Source of the DNA: Trypanosoma brucei | Lineage: Eukaryota | Direction: 5' to 3' | DNA: 64,000 nt | NCBI GenBank assembly: GCA_000002445.1 | Contig: CH464491.1 | Location: forward strand, 3,552,001 to 3,616,000 | Shown here: positions 1 through 64,000 of the stretch, piece after piece | Layout of the letters: the number at the start of each line of letters is the position of its first letter | Numbering within the stretch: position 1 is the first letter of the stretch | The notes under the pieces: model-generated | Database searches by the model: none | The model's input: only the letters and a program-made list of their open reading frames with translations | What the model was told of the DNA's origin: nothing | Translations under genes and position numbers: made by a program

Positions 1-859
1 AGCATTTTTTTATGTCTTCCTGAATGACGTCTCGCTGGTTACTGTGGTAGTCTGTGAATTGTTGCAGGGCCTCGAGTGAGTCCCTCTCCAGCGCCTGAAG
101 TTCGGCGATGAATCCCTTCTCCTGATTTTCCAAGTTTTGGGACAAGAATGCCTTCAGACGTTGCGCGCAAACTTCCACAAGTTCGTACCGTGCGGCGATA
201 AGCTGTCTGTGTGTTCGCTCCACTTCAAGGACATCGCCGCCGACAACAGCGCGCTTGTGCGCCTCAATGGCATCCTGTACCTTCTTTTTGGCTGCATCAA
301 GCGGGGGGTCGAACTCAGCGAGCTCCTCCCGCATCTTCCCGAGGAGATCTACGAACTGAATTTCGTACAGAGCACCGCAAAGCTCGGAGAGGTCACGGAT
401 AATATCCCGCGGCTGATGTGGCTTGAGGATGTTGAGGTTCTCGCGAAGTAGCAGGAAGCGACCGCGGGGGAATTCCACGGTCGAGTCACGGAGTGTACTC
501 AAGATGCTTTCCACGGCAACCACGTCCAGCGGCTGTCGCGATAAAAGCTCGGCAATCTTTTCCCTCGTCACCTCTTGTTCGCAGAACCTCATCACCTTTT
601 CCTCGGTCCATCCACACGGTGCTTCGTGCTTGTAACGCTCACACATTTCAGAAGCGGCGCTGCGGAGGTCAAACCCCCGTGAGGAGAGGGGAAGGAGACG
701 GCTATCAACATACCCAGAGTAGTTTTCTGCTGTTGCAATGGCAGTTTCGGCGAGCTCAATGAGTGCAGCGACGGCTCGGTGGTTTTCCTCCTCCTGAACG
801 AGCCTCCTCGGATATTCAGGCGGCAAGAGGTTAAAACTGTTAAGTTGCACCTCGATCAT
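1..859 (-). CDS. Hypothetical protein, partial; N-terminus at 859, C-terminus beyond the left edge of the window. Manual translation: MIEVQLNSFNLLPPEYPRRLVQEEENHRAVAALIELAETAIATAENY...
   Basis: Manual minus-strand translation from the ATG (plus 'cat' at 857-859) runs about 285 codons to position 1 with no stop. The ORF track omits it because it has no terminal stop inside the window. The plus-strand ORFs in the same interval are Arg-rich and non-protein-like. Polypyrimidine tract and AG acceptor lie upstream (minus sense) at ~1000-1030. Confidence 0.5.
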   Translation of the reverse strand, partial: MIEVQLNSFNLLPPEYPRRLVQEEENHRAVAALIELAETAIATAENYSGYVDSRLLPLSSRGFDLRSAASEMCERYKHEAPCGWTEEKVMRFCEQEVTREKIAELLSRQPLDVVAVESILSTLRDSTVEFPRGRFLLLRENLNILKPHQPRDIIRDLSELCGALYEIQFVDLLGKMREELAEFDPPLDAAKKKVQDAIEAHKRAVVGGDVLEVERTHRQLIAARYELVEVCAQRLKAFLSQNLENQEKGFIAELQALERDSLEALQQFTDYHSNQRDVIQEDIKKC

Positions 860-1847
860 GTTTGTATGTTTGTTCTTCGGTTCCTTTTGCCTCTCAACAA
901 CTACTCAACTATTACTGAAAATTGTATTCCTCTTTATTTTTTAAACTGCACGAAAGTACCCTGAGGCAAATCGGGTAACGAAAGAATTCAAGATGTAGGC
1001 AAAAGAAAGGGTGAAAGGATGAAACTCGCAACACAATGTGTGAGACGTAGACCCAGGATGGTCGCGACACGTAAGCGCTGGTAGGACAGTACATATCCGC
1101 TTGCGTGTGGGCACTGCATTCCTTAACCCACAGCATCCAGTTCACACACGTAATGGAGACGGGAGCCACCCTGCTTGATACGACGCAGCACACATATAAA
1201 AATAAATAAGTATATACGGAAAATGCCCCATTCCCAAGCTTCCAGCACAAACCGCCGCGGCGGCCTGCTGAGGCCTAATTCAAGTGAAAGCATTCGCCTC
1301 AAGTCCGTCCGGACATTAAGCGAGTGATTGACTGTGTGAGACTCAACCATGCACCAACTTGTGAGGACACGCGTGGTGAAGGAGGGGCACTGACTAACTG
1401 GGGTCTCACATTTCTTGTTTGATATGCGTGTATAAGACCCATTTGGTTGCGTTAATTATCCTCTTGAACCGCAACAAGGGGACTCAAAACCATCCCTTGA
1501 AGCGCTGGTGATATAAAAAGTTGGCGTAAACGTAAGATGTGTGTTTGGTATAGATGCCAAACAGAACTTCTGACTACCATAAATTACACATCGTGGCACA
1601 CTGGCACAACCTTCAGCTGTCACTCACCTGCAAGGGCCACCGCGGACACCTACTGCAAAACAAGCGAGCGCATCAAGTGAAAAATCATAAATTACATAAC
1701 TAAGAGGAAAGTGTGTGTGGAAATGAACTAATCTCGCCGGTGTCACGATTCCCACCCGGTTAACTTCGTTAAAAAAAACTAAAGTCGATAAAAAGCATTG
1801 TGAACGTAACCACAACCACCATTAGCGGCCGCATCTTTTCCCATATT

Positions 1848-2390
1848 TTAGGCTGTCAGGATTCCCTCTTTCCCCATAGCTAATCTGCCCTCTGCGAGCG
1901 CCGCCATGCACTGGTCAAAGGCGCTCTTCATGCAGTTTTCCTCTTCCATCCTTCCCTCACGCGCAGTGATCAGAACTTTCACGTCTCGTGGGAGTTGTGC
2001 TGCCGTCACACCCATCATGGTCAAGCCAAGCACTGGGATGGGAGTAAACACACGACAGAAGACTTTGTTAGACGTCATACCACTTACAAATGAATGTGCA
2101 GGATTGGCGTGACGGTACCCGCGCACTGTGAGCCACACACCTACGCAAAGCCAACAGCATTGCGTGGCGACTGTCCACGAAGCTATTTGACAGGCTGTGT
2201 GAAGTGCGTGGCGCCCTTCCCTATGCATCGCGTACAAGCGTGTAGCTTCTTCCATTCGACGAATGTATTCCGTCGGAATGCGACTGCGCTCCACTGCTGT
2301 AGTTTCCGTGAAAAATGGTGTGTCCGGTGGGTTTCTTGGGTCCCATTCTACGCTGTTTGGCGTACCTTGGACTACCTTTGACGGGTTCAT
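1848..2390 (-). CDS. Hypothetical protein (~180 aa) with hydrophobic segments
   Basis: Tool ORF 1848..2432 begins with GTG ('cac' on plus). First in-frame ATG is at 2388-2390 (MNPSKVVQGTPNSVEWD...). Orientation matches the minus cluster. No recognisable family. Confidence 0.4.
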   Translation of the reverse strand: MNPSKVVQGTPNSVEWDPRNPPDTPFFTETTAVERSRIPTEYIRRMEEATRLYAMHREGRHALHTACQIASWTVATQCCWLCVGVWLTVRGYRHANPAHSFVSGMTSNKVFCRVFTPIPVLGLTMMGVTAAQLPRDVKVLITAREGRMEEENCMKSAFDQCMAALAEGRLAMGKEGILTA

Positions 2391-3719
2391 ATTCTTATAT
2401 ATGATTACCACGACCTCCACTGGCTTGCACACTACAACTTCACGAAGCAGAGAAGAAAAGTTTTTCTAGCTTGATACAGTGCAGCACAAGGCGAGCACAG
2501 ATGTTGTTCCTACCTGGGAGAACAACACAACATTACCAGAATGCAGAGGTAGTGTGGTCAACACCACCTACTTGGCAGCCACCCCGCCATTAACGTCGTA
2601 TTTTTCTCTCTTGTCACTCGCTGTTAGGTCCCACAATAGGGACCGAGTTATGGGAGAACCATTCATGCTATTACCCGATGTGAAGAAGCCATCATCGTTT
2701 TTTTTTTGTGTAGCGGGAAGTGCAGCACAAGCCACCCTTTCCCTCCCCCCTAGTTCCATCATTTCCCTCCTCGCCTTCCTAATACTTCTCCCATTGCTCG
2801 CTTGATCGCTCGTGAAGGACGCGCTGAGCAGGCAGCAACATGGAAGGTTGTGGCAATTTTTTTAAAAAAAAACAAGAAAACGAACAAAATAGTTAACCGG
2901 TGTAAGTGGGCACTCCGCTCATTCCGGTACCATCTTCTTTCAGTTACAAACCCCTGTGCAAGCGCACTCACATTCACCCTCACCATCTCTACTTTTTCCT
3001 TTTTTTTTCTTTTGCGGCATTTGCACCTTCCACATTTACGTATTCCACGCGTGCAGTAAAGAGAAGCATGTGCATCGCAAGTTTCTTATATTACACGATT
3101 CTCTTTCCTACTCCATTGCGCGGTCTTATTTCATTATCTCCGTCCTTCCCCACATCCTCCGCGGCCACGAGTGTAACTAGCTTTCACAGGTGTGTGAGCA
3201 TAAGATAAAGCTGCACTTATATCAAGAACTCGTTTTCCATACATCTGAACCACATTTGGAAGGATACACACGGAGAGACGAAAGCGCAACGTTGAACCAT
3301 CACACAAGCTTCAAAGCGGGGGCTCCATACCGCCGATACGCAAGACAAAATTGTTGACGGTGAAGTGAAATAACATAGGGAATAATAATCTTAACAGAGG
3401 AAGTGCTACTGCACATATACAGACGAACAAATAAGCAAGCAAAACGCAGCATAACACCCGTGGAAGAAAAGAGAGAATAGGAACAACCAGCAAAGTAATA
3501 ACTTAGTTTTACCGGCGGACAGAGTCTCTCTTTTCCCTATCCCTCGTTCTACACTTCCAAAAGGGGGATCACAGGTTAGCCCGCAGCTAGCTTTTCAGGT
3601 TGCCTAACTCACCTTTTACTTTTCGTTTTGTTTTCGTTTTCACCACCACTGTCAATTTTACTCCTTCACTTCCATTTCCACCAAACGCCTTATGCGTGTA
3701 TGGGCGCACGCCATCGTTT

Positions 3720-6569
3720 CTATTGTTCAGGTTTGCCGGTATGACGGTACTTTTTCCGTGCAGCACGATCATCTTCCAAACTCTGCAGCATGCAAGATGC
3801 AATTCTGTCTGCGTGTATACCAGAGTCCACGAGGTTCAACATGTTGGCTACAGTGCGAACAAACCCATTTTTTAAAGGTTTGTGCCCACTTACCGAATGC
3901 TGGATGTAGTACGTTGCTGTATTCAGCGTGCTTAGGATATGGGTTTGGTTGACAACAACTAATTGTGGAGGATGCAGTGATGCCGTGTGTTGTAGAAGTG
4001 GCTGCAGCCGCTCATAGAGCGCTGTCCGTTTGGCAACATCGACTTGTGCAGCAATTGGTTGTATAAGTTTCTCTACCGTGAATAATGTGGTGTAGTGATC
4101 GGAGATGTCGTACTCCAGTAGCTTGACCGATGAGGGAAGAACACCCTTCTTCTGACAATTGCCCAGAAGGCGAAGTGCCTTGTAATGATTCGCAGTTGCA
4201 GCACACGAACTATCGTGAATAAGAAGAAGGAATACACTCTCCTCTTTTGCTGCCTCACAACGGTTGTCTTCCACTTTCTGGTTGTAAGCTATCAGCGGCA
4301 CGCTTTCCCCCTCAGGGATCCACAAATACGATGGTGCAACACCTTTCACAGCACTAACCAAGATGCTTCGGTAGGTCACGCGCGCATCAGCGTTTGTTTC
4401 CTTGCTTATGCTATCGCGCAATCCTCTCAGTGCCTTGTACATTACCGACGGGGAGGGGGCACGAGGGGCTGGCATACAGTGCTTTGGTGATCCAACAGAC
4501 CCTCCTACATCACTATGGAAAAGTTGTCCCCACCCTCCCTTGGGTCCTTGCAGTTCACCATAGCCCATGTCCACCCCTCGCACATCACCATCAGAATTAA
4601 AAACGTACACTTCACAGTTAGTCACCGACATCTTTTCATCGAAGTCACGCCAGATGACCGTGCGTAGCTCTTTAGACAATTCTTCCGCCTCCTCAAAAGC
4701 CGCTGAAGCGAACTGGACATTCGTGTCACGGCGAGCCGTACCTGCTGCTCGCCGGGCCGCCCGCTCACACCCGGTGGCCCTCTCGGAACCTGTGGGTGGC
4801 AATACGACCAGTACTAAGAATCGATTATTTCCCCGGTCCTCCAATGATTCCTTTGATGCTCCGTGGGCACTCGTCAGCCCTTGACGTTGCCGTAACCGTC
4901 TCTTTAGAGCGAGGTACGACGTGCGGAAATGTCGCTCGTACACATGCTGCATGTTTAAGCCACTCACGGGCACCAAATATGCCTTTTCCGACATCATATC
5001 CTCTGCGTAATCCACGAGACGCGTCCCGACGGTGTTAACCCATGCCGAGAAGTTTGTCTTCCCACTCGGTGCGGGAAAACGCAGGGCAACTCCCGTAAAG
5101 TGATCAAGTGGAGAAGCCTTACTTTCACCCTTGGGCACCATTCTATCCAAAAGCAGGAGCCTTGTGTCGTCCGAAAGCGGAAATGCATGAAGTTGAGTTA
5201 TGAAGTCGGCCGTCACACCGGCTTGGGGGTCGTCAACCAAGAACTTTAAGCTCTCCAGCTTCAGTTCCTTTGTCTCGATGATATTCAGTGCTTTCCAGTT
5301 GATCGAGTGCGCCTCCTCCATCATTTCCTCTTGTACGAAGAAGGTGGGGATCTTTGTCCGAAGCTTGAAGTGGATGTCGTCATTTTCGAGGAGAATCTCG
5401 CGCATCGGAGAGGTACCACTCCCCTCATTGTAGCCTGAACCCTTGCACAGAATGAGGAGGAATCGGTCATACTTCCCCAGTACAGCGTCTATTTCCTCTT
5501 TCTTCGTCAGTTGCAAATGTGATGATGTATGTGCATGAACGAAGTTGATCAAGCCCTTCTCTGTTAAGGGTCCATCGTACCTGTGCACGTTTTTTTTTCC
5601 ACCTGAACAGAAGAAAAGGCTGGGAGAGTGGAGCGTCATTTTCAGTGTCTCGCTGCCGAAAAAGTGATATTCCCCGAAATCTGCCTTTCTGATAGCAGCT
5701 ATGACCTGCACGGGCCCCTCTGATTTCGCTGTTGGCCATAAAAATAGATGATTACGCCCCTCCCTTCCTGTCCCACCACCGGTAGACAAGGTGGCGAAGG
5801 CGTTGACGCGTGCAGTTACAACATTTGGTGCTTGGTTTTCGGATACCTTTGATAATATGCTGTTAAGAAGAACGTGCCAGCTCCCTTGTGGGGCTTCCTT
5901 GTAGGGGTTCATTGCTTCCGATAGTCGTTGCAAAAGTGCGATGTATTTATCCGTAGCCTCATCCCAATCACTAAATACAAGCAACAGCATTTCGCTAAAG
6001 AGGTGGTTCTCTACCGCCTCCGCGAAGGCGTTTTGGTCCAAATCGATAATTCCATCGTAGTAGGCAATATGGGCATCCTTGCGTCTGGAATCTTGTTTAT
6101 AGTAAGGCATAAGTTGCAATGGCCCTTCTACTTGTGGACCACTCTTCGCAGAATCGCTGTTATACACACGCGTGAGGAACCCACTCACCAGCTGTTTTTC
6201 GGACACACCCACATCCACAAGCGTTCTGCTCGTTACAGCACGCAGTCCGCTTCGACCTGCTTCAGCTAATGCAGCCTTCTGCACTTCAAGGATGTAGTCC
6301 CTTTCTTGCGGCCCCACAACCCTCGTCGAATACTCCGTTATTTTAGGCCCTAATTCATCAGGTTTCCATTCCCTTGAAGGAGCGACAGATCCGGGCGTGG
6401 AAGGCGGGGTAGCTGCGCTACTCGCGGAGTTCTTCGATGTTGACACGTCGGCATACAGCATAAATAAAATACTTAGTATGTACAGCGCAAAGGCAACGAC
6501 CACCACATGAAATAACAGCCGTTTGCGCCTCCGCAGCGAAACAAGCCTAGTAACAAACCCAGAGCCCAT
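3720..6569 (-). CDS. Large type II (signal-anchor) membrane protein, 949 aa, family not recognised
   Basis: Genuine ATG at 6567-6569. N-terminus MGSGFVTRLVSLRRRKRLLFHVVVVAFALYILSILFMLY is a basic stretch followed by one hydrophobic helix. Uninterrupted 2.85 kb ORF with protein-like composition. Confidence 0.7.
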   Translation of the reverse strand: MGSGFVTRLVSLRRRKRLLFHVVVVAFALYILSILFMLYADVSTSKNSASSAATPPSTPGSVAPSREWKPDELGPKITEYSTRVVGPQERDYILEVQKAALAEAGRSGLRAVTSRTLVDVGVSEKQLVSGFLTRVYNSDSAKSGPQVEGPLQLMPYYKQDSRRKDAHIAYYDGIIDLDQNAFAEAVENHLFSEMLLLVFSDWDEATDKYIALLQRLSEAMNPYKEAPQGSWHVLLNSILSKVSENQAPNVVTARVNAFATLSTGGGTGREGRNHLFLWPTAKSEGPVQVIAAIRKADFGEYHFFGSETLKMTLHSPSLFFCSGGKKNVHRYDGPLTEKGLINFVHAHTSSHLQLTKKEEIDAVLGKYDRFLLILCKGSGYNEGSGTSPMREILLENDDIHFKLRTKIPTFFVQEEMMEEAHSINWKALNIIETKELKLESLKFLVDDPQAGVTADFITQLHAFPLSDDTRLLLLDRMVPKGESKASPLDHFTGVALRFPAPSGKTNFSAWVNTVGTRLVDYAEDMMSEKAYLVPVSGLNMQHVYERHFRTSYLALKRRLRQRQGLTSAHGASKESLEDRGNNRFLVLVVLPPTGSERATGCERAARRAAGTARRDTNVQFASAAFEEAEELSKELRTVIWRDFDEKMSVTNCEVYVFNSDGDVRGVDMGYGELQGPKGGWGQLFHSDVGGSVGSPKHCMPAPRAPSPSVMYKALRGLRDSISKETNADARVTYRSILVSAVKGVAPSYLWIPEGESVPLIAYNQKVEDNRCEAAKEESVFLLLIHDSSCAATANHYKALRLLGNCQKKGVLPSSVKLLEYDISDHYTTLFTVEKLIQPIAAQVDVAKRTALYERLQPLLQHTASLHPPQLVVVNQTHILSTLNTATYYIQHSVSGHKPLKNGFVRTVANMLNLVDSGIHADRIASCMLQSLEDDRAARKKYRHTGKPEQ

Positions 6570-6601
6570 TGGTGCTCTTCCACTTGCACTTTAAAACCCA
6601 G

Positions 6602-6622
6602 TATATATATATATATATATAT
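6602..6622. repeat. (TA)10 microsatellite
   Basis: tatatatatatatatatatat, immediately upstream (minus sense) of the 949-aa gene start. Confidence 0.9.
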
Positions 6623-7132
6623 GTGTTAATTTTGCACCTTCTGGTCTCTTATGGCAACCGACTGCACCGCTAGCTTTCTCACGGCTTCTTTCAGTTTCGG
6701 CGTTGTCGCTGAGCGCTTCCAACGCTACTCGCGACCAACAAAATACACTCTTGCTGTTGCTTGCAACGATAATGGGGGATATCTAAAGTTACAAAAGAGG
6801 TAAAATTGCGGAAATAACGGCAACATGTTGGCAGTAGGGTGCGCCCTCGAAGGTTTTCAGTTGTGATTGCGTGGGCATCCTGGGCAATACTGCAAAACCA
6901 ACACAACAACAGAGAGGGCACGGCGGCGTTGCAACTGATGTCCGACCACAAAATACTAATACACACGAGACCACATTTACGCCCCAAACAGACACTGACA
7001 ACCTTGTGTTATAGCAGCCAAACCGCGATTTTGGCACCACACGCACACCACACATCACACAGCGCAACAATTGTGCCACAAAGAAAAAAAACTGTTTTAA
7101 ATACGCAGAGGTTGTGCTGGGAAACCCCTGCT

Positions 7133-7798
7133 CTATGTAGAGTGCGCTTCGCCATTTTGCCCACGATCCGCGCCACTGCCATCCAAGGGAGTAAACATCC
7201 AGTCTCCACCACTTGGCCGGGGTCGCTTGCGTCCCTGGGGATTAGCGGTGCGAGTTGGTGAGGTGGGGCGCTCACCACTACTCCTGTTACCCAAAAAAGT
7301 GCTGTAGCGGGCCAACAACTTACTCTCAACATCGGGAACTACACTTGAACGCATCGAAGTCACTTCCTTCCCAGTAGCTGTCATCCGCGGGGAAAGCAAA
7401 ACAGTACTTATTCGTGTTTCCTCACTTGCCCCAAGCTCCGCCTGCACGGTTAACATAATGTTCTGCAGAGCAGTATTTTCCTCCCGAAGCGCAGCGACAT
7501 CATCGTGGAGTCCCCGTAACGCGACCTTGAAGAAGTTGCCTTGCCTTCGTTCTCGTTCATTTGCTTCTTCCGCTACCAACTGTTGACGCACGGCCTCCTC
7601 CGCCGCCTGTACGCACTGCTTCTGCAAGCGTTCGGCACCATGACGCTTTTCTCGGAGGAAAGTAATTTCAGCAAGCATAGCCTCATTCTCGGCTATGAGT
7701 TCATGCACAAAAGGGTCCTTAAGTGTTGACAATGAGAATCCCGTCGATTTCTGCACCGAGGCCTCTCCTTCCAGACCTTCACCATCTTCTTCACTCAT
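7133..7798 (-). CDS. Coiled-coil/leucine-zipper-like hypothetical protein (~221 aa)
   Basis: Tool ORF 7133..7888 begins with TTG. First ATG is at 7796-7798 (MSEEDGEGLEGEAS...). Heptad-rich central region (EENTALQNIMLTVQAEL, AEITFLREKRH). Confidence 0.45.
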   Translation of the reverse strand: MSEEDGEGLEGEASVQKSTGFSLSTLKDPFVHELIAENEAMLAEITFLREKRHGAERLQKQCVQAAEEAVRQQLVAEEANERERRQGNFFKVALRGLHDDVAALREENTALQNIMLTVQAELGASEETRISTVLLSPRMTATGKEVTSMRSSVVPDVESKLLARYSTFLGNRSSGERPTSPTRTANPQGRKRPRPSGGDWMFTPLDGSGADRGQNGEAHST

Positions 7799-8103
7799 CC
7801 AAAGGTGGAATGAAAGAACACTCGGTTTTATTTCTCCTTCACCCTCTTTTTGCCCCCGTCTCCCCGTCGCCACCCAACCACTATGCAATGAGGAAGGAGA
7901 GCCTCCTTTATGTTAAAGGGGAACATCAGAGTAAACAACAAAGGAAGAGCAACCGAGCGTGCACAGTCCAATATGCTGTGGAAAAAACCGATGAACAGGC
8001 TACACCGACGCGATGTCGTACAGAAGAATTGGTAAAAAATAACAATAATAATACGGGAATGTAAAGAAAAGGGAAGCGTCTGTTGATAGTGGGGGTTCGT
8101 TGC

Positions 8104-9618
8104 CTACTGTGTGAAGATACTAAACACCTCCTCCACGCTGTTTGCCCGACGGAACGTGCGCTCCCTCCCGACCTTCATGTAAACAGTGCCGTTGTCAATG
8201 TACACAAAAACGCATGGATTCCCGCTACCAGAGGCGGGGGCCACCCCCGCGTCGCAAATACGAAACACTTTGTGCCCATGACCTGACCGTGCGGCTGTCT
8301 CCTCGAAAAGTAGTAATCTGTCTTCCGTTACAGCAGAGAGAATGGCAGTTGTGATTTTCCCCCTTGACTGTTGCAGCATGGCATTATATCGCTTCTGCTG
8401 TGAGGTGGCACTACCGCAGCCGCTTAAAACACCAAGCTCAGCGTGGCCAAGAGACTCAACCACAATCAAGGCACGGTAGCTGGCGGTGCACCACACATGC
8501 GAAAGCGTGCGGAGCTCATTTGCCGGTACCACAGGGGATGCATCTCTTCCAGTGCTCACCCACATCTGCACAAGTGCCCGAAACGGTCCCGCAAAGGCGC
8601 TGCAGAACACCTCAGTCATACCTGCGCGCGGTGCTGCAGCAGCGGAAAAGGCACGCTCAACGGAGACAAGCAGTGCATCAAATAGTTGCTTCATGAAGCA
8701 TACACCCTTCTGGATTTCTCCCACTAACGTCGCACCTTGCTCCACACACGCCCCGACGAGCACGGCGTGTCGTACAAGTGTGCTACATGCACGACTGAAT
8801 TCTACAGCGCTTTCCCTTAAATAAACCTGTAGCAGTCCCGTGGCGATACTTTCTATTGGAGCAACGACATTCATTGCCGCAAGCGGATGGGCCGCATTAA
8901 GCGCTACGTATGGAATAAGTCCTGGAAACAGCAGCAACGAGTAGAGCGGCGCAATAGCATGCTCCCTCCCAGCATTTACCGACATTGGCAACCTACACAT
9001 CACTCGGATCACCTCCGCGTCAAATTGGTCAACAAACTCCTCAGGCATCCCTTCCCTCACCTTACGCAGCAGCAGGAGCAATGGATCTACTTCCCGGCGC
9101 AGTTGTTCCCGCAGGGGAAACGCTGATGCGTTCTCGGTTACGCCACATAGAGTTGTGCGGATTTCCTCCGCTTTAGCCATCCCATGAACCCAATCAGCAA
9201 AAAGGGCTGCACGAAGTAACAAAAGAGTGAGCGCTGCGCCACTCGACCACAACTCCTCCACTCCCCCGTTCCACACCCTACGGACTCCCACCAAACCTTC
9301 AACAACGCGACTGAGGAGCGGATATGTTGCTCCGTTCTGTCGCCTTCGCTGCATGGTGCTCGATGGCTGCCTCGACTCCTTCTGAATACGCTGGCAAACA
9401 TCTCCAGCTGCATCAACGAAGGCAGAGAAATCAGCAAGGTTACGCAGCTCCTGCACGGTGGTTGCAAAACCGGAAGAACCCACCGTCGATGACGACTGGA
9501 GGTGCTGTTGTTGTGGCGGTGGTGGGCCCCGCGACCGCTCGTTTAACAACAATAGAGAGCGCTGAGACACCCGAAGTGCTTCGTTGAAGAGGGCATCAAC
9601 TTCAGTCCTCGAAAACAT
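8104..9618 (-). CDS. Hypothetical protein, 504 aa
   Basis: 1.5 kb uninterrupted ORF starting MFSRTEVDALFNEALRV. The ATG ('cat') lies at the ORF end, but its exact position is uncertain by one nucleotide: my reading of the displayed sequence and the ORF track disagree there. No family motif recognised. Confidence 0.6.
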   Translation of the reverse strand: MFSRTEVDALFNEALRVSQRSLLLLNERSRGPPPPQQQHLQSSSTVGSSGFATTVQELRNLADFSAFVDAAGDVCQRIQKESRQPSSTMQRRRQNGATYPLLSRVVEGLVGVRRVWNGGVEELWSSGAALTLLLLRAALFADWVHGMAKAEEIRTTLCGVTENASAFPLREQLRREVDPLLLLLRKVREGMPEEFVDQFDAEVIRVMCRLPMSVNAGREHAIAPLYSLLLFPGLIPYVALNAAHPLAAMNVVAPIESIATGLLQVYLRESAVEFSRACSTLVRHAVLVGACVEQGATLVGEIQKGVCFMKQLFDALLVSVERAFSAAAAPRAGMTEVFCSAFAGPFRALVQMWVSTGRDASPVVPANELRTLSHVWCTASYRALIVVESLGHAELGVLSGCGSATSQQKRYNAMLQQSRGKITTAILSAVTEDRLLLFEETAARSGHGHKVFRICDAGVAPASGSGNPCVFVYIDNGTVYMKVGRERTFRRANSVEEVFSIFTQ

Positions 9619-10783
9619 TTACAGTACTATAACTTTATTTGATTTTTTCGAAGGAGGTAGTCAAACAAAAATGCAAGAGAAAAAAGTGTGGGTATATTCA
9701 CAGTTCCCTGGAGAAGATGATTCGAGGGGTAAATCCGACAACCTATCTCAATAATAAACCACTTTTTCTGATAGTAGACATGGGGAGTTATAAGTAACAA
9801 AAGGAACAACGTTTGTACCTGCATATCTGTATACGTGACACTGTACCTCCACTACTAACAGCCAAGTCATACGAGTTACGAAAAAAAAGGTAGGATGCCG
9901 GTTCCATTAAAAACCCGAGCACTTTAATACCGAGGGCAAAGGTGCGGCAACAACACCGGGGAAGGGTAAAAACATAAAAAGACACAGAAGAATGAGAGCT
10001 GAAGTATACAAACACGGCGGCGCACAAAACAAAAACAACAACTTTTTACGCTCGAAAAACAGTTAACGGAAGATGGGAGCAGCCCCACTTATTTCGCTGC
10101 GATGCACCATTCACCTAACGAACTTCCCTTCAACTGCACGGGAACACCTCTCTCTGCTTTATTTTCTCATGTACAACACCATTTTTTTCTTTCCGTGCAA
10201 ATTCTTTTTACACCCTCCCTCCTGTTTCTGTAGCTAGCGTTCCAAGGCGACGCGGGCCCAGGAGGCGGGCCGAGGTCTCCGACTGTCATAACAGTTTGCA
10301 TATTTACTGCCTCGATTGCTTCCACTTCTCACTTGCACGGAAGATCGTTTATCAGCTTTCCTCCTTTACGATAAAAGGAGTGTATAGACATTAAGGGTTA
10401 AAGGGAAGAACAAACCCATGCCACAAAGGAGCCACGGCACTTGTCCACCTGAACAACAAAGTATAAAAGCTCCCACCGGACCAAATGGTCGAGAATGGGA
10501 GATGGGACGAAGAAATTAAAGGACAGTAACAACGTCACAGGGGGCACAATTGAGCCCGTCGCCGAGAGGGCACCACCGACAAAAAAAATCAGTAGAAAAC
10601 ACACTTTCACCCCACGAGACGGCAGCTATTTAAATATTGTTTTCATATCACCACGCTAGCATCCAGGCACGTACACAAAGATTGTCAAAGTTCGCATTAC
10701 TCACTTTGAACCTCATAGTGTGCTGCCGCTCCTCCTTCATCCACTTGATCACGAAACCTCATACTTTCCCGTACTGCCTGCCA

Positions 10784-12706
10784 TCACCAAAAACAAACGT
10801 ACGCAGCGAGTGCAAAGGCTGTTAAGGAAATCCCTGTGCCGATCATCGCCCCGCCCGTTGTTTCGTTGCAAATAAAATAATAATCAGACAGCGTAATGCA
10901 AAGCACGCCGGACACCAGTAGGGCCACTGGGTTCATTACTAACAGGGTACACGTCGTGGCCAGTCCAAGCACCTTGAGCGCGTGATTCCGCAGGAAGCAT
11001 TGGAGTACAAACAAAAACAACCACAACAGGGCCGCAGCGATGTAACATGCGTAAGAGTAGTGTAAAAAGTGATTGTGCTCCTCCAGGTAACGCAGTGGCG
11101 TATTCTCAACGTCCGTGACAAGAGGGATATGATGCTGACGCCACGGCACCTGACTTTTGTACCAAATCTCTGAGGCACCCGGAGGGTCTTCCGTCACTAT
11201 CCGAGGGTACTTAACGCTGCATTGATAACTTATAGAGGATATCCTCCCTGGGCGTCGTAGAGGGTCCAGGTATGAATCATCAAAATAATTCCTGTTACGC
11301 TCCTCCACCAAACGAACGTAGACAGGCATCGTCACGGCGATTGTTTGTGGTCTCTTCCCCGTCTCACACCACCTACTGCTGCTATTAGCGTCGAATGGAT
11401 CGAAGCTAAGCGCATATCTCGTTCCGATGTGCTTGGAGATAACGAGTTGGGTGTGGTTGGAGAATACACTTGAGTTGTATAATTCGTCGAAGTACAACAG
11501 CACGAAACACACCTCCTTCTCTCCGGCTCCCGGGGACGCGCAGTGAGGCAAGAAAGTCTTTTCTTCCTTGTCCGTTGTTATTGGCCTCCACCGTACATCA
11601 GACAAGGGAGCAGGTAATATGGCAAATGCGGGCTCACGACTCAAATCCACTAATTCACAACCTTTTCCCGGTACCAGCTCCACCACGGGAGCCCCGAGCA
11701 ATTGTCTGGTACTTTCCACACGCGTCGTGGTCAGTGTGGTGATGGTTCCCAACACACTTCCTGTGAGTAAGAGGAATGCAGCCCACGCCAACAGCCTCAT
11801 GCTGTTTTGTTTTTCCCCCGGTGTGGAACCAGTGCCCAGAGGAATGATAATGAACACAACTTGCACTATCACCAACCCCAGCAGAATAAGAAATGCTATG
11901 CTCCCAAGGACGGCATCACTATAACGTTCAGCAAACCTCACCCCAACATAATATGAAAAGAAAAAATTACCAGCACAGGCCGCCGCACTGAGAAGAGCAA
12001 TGGCAATACACCAACGCACGTGTTGTGTAGAACTTTTCTCAGTCGCGCGTTCGTCAAATTCGGCAGCCTTTTGCCGTTCCCTGAAGTACTCATCTCTCGT
12101 CACTATTCTGGGCCTTCCCACCATCTTTTGGAGGTAACGGGGGAGCTGCATTAAGCGTCGCCCCAAATCGAGCCGGTTGTAATACGTCCAATGTGGTGCC
12201 AAATTTGCAAAGAAGCGCCAATATCGACACACTTGACCTGCGTTCAGTATTTCACGCATATCTAAGCTAACATAAAGAAATATGACGGACAGTATTTCGT
12301 CATTGAAGGGACCAACTTGACTAGGTAGAACGGCGTTCTTTGTCGAGCGGTGCGTTTTATACGAGATGCACGCACGAAACTTCAGAACATCCTTCCGGGT
12401 GTTGGTGAAACGGAAGGCAATACTTTCTTCGTCGTCTTGCACCACAATTTCACCCCTCCGTTCGGTGAACTCAGTGCCTCCAACCATTGTCATCTCTTCC
12501 GTCATACTACCCCATTCAAAGTTGTAGTTGGGTGAGCAATCACGGTACCGCGCCGCTCGGTTATATTCCCTGTTAACTGGGGTTCTTTTTGCGTGCTCTG
12601 CACCATGATGATTACTACTAGCGGGTGATGTGATATCGTCGGCCCCGCAAAAGTCTGCCGCGTTATCAGGCGGATTTGCACCCTGCGCATGGGTTTGGTG
12701 GGTCAT
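10784..12706 (-). CDS. F-box domain-containing polytopic membrane protein, 640 aa
   Basis: ATG at 12704-12706. F-box-like motif LPSQVGPFNDEILSVIFLYVSLDMREILNAGQVCRYWRFFANL (LPxEIL..IF.YL....L.....VC..W). Followed by several hydrophobic helices (IAFLILLGLVIVQVVFIIIPLG, LLAWAAFLLLTGSVLGTITTL, C-terminal cluster). Confidence 0.65.
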   Translation of the reverse strand: MTHQTHAQGANPPDNAADFCGADDITSPASSNHHGAEHAKRTPVNREYNRAARYRDCSPNYNFEWGSMTEEMTMVGGTEFTERRGEIVVQDDEESIAFRFTNTRKDVLKFRACISYKTHRSTKNAVLPSQVGPFNDEILSVIFLYVSLDMREILNAGQVCRYWRFFANLAPHWTYYNRLDLGRRLMQLPRYLQKMVGRPRIVTRDEYFRERQKAAEFDERATEKSSTQHVRWCIAIALLSAAACAGNFFFSYYVGVRFAERYSDAVLGSIAFLILLGLVIVQVVFIIIPLGTGSTPGEKQNSMRLLAWAAFLLLTGSVLGTITTLTTTRVESTRQLLGAPVVELVPGKGCELVDLSREPAFAILPAPLSDVRWRPITTDKEEKTFLPHCASPGAGEKEVCFVLLYFDELYNSSVFSNHTQLVISKHIGTRYALSFDPFDANSSSRWCETGKRPQTIAVTMPVYVRLVEERNRNYFDDSYLDPLRRPGRISSISYQCSVKYPRIVTEDPPGASEIWYKSQVPWRQHHIPLVTDVENTPLRYLEEHNHFLHYSYACYIAAALLWLFLFVLQCFLRNHALKVLGLATTCTLLVMNPVALLVSGVLCITLSDYYFICNETTGGAMIGTGISLTAFALAAYVCFW

Positions 12707-13043
12707 AACACCGCTACTACTCGGTCACAGTCCTCCTTCCCTTTTCCTCCTTTACACAAAAGCAACAGAGAAATGAGGCAGAGAAGAAGAGCAGTACACA
12801 AACGTGGAATGTGAGGTAATAACCACATGCTCCGAGGCGTTGCAGATTTGTGGCTCCGTGAATATGCACCCGACGGTGGTACTCCTCGTTCACACGTAAG
12901 CTACAAAAACAGGCGGCGTGTACCCACCATTGTGTACTCACGTCTTCTGGTTTCCCAAGAAGTCCCTGCCACCACCTGGAGTGTTCTCACTTCCAACTAT
13001 TATAAAATAATAATATACAGTGATATGGCGGTCCTTCACAACT

Positions 13044-14849
13044 TTACGCGTTTTGGGGTGGAAAAACCTTTACCCCGCCAAATCGCTCACGCTCAAGCCG
13101 CTCCCGTTGCTCTCGCAAGTGCTGGAGGCCCTCGGGTACACCTATAACAAATTCACCGGGGCGTCCGCGGCGCCGGACATCAGTGAGCTGCGCAACTCGA
13201 CGCCTCAGCCCCTTACTCCATAGATGCGATGCCACGTACGCCTTCTCATCTTCAGTGCGTGGGAAACCAAACCGCCAAAGCCACGTCGCTTCCATCCGTG
13301 CCTCCTCCCCGTAGTCGCTTTGATCTCCGAGGTTACTCTTACCATCGCGCTGCTGCTGTCGCTCCGGGCCCTGACCAAACGGTGCGTCTTCTGGGTGATC
13401 CACGTCGAGACTACTATCTGCTGCATTGTCCCACTCATGCATCTGGCGAGACTCAATGAGACGCATAGCTGCTGAACCGTCTATTACATCCGCACCTGCA
13501 CAGCATGACGGCTCGTGGAACAGACAACCACGTTGTCTGAAATCCCCGTAGTTAAGCGTGAGCTCTTCCCCCTTTTTGATCAGCCGCGAAGCTACCACAA
13601 CAACACCAATGCCAGAGCGGTAGCGGTATGTCACGTTGTGACTGCGGACGGAGTGGTTCAGCATGTCGAGAAAGGGAACCACTGCTACTTTGGGTGGTTG
13701 GGCGCGCTGTTGCTGCCGGTGGGGGATAAAGTGCAAATTCACAGCACGGGACCTCATCATAAAGTGCGACCAACGAAGCTGTTCGATAGTTTTGGGGTCC
13801 CCACCAGCATCGTCGTCACCGGGCTGGTTAGTGGTGGAGGTTGGCGGGGTTGGCAACAAGTTGTCAGCAAACATACACCTTTGCAGCGGTGTAAGAATGT
13901 CAGAGTAGACTGACGTCTCTAGCTGCACCAGCTGCTGTTGCGCCGCTGATAAGGAGCCCCGACTCTTTGCGAGGTTTGCCTCATGTTGTCGCTGAGTTAG
14001 TGGGTGCCTCTTACCACGGCAGAACGCCGCGATCAGCGGTTCCGTTGCTACTACCTCTACCTGCGGTTTGCTGACGGCATCAATTCCGCAAGACTCAGCG
14101 GCCTGCAGCATTAACTCGACAGTCGCCACGTCCGTGTCGGCATGCTCCAGCGGCGATGAAATGAGTGCCGTGCGGGTGCCAGCCCGCAAGCGACGCTGGA
14201 GTGGCGTAAAGGCAGACGCCCTTTTCTCTTGTAACTGTAAGAGCAATCCCATCGGTGGTACGCGTGGTGGGAGGCTGGAAACCCACTTAGTCAGTGGGTG
14301 GTTTACTCCGCCATGCCTGAGGGTGTAGAGCGCAAGTGTGATCAGTAACGAATCACGTGTTGATAAAAGGTGTGGCATCCCACTCACAGTCGCCAGGCGG
14401 CGCCTTAGCTCAGCGTAGCTTGTAAAATTTCCACCCGCGGTAGCGTGCTGGAGAACGCTGTCAGCAATTTCGCCATGTAGTATGTGCGACTCTGGTACAA
14501 CGCAAAGCTGCTCGCCCCTACAAATGGAGCGGCTGGCCACAACACAACGGAGTGGTGCTCTCAGAACATTGTCCTTCCCCGTTCCCCGCGATTCAATTAC
14601 TTGCGTCAGAGCATCGCTCAAAATGGAGAGTCCGTTAGACCATTCACCAAGTCCGTGCATTGTCCGACAACATCGCATCTTCACACGACGGCTCAGCGAT
14701 GCTGGACTCCCGGCAGTGCCTTCGCTATGCTGGTAAAACGGCTCACCCCCAAGTAATTCGGCGAAAACTGGAAAGGAAAAAAAGAAGTGAAAGAAGAGTG
14801 CACGAGCAGCGACGAAGAAGGATTGGGTGCCGCCTGCTACAGCGCGCAT
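13044..14849 (-). CDS. SET-domain protein (lysine methyltransferase-like), 601 aa
   Basis: ATG at 14847-14849. SET signatures VVPFLDMLNHS (NHS/C motif) and GEELTLNYG (ELxxxYG). The N-terminal ~60 aa are hydrophobic/low complexity, so the true start may be an internal Met. Confidence 0.7.
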   Translation of the reverse strand: MRAVAGGTQSFFVAARALFFHFFFSFPVFAELLGGEPFYQHSEGTAGSPASLSRRVKMRCCRTMHGLGEWSNGLSILSDALTQVIESRGTGKDNVLRAPLRCVVASRSICRGEQLCVVPESHILHGEIADSVLQHATAGGNFTSYAELRRRLATVSGMPHLLSTRDSLLITLALYTLRHGGVNHPLTKWVSSLPPRVPPMGLLLQLQEKRASAFTPLQRRLRAGTRTALISSPLEHADTDVATVELMLQAAESCGIDAVSKPQVEVVATEPLIAAFCRGKRHPLTQRQHEANLAKSRGSLSAAQQQLVQLETSVYSDILTPLQRCMFADNLLPTPPTSTTNQPGDDDAGGDPKTIEQLRWSHFMMRSRAVNLHFIPHRQQQRAQPPKVAVVPFLDMLNHSVRSHNVTYRYRSGIGVVVVASRLIKKGEELTLNYGDFRQRGCLFHEPSCCAGADVIDGSAAMRLIESRQMHEWDNAADSSLDVDHPEDAPFGQGPERQQQRDGKSNLGDQSDYGEEARMEATWLWRFGFPRTEDEKAYVASHLWSKGLRRRVAQLTDVRRRGRPGEFVIGVPEGLQHLREQRERLERERFGGVKVFPPQNA

Positions 14850-15515
14850 GATTACTACTCTCGACCTACTTCAGCCACGTTTACCATACTTGTTTTACCT
14901 TAACGTATGCCCTGCCCATTCACGTGTCCCAGTTGCCGTGGACCCCAACGTGCCACGCTAATCACAGAAGTGTTTGTAGGGAAGGGGGGCTGACATTCAG
15001 CTGTGAACACGTGGGGAATTTTTGCGTGGGACCCGGCTCTGAACTGTTAATGCGGAGCACACCCTTTCACCAACTTCTTGATTAGCCAGAAACAGTCCCT
15101 AACCGTACTTCCTTCCTCTCCACAGAGCCGTGCGCGGAGACATAAAATGTCGAGGTACACATACGAGCGTATGGACCTGCAGGAGCTAGTTATGTGTAAG
15201 TTGAGCGGCGCTTCCATGAAAAAAAAAAACATATGGGCAAACACCAGAGGGGCGGAGTTATTTATTATTAACTTCCTCTGCTTAAGGAAACAAAGGCGGG
15301 TTTGGGCTCAAGCACAAACCAAAACAACGCACGGAACTTACCCACGGCAACAGAGGAACTTGGACATAAGAAAGGATACAGCAGTGCGACTTATTTTCCT
15401 CTCACGCCGAACAAAGTAAACAAAAGCCGGCACCAACAACGGAGGAAGTCGATGTTCCAAAGAGTCACCAACCAAACGCCATCTCCCCCCTCAATGTTCT
15501 TTCGTCTGCAAGATG

Positions 15516-15908
15516 TTAAACGTGCTCGGTGTCCATGTCATACTCTCCGTAGTCGGCTTCGCGCTGCTTCTCCTTTTTAGAACGACCCGCTCTGCGCTCC
15601 TCTTCCCGGGCCTTCTTGTTATTGATGTCAAATTCCTTTTCCATGGCACTCATCTTGTCTTGAAGCTCTTCCACCTTTACACCCAATTTACGCGCCTCTT
15701 CCGCCTGCGCCGCTCTCTCTAACTCTTCTTCGGTTCTTTTGATGGCGGCTGACTTGGACTTCTTTTCTGCTTTGATTGCGGCCTCGACGTCCTTCTGCCG
15801 CGAGCCGACTTTCAAGCCGGCTTCCGCCCACAGGCCGCTCGGCACCTCACCCTTCTCCTGAAGGATCTTCGACAGCTTGGCCAGCGACTCCAAGCGCCCT
15901 TCACTCAT
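15516..15908 (-). CDS. Small Lys/Glu-rich charged protein (~130 aa), hypothetical
   Basis: Tool ORF 15516..16022 begins with GTG. First Met gives MSEGRLESLAKLSKILQEKG...ADYGEYDMDTEHV. Highly charged KE-rich coiled-coil-like composition. The start coordinate is approximate (within 3 nt). Confidence 0.45.
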   Translation of the reverse strand: MSEGRLESLAKLSKILQEKGEVPSGLWAEAGLKVGSRQKDVEAAIKAEKKSKSAAIKRTEEELERAAQAEEARKLGVKVEELQDKMSAMEKEFDINNKKAREEERRAGRSKKEKQREADYGEYDMDTEHV

Positions 15909-16352
15909 GACCGTAGTCGCGTTTCCCCTAAAGCCTTTGGTACGAGGTGAGAGAAGTAAAGGTGGAGCGGATAAAAGTACACATAGATGAAAACTGGCAC
16001 AAAGCAATGTAGTCAGCCACACAAGCTACGCAGGCGAGGAGGTGGGAAAGCGAATCGCCCACTTCCCACAGGTGTGGAAACAAAACTATGCTGATGGCTA
16101 CAATGCTAGCCCCCATAAACCGCGCAACTGAAAACTCTTTTATCAAATACACAGTTGGGCGCGTATCGGAGGAAACAGACAAAGCGGATACAACCGACGA
16201 CTGCTCAGCCGCCTTTGTTTCCCCTTCACTTTCCATTAGCTCTCTGAGAGATCCCCTAATACTTTCCAACTTTTTGCAGATACTCCAATTTCCCTACCAC
16301 TCACTTGGAAAAGAACTGTATCAAGGAGATTTCACCCGCGTGTCCAAAAGTT

Positions 16353-17102
16353 TCATGAATCGTGTAATCCGCCACTTTTCCTTTCCTTTAGAAATGCATC
16401 TAGTGGCACGATACCTACGTCATCCACAAGCTGCTCATACGGTTTATCCAAGTACCATTCCCACGGCACGTTAAGTATACATGAAACAAAGCGCTTTCCG
16501 TGTAACTGACGGGGAGCATTGGCACGTGCCCACTCATTATACATGCCCATGTTAAGGATCTGATCCATCCTGAGCCATGGCATACCACCCAATACCGCCA
16601 TAAGTCCAACCGGAAGGCCCGTGTGCTGCCACTCGAAGAGTTTCACTGCCAACTCCTCTTCGATTGTCCGCCCTAAGCCTACATATGCATGAACAAAGTC
16701 GTGAATCTGCCGATACCGAAGCATAACGTATGCGAGCGTTGGGTCGCTAACGTGCAGGATGGGTGCCCTTCCACTCGGTAGAAAATTGTTTCGTTTCATA
16801 AATGCTGCGTACCGGTACCCAAATGTTCCCTCTGGTTGTGTCTTAGCAAACTCCAATGTCTCGTCCGTTACCTGCGGTCTCTCTTTTAATATCGAGCGTC
16901 CCATTTCGTCCGCCATCATCAGCCGCTGCATGTGATGCAAGGCTGTTAACGCTGTAATCTCAGCAAATGCCGCACTTCCTCTACCATCTTCCGGGTCGAC
17001 AATGGCACCGAAGCTCGACGTGACAAACGCCGGCAGAGACTTTACGGCGCCGGCGATACCGCCAAGAAACATGACCGCGGACGAAACCACCCTACTCTGC
17101 AT
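16353..17102 (-). CDS. COQ4: Ubiquinone biosynthesis protein COQ4 homolog (~249 aa)
   Basis: HDFVHAYVGLGRTIEEE matches the COQ4 zinc-ligand motif HDxxH-x10-E. Tool ORF 16353..17387 carries ~95 extra N-terminal codons. Those codons translate the polypyrimidine tract (FFFFYHYCYLFCYF). First plausible ATG is 17100-17102, giving MQSRVVSSAVMFLGGIAGAVK, which is presequence-like. Confidence 0.7.
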   Translation of the reverse strand: MQSRVVSSAVMFLGGIAGAVKSLPAFVTSSFGAIVDPEDGRGSAAFAEITALTALHHMQRLMMADEMGRSILKERPQVTDETLEFAKTQPEGTFGYRYAAFMKRNNFLPSGRAPILHVSDPTLAYVMLRYRQIHDFVHAYVGLGRTIEEELAVKLFEWQHTGLPVGLMAVLGGMPWLRMDQILNMGMYNEWARANAPRQLHGKRFVSCILNVPWEWYLDKPYEQLVDDVGIVPLDAFLKERKSGGLHDS

Positions 17103-17766
17103 TAATAACTGGGTACGATACAAACCCTTCCTTCTGCTATGGGCGATTGTGAGGAAAAGGGGTATGGATAATATGTTCAGGTCGTTACGGGGTGGTTCGG
17201 AGTAAACCGGGGATGGAAAAAATTCGGGAAAGAGGGTGAGTGCGGTACGACTAGAAAAGGGTTGGGGATTTAGAAAGTAGCAGAATAAATAACAGTAGTG
17301 ATAGAAGAAAAAAAATAGAGCGGGAACGAGCCCCCATGTGTTTCTTTCAAAGTGCAATGTACCATCATTGCCTGTTGGCATGCACATAAACCAAGAAAGA
17401 AAGCCGCCTCAAGGTATCTGCACTGCTTCTCTTGTCACCATTGCCCTTCGGTGGCCTGGTATTAAGGCAGTGCAACAGACACAAATAAATAAACAAGAAT
17501 TCTCCGTAAGGCATGGTGGGGCTGCCATCGTCAACAGCCCCACGAATAATCACTCACCGTAATCGATAATTATTGAGCTGTACGGCAGGATCCGGTTGAA
17601 TAACCCACCAACAAAAAAATGTGAGTGCCATGTTGCCGGTGCTTCCGGGCTACGCACAACACAAATTTCCGGCGGCACAGCAACGACAAATTTTCACCTA
17701 TCTCTCGCCACCCATGTGGCACCGTAGAGTATGTCTCATTTTCACCGCCAGTCCTGGAATCATTGC

Positions 17767-17776
17767 CCCCCCCCCC
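17767..17776 (+). repeat. C10 homopolymer (G10 on the minus coding strand) upstream of COQ4
   Basis: cattg-C10-gagatatttc. Confidence 0.85.
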
Positions 17777-18018
17777 GAGATATTTCTACGCGTGGAGTCG
17801 TGTGGTTTACCGAGCCTCGAATAACTGAAACAGGAGAACCGCAACCTTTATGACACTGACTGCCCTTCACCGTATGTGGCTACCACCATATAGATAGGGC
17901 CCCACCTGCGGCGAGGTAGAAGTTGTAGAAGGGGATAAGCCCCACCGGCCGCCCTTTTGGAATTTGAGGAATCATGTGGCGATTAATTAGGGCTTTAGAA
18001 GACGTGTCGTAGCTGTGT

Positions 18019-18420
18019 TTACGTGGTGCTTTTTTCCCTTTGAAAAGTCATCGTAGTTATAAGCCACTCCCGATCTGAAACGCAGTTGTTTAATTGCATC
18101 AACATCCAGCCATCCTCTAGCAGCGTCTCCGCCAGCACCCGCCGGTCGCTGTCGACGCACCGTGTCAGATCCCCTTCCCACCATCGCCGCGGCTCGCCAG
18201 CGACACCAGTAGAAGTTGTAGTGCTGCTCTGCGCGAGAAATTGTTCTAACAGGTACCGCATCCGAATCCGTTCGTTTAGTTGGGTAGCGACAGCGTCTGA
18301 ACATAAAAGGCGGCATTTCACACTGTCTGGCCCTGCTGCATCACCAAACCGTCTGAAATGTTCCCACACCTCCAAGTAGGTAATCTCCTTCACGAACTGC
18401 CGCACGGTATTTTTCATCAT
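18019..18420 (-). CDS. Hypothetical protein, 133 aa
   Basis: Genuine ATG pair (MM) at 18415-18420. Protein-like composition (MMKNTVRQFVKEITYLEVWEHFRRFGD...). An overlapping Arg-rich ORF 17987..18316 in another frame is taken to be spurious. Confidence 0.4.
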   Translation of the reverse strand: MMKNTVRQFVKEITYLEVWEHFRRFGDAAGPDSVKCRLLCSDAVATQLNERIRMRYLLEQFLAQSSTTTSTGVAGEPRRWWEGDLTRCVDSDRRVLAETLLEDGWMLMQLNNCVSDREWLITTMTFQREKSTT

Positions 18421-18777
18421 ACCTTTGCGCGTTCGTTGTGTTTATTGTTACTAACGCTAATGCGGAGACGAGAACACCCCAAGGTGTCGAGTAGAACACA
18501 CACACAAAGAAAAACAAGACGAAAAGGGGCTAAGGAACAACAACTTTGCGACGACGGAGGTCCAAAATAATGAGAACAGCAACACCTTAATCGTTACAAT
18601 CGTACTAGCATGGAAAGGGGGAGAAGCTCATGTCTTGTATCGTACAATCTGCCTCCTCAGCGATGGCGGAAGGGAAACAAAAAGTGGAAGGGGCTAAAAG
18701 AGGGAGGGAGAGGAGCTAGTTGAGAACAAACCCGATCATGAGATTGTGAGGAGGCCTCTGACACCAGTTGGTTAGCG

Positions 18778-19878
18778 TTAGCGCTGCCGCCGTCTGGACT
18801 CGTGCCTTCCGCCTGCATTTCCCCTTTCCCTGCTGCTCCTACCCTTCTTATCGTTATGGTTATTATTTCCCCGCCGCTGGCGGTTAGTGTTCATGTAATG
18901 TCCCCCCCGGAATGGTATGGCACCGCCATCGAAGACAATGTTGTCCGGGCTCACGAAGCCACCACTGAACTCGTCGCCGGGACCGCCATAGCCATAAGGA
19001 TCATTGTCCGTAAAATCATCATCGTCATCTATGCCCATAAAATCAACCTCAGGAGACTCTGCGTAATAGTTGAAACCATAAAACCGTTGTCTCGCACGGG
19101 GTAGCGATTTGTTGTCTTCACTCCACCGATTAAACTCCGCTACAACATCAGTTGTTTGCTTTCCTAGCGCGTTGGCAATGAAATCAAAACTTTTGCCGTC
19201 TTGGTACATGTTCACCATTGCCTGCACGTCAGCATCGGGCCATGTAGTTGTCTTCTTTCGAGTCTGGCCACCTTTTGCGTGCTGCTGTTTTTCGCCGTGC
19301 TTCGCCTTCTTCTGCCCCCTGCCCGCTTCAGTGGTCCGCTGCTGGTGGTGGTGGTGGTGCCTCCAGCTACTGTCGCGCGAAGGAGAGGCCTGTTCAAACG
19401 CCTCGTTCTCGGCTTGTCGGTGCATTTCTTCCCACATCATTTCGTAAAATGTTGGATTAATTTCCTCATGCCACGGTTGATACGGCTCGTCATGTGGAGC
19501 ATAGTATGAGTGCTCACTACTCGCCCTGACTCCGCCGGAGGCGCAATTATTTTTTTGGTGCATACCGCACCCACCTAATTGGTGGAGACGCCGGAGTGTG
19601 GCGTACGCGTTGTTAATGTTCACCATACGGGAAGAGGCACCGGTCCCCTCCTCTCCACTGACGTCGGGGTGGTGCTTCTTGGCGAGCTCAACGTATCGAC
19701 GCCTGATGTCTTCAAATGTAGACGAAGTGGCGACGCCGAGTGTTGCGTAAGCGCTGCGTACCTCCCCTTCCGTTGGTGCCTGTGTTGCCATGAAACGACG
19801 CTGGAGGGATCGAACGCTCCTAAATGCAGCCCAACTGCGCATGATTGGGTACCTCTTCAGAGAATAACCGTTGAACAT
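18778..19878 (-). CDS. DnaJ (J-domain, HPD motif) protein; start ambiguous (19878 or 20019)
   Basis: J domain DAYATLGVATSSTFEDIRRRYVELAKKHHPDVSG. Tool ORF begins with TTG at 20106. In-frame ATGs sit at 20017-20019 (MSCVVHLFV..., followed by a hydrophobic helix) and at 19876-19878 (MFNGYSLKRYPIMRSWAAFRSVRSLQRRF, presequence-like). His/Gln-rich tract (RHHHHHQQR) and Gly/Asn/Arg-rich C-terminus. Confidence 0.65.
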   Translation of the reverse strand: MFNGYSLKRYPIMRSWAAFRSVRSLQRRFMATQAPTEGEVRSAYATLGVATSSTFEDIRRRYVELAKKHHPDVSGEEGTGASSRMVNINNAYATLRRLHQLGGCGMHQKNNCASGGVRASSEHSYYAPHDEPYQPWHEEINPTFYEMMWEEMHRQAENEAFEQASPSRDSSWRHHHHHQQRTTEAGRGQKKAKHGEKQQHAKGGQTRKKTTTWPDADVQAMVNMYQDGKSFDFIANALGKQTTDVVAEFNRWSEDNKSLPRARQRFYGFNYYAESPEVDFMGIDDDDDFTDNDPYGYGGPGDEFSGGFVSPDNIVFDGGAIPFRGGHYMNTNRQRRGNNNHNDKKGRSSRERGNAGGRHESRRRQR

Positions 19879-20274
19879 TTGGGAGGCCAGCGTGTGGACG
19901 CGTAGAGTGCCCAATAAGAAGAGAGCGTGGAAAAGAATAGTTATGACCACAAGGAGGTCAGCAATAAATACAAGACAAGGGGTACACATATGTACAAAGA
20001 GGTGTACAACACAGCTCATAGTACACTGGTAACAATGAAGAAAGGCGATGTGGCTCAACCTGTCTTCGTAGCAAACAATAACAAAATCAAAAATAAAGAA
20101 GAACAAAAAAAAATCTCTTCACAAGCGAGAGAGAAGAAATCCCTACAATGAAAGCTCACAATGAACAAAGATAAATAAACAAATAAAGGATTGAAGAAAT
20201 AACGCAAATCTATTATTATTATTATTTTTCTCCCCTTTCTCCTTCTGTGCCATGGTCACTTCTACCATGTTCAC

Positions 20275-20688
20275 TTAGAGGTCCTCCTCTTGCTCTCCTT
20301 GCGTAAATTTACTCCATTCATTGTACCCATCTGCGAAGTAAGTTGCTGCTCTGTACCCCAACGCTTCCACCACATCAACTGCCGTTGCCGCTCGGCCGTG
20401 GCGCTGATCAAAGAAAACAATTTTGTCCGATGCCTGCGGCATACGTATTTTATACTTTGTTTCGAATGCGGTGGGACTCATGCGAAACGCGCTTCGCACC
20501 TCCGAGGATGGAATATGTACGGAGAAGGGGATAGTACCATATCTTTTTACTTCAAAGGCGTCTCGTACATCAACAATGAAAGTGTTTTCGCTCTTACCAC
20601 TTCGCTTACTCTTCAGAAGAGCTGCCATGTGAAACTTGTTAAGTGCCCTCTTGCGGTCTAGCTCCTCGTAAGATGTGCTCTGACCCAT
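20275..20688 (-). CDS. Rhodanese-homology domain protein (~137 aa), catalytic Cys replaced (FFDQRHGRAAT)
   Basis: Tool ORF begins with GTG. First ATG gives MGQSTSYEEL. Rhodanese-fold motifs (IVDVRDAFE...GTIPFSVHIP...YFADGYNEW). Position equivalent to the active-site Cys is Asp/Gln. Start coordinate +/-2 nt. Confidence 0.6.
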   Translation of the reverse strand: MGQSTSYEELDRKRALNKFHMAALLKSKRSGKSENTFIVDVRDAFEVKRYGTIPFSVHIPSSEVRSAFRMSPTAFETKYKIRMPQASDKIVFFDQRHGRAATAVDVVEALGYRAATYFADGYNEWSKFTQGEQEEDL

Positions 20689-21189
20689 AGTTTGCTTCAC
20701 CTTTTAGCTTTGTGACGGGGGTTTGCCTCCGGCTTTTCACACCTATCCTATCCTGTCCTGTCCTGTCGTTTCCTTTATATATGTATGTTTTCCTTTTTAT
20801 TTTTTTCCAATCAATCCTCAACGAAGCACGAGCGTCTTTGGATAAGGGAACTCAAAATCAGTGAAACGCGCAAATCACCGAAGTACAACACAAACACATC
20901 AAATAAAAATATGAACAGTAGCACACACCAGTGGTACAGCGAGATAAGAAAAGATGGGCCGCTCCCGCTCAACCGCTGCTTCCCCTTCAACTAGTTGACA
21001 AAAGCTGAGCCACTCGTTTTTATGTTATCAAAATTCACGAGAGCAGTTGCTCCCGCCTAATGAGATGGCGTACCGGCTGAACCAATTTTCACAGGTAAAA
21101 CTATGGGATCATAACGCGTGAAGGCTACAAGTCCGGACCCTCCACCTGAAACCACCGCGTAGTTCCTCGGCGGATTCAACCCGAGGTCC

Positions 21190-21621
21190 TCACCCTTTGC
21201 AACCATCCGCGTCGTCAAACGGTGCCCCACCGTAGCATTCCCGCCATTCGGCAAAACTCCCAACAAAGTTCTTCACGTAACGATAACCTAATCCCTCTGC
21301 AATTTCAGTGGCGGTGGCGGATCGCACACCCCTCTCACAGTAAAATATCAACTCTGCTTCGTCCTTACGTGGCTTTGGGTGTCCGAAAGTCTTCACAAAC
21401 TCTTCCTCGTCCACCTCGTCACTTAACGCAGCTGGCAATGCATTCAGTGGAATATTGACAGCGGTTGGAATAAGACCTGTCGCTGCAACCTCCCCTGTTG
21501 AACGCACATCCACGATGATTTTATTTGCTGCTGCCCGGCTTCCGCCAAGCTTTGACCTCACTACAGCCAGCACTTGAGGTGCAGTGATGGTCGCTAATGC
21601 ACGCGGCGTTACGAAAAACAT
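21190..21621 (-). CDS. Rhodanese-domain protein (~143 aa) with CERGVRS active-site loop
   Basis: Tool ORF begins with GTG at 21708. ATG at 21619-21621 gives MFFVTPRALATITAPQ. Rhodanese motifs IIVDVRSTGE...FYCERGVRSATA...FAEWRE with catalytic Cys present. Paralogous to the neighbouring gene at 20275-20688. Confidence 0.6.
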   Translation of the reverse strand: MFFVTPRALATITAPQVLAVVRSKLGGSRAAANKIIVDVRSTGEVAATGLIPTAVNIPLNALPAALSDEVDEEEFVKTFGHPKPRKDEAELIFYCERGVRSATATEIAEGLGYRYVKNFVGSFAEWRECYGGAPFDDADGCKG

Positions 21622-24001
21622 TTCCAGTGAGTCGTTTTTTTGTCCTGTTTGCGCTCTTGCGTCCTCGCCTGAGACAATAGCAGAGTTTTGTCCCGGTACA
21701 AGCAGCACTTTCCCTCTTTACTAGTTCCCAGGCAAAAAAAAAAAACAGAAGGAGAGGGATAGGGAGAAGGACACTTTGATTTTTTTTTTTTTTGCAGAGC
21801 TTGCAAGTCCTCACGTCTTTTTTCCCCCATTCCGTGTGCAAGCCCGATAAAGGACGAATGGGAATAAACCATTTAACCAGAGAAATACTGTATAATAATA
21901 TAGCCTCTTACACTCACTTATAAAACCATTTTTTTTTTTTTGTTACCACCCTATTCGTCTCCTTTCCAAATATCACAATTCATTTAACACAATAGTGAGA
22001 TGAATTACACACCGCCCCTTCCTCAGTTCTATCATCGCTATTCCCCTCCCTTATCTTTTGCCAACCATTGCCTTTGCGGGAATCCACATTAAAAGAATTG
22101 TCACCACACGTCATACCTAAGTACAAAACACCATCTGTTGATATCATTCCATTCCATTCCACTTCCTTTTCTTTCCCTCACCCTCAACCTTCCCACCGTT
22201 TCCATCGGTTAGCTACGGTCTGTCGTAACCGTTTCTTCCCTCCATGCTACGGTAGGGTACCGCAGAATATAACTCAAAGACACAAAACGATACCATGCCC
22301 AACAATTTCTCTCCACACTAAAAAACAACAGCAACAACAGCAGCACAAAGTGTGTGTTTTTCTAAAAAAAAAAAAAACGCCCCCTAAAAAAAAAAAATGG
22401 GCGAAACCGGTTGGGGACAGTTTCCCCTTTTGTTTCTTCTGCTTGTCACCCAATCCAGCTCACTGAATCAACGTGACTGCCCTTCACATTTTCATTACTT
22501 TTGTCAGTTAATGATAATCTCACTCGAAGGAGGTGAATGTTAGAGAAAACAACTAAACAACGACAAAAAGCAGCCTCCCCATATTTCCACTTTCCTCTCC
22601 ATCCTCACAAAAATATCAACATCATCCCTCCCCACACCATCGTTTTTGTTGTTATTATTATTACTTTCGTTATTCACTTATTAAACTTTACATCATGAAG
22701 ATCTCCGGGAGAGAAAGTGCATATACACACAAAGAGTCGAGTGCGAGGGGCCCTGCTGGAACCGGTCGGTCGCACATCCACTTTGCGGTGACCGTCAGCT
22801 ACGGTTGTAATAATTCCCATGTGGGAACTTCTTTCCTCCCTCTCCCCCCTTGGCCTATCTCTTTTCTCAGCATCCCGAGACACCCCGCCCCTGCTGCTAT
22901 TACCACGCGCCAACCCAAGTGAAAACAAAGAAGAAAAAAAACTGTGGTAAAAGGACATGACTATTACCTAAAGCAATAACCACAAAACAAAGTGACGCTA
23001 GCAACAAACAAGCACACAAAACTGCAATATAGAAAGGTAAGAAGGTTAGGGCATACCAAAGTTGCCAAAAAAATGTAAAAGGAATGCCAAAATCACCGAG
23101 GATGGGGCCAGACGCAGGAACAAAAGCAAGAATAAAGTAAGTCTGCCGCCGAGTATAAGCCCCGAACGCGCAAATCTTACCTTGTATTCTCGTCCCTGCC
23201 TCACAAACAAGCGTATGTGTACGCGTTCCCCTCCACACCCCTTTTGGCCAACTCATAGAAAACACTCCCGTTTAGCTACTTATTTACTTCCTCCTTTGGT
23301 TGTAGAGCCGGACGCGACGCGTACCCGGAGAACGATTCTTCAGGGAGAAGTAAAAGCAGAACATAATGCAAAAAAAAAAAAAATGAAAAAGATGTCGAAA
23401 ATGAGGCTGGTGACAAGCCCTTTGCAGGGCCGGCGCCTTTTCGCATCTCATATTGTGTTTGATAAATGATGTTTTTCTCTCCCTTTTCCCTGGGGAAGAA
23501 GGAAAAGAACCAGAATTGCAAAAAGAAAAAAGAAGACAACAACTATCTGAAATGAAAACAGAGAAAAAAATACACATTGCGCATACACTAACAATAAATA
23601 TCCCCACCCATGTATGGGAAAGAACGGCAACAACACCAAAAGAAAATAGAATATAAGCACAAAAAGGGAGAAAAAGAACCTGAATAAAAGAAGTGTTCAT
23701 ACTCGTACACATCTGCAGCTCCCCACACAAAATGTCACTGGCATATTGGAGGAAAGGATTCAATAAATAGGAATAACACGGTGGAGCTTTTATTATTATT
23801 ATTTTCTTTAGTTCCTGGAAATGCATTGATTTTCTGTAGATTTCCCCCTGCCTGTCTTTAACAAACTAGTGAACCTTCAATGGCCTACATTACCGCAAGT
23901 AGCGGTGGTGTTCCCACTATAAAGGTGGGGAATTGACCCAGAATCCACTTCCCTGCAGCTTTCCGGCATCACTTTTTTACATACAACCAATTAATTGAGC
24001 A

Positions 24002-26521
24002 CTATTTCTCCCGTCTGCGGACGACAAAGGCCACCGTATTCAAGGGCGATCCATTGAACTTGAATCGAGACTCCAACATGTTTCCGCTTTTATCGATGAA
24101 GGACAAAAGACAAGGGGTAGTACGTAGATTGACCTTGTCTCGTGCATAGGTTGCGGAGTAGAGCGCGCTAAAGCATATCTCCGAAACCGCACTGTACTCC
24201 TCCCCTATTTCGCTCTTGAGGATGTAATGGTGTCTGTCTAACAAGTCAACCTCGACAACGAAGGTACAGTATCGAGCAAGGGATGTCCAACGCACTAGGC
24301 ATTCCAGGGGTTCACGCTCTCCGGTGGTTGCGGCAAGAAGGTGACGCATGATCACGAAATCGTACATTTTTCCACCAACGCTACCACCATCAAAGACTTT
24401 ATCAATCCGGATATTACCGCAAAGCACGGTGCGTGACTTATTACTGCTGGTAGAGAGCCCTATGTTACAAGGCTTTGCGCACAACAGCCGTTGTGCAGCA
24501 GGGTTTTTCATAATTCGATCTGCTTCCCGCGACGTTGGCAGTTCACACGTTTTCTGCCGATGGTTGGTGGGCTTTGGAAGAACAATAAGAACGCTAATGG
24601 TACCCGTGGCAGCACCTTCAGCACCATAGACCCCGCGTTCCGGGAAACCGAAGCGTTTTGCATTATTTTCTGGTGTTATCCACTGCTCCCGTTCATAGTT
24701 AACCGCTACATCTTCCGTCTGGTAATCGAAGGCCTCGTTACGTAGCCAATCGCCCGACTCACTGTCACAGATGGGTGCACGCCTCCGCGCTTGCTCGATC
24801 TCCAAGCGCCTCCTTCGCCTCCTTTCCTGCTCCTCCGGTGGCATGTCCTTGAGGTAGCGTGTCCCCCCGAAGTTGTAATCCTTCAACTTGACGTTAAGTT
24901 TGTGCATGCCCATGGAGCCTTGGAGCATACCAATTTCATTTATGCATGCATTATCCAGGTGGGCGGCAAACATTCCCCAGAAGCTTTGCTCTTCCTTCTT
25001 GTTTACTTCACGGTCACCAAATGCTCCACACATCAGCTGCTTCGCTACATCGCACAAGTCAAAAAAGGCAAAGTTCATGGCAGACGTATTGTTCCAACTG
25101 AATCTTGTGCGGGTCGGGTTGGTCTCCTTTTGATGTTCCCATTCCTTTTTCACGAGTTGTAGCCAGTGTGTTCGACTCTGAGTCCATATGTTAACGAACT
25201 CTTCTCCAAACATTTTTTGGAGATTTTCCTTGTCAAGATAATGCCGCTTATTCATAGCTTCGTTCAAAATATCGCCCTTCTCGCTGAACCCACCCAAATA
25301 ATGCATTTGCACATTGGTGTGCTTGTGGACTGGTATAATTTCTTCCGGTGCGCGCCGCGGTAGTCCATCAGCTACTTCCACCGGCTCACCAAACAGTTCC
25401 GTCATCAGCGATGCATTTTCTCGCACCAAGCCGTGCAACCTGGTGAGCATCGCAGCTGCACAGCCACGTAGGGCCCATGCACTTGCTGCACAACTAAACG
25501 GTGTCAAGGAAACCGGATATACCGGGGCAGGCTTATTGGTGTTTTCTCCGTTGTCCTTCTGCTCAATATGGTTGAAAGAGAGCGACGTGGATTTTTCTTC
25601 CTTAGCCTTCTTAAGGCGCCTCCGGTATTCCTCCACGCAAGGTTGCTCCCCCAGAGCCGCCCTATAGTAGAACACACACGACAACCGATTCCAGGTAGCG
25701 TTGGCCTCCTTGGCCTCTAGCTCCGTGTTTGAGTGGAACAGGTGCGTGTCGAAGAGTAAGACATCTGTTGGCTGCATGTTGAAGCAAACACCATAGTCAT
25801 CGAGGGCTAGGCTAAGACCACTATACTCACCTTTGAGCACAGCTAGGACACCATAACCGTTATCGAAGTCGCCATTGTCTGTGTGTGAGGCGGTGCGAAA
25901 CCGCTCATTGACTGTCAGTGTCGAAAAAGGAGAACCGTGGATGCGTACTACGTCCGGCACCGCTGCATCCTGTGCTTTCCAGTGGTCTGGAAGAGCAGCC
26001 TTATAAATTGCGCTCGTATAGTCAATCATAGGGAACACACTTCGCCACTCTTTAGTGTGCTCGTAGGTAAAGGAGGTCTTGCGACACTTCAGTTCCACGG
26101 GGGTACCACGGTAGTCGAAATAACCAGCAATGCCACTATTAGGGGAAACCCCACCGAACAGTGCCGAACGAAGGGAGGTACGCGCCACCGCGCACTCAAG
26201 GACGTCCGCTGCCATAGAGGTTGCGAACGATGGTAGAGCCTTTGGTATTAACACCCCACAGACCTTTCCCTTTGCGTTTCTGAACACTGTGGTACCATGG
26301 AAGTCAACTGTATGGTCGGCGTTGTTGTGAAATGGATGCTTTTTCACAGCCTCCTGAAAGGCCTTTTCGGCCTTCTCCCTCGCCTCGGCATCAATCTGGG
26401 AACCCTGCATGTAGTGGTTAAAGGCGTACACCACATCATTCGACGGTTGATAAACGTCCCAGCCGGGTTTCATGGAGTCATCTGCTTTCTCCCTCAGTAC
26501 CTTCTTCACCTGCCTTCGCAT
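24002..26521 (-). CDS. JBP1: J-binding protein 1 (thymidine hydroxylase, Tet/JBP family; base J biosynthesis), 839 aa
   Basis: N-terminal region matches JBP1 (AFQEAVKKHPFHNNADHTVDFHGT..GKVCGVLIPKALPSFATSMAADVL, compared with Leishmania JBP1 YAEAVKSHPFYDN..VVDF..GVVLREALPKYAASMASELL). Fe/2OG signature RTASHTDNG...FDTHLFH. Tool ORF begins with GTG at 26530. Real ATG at 26519-26521 gives exactly 839 aa, the T. brucei JBP1 length. Confidence 0.9.
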   Translation of the reverse strand: MRRQVKKVLREKADDSMKPGWDVYQPSNDVVYAFNHYMQGSQIDAEAREKAEKAFQEAVKKHPFHNNADHTVDFHGTTVFRNAKGKVCGVLIPKALPSFATSMAADVLECAVARTSLRSALFGGVSPNSGIAGYFDYRGTPVELKCRKTSFTYEHTKEWRSVFPMIDYTSAIYKAALPDHWKAQDAAVPDVVRIHGSPFSTLTVNERFRTASHTDNGDFDNGYGVLAVLKGEYSGLSLALDDYGVCFNMQPTDVLLFDTHLFHSNTELEAKEANATWNRLSCVFYYRAALGEQPCVEEYRRRLKKAKEEKSTSLSFNHIEQKDNGENTNKPAPVYPVSLTPFSCAASAWALRGCAAAMLTRLHGLVRENASLMTELFGEPVEVADGLPRRAPEEIIPVHKHTNVQMHYLGGFSEKGDILNEAMNKRHYLDKENLQKMFGEEFVNIWTQSRTHWLQLVKKEWEHQKETNPTRTRFSWNNTSAMNFAFFDLCDVAKQLMCGAFGDREVNKKEEQSFWGMFAAHLDNACINEIGMLQGSMGMHKLNVKLKDYNFGGTRYLKDMPPEEQERRRRRRLEIEQARRRAPICDSESGDWLRNEAFDYQTEDVAVNYEREQWITPENNAKRFGFPERGVYGAEGAATGTISVLIVLPKPTNHRQKTCELPTSREADRIMKNPAAQRLLCAKPCNIGLSTSSNKSRTVLCGNIRIDKVFDGGSVGGKMYDFVIMRHLLAATTGEREPLECLVRWTSLARYCTFVVEVDLLDRHHYILKSEIGEEYSAVSEICFSALYSATYARDKVNLRTTPCLLSFIDKSGNMLESRFKFNGSPLNTVAFVVRRREK

Positions 26522-27164
26522 TCGTCCCACCGCGTCTTCTTTTCCACCAGCTCCTCTATGTCCAGGACGTTATTTTTTCTTTTTCAAATCGTGCCGCACG
26601 TGAAACGGTACCCCGGTGACTCCGCACAAAATACGCCCCAACGCTGCCAGCTAGCCCCCTTCCCGGAGTCAAAGGATTGAAGCTCGTGCGGGGCCTTTGT
26701 CTGCTGTAGCTGCCTTTCATCAGATAAAGAAGCATGATTGGTGGAAAAGAGTGTTGGCAGCAGCTTGAAAAGGAGGGAAACCAACGATAGTATCCAAGGA
26801 ACAAGGTATGGGAAGAAAATGCAGCGATCAGCCATAACCGGCCGGGGAAAAAACTAAAAAAAATATAGGAAGAGGGGAGAATGATGGTGTCCGAGCTAAA
26901 CAAATAACAAGCCAATCGAGTCACCCGCTTACGATCACTCCTCTACATTGTACAACACTTGTGTGATTGATCACACAATAGAATGACTCGCAGCGATAAG
27001 GGTGCCATCATAAAACGGCTGGTGATGGTGTGTGGAGAAGCGGCAACGCAGCGTTAAGACGATAAGAACATAAGGCAGATGAATTCGTGCACCCGCGCAG
27101 GTGCAATACACTCGTACCTTTTGTGTGTACTACACAATAGATAAAGAAATAGAGCGGATTAGAC

Positions 27165-27524
27165 TCAGCTTGAGAATAGAAAGTATATAATAATGGCCAC
27201 GATAGAAGACGTCACCGCAATAAGCTCAAGGGAAAAGGCGCTGGTGGTTGATGTTTCGGAAGAGGCTTTCAAGATCTTTACGTCCTCGGGGCTCAACCTG
27301 CCCACACAATATTTTTTGAGCTCTTCCTTCGCCATGTCACTGTGCCCAACCGAATTAAAGTCATCTGTCCCATCTTTACCGGCCACCCCAAGGAGTGTGT
27401 CTACGCCACCAGGATGTTGGCTAACGTACTTGGTGACATCATAAACTTTCTCGTCAATGCTGATCCACAAATCACCTTCTGCCGCATGCTTTTGAAGCTC
27501 TTTCAGCGATACAAACCCCTCCAT
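27165..27524 (-). CDS. Cytochrome b5 (tail-anchored), 119 aa
   Basis: ATG at 27522-27524. Classic heme-binding core VYDVTKYVSQHPGGVDTLLGVAGKDGTDDFNSVGHS. C-terminal hydrophobic anchor IAVTSSIVAIIIYFLF. Confidence 0.8.
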   Translation of the reverse strand: MEGFVSLKELQKHAAEGDLWISIDEKVYDVTKYVSQHPGGVDTLLGVAGKDGTDDFNSVGHSDMAKEELKKYCVGRLSPEDVKILKASSETSTTSAFSLELIAVTSSIVAIIIYFLFSS

Positions 27525-27891
27525 GTATATATATATATAAATAAATATATATGTTTTCCTTTTGCCCGGCGGCTGCCAAAATCTGTGACTTGTTATTCTT
27601 CTTGAGTAAAGTCTCGATTAGTGAGAAGGAAGAGAAAAGGAAGAATAAAAATGCTGACGGCCTCTACTAGCCGTTTCTTACCCTACTTCATTTGTGTTTT
27701 TGTGGTTTCTGTTGCTCTTTTACCTGACGTTCAGTGCGAAGCTTCACTCCGCAGTTTTAACCACCTGCCCCACGATCCTTCGGGAGATACAGCTGTAACG
27801 TCAACCCCATGACGATGGCAAGCCGGAAGTAGGAAGAAACCACGGCACCACTCACTCTTCAACTTTGCACATTGCCAGTGCCTCCGCACAT

Positions 27892-28299
27892 TTAGATCCC
27901 AACTCTTGCGGGAGTACCAGGCATGGCGCCTAATCGCACCATCTCGGCAATCGTAACAAACTCAACGAACCCGATGCGCCGCCGCGCTCCGTCACAGCGT
28001 TCCCTCTGGGAGTAGCCTTCATACGGTGGTGGGGGTGGCATGCAAGCTTCCTGGTGAAGTCGGCACTCAATGTGATACAACTCGGGGTTCATCACACCTC
28101 TAAGCACATCCGGCGGAACGGTTATATGATTTCCTGCACCCTTGCGCTGCTGCTGCTGCCGCTTCTGCTTTTGCTGCCGGAAGACTCGCATTTCCACCTT
28201 CTCTAAGTTGGAGCTAAGATCCTTCAGGCATGCCTTCATGCGCCGCTCACGGATGCTCTTCCGTGCACGCCTCACAAGCTTCATCTTAGGGTGGCTCAT
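27892..28299 (-). CDS. Small basic hypothetical protein, 135 aa
   Basis: ATG at 28297-28299. Highly basic N-terminus (MSHPKMKLVRRARKSIRERRMK), polyQ/K stretch and PPPPPYEGY motif. Confidence 0.4.
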   Translation of the reverse strand: MSHPKMKLVRRARKSIRERRMKACLKDLSSNLEKVEMRVFRQQKQKRQQQQRKGAGNHITVPPDVLRGVMNPELYHIECRLHQEACMPPPPPYEGYSQRERCDGARRRIGFVEFVTIAEMVRLGAMPGTPARVGI

Positions 28300-28687
28300 C
28301 TACCTTTTGGTTGTTGAGCACTTTCCAGCCACACTTACTTTGTAGAGGCCGTGTGCAGGCGATAGGGCGCATGGAAAAGGTGTGAAAGGGAAGATGCCAA
28401 CAGGGCTCGCATAGTCCCGCATCATTTGCAACCAGGGAGTAGTAGCGTGATAGAGACAGGATGACAAATCTACATTAACTTACATATGTGCGGCCAAGTG
28501 GAAAAAGAGTCCACCTTTGAACACAAAAAAACCCTTTCAAAGGAAAAGAAAGAAATGCTTGTGAAAGGCGGTTATCTTCACTCGGTTGTTCTGCTTTTAA
28601 GAACTTCCTTGCAACGGAGTACATACCGAGATGTTACAGTACAAATATTAACCTCTACATTTTGCCGTCCCCCGTAGTTTCCACTTC

Positions 28688-31600
28688 TCACGGTGCAGTG
28701 GCAATTTCACATTCCATGAACCGTACATATGGGATCGGAATTGGTTCTTTGTGCTGCTGCTTCTGTAAACGACGAAACTTGCGTACGGAACACGTACACT
28801 TTACCTCATAAAGATATGCCACATGATCCACATCCAGCGTGCGGTAGCCGAAAAGCGGGTTAACAGGAAGCCGCCATGACAAACATCGCATAACGATAGC
28901 GTTTACCCAGTGCGTAATGTTCTGTTTTTGCGCGGGGTCGTCGTCTTCAAAGTTAACACGAACACCAGCAGCGCAGGCTGTGAGGCGAATACCGACGTTA
29001 CATTCTTGAGGCCTACACTTCTCTACCTCACTTTCCACAGCTTCCATGACAATACCGTCGATACCCTTGTTGTTCTGCGTCAACACGAAGTAAATCGTTC
29101 TTTTGAAGAGTATCTCCTTCAGGGGGCCGGCTTGCACCAGAATGTTCTTGAAAACACTGAACATATCCGGCTGAACGACAGCGCTCCCTACCGCAAATCG
29201 CATGACGACATGAACTTCCTTTGAGTCCCTCTCGCGTCTCAGTTTGTCGCGTGCATCGGAGTCTAGTGGGCAGGTGTGAATGGGGATGAGCTCTGCAGTA
29301 AATGGCAACTCGCGGTCGAGCTCCTTCCTCGCCGCGGCATACGTTTGCTCATCGACTACAGACTGCATCTGTGACACTACGTAGGTGGCCAAAGACCTCC
29401 AGTCTCGCTGCTCCGCAGTAGTCTCAATACCCCCCCGCAGTATAGCGGCCTTTGTGTGAGCCGAAACACGTGGCAACCGTCCATCGAAGGCCTTCTTCAG
29501 GATGTCAGTGAAAACACGCCGCTGTTGTGGTTTGTAAGGGAATCGCAACGTGTTGCCCGTGCTGCTTGCCAAGCAAGCAAAACCACAGGTCATCGGAGTG
29601 ATAGGTTCCAAATCGAAGGCAACAACACGCTGCAACCCTACAGGCGTCATATGTCGCTGGAAAATTAGCTGCATAAGCTCCCCGACCTCGCACAGTGTGT
29701 TTGCGTACGGGTTGACAAAAAGATTCTCGCACGGCAGAATGAAGTTCATTCCCGCCTCATTTTGCCTGTACAAACGTTCATATTCCTCCGTAGATTCGAT
29801 GGCTAGCTTTATCTCCCGGATGATCATCAGAACTTCTGTATCGTATTCTGCTTCGCACGCCATGCGAAGGTTTGCTTCCTCATCCTCTGTCTCCGCCACC
29901 GCCCAACGGAACATTTCATCCCTTTGCCGAGCTGCCATTTCAGCCTCCTGCGTCGCTTTTTTGCTCATTATGACAACTTGCTTCTTTTTCGACTTGCGAG
30001 CCTTTGGTTGTGGCATGGTCTCGCGGAAGTTTTGTATCATTTGCCGGTAGCCCAGCCCACGCTCGAGGTCAATGTGAGCCCTTTGGCTCCCCTCTGAAAT
30101 AGATATGTGAAGGCTGTGGAGAGAAACTAGGATGGGTTGGCGTATCTCCATCCTTCCACCGTAACCACTAACGTACACAAATGACGTCGCATTTTGGTCA
30201 AGTTCTGCGATCGACTTAGTAATGGCCACTCTTTCAGGGTTGAGTAGGTGAGTAACTTCGTAACCCTGTCGCCTCAGCATCGACGACAACTCCTCTAGAT
30301 TATCATTTATTGACGGTATCGACTCCGCTTCTATATCATGAAGCGAGATGAGCAGCGCAGACAACCTTTCCCTAGCCTTGAGGAGAGGGTTTGCTCGAAG
30401 CACAGCGATCTCTTCAACCCGACGTTCCTGAACCTGTTTCTCATTAGCCAGGCGCAGCGCTTCCATTCGACCCATTTGTGCTCTCCAGTTCCTCTGAATC
30501 AGAACTGCAGCCCTTTCGTATGTCGCTATGTACAAGCGCCTGTTAAATAATGCTATGGAGGCTGCCTCATCGGCTGTTGCACGACCAGATAGATGATGAA
30601 TAATGTGAAGACTGGAACCGAATTCAGCGTTAAGTAAGTGATTGTGCAGCACGGCGCTAAGAAGCCACGGCTTCCCGCTGTTCTGCAGGGAACGAACAAG
30701 GTCCTCAGTTACGATGCTCTTTCCGCTCACGGTTATAGGTCCCAGTTTCCATGTCGTGAAGGGCTTTAGGGTGTCAGAAAGAAGAACGGAGTCCACACTG
30801 TTTATCATATGGTTTAGCATGATTTCTCTGCGCCCTTTGGTACCCGCCACCGCATAAGCATACTGCCACCGTAGCATACTTTGGTTGAATGTGGCGTCTG
30901 GTGGAAGCACGGGACCGTGCAGGTTGAGAAGAGTTACGTGGCAATCGCCAATTCTGATGACAAACATAAAATGACCAACGGGCTTCTCCAAGGACAGTGC
31001 TTCGTTGACTATCTCCTCAAACTGAACAAGGGTCTCCACATGTCTGAAACAACTTTCGGGCAGTGCCCTCCACGTTTTCCACTCCGGCCGAGCGTCACAT
31101 ATGTGCTGCTCGACGACCCTCAGTTCCACAGAAGCACCGGCTAGCACATCATATGGTACCTCGCGCACAACACCTGATTGGCTGAATTCGCATGTGAACA
31201 CAACCGCAGCCAGCGAAACAGCATTGTTCATGTGGATGAAAACTTCATCCTGCGCAGTGGTATCTTGCCCCTCTTCGTGTGTTTCCTCCAGATACGGGTA
31301 CCAAAAAACATCATGACGACGAATTGCGCATGTTTTTTCACTGATCAGTAGTCCGTGGTTGCACCGGCCGCTTGAGTCTTGCAGCACATATGAGCCTGGC
31401 CCCTCATTCATCACCAACGTCGCGAGCGGCACGCCGCGTGCGGAGATGAAACACCGGGAGATTTCACCATAGAAAGGGCACTGCACTCTGTAGCTACGCA
31501 CGTTATGGCCACCGAGACAGATCCAATCATCGAATGGTATAAATTTCCCTGGTCCCTCCCGCACCAGGTAGAACAGCTCTTGCGGTGTGCCGTCAACTTT

Positions 31601-33562
31601 CACTGAATAAGCGTTGGCCTCACTGTCAATGCACTTCCAAACCAAAGTATGCCATTGCCCATCCATAAAGTTTGTGTGCTCATTTCCTCTCAGTAACGCC
31701 GAGCAGCAAGCGCCTAGCGAGTCCACGAGGTATAGCGTAATGTTATACTCATGAAAGCGGTAGCGCTCCCTTCCGAACGCTGGCTCCGCATTGAACACGA
31801 TACCGAATCCCTGCATTCTGCATTGTTTGTCTGTCACACCAAGTAAGCTCATAACTCTATTGTCTACATCTGTTTTAAATCTAATTTCTACAGTCCAATT
31901 GTGTAGCAAATCCCCTAAAATACCTAATGTGCCCAGATTCACCACGAGGTTTCCGTCCAAATGCGGAGCACAGGAGGGTGGTGGGCCACAACCTGGTTCG
32001 ACGCCTTTCAGCATGCCGAGTTGTTCAGGGGGAATAGTTCGCGTCATCTCTTGTTGCTTTTCGTCGCTTGCCATCAGTGGCCAACGCACCAAGGGCCTAT
32101 AACCGTCTACATCTTGCACGCCGAAGCGTACCTCACAGATGGACCCGCTGAATACATTTTTCACGGCATTGGTTTCGTCCAGGTGGCCACCAACGTAAAG
32201 GCGATGAGGCCACGCATTGAAAAATATAGGATTTTCTTGCTGCACAATAGTTAGCTGGACCACGGTTCCATCGAATATGCAGTTCAACTTACTCTCCTCC
32301 AGGCTCTGCACGTGGAGTACAAAGTGATGAAATGATGTGGTGCCACCTGGTGATTGGTTAAGTGCAACAGGAAGCAAACAATCTAGAACACGGTTCGTTC
32401 CGTCTCGAATGTAAATGCAAATACCCTCGCTGACGTCTTCCCTCTGAACCCACGAGATCTCGAATAACTGACCAACATCTAGGCGTCCGTCGTCGATGTG
32501 GATGAGTGTTGCCTTGGGTGCTGTCCACTCAGGATTCTTCTTGAACCAAAAGTCCACCTTGAAACTTTTGATGACGTCCTCAAACTTCGGTATACCAGGT
32601 AGTGCAATAAACGATGATGCGCCGTCAAAAACGAAATACTGCATCTCATCGCCCCATCCGTTTCCCTTTAGGGGTCGGATGGGCTCCTGGTTGACATCAC
32701 TTTCCAAATTTTCCAGCGCAATGAGCGTTGACTTTCGTTTCAAGCGGGCGCTCTGTTGGGAGCTCCTGCCGCCCTCCCTCAATCGTCTTAGTGATGTCGT
32801 CGCACTGTCGAATCGACTATGCGCCGCTTGATAAGGAGATCTACACCCGAGACAAGACCCCTTAGTGCACGGAGGTATCAGTTCCCCACGGTGCGTTGCT
32901 GTCAAAATAGTGAAACGTTCCGTGGCCTTTCCCCGAGGACCAAGAAGGAATTTGTGCTCCTTTACCAGCGCCTTCAAACTTCGCGTCAGTTTTGCGGACA
33001 GGCGTATTGTGGCCTTGGTATTCTTATCCCCATCAGCTAACTTTCGTACAACGTCCCGCGAATGAGGTTTGTTTACTTCATTTTCCAACTGCAGAAGGCG
33101 TTGCATCTGTTTTTCCTTGGCAATTCCATCGGCAACGATGTGCATGGCGTTCTCGGCGCTTCTTTCAACTGCTTTTTGAATAACCCGGAGAACTTTCTCA
33201 AGAAACTTCTCCGCATTCACACCACGATTAATTATTGTGACGTTCTCCCGAGATGCTACGCGCGAACTTACATCAGACATAAGTACTTCGAGCGTGTTCC
33301 ACTCCTCGCTCGAGCTGGACGCCCCTTCCTCCACGGAAGCATCCATGATACCGTCAAAGGGCATTAGGAAGAATGAGCCGGCGCTAGCATCTGTTGAGGT
33401 GTCCTGCCTTGCCTCCTTCACAGCCTCGGGCTCTGGAGGCGGTTGTCGGGTATCATAGTAAACCGCCGTTGGACCAGCGAACGTTGTCAGTTGGTACCGT
33501 TTGCCCTTATTTTCCACCTTGGTAGCCTCATCATCCTCTACTATAGCGAGAATGAGCACCAT
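28688..33562 (-). CDS. Very large conserved hypothetical protein, 1624 aa, with an IQ calmodulin-binding motif
   Basis: ATG at 33560-33562. Uninterrupted 4.9 kb ORF. IQ motif AAVLIQRNWRAQMGRMEALRL. Two internally similar beta-rich regions, which may be ConA-like/LamG-like or SPRY-like; this is inference only. Confidence 0.75.
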   Translation of the reverse strand: MVLILAIVEDDEATKVENKGKRYQLTTFAGPTAVYYDTRQPPPEPEAVKEARQDTSTDASAGSFFLMPFDGIMDASVEEGASSSSEEWNTLEVLMSDVSSRVASRENVTIINRGVNAEKFLEKVLRVIQKAVERSAENAMHIVADGIAKEKQMQRLLQLENEVNKPHSRDVVRKLADGDKNTKATIRLSAKLTRSLKALVKEHKFLLGPRGKATERFTILTATHRGELIPPCTKGSCLGCRSPYQAAHSRFDSATTSLRRLREGGRSSQQSARLKRKSTLIALENLESDVNQEPIRPLKGNGWGDEMQYFVFDGASSFIALPGIPKFEDVIKSFKVDFWFKKNPEWTAPKATLIHIDDGRLDVGQLFEISWVQREDVSEGICIYIRDGTNRVLDCLLPVALNQSPGGTTSFHHFVLHVQSLEESKLNCIFDGTVVQLTIVQQENPIFFNAWPHRLYVGGHLDETNAVKNVFSGSICEVRFGVQDVDGYRPLVRWPLMASDEKQQEMTRTIPPEQLGMLKGVEPGCGPPPSCAPHLDGNLVVNLGTLGILGDLLHNWTVEIRFKTDVDNRVMSLLGVTDKQCRMQGFGIVFNAEPAFGRERYRFHEYNITLYLVDSLGACCSALLRGNEHTNFMDGQWHTLVWKCIDSEANAYSVKVDGTPQELFYLVREGPGKFIPFDDWICLGGHNVRSYRVQCPFYGEISRCFISARGVPLATLVMNEGPGSYVLQDSSGRCNHGLLISEKTCAIRRHDVFWYPYLEETHEEGQDTTAQDEVFIHMNNAVSLAAVVFTCEFSQSGVVREVPYDVLAGASVELRVVEQHICDARPEWKTWRALPESCFRHVETLVQFEEIVNEALSLEKPVGHFMFVIRIGDCHVTLLNLHGPVLPPDATFNQSMLRWQYAYAVAGTKGRREIMLNHMINSVDSVLLSDTLKPFTTWKLGPITVSGKSIVTEDLVRSLQNSGKPWLLSAVLHNHLLNAEFGSSLHIIHHLSGRATADEAASIALFNRRLYIATYERAAVLIQRNWRAQMGRMEALRLANEKQVQERRVEEIAVLRANPLLKARERLSALLISLHDIEAESIPSINDNLEELSSMLRRQGYEVTHLLNPERVAITKSIAELDQNATSFVYVSGYGGRMEIRQPILVSLHSLHISISEGSQRAHIDLERGLGYRQMIQNFRETMPQPKARKSKKKQVVIMSKKATQEAEMAARQRDEMFRWAVAETEDEEANLRMACEAEYDTEVLMIIREIKLAIESTEEYERLYRQNEAGMNFILPCENLFVNPYANTLCEVGELMQLIFQRHMTPVGLQRVVAFDLEPITPMTCGFACLASSTGNTLRFPYKPQQRRVFTDILKKAFDGRLPRVSAHTKAAILRGGIETTAEQRDWRSLATYVVSQMQSVVDEQTYAAARKELDRELPFTAELIPIHTCPLDSDARDKLRRERDSKEVHVVMRFAVGSAVVQPDMFSVFKNILVQAGPLKEILFKRTIYFVLTQNNKGIDGIVMEAVESEVEKCRPQECNVGIRLTACAAGVRVNFEDDDPAQKQNITHWVNAIVMRCLSWRLPVNPLFGYRTLDVDHVAYLYEVKCTCSVRKFRRLQKQQHKEPIPIPYVRFMECEIATAP

Positions 33563-33907
33563 AACAGTTCTCTTACCCTACCTTACCTTCCTCTTCTGTC
33601 AACGAAACGGAAAAAGCAACAAGTGCGAAGGATGAGCGTCACCTGGCCTCGTGGGTACGCGCAGCTAAGGAACCAAGCCAAAGTTTTTGTTGTTTAGATA
33701 CTCGGACTTTTCTATACATGTATTAATACATGCACGTATCAACCCTTCTTCAGATATGAATAAGTACCGGCCCATTCTCTACAACCACTGTTGGGAGACG
33801 GAGACAACGAGCGGGGCCTTGATGGCTGTCACTTTCTTTCCCCTGCACCAAAGCTACGAGGGTACGAAAGTTACGCCCGATCACTCCGCAACATCGTCAT
33901 GCCGATC

Positions 33908-34927
33908 TCAACCCTTTACCCGCTTCTTCTTTTTCCTCATGGCCCTTCCATTCTGCTCAAGTGAATTCTGTATCATGCAGAAATAGTTTGAATCCATTCT
34001 TTCGTGAACTCGAAATTCTACTAATTGCTTATTCTCAAGCAAAAGGGCAACAATGAGTGGGGCCGCCTCCGGGGTTATAATATTAAAGTCCATATCTACC
34101 GATGTTAGGGTACTGCTTTTGCCAATCCCTAAGCAAAACTCTCGAACTGCCTCGTAAGAATGCCCAAATCGTGTATCGGCTACATCGATCGACTCAATAG
34201 AGCTACTTAACCCCAATGCCGTACCAATGTGTTTTATCCCCTCGGGACCAATAGCGTTACCTCGAAGGGAAAGGAAACGGATATTAGAGCCTCGCAAGGC
34301 GCCCTCGGCGAGAGCTTCAGCGCCCACACTTTCAATGCCACAGTGCTGCAGCGAAAGCTCCCCCAGTGTCCCATTCCATCGAAGGGCACTTGCAAGTGCT
34401 TTCGTTCCCACGTCACCCAGTGGATTGAAGTCTAGAACGCAGCGGCTAAGAGTCTCGCACTCCATGAGAAGTGTGCCAATATGTTTCACACCGTTTGCCC
34501 CAATTTGGCACCCAGGAACTTCAACGCACTGAACGCCAAAAGGGTTTTTACCCGCCATCGGTTTGTATGTGCGAATGAAGTTCACAACAACGAGAATGCC
34601 ATCATCACCTATTGAGCAGTGGTGCAACTGAATCACACGGAGGAATGGATACATAGGAAGAATATCCATGAAGAGGGCTCTCAGATCGCTATGAGAGATG
34701 TTGCCATGAACAAATAGTGGTACAAACGGGATATTTGGCTGGTCACCATCCCTCACGCGTTGATATTCCACTTTTACACGCTTACTGAAGGGCGCGATGA
34801 ACTCCCCAAGTACGGCACACTGTTCCAGAAGCCGCTTTAAGTCCACGTCGGCGTTCAGTTCCTGGGCCGGTGTCAATGTTGCGCCCTTCACAATCTCCTT
34901 CTGAGGAGGCGCATTTTTCCTACTCAT
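33908..34927 (-). CDS. Leucine-rich repeat (ribonuclease-inhibitor-like) protein, 339 aa
   Basis: RNI-type LRR repeats (LSLRGNAIGPEGIKHIGTALGL, LSLQHCGIESVGAEALAEGAL, VLDFNPLGDVGTKALASAL). ATG at the ORF end, +/-1 nt. Confidence 0.7.
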   Translation of the reverse strand: MSRKNAPPQKEIVKGATLTPAQELNADVDLKRLLEQCAVLGEFIAPFSKRVKVEYQRVRDGDQPNIPFVPLFVHGNISHSDLRALFMDILPMYPFLRVIQLHHCSIGDDGILVVVNFIRTYKPMAGKNPFGVQCVEVPGCQIGANGVKHIGTLLMECETLSRCVLDFNPLGDVGTKALASALRWNGTLGELSLQHCGIESVGAEALAEGALRGSNIRFLSLRGNAIGPEGIKHIGTALGLSSSIESIDVADTRFGHSYEAVREFCLGIGKSSTLTSVDMDFNIITPEAAPLIVALLLENKQLVEFRVHERMDSNYFCMIQNSLEQNGRAMRKKKKRVKG

Positions 34928-35257
34928 TGACTATTGTTGAAAAAGGAGTGTATTTGTACAACTGATCGTGGTCGCGCTGCACACCCGCGAGAAAGGAAGG
35001 TAAGGGCAACGTGGACATCCAACTTTTTCTGAAAGCAAAGAATTGCGTGAAGAGACACAACTGTTAGGTAACGAACGACACGGTCGGCCCACCCTAGGTG
35101 GCCATTTAAGAAAGAAACTTCGTCACAGAGGGGAGTGAAGAAAAGTATAGGCGGTCCTTGGAACGAGTGAACCATCTATAGTTCGTCTTTACATTGCAAT
35201 CAGCGTAAAAGGTACACGGGTCCTCTCTACAACTTATTTAACTGCTGCAGATGCGCT

Positions 35258-35848
35258 CTATTGCTCATATCCTGAGCTGAAAAACATCTGGCGGAATTCT
35301 AACAGATCGATTGTATCGTTCTCATCAGTTTCGAGGGAGGCAAGGACCTGCTCTGCCGCGACGACTTCATCATCACTTAGCTGAAGAGTTTTTTGCATGC
35401 CTGCAAGCAGCATTGGGATCGACTCACGGGGCATTCTTCCCTCACCGTTCATGTCATACTCATTTAAGACACTTCGAACGATATCATGATCTTCTTGGTC
35501 CGCAGGCAATGTTGTATCCATAACTTCAACGTCACATTGCCCACCCTCTGCGTGGCGGTCTAGAGTCCTGCATTCCCCTTCTTCCTCTATAAACCGCCCA
35601 TCCTTGTCAAAGGGTGCTGCTTGGCCGCAGAGAGCTGCAAAGAAATTGGCGCTGTACTTGTAAAGATCAGCCGGTCTATCCCTGAGGATTGCCTTGGTGT
35701 ACTGCTTCATAATTGTCCCCAACTCCGGGGGAACATTAACTTGTTCCACGCAAAAAATCGACTCCATGGCTGCCTTAACTAAAGCACTTCTTGGGCTTTG
35801 AAAATTAGATGGGAGTAACTGTAGTGAGGAATGAAACATACAACTCAT
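35258..35848 (-). CDS. RIIa (PKA-regulatory-subunit-type dimerisation/docking) domain protein with EF-hand-like C-terminus; likely flagellar
   Basis: Tool ORF begins with TTG at 35878. First ATG at 35846-35848 (MSCMFHSS...). RIIa/DPY30-like motif VPPELGTIMKQYTKAILRDRPADLYKYSANFFAAL. Acidic C-terminus with ENDTIDLLEFRQMF. Confidence 0.6.
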   Translation of the reverse strand: MSCMFHSSLQLLPSNFQSPRSALVKAAMESIFCVEQVNVPPELGTIMKQYTKAILRDRPADLYKYSANFFAALCGQAAPFDKDGRFIEEEGECRTLDRHAEGGQCDVEVMDTTLPADQEDHDIVRSVLNEYDMNGEGRMPRESIPMLLAGMQKTLQLSDDEVVAAEQVLASLETDENDTIDLLEFRQMFFSSGYEQ

Positions 35849-36932
35849 GCGTACGTCCCGAAGTGCAATACCATTCAAAAATATGAGTCACGTCGGTAAA
35901 GAAAGTGAGAGAACAGATGACCTTCACCACAGCACTGTGATCGGCCTAATGACATACTAGTACCAGACAAATCATCGCTTTATGCTTTTGCGCGCACTGA
36001 ACGGCGACCGAAACTCGAATTTATACTTGACTTGTCCCCCCCTCAGAACAACCTTACCAAATATTAATGACCGCTCCCGCTTCCATCTATTTTATTTTTT
36101 ATTTTTTGCACACCATTCCCTCCTCCCCGACAGTCACATTACAGTGTTCCTGCGCGAAGCACCCAAGGATGCGATACAAGTGTACGTAGAATTCAGGATA
36201 CATTAATATCAACAAACGCCTTTCCTGGAGGGGAAGAGGGTGCACACATCTCGCGCGAGACTAGGAGACTACCCCCCGTTCGTTATTGTCGGACTACTGG
36301 GGCCACACAGAAAATCCAAAGGTAAACTGTCTGTGATTACGAATGGCGAGGCTAACAAACAAACAAGGGAGGCAGATACGAACCTGCACACAGTTTCCGC
36401 CATTCAGCAAGGCTCCTCGTAACATGTACGGGAGCTAGTTGAGTGGATAAAATGAGTGAGTTAGACCCCACTCCCCTTTTATTTAGTCACACTACGCGTG
36501 GGCCTGCAAAAATGACGTAAAACCAGTTACCGCCATGGGTGCACGTGCAGACAGAAAACACTGCAGGTGTACGGCATCCGAGTGTTTCGCGCCCCGTTGA
36601 GATGGATACTGTCCCGCAGATAGTTTATTCCACAAAACCCATAAAGTTCCAATCGCCTACATTCCCTAGTGAGCCCACCACATGTGAAACAGTGTAACAG
36701 GGCGTAATAAAGAAAGTCTTCAAGGGCGGTGCAGAATAGTGATTCAATTCGAGAAACTGCTTGATAACAGTATTGAAGAAGAGAATTACATATAACAGTG
36801 TAAACGGATGAGAATGCAGTGGGGTATCAAGGGTGTGAAAAACAAAGGCAAACAAAAACAGATAAGAAAGTTTTGAGAAATACGACCTCCAGGTTGTTAA
36901 CCTATGCCACGCAGAGCTGGTGAGCAGCGACA

Positions 36933-39197
36933 CTACTGGGAAAGGTGTGACAAAGTGGCTGCTTGATCTAACACAATTTGCTGTAGGCGTTCTTTGGATG
37001 AGAGGGCTTCTGACAGAGACGCTTGTGCCGCCTCCAACTCGGTCATGCACCTCTCCTTCGTGTCTCTCTCCCTCTGCAGCTGCTCCTGCACGGTTCGAAG
37101 TAAAGACTCCCTTTCTTGAAGGGCCACCTGGGCGGCTTTCACTTCTCCCTGAAGAGAGCTAAATTTTTCATCATGCTCGGATGACAACATTCCCCTTACA
37201 ACCAGGCGAGCGTTCGTATCTTCCAGCTCACGACATCGACGAGAATCTGCCTCGTATGCTGACTGCACGCCTGAAAAGTCGTGTTGTAGCGACTCGTACC
37301 GATGCTGAAGGAGCACACACTCGTTCTCTTTCAAAATGAGCTGCTTGCTAAGCTCAGCAAGGCTTTGTTGCAGCTCATCTGCGGCTCGATCTTTAGCCAA
37401 CGAAACTTGTTGCAATTCTTCGCAAGTTGTCTCTAGTTGAGCCACTCGGGACGTTGACTGCACGAGTTTCCGATGGAGTTGGTCGTTTTCATATTCGTAG
37501 GTCTGCAAATCGAGACAACTCTGTTGATCTCTGCGGTGGAGTTGACTAACTTGTTCCTGCAGGTATATAATGCTTTGCTCCTTAGAAGAAAGCGTTGCAC
37601 GCACTACCTCCAATTCGCGCTCTATCGTCCTCTGAGCATCACGCTGCGATTCAGCCTCCTTCACTGCATTTTGATAGGCCGAAAGAACTTCTTGCAACTC
37701 ACCGTCTTTCGCTTTGAGAGAATATGCAAGTTGAGTTTCATGCCGAAGAAGCCTTTGCTGCTCAGTGACGAGCTTCTCATTCTCGTTCGCTAATTGCCCG
37801 ACTTGTTGATTGCAGTAGTTTTTGTTTGCCACAAGTTGATCCATATCTCTTTGAAATTGCTGTAGTCGCTCCTCCATGCCCTTCTTCTCACGCTCGAAGC
37901 TAAAAGAGGATGCTATCAGCTGCTGTTTCTCATCTTCAACGTTTGCCAACCGAACATGTAGCTCTCGTTCTGACGCCGCGTACTGACTGCACTTTTGCTG
38001 CAGAGATCGCACCTGAAGGGACAGCTTTTCCGCGTCATCACTCAACAATCTCTTATGTTCAGCCTCCTCTTCTAGCCGTTTCTTTGTTACCTCAAGGATG
38101 GAAACGGTCTCTCCGTGGATAGCCGAAATGTCGTCTATACGGCCCCTCAAATCATCACATTCGGCGCACTTAATTTCCAGCATATGTGCCAAACTCTGCA
38201 CAGAATGGGTTGTAGGATCGTTCAACTGGTTGCACGAATCCACTTGACATTCTTTCGCAGCAAGAGGTACGACATCCGTTTGGACCGAAGAAGACACCTG
38301 AGGAAGAGTGTCAGTTTGTGTCTCCGTGTGGACCTTTTGACTACTCATTCCGCTACGTAAGTTAGCGAGCTCCCTGCGAAGCGACGACCTTTCGTCGGAC
38401 AAGACTTGAATGACTTCCTGAAGGCCTTTGATTTGTGCATTACTAACGGTATGTTCCTGCGATGCCACTTGCAGTGCTTCAGATGTCTCGTTTTTCCGCT
38501 CCTTAATAACAGCCTCTAATTTTCGGATTTTTGCCAGGAAATTGTTTTTCTCTATGAGTAAAGAACTTTTTTCTGATAGAGCGGTCGCAAGCTGGCTTTC
38601 AAGAGTTTTTGTTCGAGCAGCCATGTCTTCTCCATCAGCCAAGTGATTCTTCCGTCCTCTCAATTGTTCAGTTAGAAGGCGATTTTCCTTCTCCCGAAGT
38701 TGAAGTTTATCGTTATACTCTATGGTCATTACACGTAGTTCCTCTTTTCCCGCTGCGCGGACGGCGTTAACCTGTTGTTCTAGTCGTTCCACCTCATTGT
38801 GCAGGAAAGTAATTTGTGAAAGTAGATGAGCGGTATTACCGTCCGTTATGCTGTCCGGTTTTGTTTTTCCGTCCCCACTGCGTGATCTGAGATTCGAAAT
38901 TTCCTGTAAGCAAGCAGTGAGGTGTTTGTTCTTGTCGGCAAGTTGGTCCTCAAGTGCTGTAATGATAGCCGGGCTATCAACTTCCGGGGTTTCGTCAATA
39001 AGTTTCTGCCATGCCTTCTCGGGAAATGAGTTCAGACACTTGTTCAGTGTAACACGTTGCTGTCCAAAGCATAGGTCTGGCTTCGTAACGGACATGTGTA
39101 GATAATTTTTAAGCTGAGCAATCTCGACCTCTTGAGCTTCACATTCCACTCTCAAAGCCCGATTTTCGCTCAACACTACTTCATCGGTTGATGCCAT
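36933..39197 (-). CDS. Long coiled-coil protein, 754 aa (cytoskeletal/flagellar-type composition)
   Basis: ATG at 39195-39197. Continuous heptad-rich, Gln/Glu/Leu-rich sequence throughout (LEQQVNAVRAAGKEELRV..., QQKCSQYAASERELHVRLANVEDEKQQL...). Confidence 0.7.
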   Translation of the reverse strand: MASTDEVVLSENRALRVECEAQEVEIAQLKNYLHMSVTKPDLCFGQQRVTLNKCLNSFPEKAWQKLIDETPEVDSPAIITALEDQLADKNKHLTACLQEISNLRSRSGDGKTKPDSITDGNTAHLLSQITFLHNEVERLEQQVNAVRAAGKEELRVMTIEYNDKLQLREKENRLLTEQLRGRKNHLADGEDMAARTKTLESQLATALSEKSSLLIEKNNFLAKIRKLEAVIKERKNETSEALQVASQEHTVSNAQIKGLQEVIQVLSDERSSLRRELANLRSGMSSQKVHTETQTDTLPQVSSSVQTDVVPLAAKECQVDSCNQLNDPTTHSVQSLAHMLEIKCAECDDLRGRIDDISAIHGETVSILEVTKKRLEEEAEHKRLLSDDAEKLSLQVRSLQQKCSQYAASERELHVRLANVEDEKQQLIASSFSFEREKKGMEERLQQFQRDMDQLVANKNYCNQQVGQLANENEKLVTEQQRLLRHETQLAYSLKAKDGELQEVLSAYQNAVKEAESQRDAQRTIERELEVVRATLSSKEQSIIYLQEQVSQLHRRDQQSCLDLQTYEYENDQLHRKLVQSTSRVAQLETTCEELQQVSLAKDRAADELQQSLAELSKQLILKENECVLLQHRYESLQHDFSGVQSAYEADSRRCRELEDTNARLVVRGMLSSEHDEKFSSLQGEVKAAQVALQERESLLRTVQEQLQRERDTKERCMTELEAAQASLSEALSSKERLQQIVLDQAATLSHLSQ

Positions 39198-39401
39198 TCT
39201 ATAAAGCTATTCGCAACGCAAATTGACAAGTGGTTAGAAAAGTGGGTAAACAAGCGGCCATAGCAAAAGAAAAAGCGAATGGAGAAGTATAGCACCAAGT
39301 CAACCACCCCCGTGAAGTGGCGCGCATATTTATTCGATTGAGTCGAACGCACACTGAACGGGAAAGAGACAAAACAAGAGAAAAAATTTGCGTTAGCAGA
39401 G

Positions 39402-39959
39402 TCATCTTTCTTTGTTGAGAAACTCTGCCCGCTGTTTTGCGAACAACTCTTTCTCGAGTTTCTTAATACGCTTATTGTTATAACTCTCTGCCGCTACTAC
39501 CAGTACTGGCACTGTAATTAGGCCTAAACAACATCCACAAGCGAAAACAAGACCAACCTTCGCTGGGATGCGGTTCTTTGGGCTTCTAAAAGCGTACACG
39601 GCAGCAGCAAAACTTCCCACAATAATCCCCGCGTCCAATCCCCGTTGCATTGGTTCACAGGAAAGAAAGAATCGCCACTGCTGTGAAAGCGCTCTTCTCT
39701 TTGCATCCCCGACGTTGAGACCCTCCTGTTCTATTATGTACTGTTTGAGATCCTTGACTTCGGAATCAGGATAAAGCTTACCCCTGTCTCGCTCGTCCTG
39801 AATGGCTGACATCATTTCCAGTGTCTCCTTTTTAGCAACCTTGTACCGCCCACTTCTTATGAGGTCGTCGATATTGGTAGACTCATGCTCGGTTGCTACA
39901 CGGCCTTCCGAACTGATTTCATTTGGCTCTTGTTTCTGGGTGCTCTGAAGGTGACCCAT
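39402..39959 (-). CDS. Small membrane protein (~185 aa) with two C-terminal hydrophobic helices; first gene of the minus-strand cluster
   Basis: Tool ORF extends to 40055. ATG at 39957-39959 gives MGHLQSTQKQEPNE. Helices GIIVGSFAAAVYAF and VGLVFACGCCLGLITVPVLVVAA. KR-rich coiled tail. Confidence 0.5.
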   Translation of the reverse strand: MGHLQSTQKQEPNEISSEGRVATEHESTNIDDLIRSGRYKVAKKETLEMMSAIQDERDRGKLYPDSEVKDLKQYIIEQEGLNVGDAKRRALSQQWRFFLSCEPMQRGLDAGIIVGSFAAAVYAFRSPKNRIPAKVGLVFACGCCLGLITVPVLVVAAESYNNKRIKKLEKELFAKQRAEFLNKER

Positions 39960-40445
39960 AGTACTACGTGACAACGGTAAAAGAAAAAAGAGGAAGATAT
40001 TGCCAATCACAAGGAAGCATGCATCGTGGTGGTAGCACATAAACAACAGTAACAAAAGATGCGCGAGATACCTCTACTCTTAAGAACATAGTATATTCAT
40101 TCGCTGCATGCAGATACTCATCGCCCGCCATTACCTCCCAAAGCATAGTGAACGCATGCACAACATGAGCGGTATTAAACGGCGACGAAAGGGGTTCAAA
40201 TAGCCGCTGATGCTTGTACCAAAACAAACAAGCGTACAATAATGAAATAATGGGGGGAAAACAACCGACGGCATTTTCAATCGCTAAAAACCGTCACGTT
40301 ACAACACGGACTCTTCGTGCACGGTTGTGACAGCTAATATATTATGACATCAAGAGTGGCAGCAAAGATAAGGTAACAGCATCCCAATAAAGTGAGGGGA
40401 AAACGGGGTGATGATGCACCCGCACCGAATATCAAACAATTTACA

Positions 40446-40455
40446 GGGGGGGGGG
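40446..40455 (+). repeat. G10 homopolymer in the SSR minus arm
   Basis: ttaca-G10-tgtaatccc. Confidence 0.9.
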
Positions 40456-42909
40456 TGTAATCCCATAGACTCGCATAATGGAAGACACGCTCTAACAAAT
40501 ATATTTCACGTACTGTTGTTACGATACACATGAGAAAAAAATTCGGGGTAGCAGTTCAGGGCAAGCAAAGAGTCGCACGGAATGAGAGAGAATGGGAAAG
40601 AGATATCCCTCGCTACGTATTGGCCGTGCCTTGGCAAACAGGGGCGATGTATCTTTGACAAAACCGGTGAATAGGGGTCCACATCTCATAATCGGCGAAA
40701 CAACGGCCGGGTGCTACAAAATATGAATCACCAGAACAACTATTTGGTCGACGCAACCACTTGTTTATCATACCTTTCGGAGCGGTACAGGAAAATGTTT
40801 CAAGCAGAAAACAGATCCCTTTTTACGCAGAGCAACATATTACTTGCCAAGTGACAAAACAACCACGGCACCACCACCTATTATAAACGATTGATGATTC
40901 ATTAAGCATGATAAACTAAAGTTTTTACTGGTGAAGAATCAATTAACCATTACGTTGCAGCATATGTCGCAAAGCACATAAATGCCCCCATTTACATAAA
41001 TTTCAGGAAAAAAAAACCAACCCTCTCTAGGAACAACCCCCGGTCGTCGAGCCGCCAGCAATTAAACTTATCGCAGGCGGCACCTTCATATTGGAAGGGA
41101 AGGAGACAAACTGATAACCGATAACAACATTACAGGTGTCTGACACAACCCACAAAAAGTAAGCAAACCGTGCGACACAACGATGACAGCACATCGAACA
41201 CAAAAAAGAAAAAAAATAAACACAATCAAAGAGAAGCAAAGGAAACACCGAAAAACATTTGGTGCTCACCAGAGGGGGTTGGTAGAAAAGTAAACAGCCC
41301 CCGAGGTAGCATTTCGCTATTGTCTGCTTAGTATTGAGATAATAACAGTCTTCTAGTAGTGGCTTGTAGGAATAATACGCGCGACGATTCTCTTTCAAAG
41401 TGTTGGCAAGCTAACTCGGTTCCAAAAGAGGACCGAAGGAGCGAATCAACAACGAGGGCAAATTACTTAGAGTATATCCATCTGTCCTGAATCCGACGGT
41501 AAGTCACACATATGCACTTTAAAAGGCTCCTCGAGTATCGGCAGGGGGCTCGGAACGCACTTGCTCTCAACGACCTAACCAATCAGAGACCACGAACTAA
41601 GAAAAAAAAAGGGTGCCACAATAATGTAAAAGAAGCAGATTTGCCAGACCGCTCATTGAGTCGAAAGATATTTGTACCGTTTGCCGTACAGATAGTTCAT
41701 CGGTATCCGACATACTCTTCCGGGATCGCAGCGCATGCATTGCCATCCATTGATAAATCGTAATCGATGCAATCGCCACTAACGGCCGCAATTAAGAGAA
41801 TCAGCTCTCCACTATCTAAACTCTTAAGAACATAACCAACACAGCGTAGACAGCTCCCTCACGGGGACACCGGACCCATATCGAGCATCAATTGACTCCC
41901 ACACACAACCCTATTCACTGTAGCCAACACAGGCATTCCCATATTGACGGACCGCTATGATCGAGTAACATTCTTAACGCCGAAACGGTGAGGCACAACC
42001 CACGAAAATATAAAACAACACCCCCTTAGGAATGAGCCAGCAGGCCTCCGGTGCGAGCGCACAAAAAACCCAACGGAACATCCCCCGAATAACCGGCCGA
42101 ACAGCGGCGTCAACCCGCGGCATCGGGGTCTCTCAACAAAACAAAGGACGCGCCAGCATTCTTCATTTGAGAACCGAGCCCTCCGATACCAAGAAATGGG
42201 AGGCGACCCATGGTCCACCGGGTGGGCACACCAGAGTCTGATCCTGCGATTGAAACCCCCGCCCCGCGTAAGGGATCTCCCCAAGAGGAAGCAAGCGATC
42301 CACAGCAAAGGACAGACTCCTCCAGCCCCACCCCCACACGAGGTGGAGTCGGTGTCCCCCTCCCTACTCCGAAGTAAGTGCAAGCACTCTTCACCGGGGG
42401 AAGAGGGCGGACAGCCGAATGTGGAGCCCTGCCACGGACTAGCCAACAGCACCGAAGGCTACATGACTAGTAGCGCATCTGCACGAGCGGCACCGCACCG
42501 GGTGTTAAAAACTGTAGACCGTATGGGTCGTGGGGGAAAGTGGCACCGCAGGGGCGTAGGGTCCCGTTTTTTCTTCTCGCATTGCGGTGTCAAGCCCTCC
42601 CCTCCATGTGCGCCGCGTTTCTGCAACTGTAGGACCCCCACTGGGCCCGCCGGCGCCACCGGTGCTCGCTATCGGTTGCTTGGTGTGTATGTGTCCTTTC
42701 CCAGTCTTCGCACTTTGGGGTGTTCACGTATGGTTCTGGCGGTGCCGGCTCCGCCGTGGCGGGAACGATCCGCTAGGCGGGCAACGGCGTTGTTGCAGTT
42801 TTGCTACTTGGGTGATGGCGGACCGTCTGTTTGTGTATGAGCGGAAGTTTTTACTCGCGCTAGCGCATTTGGCACACCGCCTTTGGGATGGTCAGAAGTT
42901 TTTGCACGC

Positions 42910-42924
42910 GGGGGGGGGGGGGGG
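42910..42924 (+). repeat. G15 homopolymer (C15 on the minus strand) in the SSR core
   Basis: cacgcg-G15-atgcg. Longest homopolymer G run in the window. Confidence 0.9.
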
Positions 42925-43087
42925 ATGCGTTCTGAATTGCACTTTTCCTGTGCATCCGTTGAGGTCGGCTATTTTCAGGGTTGGTTGGTCGTTTGCAACT
43001 TTTGCCATCCGTCGGGTAACAAATTGCCATGTATTTCAGGGAGGTGTGCGAGTCCGAGGATGGTGCGGTGTGTCATGTTGCTGTAGT

Positions 43088-43095
43088 CCCCCCCC
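43088..43095 (+). repeat. C8 homopolymer in the SSR plus arm
   Basis: gtagt-C8-tccc. Confidence 0.85.
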
Positions 43096-44111
43096 TCCCA
43101 AATGCGGAGGAGCTTGTAGCGTGGAATGAGTTTGCTCAATTTACGTGGTAGCCTTGTTTTTGTGTATCCATATGTAGGGGAGGAGCTGTCAGCAACCCTT
43201 ATGGCCGGAGAGCATACACAGTCAGTACACCGAGGTTGAATGCAGTTGGGGAGCTCTCCGGTTCGATTACAGCGTGGATGCAAGTTGTTGTTTTTGTTCC
43301 CGTGCCCCCATAGTCGTGAAGTTGTGTTGCTCAAGCGCGCTGCGACAGAGTAACTGATGAATCTTTTATTGTACTAAACCTATGTAACCGCCCCTCCTCC
43401 GCAATACACAAAAAAGAGCCACCTTGCAACTAGCTCCGAAAATCGGACTAGCTTTTTTCAGACGTATGCGTTGCCCCACGCTGATACACGGGTTCCGAAT
43501 GCGAGCTATGTCAAGCAACCTTTGTTTAAGTTTGTGGTTGCACCTTTGTAATGCGCCATCGTGGCTATGTGGTTATGCGACCACCTCGCCAGCTGTAGGC
43601 GTCTCCTCTCCCTCATGACCCAAATTTTTGGGATGGAGCGACGGGACGTTGAGTTTTTTTGTTTGCTTAGAAAACATTACTGTACAGCGCTCCACAGAAC
43701 TACGCAGTAGCATCTCCCTGTGGCTGAAGATATCAATTTAGCCGTTAGTGTAAGGTTGGAACCTCAGGTGTTTTGTTATCACGTTTCGGTTCCTTGCGCC
43801 GAGAATTTCCGCGAGTAGAGGTGCCGGTTGTGAATATTTTGTTGCGTAGTTCTATCTTACTGCCTTATCCACATGCTTTAACAGCAGCACCCTAGTGCAA
43901 AGCGAAGTAGGATTTGTGCGCCCCTGAGACAGTGCAGCACGATATGACATTCATTTGTGAAGGTGATGTGGAGGAGAAACCAACAGGTTCCAGTATCGCA
44001 ACCTCTCATATCGGGTGCCAGCAGTTTTGAAAGAACCACCACTGCTGCTGCCATCGGATGTTGTAGACTTCCTATTTGTAAGTGAAGGTGCGGTTTGTTC
44101 GTTTCCCCTAC

Positions 44112-44127
44112 TTTTTTTTTTTTTTAG
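44112..44127 (+). promoter_or_regulatory. Polypyrimidine tract (T14) plus AG dinucleotide: predicted trans-splice acceptor signal for the ODC mRNA
   Basis: ccccTAC-T14-AG sits ~155 nt upstream of the first ODC ATG. This is the canonical kinetoplastid SL-addition signal architecture. Confidence 0.5.
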
Positions 44128-44282
44128 AGACCGCGGGGAGGGCTTTCCTTGCTTCCCAGAAATATTATGTTTAAACACGCATGTGCGTCGGTAGCAAGCC
44201 TGGTAAAATTTGTCTGTACCATTTCCAATGAAGCGGTAGGGAAAGAGGCGGTACTGGGGAGGGATTAAGCAGTAAGGCAAAT

Positions 44283-45620
44283 ATGACCACCAAATCAACC
44301 CCCTCTTCTCTCTCTGTGAATTGTCTTGTAGCACAAACGGAGAAATCTATGGACATTGTCGTGAACGATGACTTGAGTTGTCGCTTTCTTGAAGGGTTTA
44401 ATACGAGGGATGCCCTCTGTAAAAAGATCAGTATGAATACGTGTGACGAAGGTGATCCGTTTTTTGTTGCCGATCTCGGGGACATTGTAAGGAAGCACGA
44501 AACATGGAAAAAATGCCTTCCCCGCGTCACGCCGTTTTACGCGGTCAAATGCAACGATGACTGGCGCGTACTTGGAACGCTGGCGGCTCTCGGCACGGGA
44601 TTTGATTGTGCTAGCAACACTGAGATACAACGTGTGAGAGGCATTGGTGTGCCACCGGAAAAAATAATATATGCGAACCCTTGTAAACAAAATTCACACA
44701 TACGGTACGCGCGTGATAGCGGCGTTGATGTCATGACATTTGATTGCGTGGATGAACTGGAAAAGGTCGCTAAAACGCATCCAAAGGCAAAGATGGTATT
44801 AAGAATTTCTACGGATGATTCGTTGGCTCGATGCCGTCTCAGTGTGAAGTTTGGTGCAAAGGTGGAAGACTGTAGGTTTATCTTGGAGCAGGCAAAGAAA
44901 CTGAATATCGACGTCACTGGTGTGAGTTTTCACGTGGGAAGCGGATCTACAGATGCCTCTACCTTCGCTCAAGCCATATCTGACTCCCGTTTCGTTTTCG
45001 ACATGGGTACTGAGCTTGGGTTCAATATGCACATTCTTGATATCGGTGGTGGGTTTCCAGGGACGAGGGATGCACCACTTAAATTTGAAGAGATTGCTGG
45101 TGTCATCAACAATGCGCTGGAAAAACATTTTCCACCTGACCTCAAGCTTACCATTGTTGCCGAGCCGGGAAGGTACTACGTTGCTTCAGCTTTCACACTT
45201 GCCGTAAATGTTATTGCCAAGAAGGTGACACCAGGGGTTCAGACCGACGTCGGTGCCCATGCTGAATCAAACGCACAGAGTTTTATGTATTATGTGAATG
45301 ATGGCGTGTATGGTTCATTTAATTGCATCCTGTATGACCACGCAGTCGTCAGGCCTTTGCCCCAGAGGGAGCCAATCCCCAATGAAAAGCTCTATCCCTC
45401 AAGTGTATGGGGTCCCACATGTGATGGTCTTGATCAGATAGTTGAACGATACTATCTTCCCGAGATGCAAGTGGGGGAATGGCTGCTCTTTGAGGATATG
45501 GGTGCCTACACGGTCGTAGGAACTTCTTCCTTTAATGGATTCCAGAGTCCGACTATTTACTATGTAGTCTCCGGGCTACCAGACCATGTTGTCCGGGAGT
45601 TGAAAAGTCAAAAATCATAA
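44283..45620 (+). CDS. ODC: Ornithine decarboxylase, 445 aa (PLP-dependent; no C-terminal PEST region)
   Basis: ATG at 44283. Sequence [26 protein letters not shown]...FYAVKCNDD...(PLP Lys)...GFDCAS...HVGSGS...GGGFPG...WGPTCDGLD matches T. brucei ODC. A second in-frame ATG lies at 44349 (MDIVV). Confidence 0.95.
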
Positions 45621-46764
45621 ATGGAAGCGAAGGTGCATAATACGGGCCCAGCTCGTTGGGTCTCTGAGCAATGAAAGAAGGGGCTTTACCACCAGGTGTT
45701 GCTTCCTTTGGTAATATATTTGGTCTGTTCTTGACCCTGCTGTTAGCTTTTTGCCCTTTGTGAGCTTAACGACTCAACTATCAGCGACTACATCTCACAA
45801 GTCATATGTCCATGACTCCCCCAAAATAGGCTCCGTGAGGGCCCTGTGACGGGGGTACATTGAAGCCTCTGGAGTTGTTGAGAGACAGAAGACAGTCGTG
45901 TGTGTTTGTGTGAGGGAGTGATTAGTGGAAAATTCAATGAACAGAGGAAAATAGGGAGCAAGTTTTTGGTATTGATAGGGATGCTTGTAATGGTAACTTT
46001 TTACTTAATTTTTTGAGTTGTACGTGACTGAATGCAGGCAACAGTTTACTGGTAGTTGCGTTTTTCCTTTCAGTTGTGCAGTTGGACATTCAAATGTCGA
46101 GCACTTTTCTGTTGTTTGACAACCCATCTTCATTTTCCCTGTGGTGTAGCATATTGCAACTGGCCGCATAGACAAGGTGGGAAAGGTATAGGTCTCAACA
46201 TCTTTAGTTTAGGCTTCTGCTTATTTGTTATAATTTTGATTAATGTGGTGTGGGGAGTGCCCCGAAAAAAAAAAAAACGAAAAACATTGTATTGTACGTT
46301 CTGTAAAGGCACGACAACGTAAGTGGGCCTCTGGGAGCTGGAAACGGGGGTTGCGGCCAAGCTGTGGCTTCACGTATTGGTCGGTGGAAGCTGCTTTCCG
46401 TAGTGTAGCTGACTTCATTCACGAAGGAAGGGGATCATAATAATGTATGTTGACCATCCTCCCTTCGGTGGTGAGCTGTTTGGCTATCCCGTAGCTATCG
46501 AAACGAGTAGGGAACAATTATTAGAGTCGTGTCAAATCGTTTTCCGTAGTGCCACAAACGAGAGAAGTGGGTGCGGAAGTGTTCGGAATAGGTGAGCAGA
46601 CAACGACCTTCCTCCGCTCGACCGCTTGATATGTTGTCAAACGTGGTCGATCGGTGGGAAAAGAGATGGTTCACCTTTCTTGGGAGGAGATGCGTTTCAC
46701 GATTTTTCTTAGCATTGTCCTGTCGCCTAATGATACGTCCTAACGTAGTGGAGTGTGTGTATAG

Positions 46765-46775
46765 GGGGGGGGGGG
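46765..46775 (+). repeat. G11 homopolymer in the ODC/adenylate-cyclase intergenic region
   Basis: gtgtgtata-G11-cggctgccgcg. Confidence 0.9.
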
Positions 46776-48638
46776 CGGCTGCCGCGCTGTGTGAACTGGC
46801 CGCAATGGTATCTTCCATTAGGTTAGATCTACGGAGTGAGTGACCCGAAGAGCCTGACATGGGCATGAAGCGCTCGCAAACTAGGTGTCGATGATTGTTT
46901 TCCCCTGCCGAGTCCGGTTGTCCGATTATACAAGAATTTTGACGTTATGAGGGCAAAGACGGAACCCATTTATTGGGCGGAACGCTCTTGTAGGATGATT
47001 CCACCTTGCTTGCGAAGGGATGATCTTCTTCGCATAGTGGGTACAGTGGCCGTTGCTTTTTATTTGAGCTGACATTTCGATATTACCGTTTCCAGGGCGC
47101 ACCACCTTGATTCACGATTGCGTAAAGGTGAGTGCGCAGACTCTTTTGTCCATCCTTTTTAGCGGTGCGAAGTCTAGTAATAATTTAAATACCCCTTCGA
47201 TACGTGTGTATGATCTTCCCCTTTCACCAACTGAGTGTTTAGGAACTAAGCACTGGGTATTGGAGTAAAGAAGCGCGTGTACGGGTGCCACTGTGCTGTA
47301 CTGTATCTGCGCAAGCTGGTTATTTTCCACGGGGAGGAGCCTTTGACGCGTGGGCTGTGCCAGCCAACGGCCACCTTCCTGGATTATTTCGTTGGGGCAT
47401 CATCATTGGAAATTTATTTGGATCACATCAACTCTGACAATCCTACCCATGCTCCGGGAGCCTATGCGAGCGGTCTTTCTTACGTTACCTCTGCACATAT
47501 TTTGTCATCCGTTAGGTGTCTAGCTTCATATAACATTTGAGGGTACATTCCTCTGTCTCAGATGTCATTGTCACTCATCCCTTTGATCAGCATGGGGAGG
47601 TGTTGGAGCTCGGATGGCGATTGAAGAGGGAATAGCGCGCGTTCTCCATGCGCAGATGGAGGTAATGGGCCAAGAAAATTTGAGTGTGCGTAATTTCTTG
47701 TGACCTTCTAACCAAGGGACGGTGTGCTCCCTGGAGCCACTGGGGCTTACTTTCTGCACTTCATGCAGGCTTATACCACACGTTCTGGAACGGGGGTTGC
47801 CTCGCCTTCATGAGGTGGTAGCTATCCTTTCGCTCGGTAGTCATGGGGCTGATTCCTATTTCTTCACGCGCTAACTGCCGAAATTAGAACTGTTATGACA
47901 AACTGGAGTGGCCGCGACAAGATGCTTTCTACAGGATTCAATGGAGTATCTTGACTTCGTGCGAGCTACGTCCACTTACTTCCAAACACACCGAAACAGC
48001 AGAGTCTGAACCAGCAATTCGGTGTTGCGCGCGTGTGTGGGAGGAAACGGCGTGTGGATTCGTGTTGCCACTTTTATGAGATGGGGATTGTATGTAACGT
48101 AACAACACTAAATATGCGATGCCGAAAACTGGGGATGAGCGACTCAGTCACGAAGACCACAGAAGTATTCAGTTGGGAGCGGGGGCTCATTTCTCAACCA
48201 AACTATATTCTCCAGGTCGCGACTCAGTAGGTGACAGTATAAGGGGCCTTATTCGTCTTTTGGTATTCCTACTGGACGTGATGCTTGCTTTTGTGTAGCC
48301 TGTGGTGTCATCCCTCCCATGTGACAGCAGGAATGAGATGCCGCAAATCGTGTTGGACTCCCGTCTTTTTGTAATTAACTCGCTGCGGCCCCCACACGGG
48401 ACTCCGCATCGCAGCATGAACCGATGCCTGAGCTTCGGTCCTCTTCAGTCGATCGGCGCACTGCCACAGGAAAATTTTGCTTTATCATTCCTAACACCGC
48501 TTTGTCTCTCAGTTCGTAATCTGCTCTCCGTTTCAAACCTGTTTTCTGAAGGACATACACGTAGGCAACAACGAAAACGATTACAAAAGTACCTCAGTGA
48601 AAGAGTTTCCGAGTGGTGCTATTTATACTTGCGGGGAG

Positions 48639-51600
48639 ATGACCACCACGAAGGCTTCGTGTCTTATATCCAGTGACAGTGCCCTTCGCCGAAATTCCAT
48701 TGTCGCCACGGCACCATTGCTGCTGCTACTGGCGCTAACGTTGCCTGTCGGTAATGGGGAGGTCACGCAAGTGAACGTCCTATCTCTCATGTACACCACT
48801 GAATTTCCCGTGGAGGACGCCGTTTTATTTGATAAAGGACTTAACGTTTCATTAATGGCGCGCCGTTTGGAGCTCAAGGGGCAAGTGAAAGTTGAGTTTA
48901 TTCGTCCTGCAGCACCTAACTCTCCAATAGATGTCGCAATCGAGCAGGGTGCTCAGCAGAGTGTAGGCAAACTATTGCTTGTTCTTGGTCCGCTGGGCGA
49001 CGATAACATCCAAATATTTAAAGGTGCGATGGAAGAGCATGAGTTAGTCGCCTTTACCCCTATTGCCACTTCAAGTGAGGGCTACGGCTGGGATCCTCAT
49101 CTCTACTACTTGACTGTTGGGCCGGATGCCGAGCTGATGGCTCTCGTTCGCTACGCTGTTGGTGTGTTGGGTCTTCAGCGGGTAGGCGTGATGTACGTGA
49201 AAGATACGTCGTTCAGCAGGAAATCATTTGAGTTCGTGGAGAAGCTGATGATGAGGATGGGTCACAACATAAGTTGCGTGTTCGCCCCAGAAAGTGGCTT
49301 CTCTTCTGCAGGTAATAAGGTCTCTTTGGACTCGGAATGGGAGCAATTCGCCGCTGCACTTCCACAGGCGATACTGTTGCTTGGTCCGCGCGGCCGCGAT
49401 AGTAGATGGTTTGTCATGCGGGTAGCAGAGGACAATCGGACATCGCGCTCACATTTGCTTGCGCAGTCAGGGTTACAGAGCTTTTTGCTGAAGACATGGT
49501 GCGAAGCATTGGAGGCGACGGGCGCTGAGTTTAGGACTGGACAGGTGATCTTCTCAGGGACGAATCCTCTGGCATGCGACACAGAGTACAAGGCGGTACA
49601 ACGGTTTATCGATGAAACAAAAAGGTATCTAGGAAACGAGGAGGAGGGGAGTGAGGACGCAGGGGCGGGAGGCCTCTCCAATGATACTGGGGGAGAGATG
49701 ATGATGCTTGGTTGGATGACTGGTGAGGTCATTTCTGCGGCACTGGGCAACAGTAGGGTTGTGAGCAACCGCACAGCTTTTATGGAATCCTTATATTATC
49801 AACGTCGTTACGTAGTAGATGACCTCGTGATCGGTGATTACGGCAACGAATGTGGGGAGGAGGCAATTCGGCAGGGTGCTGTCTGCCGCTGCAACCAGGG
49901 TGGAAGTATGGTTTACATGAAGGAAATGGTTAGTAAGACCCTGCTAAGGCCAGTGACTGCGGGTTATGTGACTTTAGGTATGTCGCGGTGCTCGAGGGAA
50001 TCTTTGCAACTTAATGCGCCTTTAAATGCTCTTCTTCTGCTTATGCAGGACGATGACGTTGCGCTAAGAGCAAACGTGGATTGGGACGTTGGCGCATCTG
50101 CTAGTGTGGGGAACGGGCACCTCACCGTGCATGACAGACTGTTTTTACACTCTTTCCTTGCGACATCAGACGCCGCCGCCAGTATTCTGCAGCAGCTGCT
50201 CAGTGTCAGGATTGTGTCGGCTGTGTTTGGTGTCGTCAGCGACGACATGCTCGAAATAGAGGGTATGACTTTCTTCGATCCGATAACAACTACTCCCCGT
50301 CTAACTAAGCCGAGGAAAAATGTTATTTACCTCTCTCCCACGATGGAACAGCAACTTTATGTGCTTGCAGAGTACCTTTACAGCAATCCGCCCCCGAGTG
50401 TCAAAGCCATCATACGGAGCAAGGAGGCTTCCGAAATTTCAAAGCTGCTGAGAAAGACGCTTCTAACGTTTGATGCCCCTTTGAGCCCCGCAGACATCCT
50501 TGATGATGATGATGAATTGGGCGACTACCTTCCGACGGAGGGAGATGTAATGGTCATCGGCCTCACCAAGTCTGATGTGGGGACGATCGCGGAGCACCTC
50601 GAGACTTTTGAGGAGAGTCGGGTGTTTTTGATCTTCTCTGAATTAGCGTTGCTGTTTGAGGAGTTGAGAGCGGCATTCAGGAACAAAGCGTCCGCCCATC
50701 GCCTCGTGTTTGCTACCAACTTACCCCACTGGGCGGAAATCGAAATGCCAACGGACCGAGTAGATAATCTTAATTCTGTCGTCCCAGATCGGTCACTGTG
50801 GTCTCCCATGGCGTTGCTCGGTTTCGTCACCGGACGGTTGATGGAGTCAATTTTGGAGCGCATGGAGAACGTGAACCCTGGACTACTGGCGGATTTATTC
50901 TTCAAGGAGAGCCTCATTACTGTCGACGGAATGTGGTACGGACCGTACACTGATGATTGTGATATCGGCAAACCAATTGAAGGAAACCACTGCATCCATA
51001 ATTATGGAGCCACGCATATATCCGTGTGGTCGATGGCCCGTGTACTGAGATCGGACGTTCCACTGCTACAAAATCCCACAACACCATCGATGGAATACAT
51101 CGACCCCGACGCTATTGTATTGACTGGTGCGGCCATCGCTGGCATTGGCATTGCTGTGTTCGCCTCCTTGTTGCTCCTCGCCGCGCTTGGGGCCTTATTA
51201 TACTTTACGATGAACAGAACCCGTGACAACGCCAGTGCGCCGAAGGAGCCGATGGAGCCCGTCACGATCATCTTTACTGACATTGAAAGCAGCACTGCTA
51301 TATGGGCTGCACACCCTGAGCTGATGCCCGATGCCGTTGCCGCTCACCACCGCGTAATCCGCCGCTTGATTGAAAAATACGACTGCTACGAGGTGAAAAC
51401 CGTTGGCGACTCGTTCATGATTGCTTGCAAAGGTGCGTACCCGGCCGCGCGGCTCGTGTGGGAGCTCCAAGTATCGTTCTTGAATCATGATTGGGGAACA
51501 GGCGTGTTTGATGAGATTTATCGTGACGCTGAAAGGGAGAGGCGGTCAGAGGACCGTGAATACAACCCACCAACTGCATATCTGGACTCCGAAGTGTACA

Positions 51601-61968: not shown

Positions 61969-62790
61969 AGTCTGGTTCCATAATAGTGTTGCTTCGCTTT
62001 CTTTTTATTCGAACCTATCAATTAGAAAATTCATATTCGCCACTTTTAGTTGCTCGGTGCACCTGAAGTTTAAATACATGCTCTCGTATGATTCTTCGCT
62101 TGTATTATATTATATGTTTACTTCTCGCTTCTTTTGCCTTTCTTTTTTCTTTTTTAAAAAAGCCTTTTTCAGGGAGCTGTAATGCACTTATGCCGGGGCG
62201 GTTACGTTTGCTCCTGCGGGCGGCTGATGTGCCCCGGATGTTCTAGGTTGTGTCTTGCCTGCAACCAGCTGGTATGTGCCAACTGCATCCCACTCACGAT
62301 GACCCACTGCTTGCGGTGTTCCCTGGCTTACATACGTAATACTCGTTGCCAGATGTGATTATTAACCCTTCATTGGGCTTGCCGGTTCGTGCTCGCAGAG
62401 AACTTACATTTGTATCACCTTCGTTCATGGTGAGACATCTCTTTCACTTACGCCCCCCTGCTTTTCATCCCCCTTAGCGCCTTCTCCCTTCTCCCATTTA
62501 CTTCGGCCTCTGGTTGCTCTACCCTCATTATTGTCTCCAAACTCGTGCTTAACCACTGTTCACCGGATAGTACACTGTATTGGTGCGCTGTAATGCTTCG
62601 TTGCCACTCTAACTCTGGAGAACGAGGTGCGACTGTGGTGGGAGTCCATTTTAGGTGATTAGGGAAGATGTTATGGAGAAATATCTCTCGATGCCTGCTT
62701 CCCCAAGCGAAGTACACTTCCTTCACAGTCCAGTCAACATACACCCTTTCCCTCGGGAAACGCTCTGCACCCTGGGGGGAGGAGAAGAGA

Positions 62791-63096
62791 ATGCCGACAC
62801 TGCTCATTGATGCACCGAAACCAGAGGCGCTGTCATGTGGAACAGGACAACCCGCCCAGCGTGGACGTCGAAAGCCGTTAGTATGGAAGCGAAGACACCC
62901 ATGGTTTGACAGGCAGTGGTCCTTGGATCTGAAGCGTGTGAAGAAGGGACCCTCAACTCCCCAATTCCCAGAAGGTGTGCCCTTCACGCAAATAAGGTCG
63001 TTTCAATCCTTTGCGGGGAGATCATGGAAAATTAATGCCGGCCGCCGGAGGAAGATCCGGCTTTCACTTAAGCGGGGACGTCGGAAGCTGTTGTGA
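62791..63096 (+). CDS. Small very basic protein (~101 aa from internal ATG; tool ORF starts 62668); C-terminus weakly bL34-like
   Basis: Plus-strand ORF in the plus cluster. C-terminus SFAGRSWKINAGRRRKIRLSLKRGRRKLL resembles ribosomal bL34 (..[28 protein letters not shown]). An overlapping minus ORF 62448..62987 is antisense to the cluster and is disfavoured. Confidence 0.3.
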   Translation: MPTLLIDAPKPEALSCGTGQPAQRGRRKPLVWKRRHPWFDRQWSLDLKRVKKGPSTPQFPEGVPFTQIRSFQSFAGRSWKINAGRRRKIRLSLKRGRRKLL

Positions 63097-64000
63097 GTGT
63101 CTCCCTCCGCTCCATGGTCGCGCGTATTTTATTCAGGGTATGTGGGTCATGCGGTAGAGGTGCCTACCGTAGTGAAAAGACGTTCGCTGTCGTTCGTTGA
63201 TACGCTTTTTCTCTGTTGTCACTTCGTGTTTTCTCAATCGCGATCGCGTTTCATGATTGGTAACATTTCTACATACCTGCCATTTTTGTTCTCAAGGGGT
63301 GAAAGCAAGGAATGCACACGCGAGCATTCTCCATCATTCATATTTCGCCTCATTGTCAATAGGGGATTACCATGTCTGATGCGCCATCCGCGGTGATGCC
63401 GTTGCGTTTAATGTGACAAAGCGGGTTGACAATTCTCTCATTCTCTGTTTCCCACTTTCGTTTTTCCACTTCGATTTTGATCATTGCTGCGCAGGGGATC
63501 TGACAATATATACCGTTGCAGTTTTGGAGATGATGAGCAGGTGCGTGAGCTGGTCCCCTTTTTGACGTTTTCCACCGTTACCGACTTCCCCTTCGTATAT
63601 CTGTGTGACACCTAGTGTGGAAGTATTTCCGATATCGTTGTAGATATTTTTTAAAGACAGTCTTGTGTACACCTACCAATTGTCTCTCTTCCCGTCCACA
63701 TGAGCTGCGCCCGTGTTCTTTTAGGCGCCGGCTCGGGGTAGTAGTACCTGTTGTGTTCTATTGTGATGCATTACCGTAATTCATCTTGCCCTTTGAGTGT
63801 TTACCAACTGCTTGCTTTCGGGCGGTGAAGTCTCTCAACGGCGTAAAAAAAAAGAAAGGAACAAGATTTTCTGTCTGTGGTAAATATTGTTTAGTTTCTG
63901 GAATTTATGGGATGTTTGGCAGCAGAATGGTTTCTTTTTCTCACTGCAGCTTATTTGAATATGCCTCATACGACCTGAGCGGTCATACACCATGTGGAAC

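What the first reader, a model, noticed from the sequence alone, without database searches (positions are those of the whole stretch)
10784..12706. Unusual architecture: F-box motif fused to a multi-pass membrane domain
An F-box-like segment (residues ~125-170: LPSQVGPFNDEILSVIFLYVSLDMREILNAGQVCRYWRF) is followed by at least 4-5 predicted TM helices and a long C-terminal hydrophobic cluster. F-box proteins are normally soluble SCF substrate adaptors. A polytopic membrane F-box protein would be a membrane-embedded ubiquitin-ligase adaptor. It could also represent a gene-fusion or annotation issue.
Basis: partly seen in the sequence, partly recalled or inferred. Interest (0 to 1): 0.5.

Follow-up and report, generated by a model that had tools for sequence, protein, structure and literature searches.

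The report
ER six-pass membrane F-box protein
This Trypanosoma brucei gene (Tb927.11.13550) really does encode an F-box, the module that normally plugs soluble adaptors into SCF ubiquitin ligases, joined to a six-helix endoplasmic-reticulum membrane protein with a glycosylated luminal domain; the design is conserved across all kinetoplastids and is known from no studied F-box protein.

Summary
Window 10784-12706 (-) is one 640-aa ORF, T. brucei TREU927 Tb927.11.13550 (UniProt Q382I2). Pfam F-box-like hits above its curated cut-off (27.9 vs 24.3 bits, aa 136-169). Twelve of 23 family members hit the same model independently. A profile of the region retrieves only genuine F-box proteins from the PDB. 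This segment is the most conserved part of the family.

Behind it lie six TM helices in a 3+3 arrangement around a ~205-aa loop. The loop carries conserved Cys/Trp and an N-glycosylation sequon present in 10/10 trypanosomatid orthologs, so it is inferred to be luminal and the F-box cytosolic. Full-length orthologs with the same layout and synteny run from Trypanosoma to Prokinetoplastina. TrypTag places both N- and C-terminal tags in an ER/reticulate pattern.

The membrane and luminal parts match no Pfam family or solved fold. The best reading is an ER-embedded SCF substrate receptor. Skp1 binding, cullin association and clients are untested, and the protein was not recovered in the published TbCul-A pull-down. 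It is a new variant of a known kind, auto-annotated as F-box but unstudied.

The parts
10784..12706 (-). Complete CDS of Tb927.11.13550 (old ID Tb11.01.5150; 640 aa plus stop), an F-box / six-TM ER membrane protein
   Evidence: ORF. 100% identity to XP_829411.1/Q382I2. The gene ID was fixed because the TrypTag C-terminal tagging primer matches window 10787-10844(-) exactly.
12750..12794 (-). Polypyrimidine tract (about 12794-12754) followed by AG (12751-12750), the likely trans-splice acceptor, ~44 nt upstream of the start codon
   Evidence: Read directly from the sequence. Interpretation as an SL acceptor is an inference from the standard trypanosome signal.
12365..12706 (-). aa 1-114: poorly conserved N-terminal region predicted to be disordered (cytosolic)
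   Evidence: AF2 pLDDT <50 for residues 1-114. Lowest conservation in the family.
12182..12325 (-). aa 128-175: F-box (Pfam match aa 136-169 = nt 12200-12301). Family signature: P..GPF..(D/E)(I/V)L..I(L/F)L(F/Y)V ... (V/T)CR.WR(F/Y)..N..P(H/Q)W
   Evidence: PF12937 at 27.9 bits, above the 24.3 cut-off. 12/23 relatives hit PF12937. The region profile hits only F-box proteins in the PDB. Three short helices at 136-144, 150-157 and 161-168 with block-mean pLDDT about 78-88. Most conserved region in the family, with invariant C160, W163, P171 and W173.
12014..12181 (-). aa 176-231: helical, basic linker from the F-box to TM1. The helix starting at 204 runs continuously into TM1.
   Evidence: AF2 secondary structure. 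Net charge +2.3 in the 30 residues before TM1.
11720..12013 (-). aa 232-329: TM helices 1-3, with conserved N247, D264, E/Q282, R304 and R329
   Evidence: Hydropathy, AF2 helices, conservation.
11102..11719 (-). aa 330-535: orphan alpha/beta domain between TM3 and TM4, inferred to be luminal and N-glycosylated. Conserved C350, W373, C447, W515, W522. Sequons at N411, N417 and N441.
   Evidence: AF2 mixed alpha/beta, with 10-residue block-mean pLDDT mostly 78-94 and one block at 69. Net charge -4.2 and sequon density 1.83 vs 0.70 per 100 aa in the N-terminal region. The N417-site sequon is present in 10/10 trypanosomatid orthologs. No Pfam, PDB sequence or fold match.
10787..11101 (-). aa 536-640: TM helices 4-6, ending at the C-terminus. 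TM5 carries the family motif N592-P593...G600..C603. The short luminal loop has C613 and the sequon N614-E-T.
   Evidence: Hydropathy, AF2 helices, conservation.

Best explanation
Tb927.11.13550 encodes an ER-resident six-pass membrane protein. Its N-terminal ~230 residues face the cytosol. They comprise a disordered tail, a three-helix F-box and a basic helical linker. The ~205-residue TM3-TM4 loop is a glycosylated, cysteine-containing domain in the ER lumen.

The most likely mechanism is that it acts as a membrane-embedded substrate receptor of a Skp1-cullin-RING ligase. The F-box docks Skp1 (and through it TbCul-A/Rbx1, or one of the kinetoplastid Skp1 paralog complexes) at the cytosolic face of the ER. 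The TM bundle, with its conserved polar core, and/or the luminal domain select ER membrane or luminal clients. The cytosolically exposed parts of those clients are then ubiquitylated for ERAD-like or regulated degradation.

Shown: the ORF, the F-box homology, six hydrophobic helices, family-wide conservation of the whole architecture, and ER/reticulate localisation. Inferred: the topology, Skp1 binding, assembly into an SCF-type ligase, and the nature of the clients.
For: - F-box homology: Pfam above its curated threshold. It is the only recurrent Pfam family among 23 relatives, with 12 hits. All 11 PDB hits of the region profile are F-box proteins aligned at their F-boxes: FBXO22, FBXW7, FBH1, TIR1, FBXL3, SKP2. 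Short hits retrieved by the family profile are themselves Pfam F-box proteins.
- Selection: the F-box is the most constrained segment of the family (mean top-residue frequency 0.56 vs 0.23-0.46 elsewhere; 9 of the 26 columns conserved at >=80%). This argues for a retained binding function.
- Structure: AF2 with the 23-sequence alignment gives mean pLDDT 75.6, three F-box helices and six TM helices.
- Topology: there is a long hydrophilic N-terminus with no signal peptide, and a positive charge before TM1. The loop is acidic, enriched in sequons and contains conserved Cys. One sequon is positionally conserved in 10/10 orthologs.
- Localisation: the TrypTag C-terminal tag gives 'endoplasmic reticulum[weak]' and the N-terminal tag gives 'cytoplasm[reticulated]'.
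- Machinery: T. brucei has a working Skp1-F-box system. CFB2 binds SKP1 through its F-box (PMC8051951), and TbCul-A co-purifies Skp1, Rbx1 and six F-box proteins together with many membrane proteins (PMC12816148).
- Precedent: Arabidopsis CFB, an F-box protein with one TM helix, binds ASK1 in an F-box-dependent way (PMC5853388).
Against: - No interaction data exist for this protein.
- It is not among the six F-box proteins recovered with TbCul-A, and its ID is absent from that paper's stored supplementary tables. Some of those tables were truncated when stored, and a weakly expressed polytopic protein could easily be missed.
- The canonical Leu-Pro at the start of F-box helix 1 is Phe-Asn in T. 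brucei. Phe-Pro occurs in some relatives.
- E-values against individual solved F-box proteins are modest (about 1e-3).
- Whole-chain Foldseek did not retrieve F-box structures significantly.
- The topology rests on sequence statistics, not on an experiment or a dedicated predictor.
Confidence: 0.5

Rival explanations
1. The F-box binds Skp1 but not in order to recruit clients. It serves as a regulatory or auto-degradation handle, or as part of a non-SCF Skp1 complex. The primary activity (transport, lipid or glycan handling, receptor or sensor function) resides in the conserved TM bundle and luminal domain.
For: - In T. brucei CFB2, the F-box-SKP1 interaction mainly destabilises CFB2 itself (PMC8051951).
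- Kinetoplastids have several Skp1 paralogs, one of which (SkpZ) works in a non-cullin deubiquitinase complex that controls TM surface proteins (PMC11732084).
- The TM helices carry conserved polar residues and an N-P...G..C motif, as expected of a protein with an intramembrane activity of its own.
- The protein was not recovered with TbCul-A.
Against: - There is no similarity to any transporter or enzyme family in Pfam or the PDB.
- There is no internal 3+3 repeat.
- The F-box is more conserved than the TM or luminal parts, which is unusual for a purely regulatory appendage.
Confidence: 0.25
2. The segment is a degenerate F-box-derived three-helix module that no longer binds Skp1. The protein is an ER membrane protein with no link to ubiquitylation.
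For: - The Pfam score is only ~3.6 bits above threshold.
- The Leu-Pro dipeptide is not conserved.
- The protein is absent from the TbCul-A interactome.
- There is no significant 3D match to solved F-box structures with the full-length query.
Against: - The hallmark positions (hydrophobic helix 1, V/T-C-R-x-W-R) are invariant or nearly so from Trypanosoma to Prokinetoplastina.
- The region is the most conserved in the protein.
- A profile of it finds F-box proteins exclusively.
Confidence: 0.2
3. Gene-fusion or annotation artefact: the F-box region and the membrane region are separate genes, or the true start lies downstream of the F-box.
For: Only the unusual architecture itself. The T. congolense model (P0002) has an 83-aa N-terminal extension that no other ortholog shares, which shows that start-codon annotation in this family can err.
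Against: - It is a single uninterrupted ORF.
- More than 25 relatives across Kinetoplastea have the same order of F-box, 3 TM, loop and 3 TM.
- Synteny is identical in T. cruzi.
- A splice-acceptor-like signal lies 44 nt upstream of the first ATG.
- An mNeonGreen tag placed at the first ATG gives a reticulate pattern like the C-terminal ER tag, so the N-terminus is attached to the membrane part.
Confidence: 0.02

Closest known systems
Canonical SCF F-box substrate receptors (e.g. human SKP2, FBXW7, FBXO22; T. brucei CFB2 and the six TbCul-A-associated F-box proteins)
   Same: It has an N-terminally placed ~45-aa F-box with the hydrophobic helix 1 and the V-C-(K/R)-x-W signature, detected by the same Pfam model and aligned to their F-boxes. 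The presumed client-binding part lies C-terminal to the F-box, as in all F-box proteins.
   Different: The C-terminal part is not a soluble WD40, LRR or other domain. It is a six-helix membrane bundle plus a luminal domain. The Leu-Pro is not conserved. No Skp1 or cullin association has been shown, and the protein was not recovered with TbCul-A.
Arabidopsis CFB (AT3G44326) group: F-box plus one C-terminal TM helix
   Same: It is an F-box protein that is integral to a membrane and has no recognised protein-interaction domain. For CFB, F-box-dependent binding to ASK1/SKP1 was shown, and the TM segment was needed for function (PMC5853388).
   Different: CFB has a single TM anchor, no luminal domain, and a plasma-membrane/nuclear/cytosolic distribution. 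The family profile search here returned only 40 proteins; every one that carried an organism name was a kinetoplastid, and the rest were unnamed.
Lipid-anchored F-box proteins FBXL2 and FBXO10 (CaaX geranylgeranylation)
   Same: They are SCF receptors that work from a membrane surface on membrane-associated clients (bioRxiv 10.1101/2024.04.16.589745).
   Different: They are peripheral and reversibly attached through a prenyl group, so they have no access to the lumen or the bilayer interior. The protein here ends in ...YVCFW, directly after its last predicted TM helix (TM6), and is polytopic.
Polytopic ER ubiquitin ligases of ERAD (Hrd1, Doa10/MARCHF6 and relatives)
   Same: It resembles them in being a multi-spanning ER membrane protein that would bring ubiquitylation machinery to the cytosolic face of the ER. 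[quoted passage not shown]
   Different: Those are RING-type E3s that bind E2s directly. Here there is no RING domain, and the link to ubiquitylation would be indirect, through Skp1-cullin-Rbx1. There is no sequence or fold similarity.

Membership tests
F-box proteins (Pfam PF12937 / PF00646) | F-box motif detected by the family HMM above the curated threshold | tested here: met
   PF12937 at 27.9 bits vs a 24.3 cut-off, E=2e-6, aa 136-169. 12/23 relatives also hit at E<=0.01.
F-box proteins (Pfam PF12937 / PF00646) | Specific similarity to F-boxes of experimentally solved F-box proteins | tested here: met
   All 11 PDB sequences hit by the region profile at E<=1 are F-box proteins aligned at their F-box (best hit FBXO22, 9e-4). 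The E-values are modest.
F-box proteins (Pfam PF12937 / PF00646) | Three-helix F-box fold | tested here: inconclusive
   AF2 predicts helices 136-144, 150-157 and 161-168 with block-mean pLDDT ~78-88. The full-length Foldseek query gave no significant F-box match (an FBXW11-SKP1 entry scored only E=5.9), and the model coordinates could not be superposed.
F-box proteins (Pfam PF12937 / PF00646) | Leu-Pro dipeptide at the start of helix 1 (common but not universal) | tested here: not met
   T. brucei has F134-N135. The family consensus is G-P-F-x. Only some relatives have F-P.
SCF substrate receptor (functional class) | Direct binding to Skp1 through the F-box | not testable with these tools
   No complex prediction or interaction assay was available. 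For T. brucei CFB2 this was shown by yeast two-hybrid (PMC8051951).
SCF substrate receptor (functional class) | Co-purification with cullin-1 (TbCul-A) / Rbx1 | tested here: inconclusive
   The protein is not among the TbCul-A-associated F-box proteins, and its ID is absent from the stored supplementary tables of PMC12816148. Some tables were truncated when stored, and a low-abundance membrane protein could be missed.
FBXW / FBXL subclasses | WD40 or leucine-rich repeats C-terminal to the F-box | tested here: not met
   There are no Pfam hits other than the F-box. By default it belongs to the 'FBXO' (other) class.
RING-type polytopic ERAD ligases (Hrd1/Doa10) | RING / RING-CH domain | tested here: not met
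   No RING family appears in the Pfam scans of the protein or its relatives.
Inverted-repeat 3+3 TM transporters | Detectable homology between the two TM triads | tested here: not met
   HHalign of the TM1-3 profile against the TM4-6 profile gave probability 0.2% and E=0.36.
ER-resident membrane protein | ER localisation of the tagged protein | tested here: met
   TrypTag (PMC9981465, supplementary file 2): C-terminal tag 'endoplasmic reticulum[weak]', N-terminal tag 'cytoplasm[reticulated]'. The primer-to-window match confirms the gene identity.

The most novel reading that the evidence does not exclude
Kinetoplastids possess a lineage-specific branch of ER protein degradation in which a cullin-RING (SCF) ligase is recruited directly into the ER membrane by a polytopic F-box receptor. 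An orphan glycosylated luminal domain and a polar TM core would read out luminal or bilayer clients. This would be an evolutionary alternative or addition to the RING-type Hrd1/Doa10 ligases used by other eukaryotes.
Probability: 0.35. Interest if true: 0.7.

Novelty: new variant of a known kind. Interest (0 to 1): 0.55.

Why it matters
SCF ligases are thought of as soluble machines whose F-box receptors reach membranes only peripherally, through lipid anchors or a single tail helix. Ubiquitylation at the ER membrane is attributed to polytopic RING ligases.

A six-pass F-box protein with a luminal domain, conserved since the base of Kinetoplastea and sitting in the ER, would be the first SCF receptor able to sense clients inside the bilayer or lumen.

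In trypanosomes, turnover of transmembrane surface proteins depends on ubiquitylation. TbCul-A pulls down many membrane proteins (GRESAG4 receptor-type cyclases, a flippase, glycosyltransferases), and how these are recognised has not been established. This gene is therefore a concrete, testable candidate for a membrane-client receptor in a group of human and animal pathogens. It has no detectable sequence relative among the named proteins outside Kinetoplastea.

Tried and rejected
1. The first AF2 run, with the 10-sequence ortholog alignment, gave mean pLDDT 41.8. I discarded it. The 23-sequence family alignment raised this to 75.6.
3. The second word-indexed search, using the family profile, returned only the already known orthologs.
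4. The idea of an internal duplication or inverted 3+3 repeat was rejected.
5. I considered whether the 'F-box' could be a misread TM helix, because Kyte-Doolittle flags aa ~131-158 in some orthologs. I rejected this. The uninterrupted hydrophobic run is only ~12 residues, it is flanked by D/E/R, and it is modelled as three short helices.
6. My guesses for the gene ID from gene counting (Tb927.11.13560-13630) were wrong. The ID was resolved only through the TrypTag primer sequence.
7. Exact-phrase literature searches for transmembrane, integral-membrane or membrane-anchored F-box proteins, and searches for the gene's IDs and accessions, found no study of such a protein or of this gene.
8. The taxonomic origin of the most distant relatives (P0023-P0047) could not be established, because they come from unnamed ENA or Logan assemblies.

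Full report
**What is there**

Window 10784-12706 on the minus strand is a single 640-codon ORF with an ATG start. Its product is 100% identical to the T. brucei brucei TREU927 'hypothetical protein, conserved' XP_829411.1 / EAN80299.1 / UniProt Q382I2, on a 5.26-Mb chromosome-11 record.

UniProt already names it automatically as 'F-box domain-containing protein', and the T. equiperdum copy is annotated 'F-box-like, putative'.

I fixed the gene ID through the TrypTag primer table. The C-terminal tagging primer listed for Tb927.11.13550 (old ID Tb11.01.5150) matches window 10787-10844(-) exactly, which is the last codons before the stop. The N-terminal primer is the reverse complement of ATGACCCACCAAACC..., the first ATG of this ORF.

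Using JBP1 (Tb927.11.13640, chr11:3,635,538-3,638,057) as an anchor, the gene lies at about chr11:3,622,320-3,624,242(-).

**The F-box is real**

- Pfam F-box-like (PF12937) matches aa 136-169 with E=2e-6 and 27.9 bits, against a curated cut-off of 24.3.
- When 23 diverse family members were scanned one by one, PF12937 was the only recurrent family, with 12 of 23 hits at E<=0.01.
- I built a profile from only the ~60-residue region of 24 members. It hit 11 PDB sequences at E<=1. All 11 are bona fide F-box proteins aligned at their own F-box: FBXO22 (9e-4), FBXW7, FBH1, TIR1, FBXL3 and SKP2.
- Conversely, several short proteins that the full-family profile retrieved only through this region are themselves Pfam F-box proteins.
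- Across 27 relatives, aa 128-175 is the most conserved segment of the whole protein. Its mean top-residue frequency is 0.56, against 0.23-0.46 elsewhere. It holds 9 of the 26 columns conserved at >=80%. P171, C160, W163 and W173 are invariant.
- AF2 models the region as three short helices (136-144, 150-157, 161-168) with block-mean pLDDT of 78-88.
- One caveat is that the common Leu-Pro at the start of helix 1 is Phe-Asn in T. brucei. The family consensus is G-P-F-x, with F-P in a few members.

**The membrane part**

Hydropathy analysis and the AF2 model agree on six TM helices, at about 232-257, 264-291, 298-329, 536-571, 576-605 and 615-639. The protein ends at the last one.

Between TM3 and TM4 lies a ~205-residue mixed alpha/beta domain. 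Its 10-residue block-mean pLDDT is mostly 78-94, with one block at 69. It has family-wide conserved C350, C447, W373, W515 and W522.

The TM helices carry conserved polar residues: N247, E/Q282, Q569, and the TM5 motif N592-P593...G600..C603.

Nothing beyond the F-box matches any known family:
- There is no Pfam family.
- There is no PDB sequence match.
- There is no significant Foldseek hit.
- The two TM triads are not detectably related to each other.

**Topology (inferred)**

- The 230-residue hydrophilic N-terminus has no signal peptide and is net positive just before TM1. By the positive-inside rule, and because long N-terminal domains are not translocated, it should stay cytosolic.
- With six TM helices, the TM3-TM4 loop is then luminal.
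- The loop is net acidic and has 2.6 times the sequon density of the N-terminal region.
- All four T. brucei N-x-S/T sequons lie in segments predicted to be luminal.
- The sequon at N417 is present at the same site in 10/10 trypanosomatid orthologs. Two further loop sites are shared by 7/10 and 6/10.

On this reading the F-box faces the cytosol, where Skp1 is, and the orphan domain faces the ER lumen.

**Not an artefact**

- Full-length orthologs of 626-747 aa occur in T. congolense, T. vivax, T. cruzi, T. rangeli, T. grayi, T. theileri, Porcisia, Phytomonas and Angomonas.
- A more distant relative occurs in the prokinetoplastid Papus ankaliazontas.
- Further relatives come from unnamed environmental assemblies.
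- All full-length ones show F-box, 3 TM, a long loop and 3 TM.
- Gene order is identical in T. cruzi (rhodanese, DnaJ, Coq4, SET, this gene, then genes of 510, 215 and 949 aa). The SET neighbour is retained in Porcisia.
- A 40-nt polypyrimidine tract plus AG lies 44 nt upstream of the first ATG.
- TrypTag tags at both ends give ER-type patterns: 'endoplasmic reticulum[weak]' and 'cytoplasm[reticulated]'. The F-box end is therefore physically part of the membrane protein, and the protein is expressed in procyclic cells.

**How it most likely works**

The best-supported reading (confidence about 0.5) is an ER-embedded SCF-type substrate receptor. The F-box would recruit Skp1 and a cullin-RING module to the cytosolic face of the ER. 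The TM bundle and luminal domain would select the clients.

Supporting context from the literature:
- T. brucei F-boxes do bind SKP1 (CFB2; PMC8051951).
- TbCul-A assembles with Skp1, Rbx1 and F-box proteins, and pulls down many membrane proteins (PMC12816148).
- A single-TM plant F-box protein, CFB, binds ASK1 (PMC5853388).

Evidence against: this protein was not among the six F-box proteins recovered with TbCul-A, and its ID does not appear in that paper's stored supplementary tables. No interaction has been tested.

The rivals are:
- A Skp1-binding handle that regulates a membrane protein with its own activity, or a non-SCF Skp1 complex (0.25).
- A degenerate module that no longer binds Skp1 (0.2).
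- An annotation artefact (0.02; effectively refuted).

**Comparison with what is known, and novelty**

The documented membrane-associated F-box proteins that I could find fall into three groups:
- Lipid-anchored: FBXL2 and FBXO10.
- Single-pass: Arabidopsis CFB.
- Fungal F-box proteins drawn with a TM helix or localised to the ER or plasma membrane.

Exact-phrase searches found no description of a polytopic F-box protein. No paper's main text mentions this gene under any ID or accession.

It is therefore a member of the F-box superfamily by sequence, in the 'FBXO/other' class. It is a new architectural variant that is database-annotated but unstudied, and among named organisms it is found only in Kinetoplastea.

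Noticed in passing
L001:5360-6952 (+), Porcisia hertigi CM030512.1: In this leishmaniine, a divergent glycosyl-hydrolase-47 gene (the ER mannosidase/EDEM family; PF01532 at 30.6 bits vs a 22.9 cut-off) sits between the SET gene and the F-box/TM ortholog. No such gene lies at that position in T. brucei or T. cruzi. Kinetoplastid gene order is rarely functional, but GH47 proteins act in ERAD.
   Followed up: partly
P0002 (T. congolense TcIL3000_11_13880), residues 1-83: The T. congolense gene model is 723 aa, with an 83-residue hydrophobic N-terminal extension that no other ortholog has. This is probably a mis-called start codon.
   Followed up: no
window 39200-44280: This is a divergent strand-switch region. 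All large ORFs to the left are on the minus strand and all those to the right are on the plus strand. GC skew changes sign at ~42 kb, and there is an AT-skew spike (0.256) at 40-42 kb. It is probably a polycistron transcription start region.
   Followed up: no
window 44283-45620 (+) and 48597-52283 (+): Ornithine decarboxylase (Tb927.11.13730) and the adjacent receptor-type adenylate cyclase GRESAG4 (Tb927.11.13740) were both reported as TbCul-A interactors or clients in PMC12816148. They lie about 32-40 kb from this F-box gene, probably by coincidence. The first in-frame ATG gives a 445-aa ODC ORF, whereas the annotated ODC is 423 aa.
   Followed up: no
window 24002-26530 (-): This is JBP1 (Tb927.11.13640), the base-J-binding thymine dioxygenase, with Tet_JBP and DB_JBP1 domains. 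The low-GC stretch at 20-24 kb to its left holds the small rhodanese gene Tb927.11.13610 at 21190-21708(-).
   Followed up: partly
window 13044-14849 (-), 16353-17387 (-), 18778-20106 (-), 59933-61006 (+): The neighbouring genes encode a SET-domain protein, Coq4, a DnaJ-domain protein and a CDC50/LEM3 flippase subunit. None has an obvious link to the F-box gene.
   Followed up: no
P0017, P0020, P0021, P0024, P0030 (unnamed assemblies / EukProt): Some distant family members are 1100-1600 aa long, with N-terminal extensions of 500-900 residues ahead of the F-box. I did not examine what those extensions contain.
   Followed up: no

Follow-up and report, generated by a model that had tools for sequence, protein, structure and literature searches.

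Where does transcription begin between two gene clusters that point away from each other, and what in the DNA marks the place? We addressed this question for a 64,000-nt stretch of DNA (the window, numbered from its first letter), in which an earlier note had placed a bidirectional RNA polymerase II start region at a reversal of strand composition. The window corresponds to Tb927_11_01_v4 3,552,001-3,616,000 of T. brucei TREU927 chr11, with a coordinate offset of 3,552,000. Divergent strand-switch regions of T. brucei are reportedly RNA polymerase II transcription start regions, a finding said to go back to Siegel in 2009. We consider the region to be a canonical divergent strand-switch region of T. 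brucei chr11, from which two polymerase II polycistronic units start in opposite directions, with a probability of about 0.85.

Flanking gene clusters and the published start-region record

Exact protein matches established that the flanking genes are real T. brucei TREU927 chr11 genes, in agreement with the locus that the earlier note had proposed. Every real gene to the left of 40 kb is encoded on the minus strand, among them those for a BRCT-like protein and a membrane protein (212/185 aa), and all genes right of 44.3 kb, including ornithine decarboxylase (ODC), are on the plus strand. The arrangement is thus divergent and not convergent, as had been claimed. The ORF list of the window gave the same picture for ORFs of at least 180 aa (minus left of 40,055, plus right of 44,283), the exceptions being two overlapping ORFs in a G+C-rich core, one of which is Tb11.01.5290.

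The interval between the first genes of the two clusters is about 4.4 kb long and contains no expressed protein-coding or structural RNA gene. Genes for tRNAs, snRNAs or snoRNAs, which are common markers of switch regions, were not detected in it using ARAGORN and Rfam (the latter even at E<=1), it contained no Pfam domain, and no novel transcript is listed for chr11 3.592-3.596 Mb. A blastn search found no further copy of the 4.4-kb interval within the window.

The first trans-splice acceptors of both clusters could be placed (Table 1). For the leftward cluster, the spliced leader is added at 39,963, beside an AG at 39,965-39,964 and a minus-strand polypyrimidine tract at 39,966-40,000, and the leftward primary transcript must therefore begin to the right of this site. 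As the mapped site falls within the annotated ORF of Tb11.01.5280, the true start of this gene is most likely the ATG at 39,959 and not that at 40,040. For the rightward cluster, the AG lies at 44,330-44,331. Since the splice site at 44,332 is inside the annotated 445-aa ORF of ODC, we place the ODC start at the ATG at 44,349, giving a protein of 423 aa; ODC entries of this length occur among the protein matches.

The 5'-triphosphate RNA-seq of Kolev 2010 (PMC2936537) found 5'-triphosphate RNA enriched at every divergent unit. Table S14 of that study, which names the first and last genes of each unit, lists both Tb11.01.5280->4720 (minus) and Tb11.01.5300->5310 (plus, 5300 being ODC) as "Divergent". 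This supports the claim of a polymerase II start region, none of the outcomes that the earlier note had named as refuting it was seen, and from this gene-level listing we conclude that primary transcripts start in the interval in both directions. Both this type of start region and the ODC locus itself are already published.

Table 1. Features of the strand-switch locus (positions within the window)
Feature	Position	Strand	Basis
Tb11.01.5280 (EAN80315, membrane protein), first CDS of leftward cluster	39402..39959	-	annotated start 40,040
First trans-splice acceptor, leftward cluster	39963..40000	-	Kolev Table S1 SAS 3,591,963; sequence
Left arm, A/C-rich on plus strand and so G/T-rich on sense strand; presumed leftward start region	39964..42499	-	skew, 10-mers
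G10 run, non-coding strand relative to leftward cluster; breaks mirror pattern	40446..40455	+	sequence
Strongest G/T-rich sense tract; candidate leftward promoter element	41106..41260	-	75-nt windows
G+C-rich core straddling the flip	42100..42900		58-64% G+C in 200-nt windows; window mean 49%
Tb11.01.5290 (EAN80316, "T. brucei spp.-specific protein")	42196..42840	+	annotated ORF, judged spurious
Switch point of strand asymmetry	42499..42500		global minimum of cumulative GT skew (42,499, whole 64 kb); largest skew step
Right arm, G/T-rich sense strand; presumed rightward start region	42500..44331	+	skew, 10-mers
G/T-rich sense tract cluster; candidate rightward promoter elements	42674..42989	+	75-nt windows 71-73% G+T, at least 99th percentile
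G15 homopolymer, coding strand of rightward cluster	42910..42924	+	sequence
Polypyrimidine tract, AG and first trans-splice acceptor, rightward cluster	44300..44332	+	Kolev Table S1 SAS 3,596,332; sequence
Ornithine decarboxylase (Tb11.01.5300 / Tb927.11.13730), gene 1 of rightward cluster	44349..45620	+	protein matches

Strand asymmetry and G/T-rich tracts at the switch

The GT skew, taken as (G+T)-(A+C) on the plus strand, was followed in 1-kb bins, in 200-nt windows and as a cumulative curve over the 64 kb. We observed negative values in nearly all 1-kb bins between 1 and 42 kb, and positive values between 43 and 64 kb. In 200-nt windows the skew passed from -0.21 (42,301-42,500) through +0.01 (42,401-42,600) to +0.16 (42,501-42,700). 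The sign change from an A/C-rich left to a G/T-rich right that had been described for the plus strand was thus recovered, and the cumulative minimum fell inside the 42.45-42.65 kb that had been given for a switch at ~42.5 kb. The G/T-rich string quoted with it, ggtgctcgctatcggttgcttggtgtgtatgtgtcc, was located at 42,661-42,696. We also calculated a step statistic, the skew of the right 800 nt minus that of the left 800 nt. It peaked at 0.475 at the switch point, the second largest step in the window was 0.24, and 0.475 was matched by 0 of 500 shuffles of 100-nt blocks.

The GT skew of the left arm (39,960-42,499) was -0.182 (binomial z -9.2), with a TA skew of -0.282 and a GC skew of -0.071, and that of the right arm (42,500-44,282) was +0.146 (z +6.2). 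The inner 800 nt of the two arms were near-exact compositional mirrors, with GT skews of -0.240 and +0.235 (the latter for 42,500-43,299), G+C contents of 0.557 and 0.559, GC skews of -0.184 and +0.177 and TA skews of -0.311 and +0.309. On the sense strand, the inner 800 nt of each arm thus had a GT skew of +0.24; the outer parts had +0.16 and +0.07. The asymmetry of the outer left arm was mainly one of A over T rather than of C over G, and at 40.2-40.7 kb, within this outer part, the plus strand had more G than C.

Skew of the same sign was also carried by the whole gene clusters (-0.043 on the left, +0.093 on the right). Because the skew keeps its sign through both whole clusters, the sign flip alone marks the direction of transcription and not a promoter. 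The sense skew of the inner arms was about twice that of the ordinary intergenic regions of the window (0.08-0.15), and coding sequence was far lower (0.03). The part of the skew that is specific to the switch is only this roughly two-fold amplification in the inner arms. We also evaluated the G+C-rich core as a CpG-island-like element and rejected this, as the observed/expected ratio of CpG was 0.7-1.0 with a window mean of 0.94.

When we examined 75-nt windows, the highest G+T content was 0.81 in the left arm and 0.73 in the right arm, the 99th percentile of the window being 0.707. The core of the strongest tract (41,142-41,260) had 75-nt windows of 80-81% G+T and was one of just two tracts in the 64 kb to reach 80%; the lowest 200-nt GT skew (-0.38) was at 41,101-41,300. 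The coding-strand-biased 10-mers of Wedel 2017 (PMC5579346) occurred 13 times on the plus strand, the G15 run included, and once on the minus strand of the right arm, and 7 times on the minus strand and once on the plus strand of the left arm. The top strand-biased 10-mer at start-region 5' ends in that study, GGGGGGGGGG, has 132 coding-strand and 17 non-coding-strand occurrences (Dataset EV1). The G15 run is 411 nt from the flip, is the sole G-quadruplex-type motif in 39-46 kb, and has a G14 counterpart in T. b. gambiense. On its own coding strand the leftward arm has T-rich tracts and lacks poly-G, with no G run of at least 8.

In Wedel 2017 (PMC5579346), G/T-rich tracts on the coding strand, above all poly-G, were found at the 5' ends of start regions, which they mark, and were shown to drive initiation in a directional manner. 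Transcription and H2A.Z deposition that depended on orientation were obtained both with fragments of start regions and with synthetic GT-rich sequences; this activity was seen with two start regions other than the chr11 ODC locus and with synthetic sequences of 210 and 416 nt. By analogy with this reporter and ChIP work, the following explanation may be proposed. RNA polymerase II would start a leftward unit from Tb11.01.5280 and a rightward unit from ODC. The G/T-rich tracts that each half carries on its own sense strand, with G15 in addition in the rightward half, may act as dispersed, orientation-dependent promoter sequence, and would favour sense initiation and H2A.Z-containing, acetylated nucleosomes over several kilobases. 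Initiation would be dispersed across each arm with no single fixed site, and the primary transcripts would be processed at the first trans-splice sites at 39,963 (minus) and 44,332 (plus). The skew flip at 42,499, within the ~0.8-kb G+C-rich core, would then be the border of two opposed start regions. We infer by the same analogy that the G/T tracts of the ODC locus themselves drive initiation. The exact start sites, the centring of initiation at 42.45-42.65 kb that the earlier note had proposed, and the chromatin marks typical of such regions (H2A.Z, H2B.V, H4K10ac, H3K4me3 and BDF3 enriched over 5-10 kb) are likewise predicted for this locus.

The promoters had been described in the earlier note as short and GT-rich, and this part did not stand, as it merged two types: the literature has long, dispersed GT-rich promoters (Wedel 2017) and, separately, a 75-bp element. 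The latter comes from Cordon-Obras 2022 (Cell Rep 38:110221), which reportedly describes 75-bp sequence-specific polymerase II core promoters in switch regions. Published motifs of this 75-bp type were not found genome-wide under CRD1 or RPB1 peaks in the SPARC study, which suggests that promoters are heterogeneous.

Alternative origins of the asymmetry and evolution of the locus

A mirror of this kind could also be a passive mutational footprint. Unidirectional transcription exposes the non-template strand, and sense substitutions would run towards G and T, with an effect that peaks together with polymerase density, R-loops and open DNA; the tracts would have no promoter role, and chromatin alone would set initiation. 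Such a process fits the skew, which keeps its sign for 40 kb leftward and 20 kb rightward of the switch, and also the R-loops that Briggs 2018 reports for the borders of divergent switch regions. The rate of change fits as well. When T. b. brucei is compared with T. b. gambiense, the switch interval has 12-22 SNPs per kb and coding sequence 1.6-1.8, so that the interval evolves about ten times faster between the subspecies, and conservation across species is nil: blastn with the 4.4 kb gave no alignable sequence in the upstream regions of T. vivax, T. cruzi and T. theileri, only low-complexity A/T matches. With fast divergence and no alignable sequence, no discrete conserved element is visible. 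However, synthetic GT-rich sequences built from the Wedel 10-mers suffice for orientation-dependent transcription and H2A.Z deposition (PMC5579346), and the skew doubles in amplitude over the ~800 nt next to the flip, which lie upstream of the first splice sites. We therefore regard a purely passive footprint as unlikely, about one chance in five. The two views are also compatible, since a mutational origin does not preclude function.

Less probable still is that the flip is, or is in addition, a replication origin at which ORC1/CDC6 binds, with a leading/lagging mutation bias or the topology of A-tracts and T-tracts making the mirror. The plus strand does change from an excess of A on the left (TA skew -0.31) to an excess of T on the right (+0.31), and Briggs 2018 reports in its introduction that ORC1/CDC6 binds all switch regions, of which ~45 fire as origins. 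Yet the switch regions that act as origins are a minority, and a nascent-strand study saw no enrichment of origins at switch regions. The sign of the skew, moreover, tracks gene orientation across the window and does not decay from a point.

We also considered Tb11.01.5290 as a real T. brucei-specific gene, which would move the beginning of the rightward cluster to the left of 42.2 kb and make coding sequence of the G+C-rich core. This ORF is annotated in three Trypanozoon genomes and has an ATG start and 214 codons. However, it is among the ORFs without detectable transcript (Kolev Table S2, PMC2936537) and has no Pfam domain. Its SNP density between the brucei and gambiense subspecies, 21.7 per kb, is the maximum of the locus (real CDS, 1.6-1.8), the SNPs are spread over codon positions 1/2/3 as 5/5/4, and in T. 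b. gambiense the stop codon is lost, extending the ORF to 300 aa. The skew flip also falls inside it, and the same G+C-rich DNA has overlapping ORFs of comparable length on both strands. A genuine gene is therefore very improbable, and we rejected Tb11.01.5290 as an untranscribed, unconstrained and domain-free chance ORF in G+C-rich DNA. Finally, an inverted duplication (palindrome) centred at 42.5 kb, of which the mirror composition would be a by-product and which the nearly identical, sign-reversed composition of the inner 800-nt arms might suggest, was rejected as next to impossible, since an inverted-repeat search gave just four pairs, all short (14-30 nt) and imperfect (70-93% complementary), that were at chance level and not symmetric about 42.5 kb.

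The orthologous divergent switch of T. cruzi had a skew step of 0.565 precisely at the strand switch, and a DGF-1 fragment makes up the G+C-rich block beside its flip. In T. vivax the skew step is weak, and a G+C-rich stretch of 3 kb contains ORFs that are doubtful. A 341-aa transporter-like gene separates the 188-aa gene from the switch in T. cruzi, T. rangeli, T. grayi and T. theileri. When six-frame fragments of 40.0-43.0 kb and of the T. vivax region were searched by tblastn and with an HMM built from four species, no relic of this gene was detected (best E ~1).

Rab4 is the first gene of a cluster that begins at a divergent switch in T. vivax and T. theileri, and in both species the 5280 and Rab4 clusters are on separate contigs. 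The leftward cluster likewise starts at a divergent switch in T. cruzi and T. theileri, where it faces lineage-specific genes (DGF-1/RHS, GP63). The nearest relatives of ODC outside Trypanozoon are vertebrate enzymes; among the matches listed, the ODC entries that are clearly vertebrate have 63-66% identity. The second gene of the rightward unit is GRESAG4 adenylate cyclase, of a lineage-expanded family. One speculative history, to which we give a low probability, makes the rightward half a young promoter arm for captured genes: an ancestral divergent start region that lay between the 5280 and Rab4 clusters would have received ODC and GRESAG4 by insertion, and the arm at 42.5-44.3 kb would have become GT-rich afterwards. 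If true, open and constitutively initiating regions would be places where newly acquired genes preferentially land and are expressed. ODC is itself an essential drug-target gene of apparently vertebrate origin, and stands first in a two-gene unit at a start region.

Comparison with known systems

For the canonical start-region reading, the outcome is mostly confirmatory and matters little beyond that. Strand composition, from the raw sequence alone, placed a polycistronic start region within ~100 nt. One doubtful gene model, Tb11.01.5290, has been removed, and two candidate fragments have been defined, the minus-strand tract and the plus-strand tract cluster with its G15 (Table 1).

Strand compositional asymmetry of trypanosomatid gene clusters is said to have been described by Nilsson and Andersson in 2005. 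It is also the subject of McDonagh 2000, as cited in Wedel 2017 (PMC5579346). The locus is a textbook instance of it, having the same excess of G over C and of T over A on the sense strand, flipping at the switch, throughout the 64 kb; here the amplitude is about doubled in the 800 nt on each side of the flip.

Compared with the T. brucei divergent switch regions of Kolev 2010 (PMC2936537), we found no difference in kind, as the clusters run outward from a few kb of gene-free DNA and both have a mapped first trans-splice site. The rightward unit, however, is unusually short, consisting of ODC and one adenylate cyclase gene. After these two genes there is an "Internal" start upstream of Rab4.

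With regard to the GT-rich dispersed promoters of Wedel 2017 (PMC5579346), the 10-mers and the G15 are in the expected orientation, but the left arm fits only in part, since its coding strand is without poly-G and its G10 is on the opposite strand. The promoters of Cordon-Obras 2022 share the setting, two opposed unidirectional promoters in a divergent switch region; they are reportedly a short defined element and not a GT-rich tract. Mammalian CpG-island bidirectional or dispersed promoters, a comparison drawn by Kolev 2010 (PMC2936537), likewise combine a G+C-rich core with broad initiation and divergent transcription, and have a strand skew downstream of the start, whereas the units here are polycistronic, with no CpG enrichment and no gene-specific regulation.

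Mirror-image strand asymmetry at the switch

We observed that the GT skew of the plus strand, (G+T)-(A+C), was negative nearly throughout 1-42 kb and positive over 43-64 kb when taken in 1-kb bins. In 200-nt windows it ranged from -0.2 to -0.34 across 41.7-42.5 kb, crossed +0.01 at 42,401-42,600, and then reached +0.16 to +0.35 over 42.5-43.1 kb, while the cumulative skew had its global minimum for the full 64 kb at 42,499. All three measures confirmed the sign change that the earlier note had placed near 42.5 kb. We further used a step statistic, the skew of the 800 nt on the right minus that of the 800 nt on the left. Its maximum (0.475) was at 42,499/42,500, was twice the next largest in the window (0.24), and was reached by none of 500 block shuffles (100-nt blocks). 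The mirror-image flip is real and highly non-random.

The inner 800-nt arms were nearly exact compositional mirrors of each other (GT -0.240/+0.235; GC skew -0.184/+0.177; TA skew -0.311/+0.309; G+C 0.557/0.559). The mirror is one of composition and not a palindrome, and an inverted duplication was rejected (just four short imperfect inverted repeats, none symmetric about the flip). The sign of the skew spanned the entire clusters (-0.043 over 1-39,959; +0.093 over 44,283-64,000), and sense-strand GT skew elsewhere in the window was 0.08-0.15 in ordinary intergenic DNA versus 0.03 in coding sequence. What is peculiar to the switch region is the abrupt sign change, with an approximately two-fold amplification beside the flip. 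The outer left arm was A-rich, not C-rich, and at 40.2-40.7 kb the plus strand locally had more G than C. The second-largest step lay at 23,780, within a long intergenic stretch of the left cluster (21,622-24,001) whose asymmetry was unusually strong, with a GC skew of -0.33 at 22-23 kb and a TA skew of -0.22 at 23-24 kb.

Flanking genes and contents of the interval

The flanking genes were divergent, as had been read earlier, with EAN80314 and EAN80315 on the minus strand to the left, and ODC, EAN80318 and EAN80319 on the plus strand to the right. The chromosome 11 record that carries the matched genes is that of Trypanosoma brucei brucei TREU927 (5.26 Mb). Positions given by Kolev 2010 (PMC2936537) place the window at Tb927_11_01_v4 3,552,001-3,616,000, which bears out the chromosome 11 assignment of the earlier note.

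Features of the switch region, its flanking genes and related stretches (window positions unless a handle is given)
Feature	Position	Strand	Remark
EAN80314	36,933-39,197	-	conserved protein, named BRCT-domain-containing in other species; exact-sequence look-up, TREU927
EAN80315 (Tb11.01.5280)	39,402-40,040	-	212-aa membrane protein; exact-sequence look-up
EAN80316 (Tb11.01.5290)	42,196-42,840	+	hypothetical protein; exact-sequence look-up
EAN80317, ornithine decarboxylase (ODC)	44,283-45,620	+	heads rightward cluster; exact-sequence look-up
EAN80318, GRESAG4 receptor-type adenylate cyclase	48,639-52,283	+	
EAN80319, Rab4	57,983-58,579	+	
G10 run	40,446-40,455	+	left arm
G/T tract	41,142-41,260		left arm
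G/T tract	22,271-22,350		
G/T-rich windows	42,674-42,989		right arm
G15 run	42,910-42,924		right arm
G12 run	46,764-46,775	+	ODC-GRESAG4 intergenic region
C11 run (G11 on minus strand)	17,766-17,776		left cluster
341/342-aa gene	L004 8053-9078; L005 7934-8962; L007 354-1379; L008 65-1090		heads cluster in four Trypanosoma species (L handles, stretches from relatives)

The major spliced-leader addition sites of Tb11.01.5280 and ODC correspond to positions 39,963 and 44,332, respectively (Kolev 2010, Table S1, PMC2936537). Inspection of the sequence revealed an AG and a polypyrimidine tract at each site, as expected. Since both sites fall within the annotated ORFs, the true start codons should be at 39,959 (giving 185 aa) and 44,349 (giving an ODC of 423 aa, as in the 423-aa ODC entries). 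The annotated ORFs of both first genes are accordingly too long, the surplus being 39,960-40,040 (-) and 44,283-44,348 (+). The primary transcripts of both clusters must start within 39,964-44,331, and the published lists contained no further processed transcripts in this interval.

No tRNA was found in the interval, nor any Rfam family even at E<=1, and none of the ORFs within it contained a Pfam domain. Its CpG content was not raised, and no copies of it were present elsewhere in the window. A G+C-rich core of about 0.8 kb (58-64% G+C) spans the flip and contains Tb11.01.5290, the only annotated gene of the interval. It crosses the flip itself and is among the ORFs without a detectable transcript (Kolev 2010, Table S2, PMC2936537). 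This ORF was confined to T. brucei subspecies and varied in length (214 aa vs 300 aa), its stop codon being mutated in T. b. gambiense to give the 300-aa form. In an alignment with T. b. gambiense it had 21.7 SNPs/kb, the maximum of the locus (ODC, 1.6/kb; Tb11.01.5280, 1.8/kb), spread over codon positions 1/2/3 as 5/5/4 with no position bias. On all these grounds we judged it to be spurious, and a real gene at the centre was rejected. The ORF, annotated as a 'T. brucei spp.-specific protein', resembles a chance ORF in G+C-rich DNA.

Apart from its G15 and G10 runs, the switch region differed from that of T. b. gambiense at 12-22 sites/kb. The two homopolymers also differed, with the G15 run becoming G14, and the G10 run being shorter and interrupted by A. 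No alignable similarity was found between the interval and the matching regions of T. vivax, T. cruzi and T. theileri.

G/T tracts and proposed directional initiation

Start-region fragments and synthetic GT-rich sequences lead to orientation-dependent transcription and H2A.Z deposition, and GGGGGGGGGG is the top strand-biased 10-mer of such regions, with 132 coding vs 17 non-coding occurrences (Wedel 2017, PMC5579346). We scanned the window with the 157 Wedel ten-mers. The right arm carried 13 on the plus strand vs 1 on the minus strand, and the left arm 7 on the minus strand vs 1 on the plus strand. Sense-strand G+T in 75-nt windows peaked at 81% in the left-arm tract and was 71-73% in the right-arm windows. 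Throughout the 64 kb, a level of 80% or more was attained only by this left-arm tract and by one other, at 22,271-22,350 in the long intergenic stretch of the left cluster. The G15 run, 411 nt from the flip, was the sole G-quadruplex-type motif in 39-46 kb. The fit of the left arm was imperfect, as its own coding strand had no G run and the G10 run was on the opposite strand. The G12 and C11 runs were both coding-strand G runs at places where no start site is listed.

Both units are in the published record as Tb11.01.5280->4720 (-, Divergent) and Tb11.01.5300->5310 (+, Divergent), followed by Tb11.01.5320->6250 (+, Internal) (Kolev 2010, Table S14, PMC2936537). The proposal of a divergent pol II start region was correct in substance. 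Its wording, 'short GT-rich sequence-specific unidirectional promoters', conflated two reports. The GT-rich promoter sequence of Wedel 2017 (PMC5579346) is long, and the 75-bp element belongs to a separate report (Cordon-Obras 2022). The SPARC study did not find the Cordon-Obras motifs under pol II/CRD1 peaks.

The best-supported account, to which we give a probability of roughly 85%, is that of two opposed, dispersed pol II start regions meeting at 42,499. The sense-strand G/T tracts would favour directional initiation and also open, H2A.Z-rich chromatin, and the flip would be the border between the two oppositely directed start regions. At the present locus, what the tracts do, where exactly transcription starts and which chromatin marks are present are inferred. 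A skew of purely passive mutational origin would fit the fast evolution of the interval and the R-loops reported at switch boundaries (Briggs 2018). However, synthetic GT-rich sequences are sufficient (Wedel 2017, PMC5579346), and a passive origin would not preclude function. The switch may, with low probability, have an added role as a replication origin. ORC1/CDC6 are said to bind all switch regions (Briggs 2018), and the A-tract/T-tract topology of origins resembles the pattern seen here, but origins mapped from nascent strands show no enrichment in such regions. For regions of this kind, the preferred account of two opposed start regions is already established, and both the class and the present locus have been described before.

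The rightward unit and the orthologous switches

Among the best 120 hits, the closest relatives of ODC outside Trypanozoon were almost all vertebrate ODCs (63-66% identity to the named enzymes over 91-95% of the query), the non-vertebrate entries among the top scores being one mite and two mayfly sequences of lower identity. No other kinetoplastid ODC was among these 120. Horizontal acquisition of ODC from a vertebrate is a published idea, and the hits agree with it.

The right arm drives just ODC and the GRESAG4 gene; next, ahead of Rab4, lies an 'Internal' start region. This 5.7-kb stretch between GRESAG4 and Rab4 (52,284-57,982, +), lying between Tb11.01.5310 and 5320 (Kolev 2010, PMC2936537), had no long database-matched ORF. 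Its GT skew stayed positive without a flip, and 13 plus-strand Wedel 10-mers were present at 52-55 kb. Three additional gene accessions occupy it in T. b. gambiense. Rab4 is the leading gene of its cluster at a divergent switch in both T. vivax (stretch L009, 2263-9129) and T. theileri (L010, 7899-8808), unlike in T. brucei, where ODC and GRESAG4 come before it. In T. theileri, the contig of the BRCT-side cluster and that of the Rab4-side cluster each continue into GP63 genes and stop 20-26 kb past the switch. Acquired genes may have been inserted into an ancestral start region, which would make the right arm a young promoter. We consider this unlikely, and it remains speculative because T. 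vivax and T. theileri have the two conserved clusters on separate contigs.

For comparison, we took the orthologues of the BRCT-like gene with 10 kb of flank. An extra conserved gene for a multi-pass membrane protein of 341/342 aa (transporter-like, with weak TPT/EamA matches; 56% identity between T. cruzi and T. theileri) was present between the 188-aa gene and the switch in T. cruzi, T. rangeli, T. grayi and T. theileri. It was absent from T. brucei and T. vivax, with no relic detected in either. Upstream of the orthologous cluster in T. vivax (L001) we observed a 3-kb island (3001-6000) of 58-64% G+C amid DNA of 31-46% G+C, with two called ORFs whose arginine-rich, domain-free products look spurious. 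The T. vivax cumulative GT-skew minimum (4,017) fell within this island, and the step was weak.

In T. cruzi, the same cluster begins at a divergent switch opposite DGF-1 or RHS genes. The G+C-rich block adjoining the flip there is a DGF-1 fragment, so that a G+C-rich core need not be a conserved property of the switch. The T. cruzi switch is like that of T. brucei in being divergent with a GT-skew step, which in T. cruzi amounts to 0.565 and lies precisely between the oppositely oriented genes.
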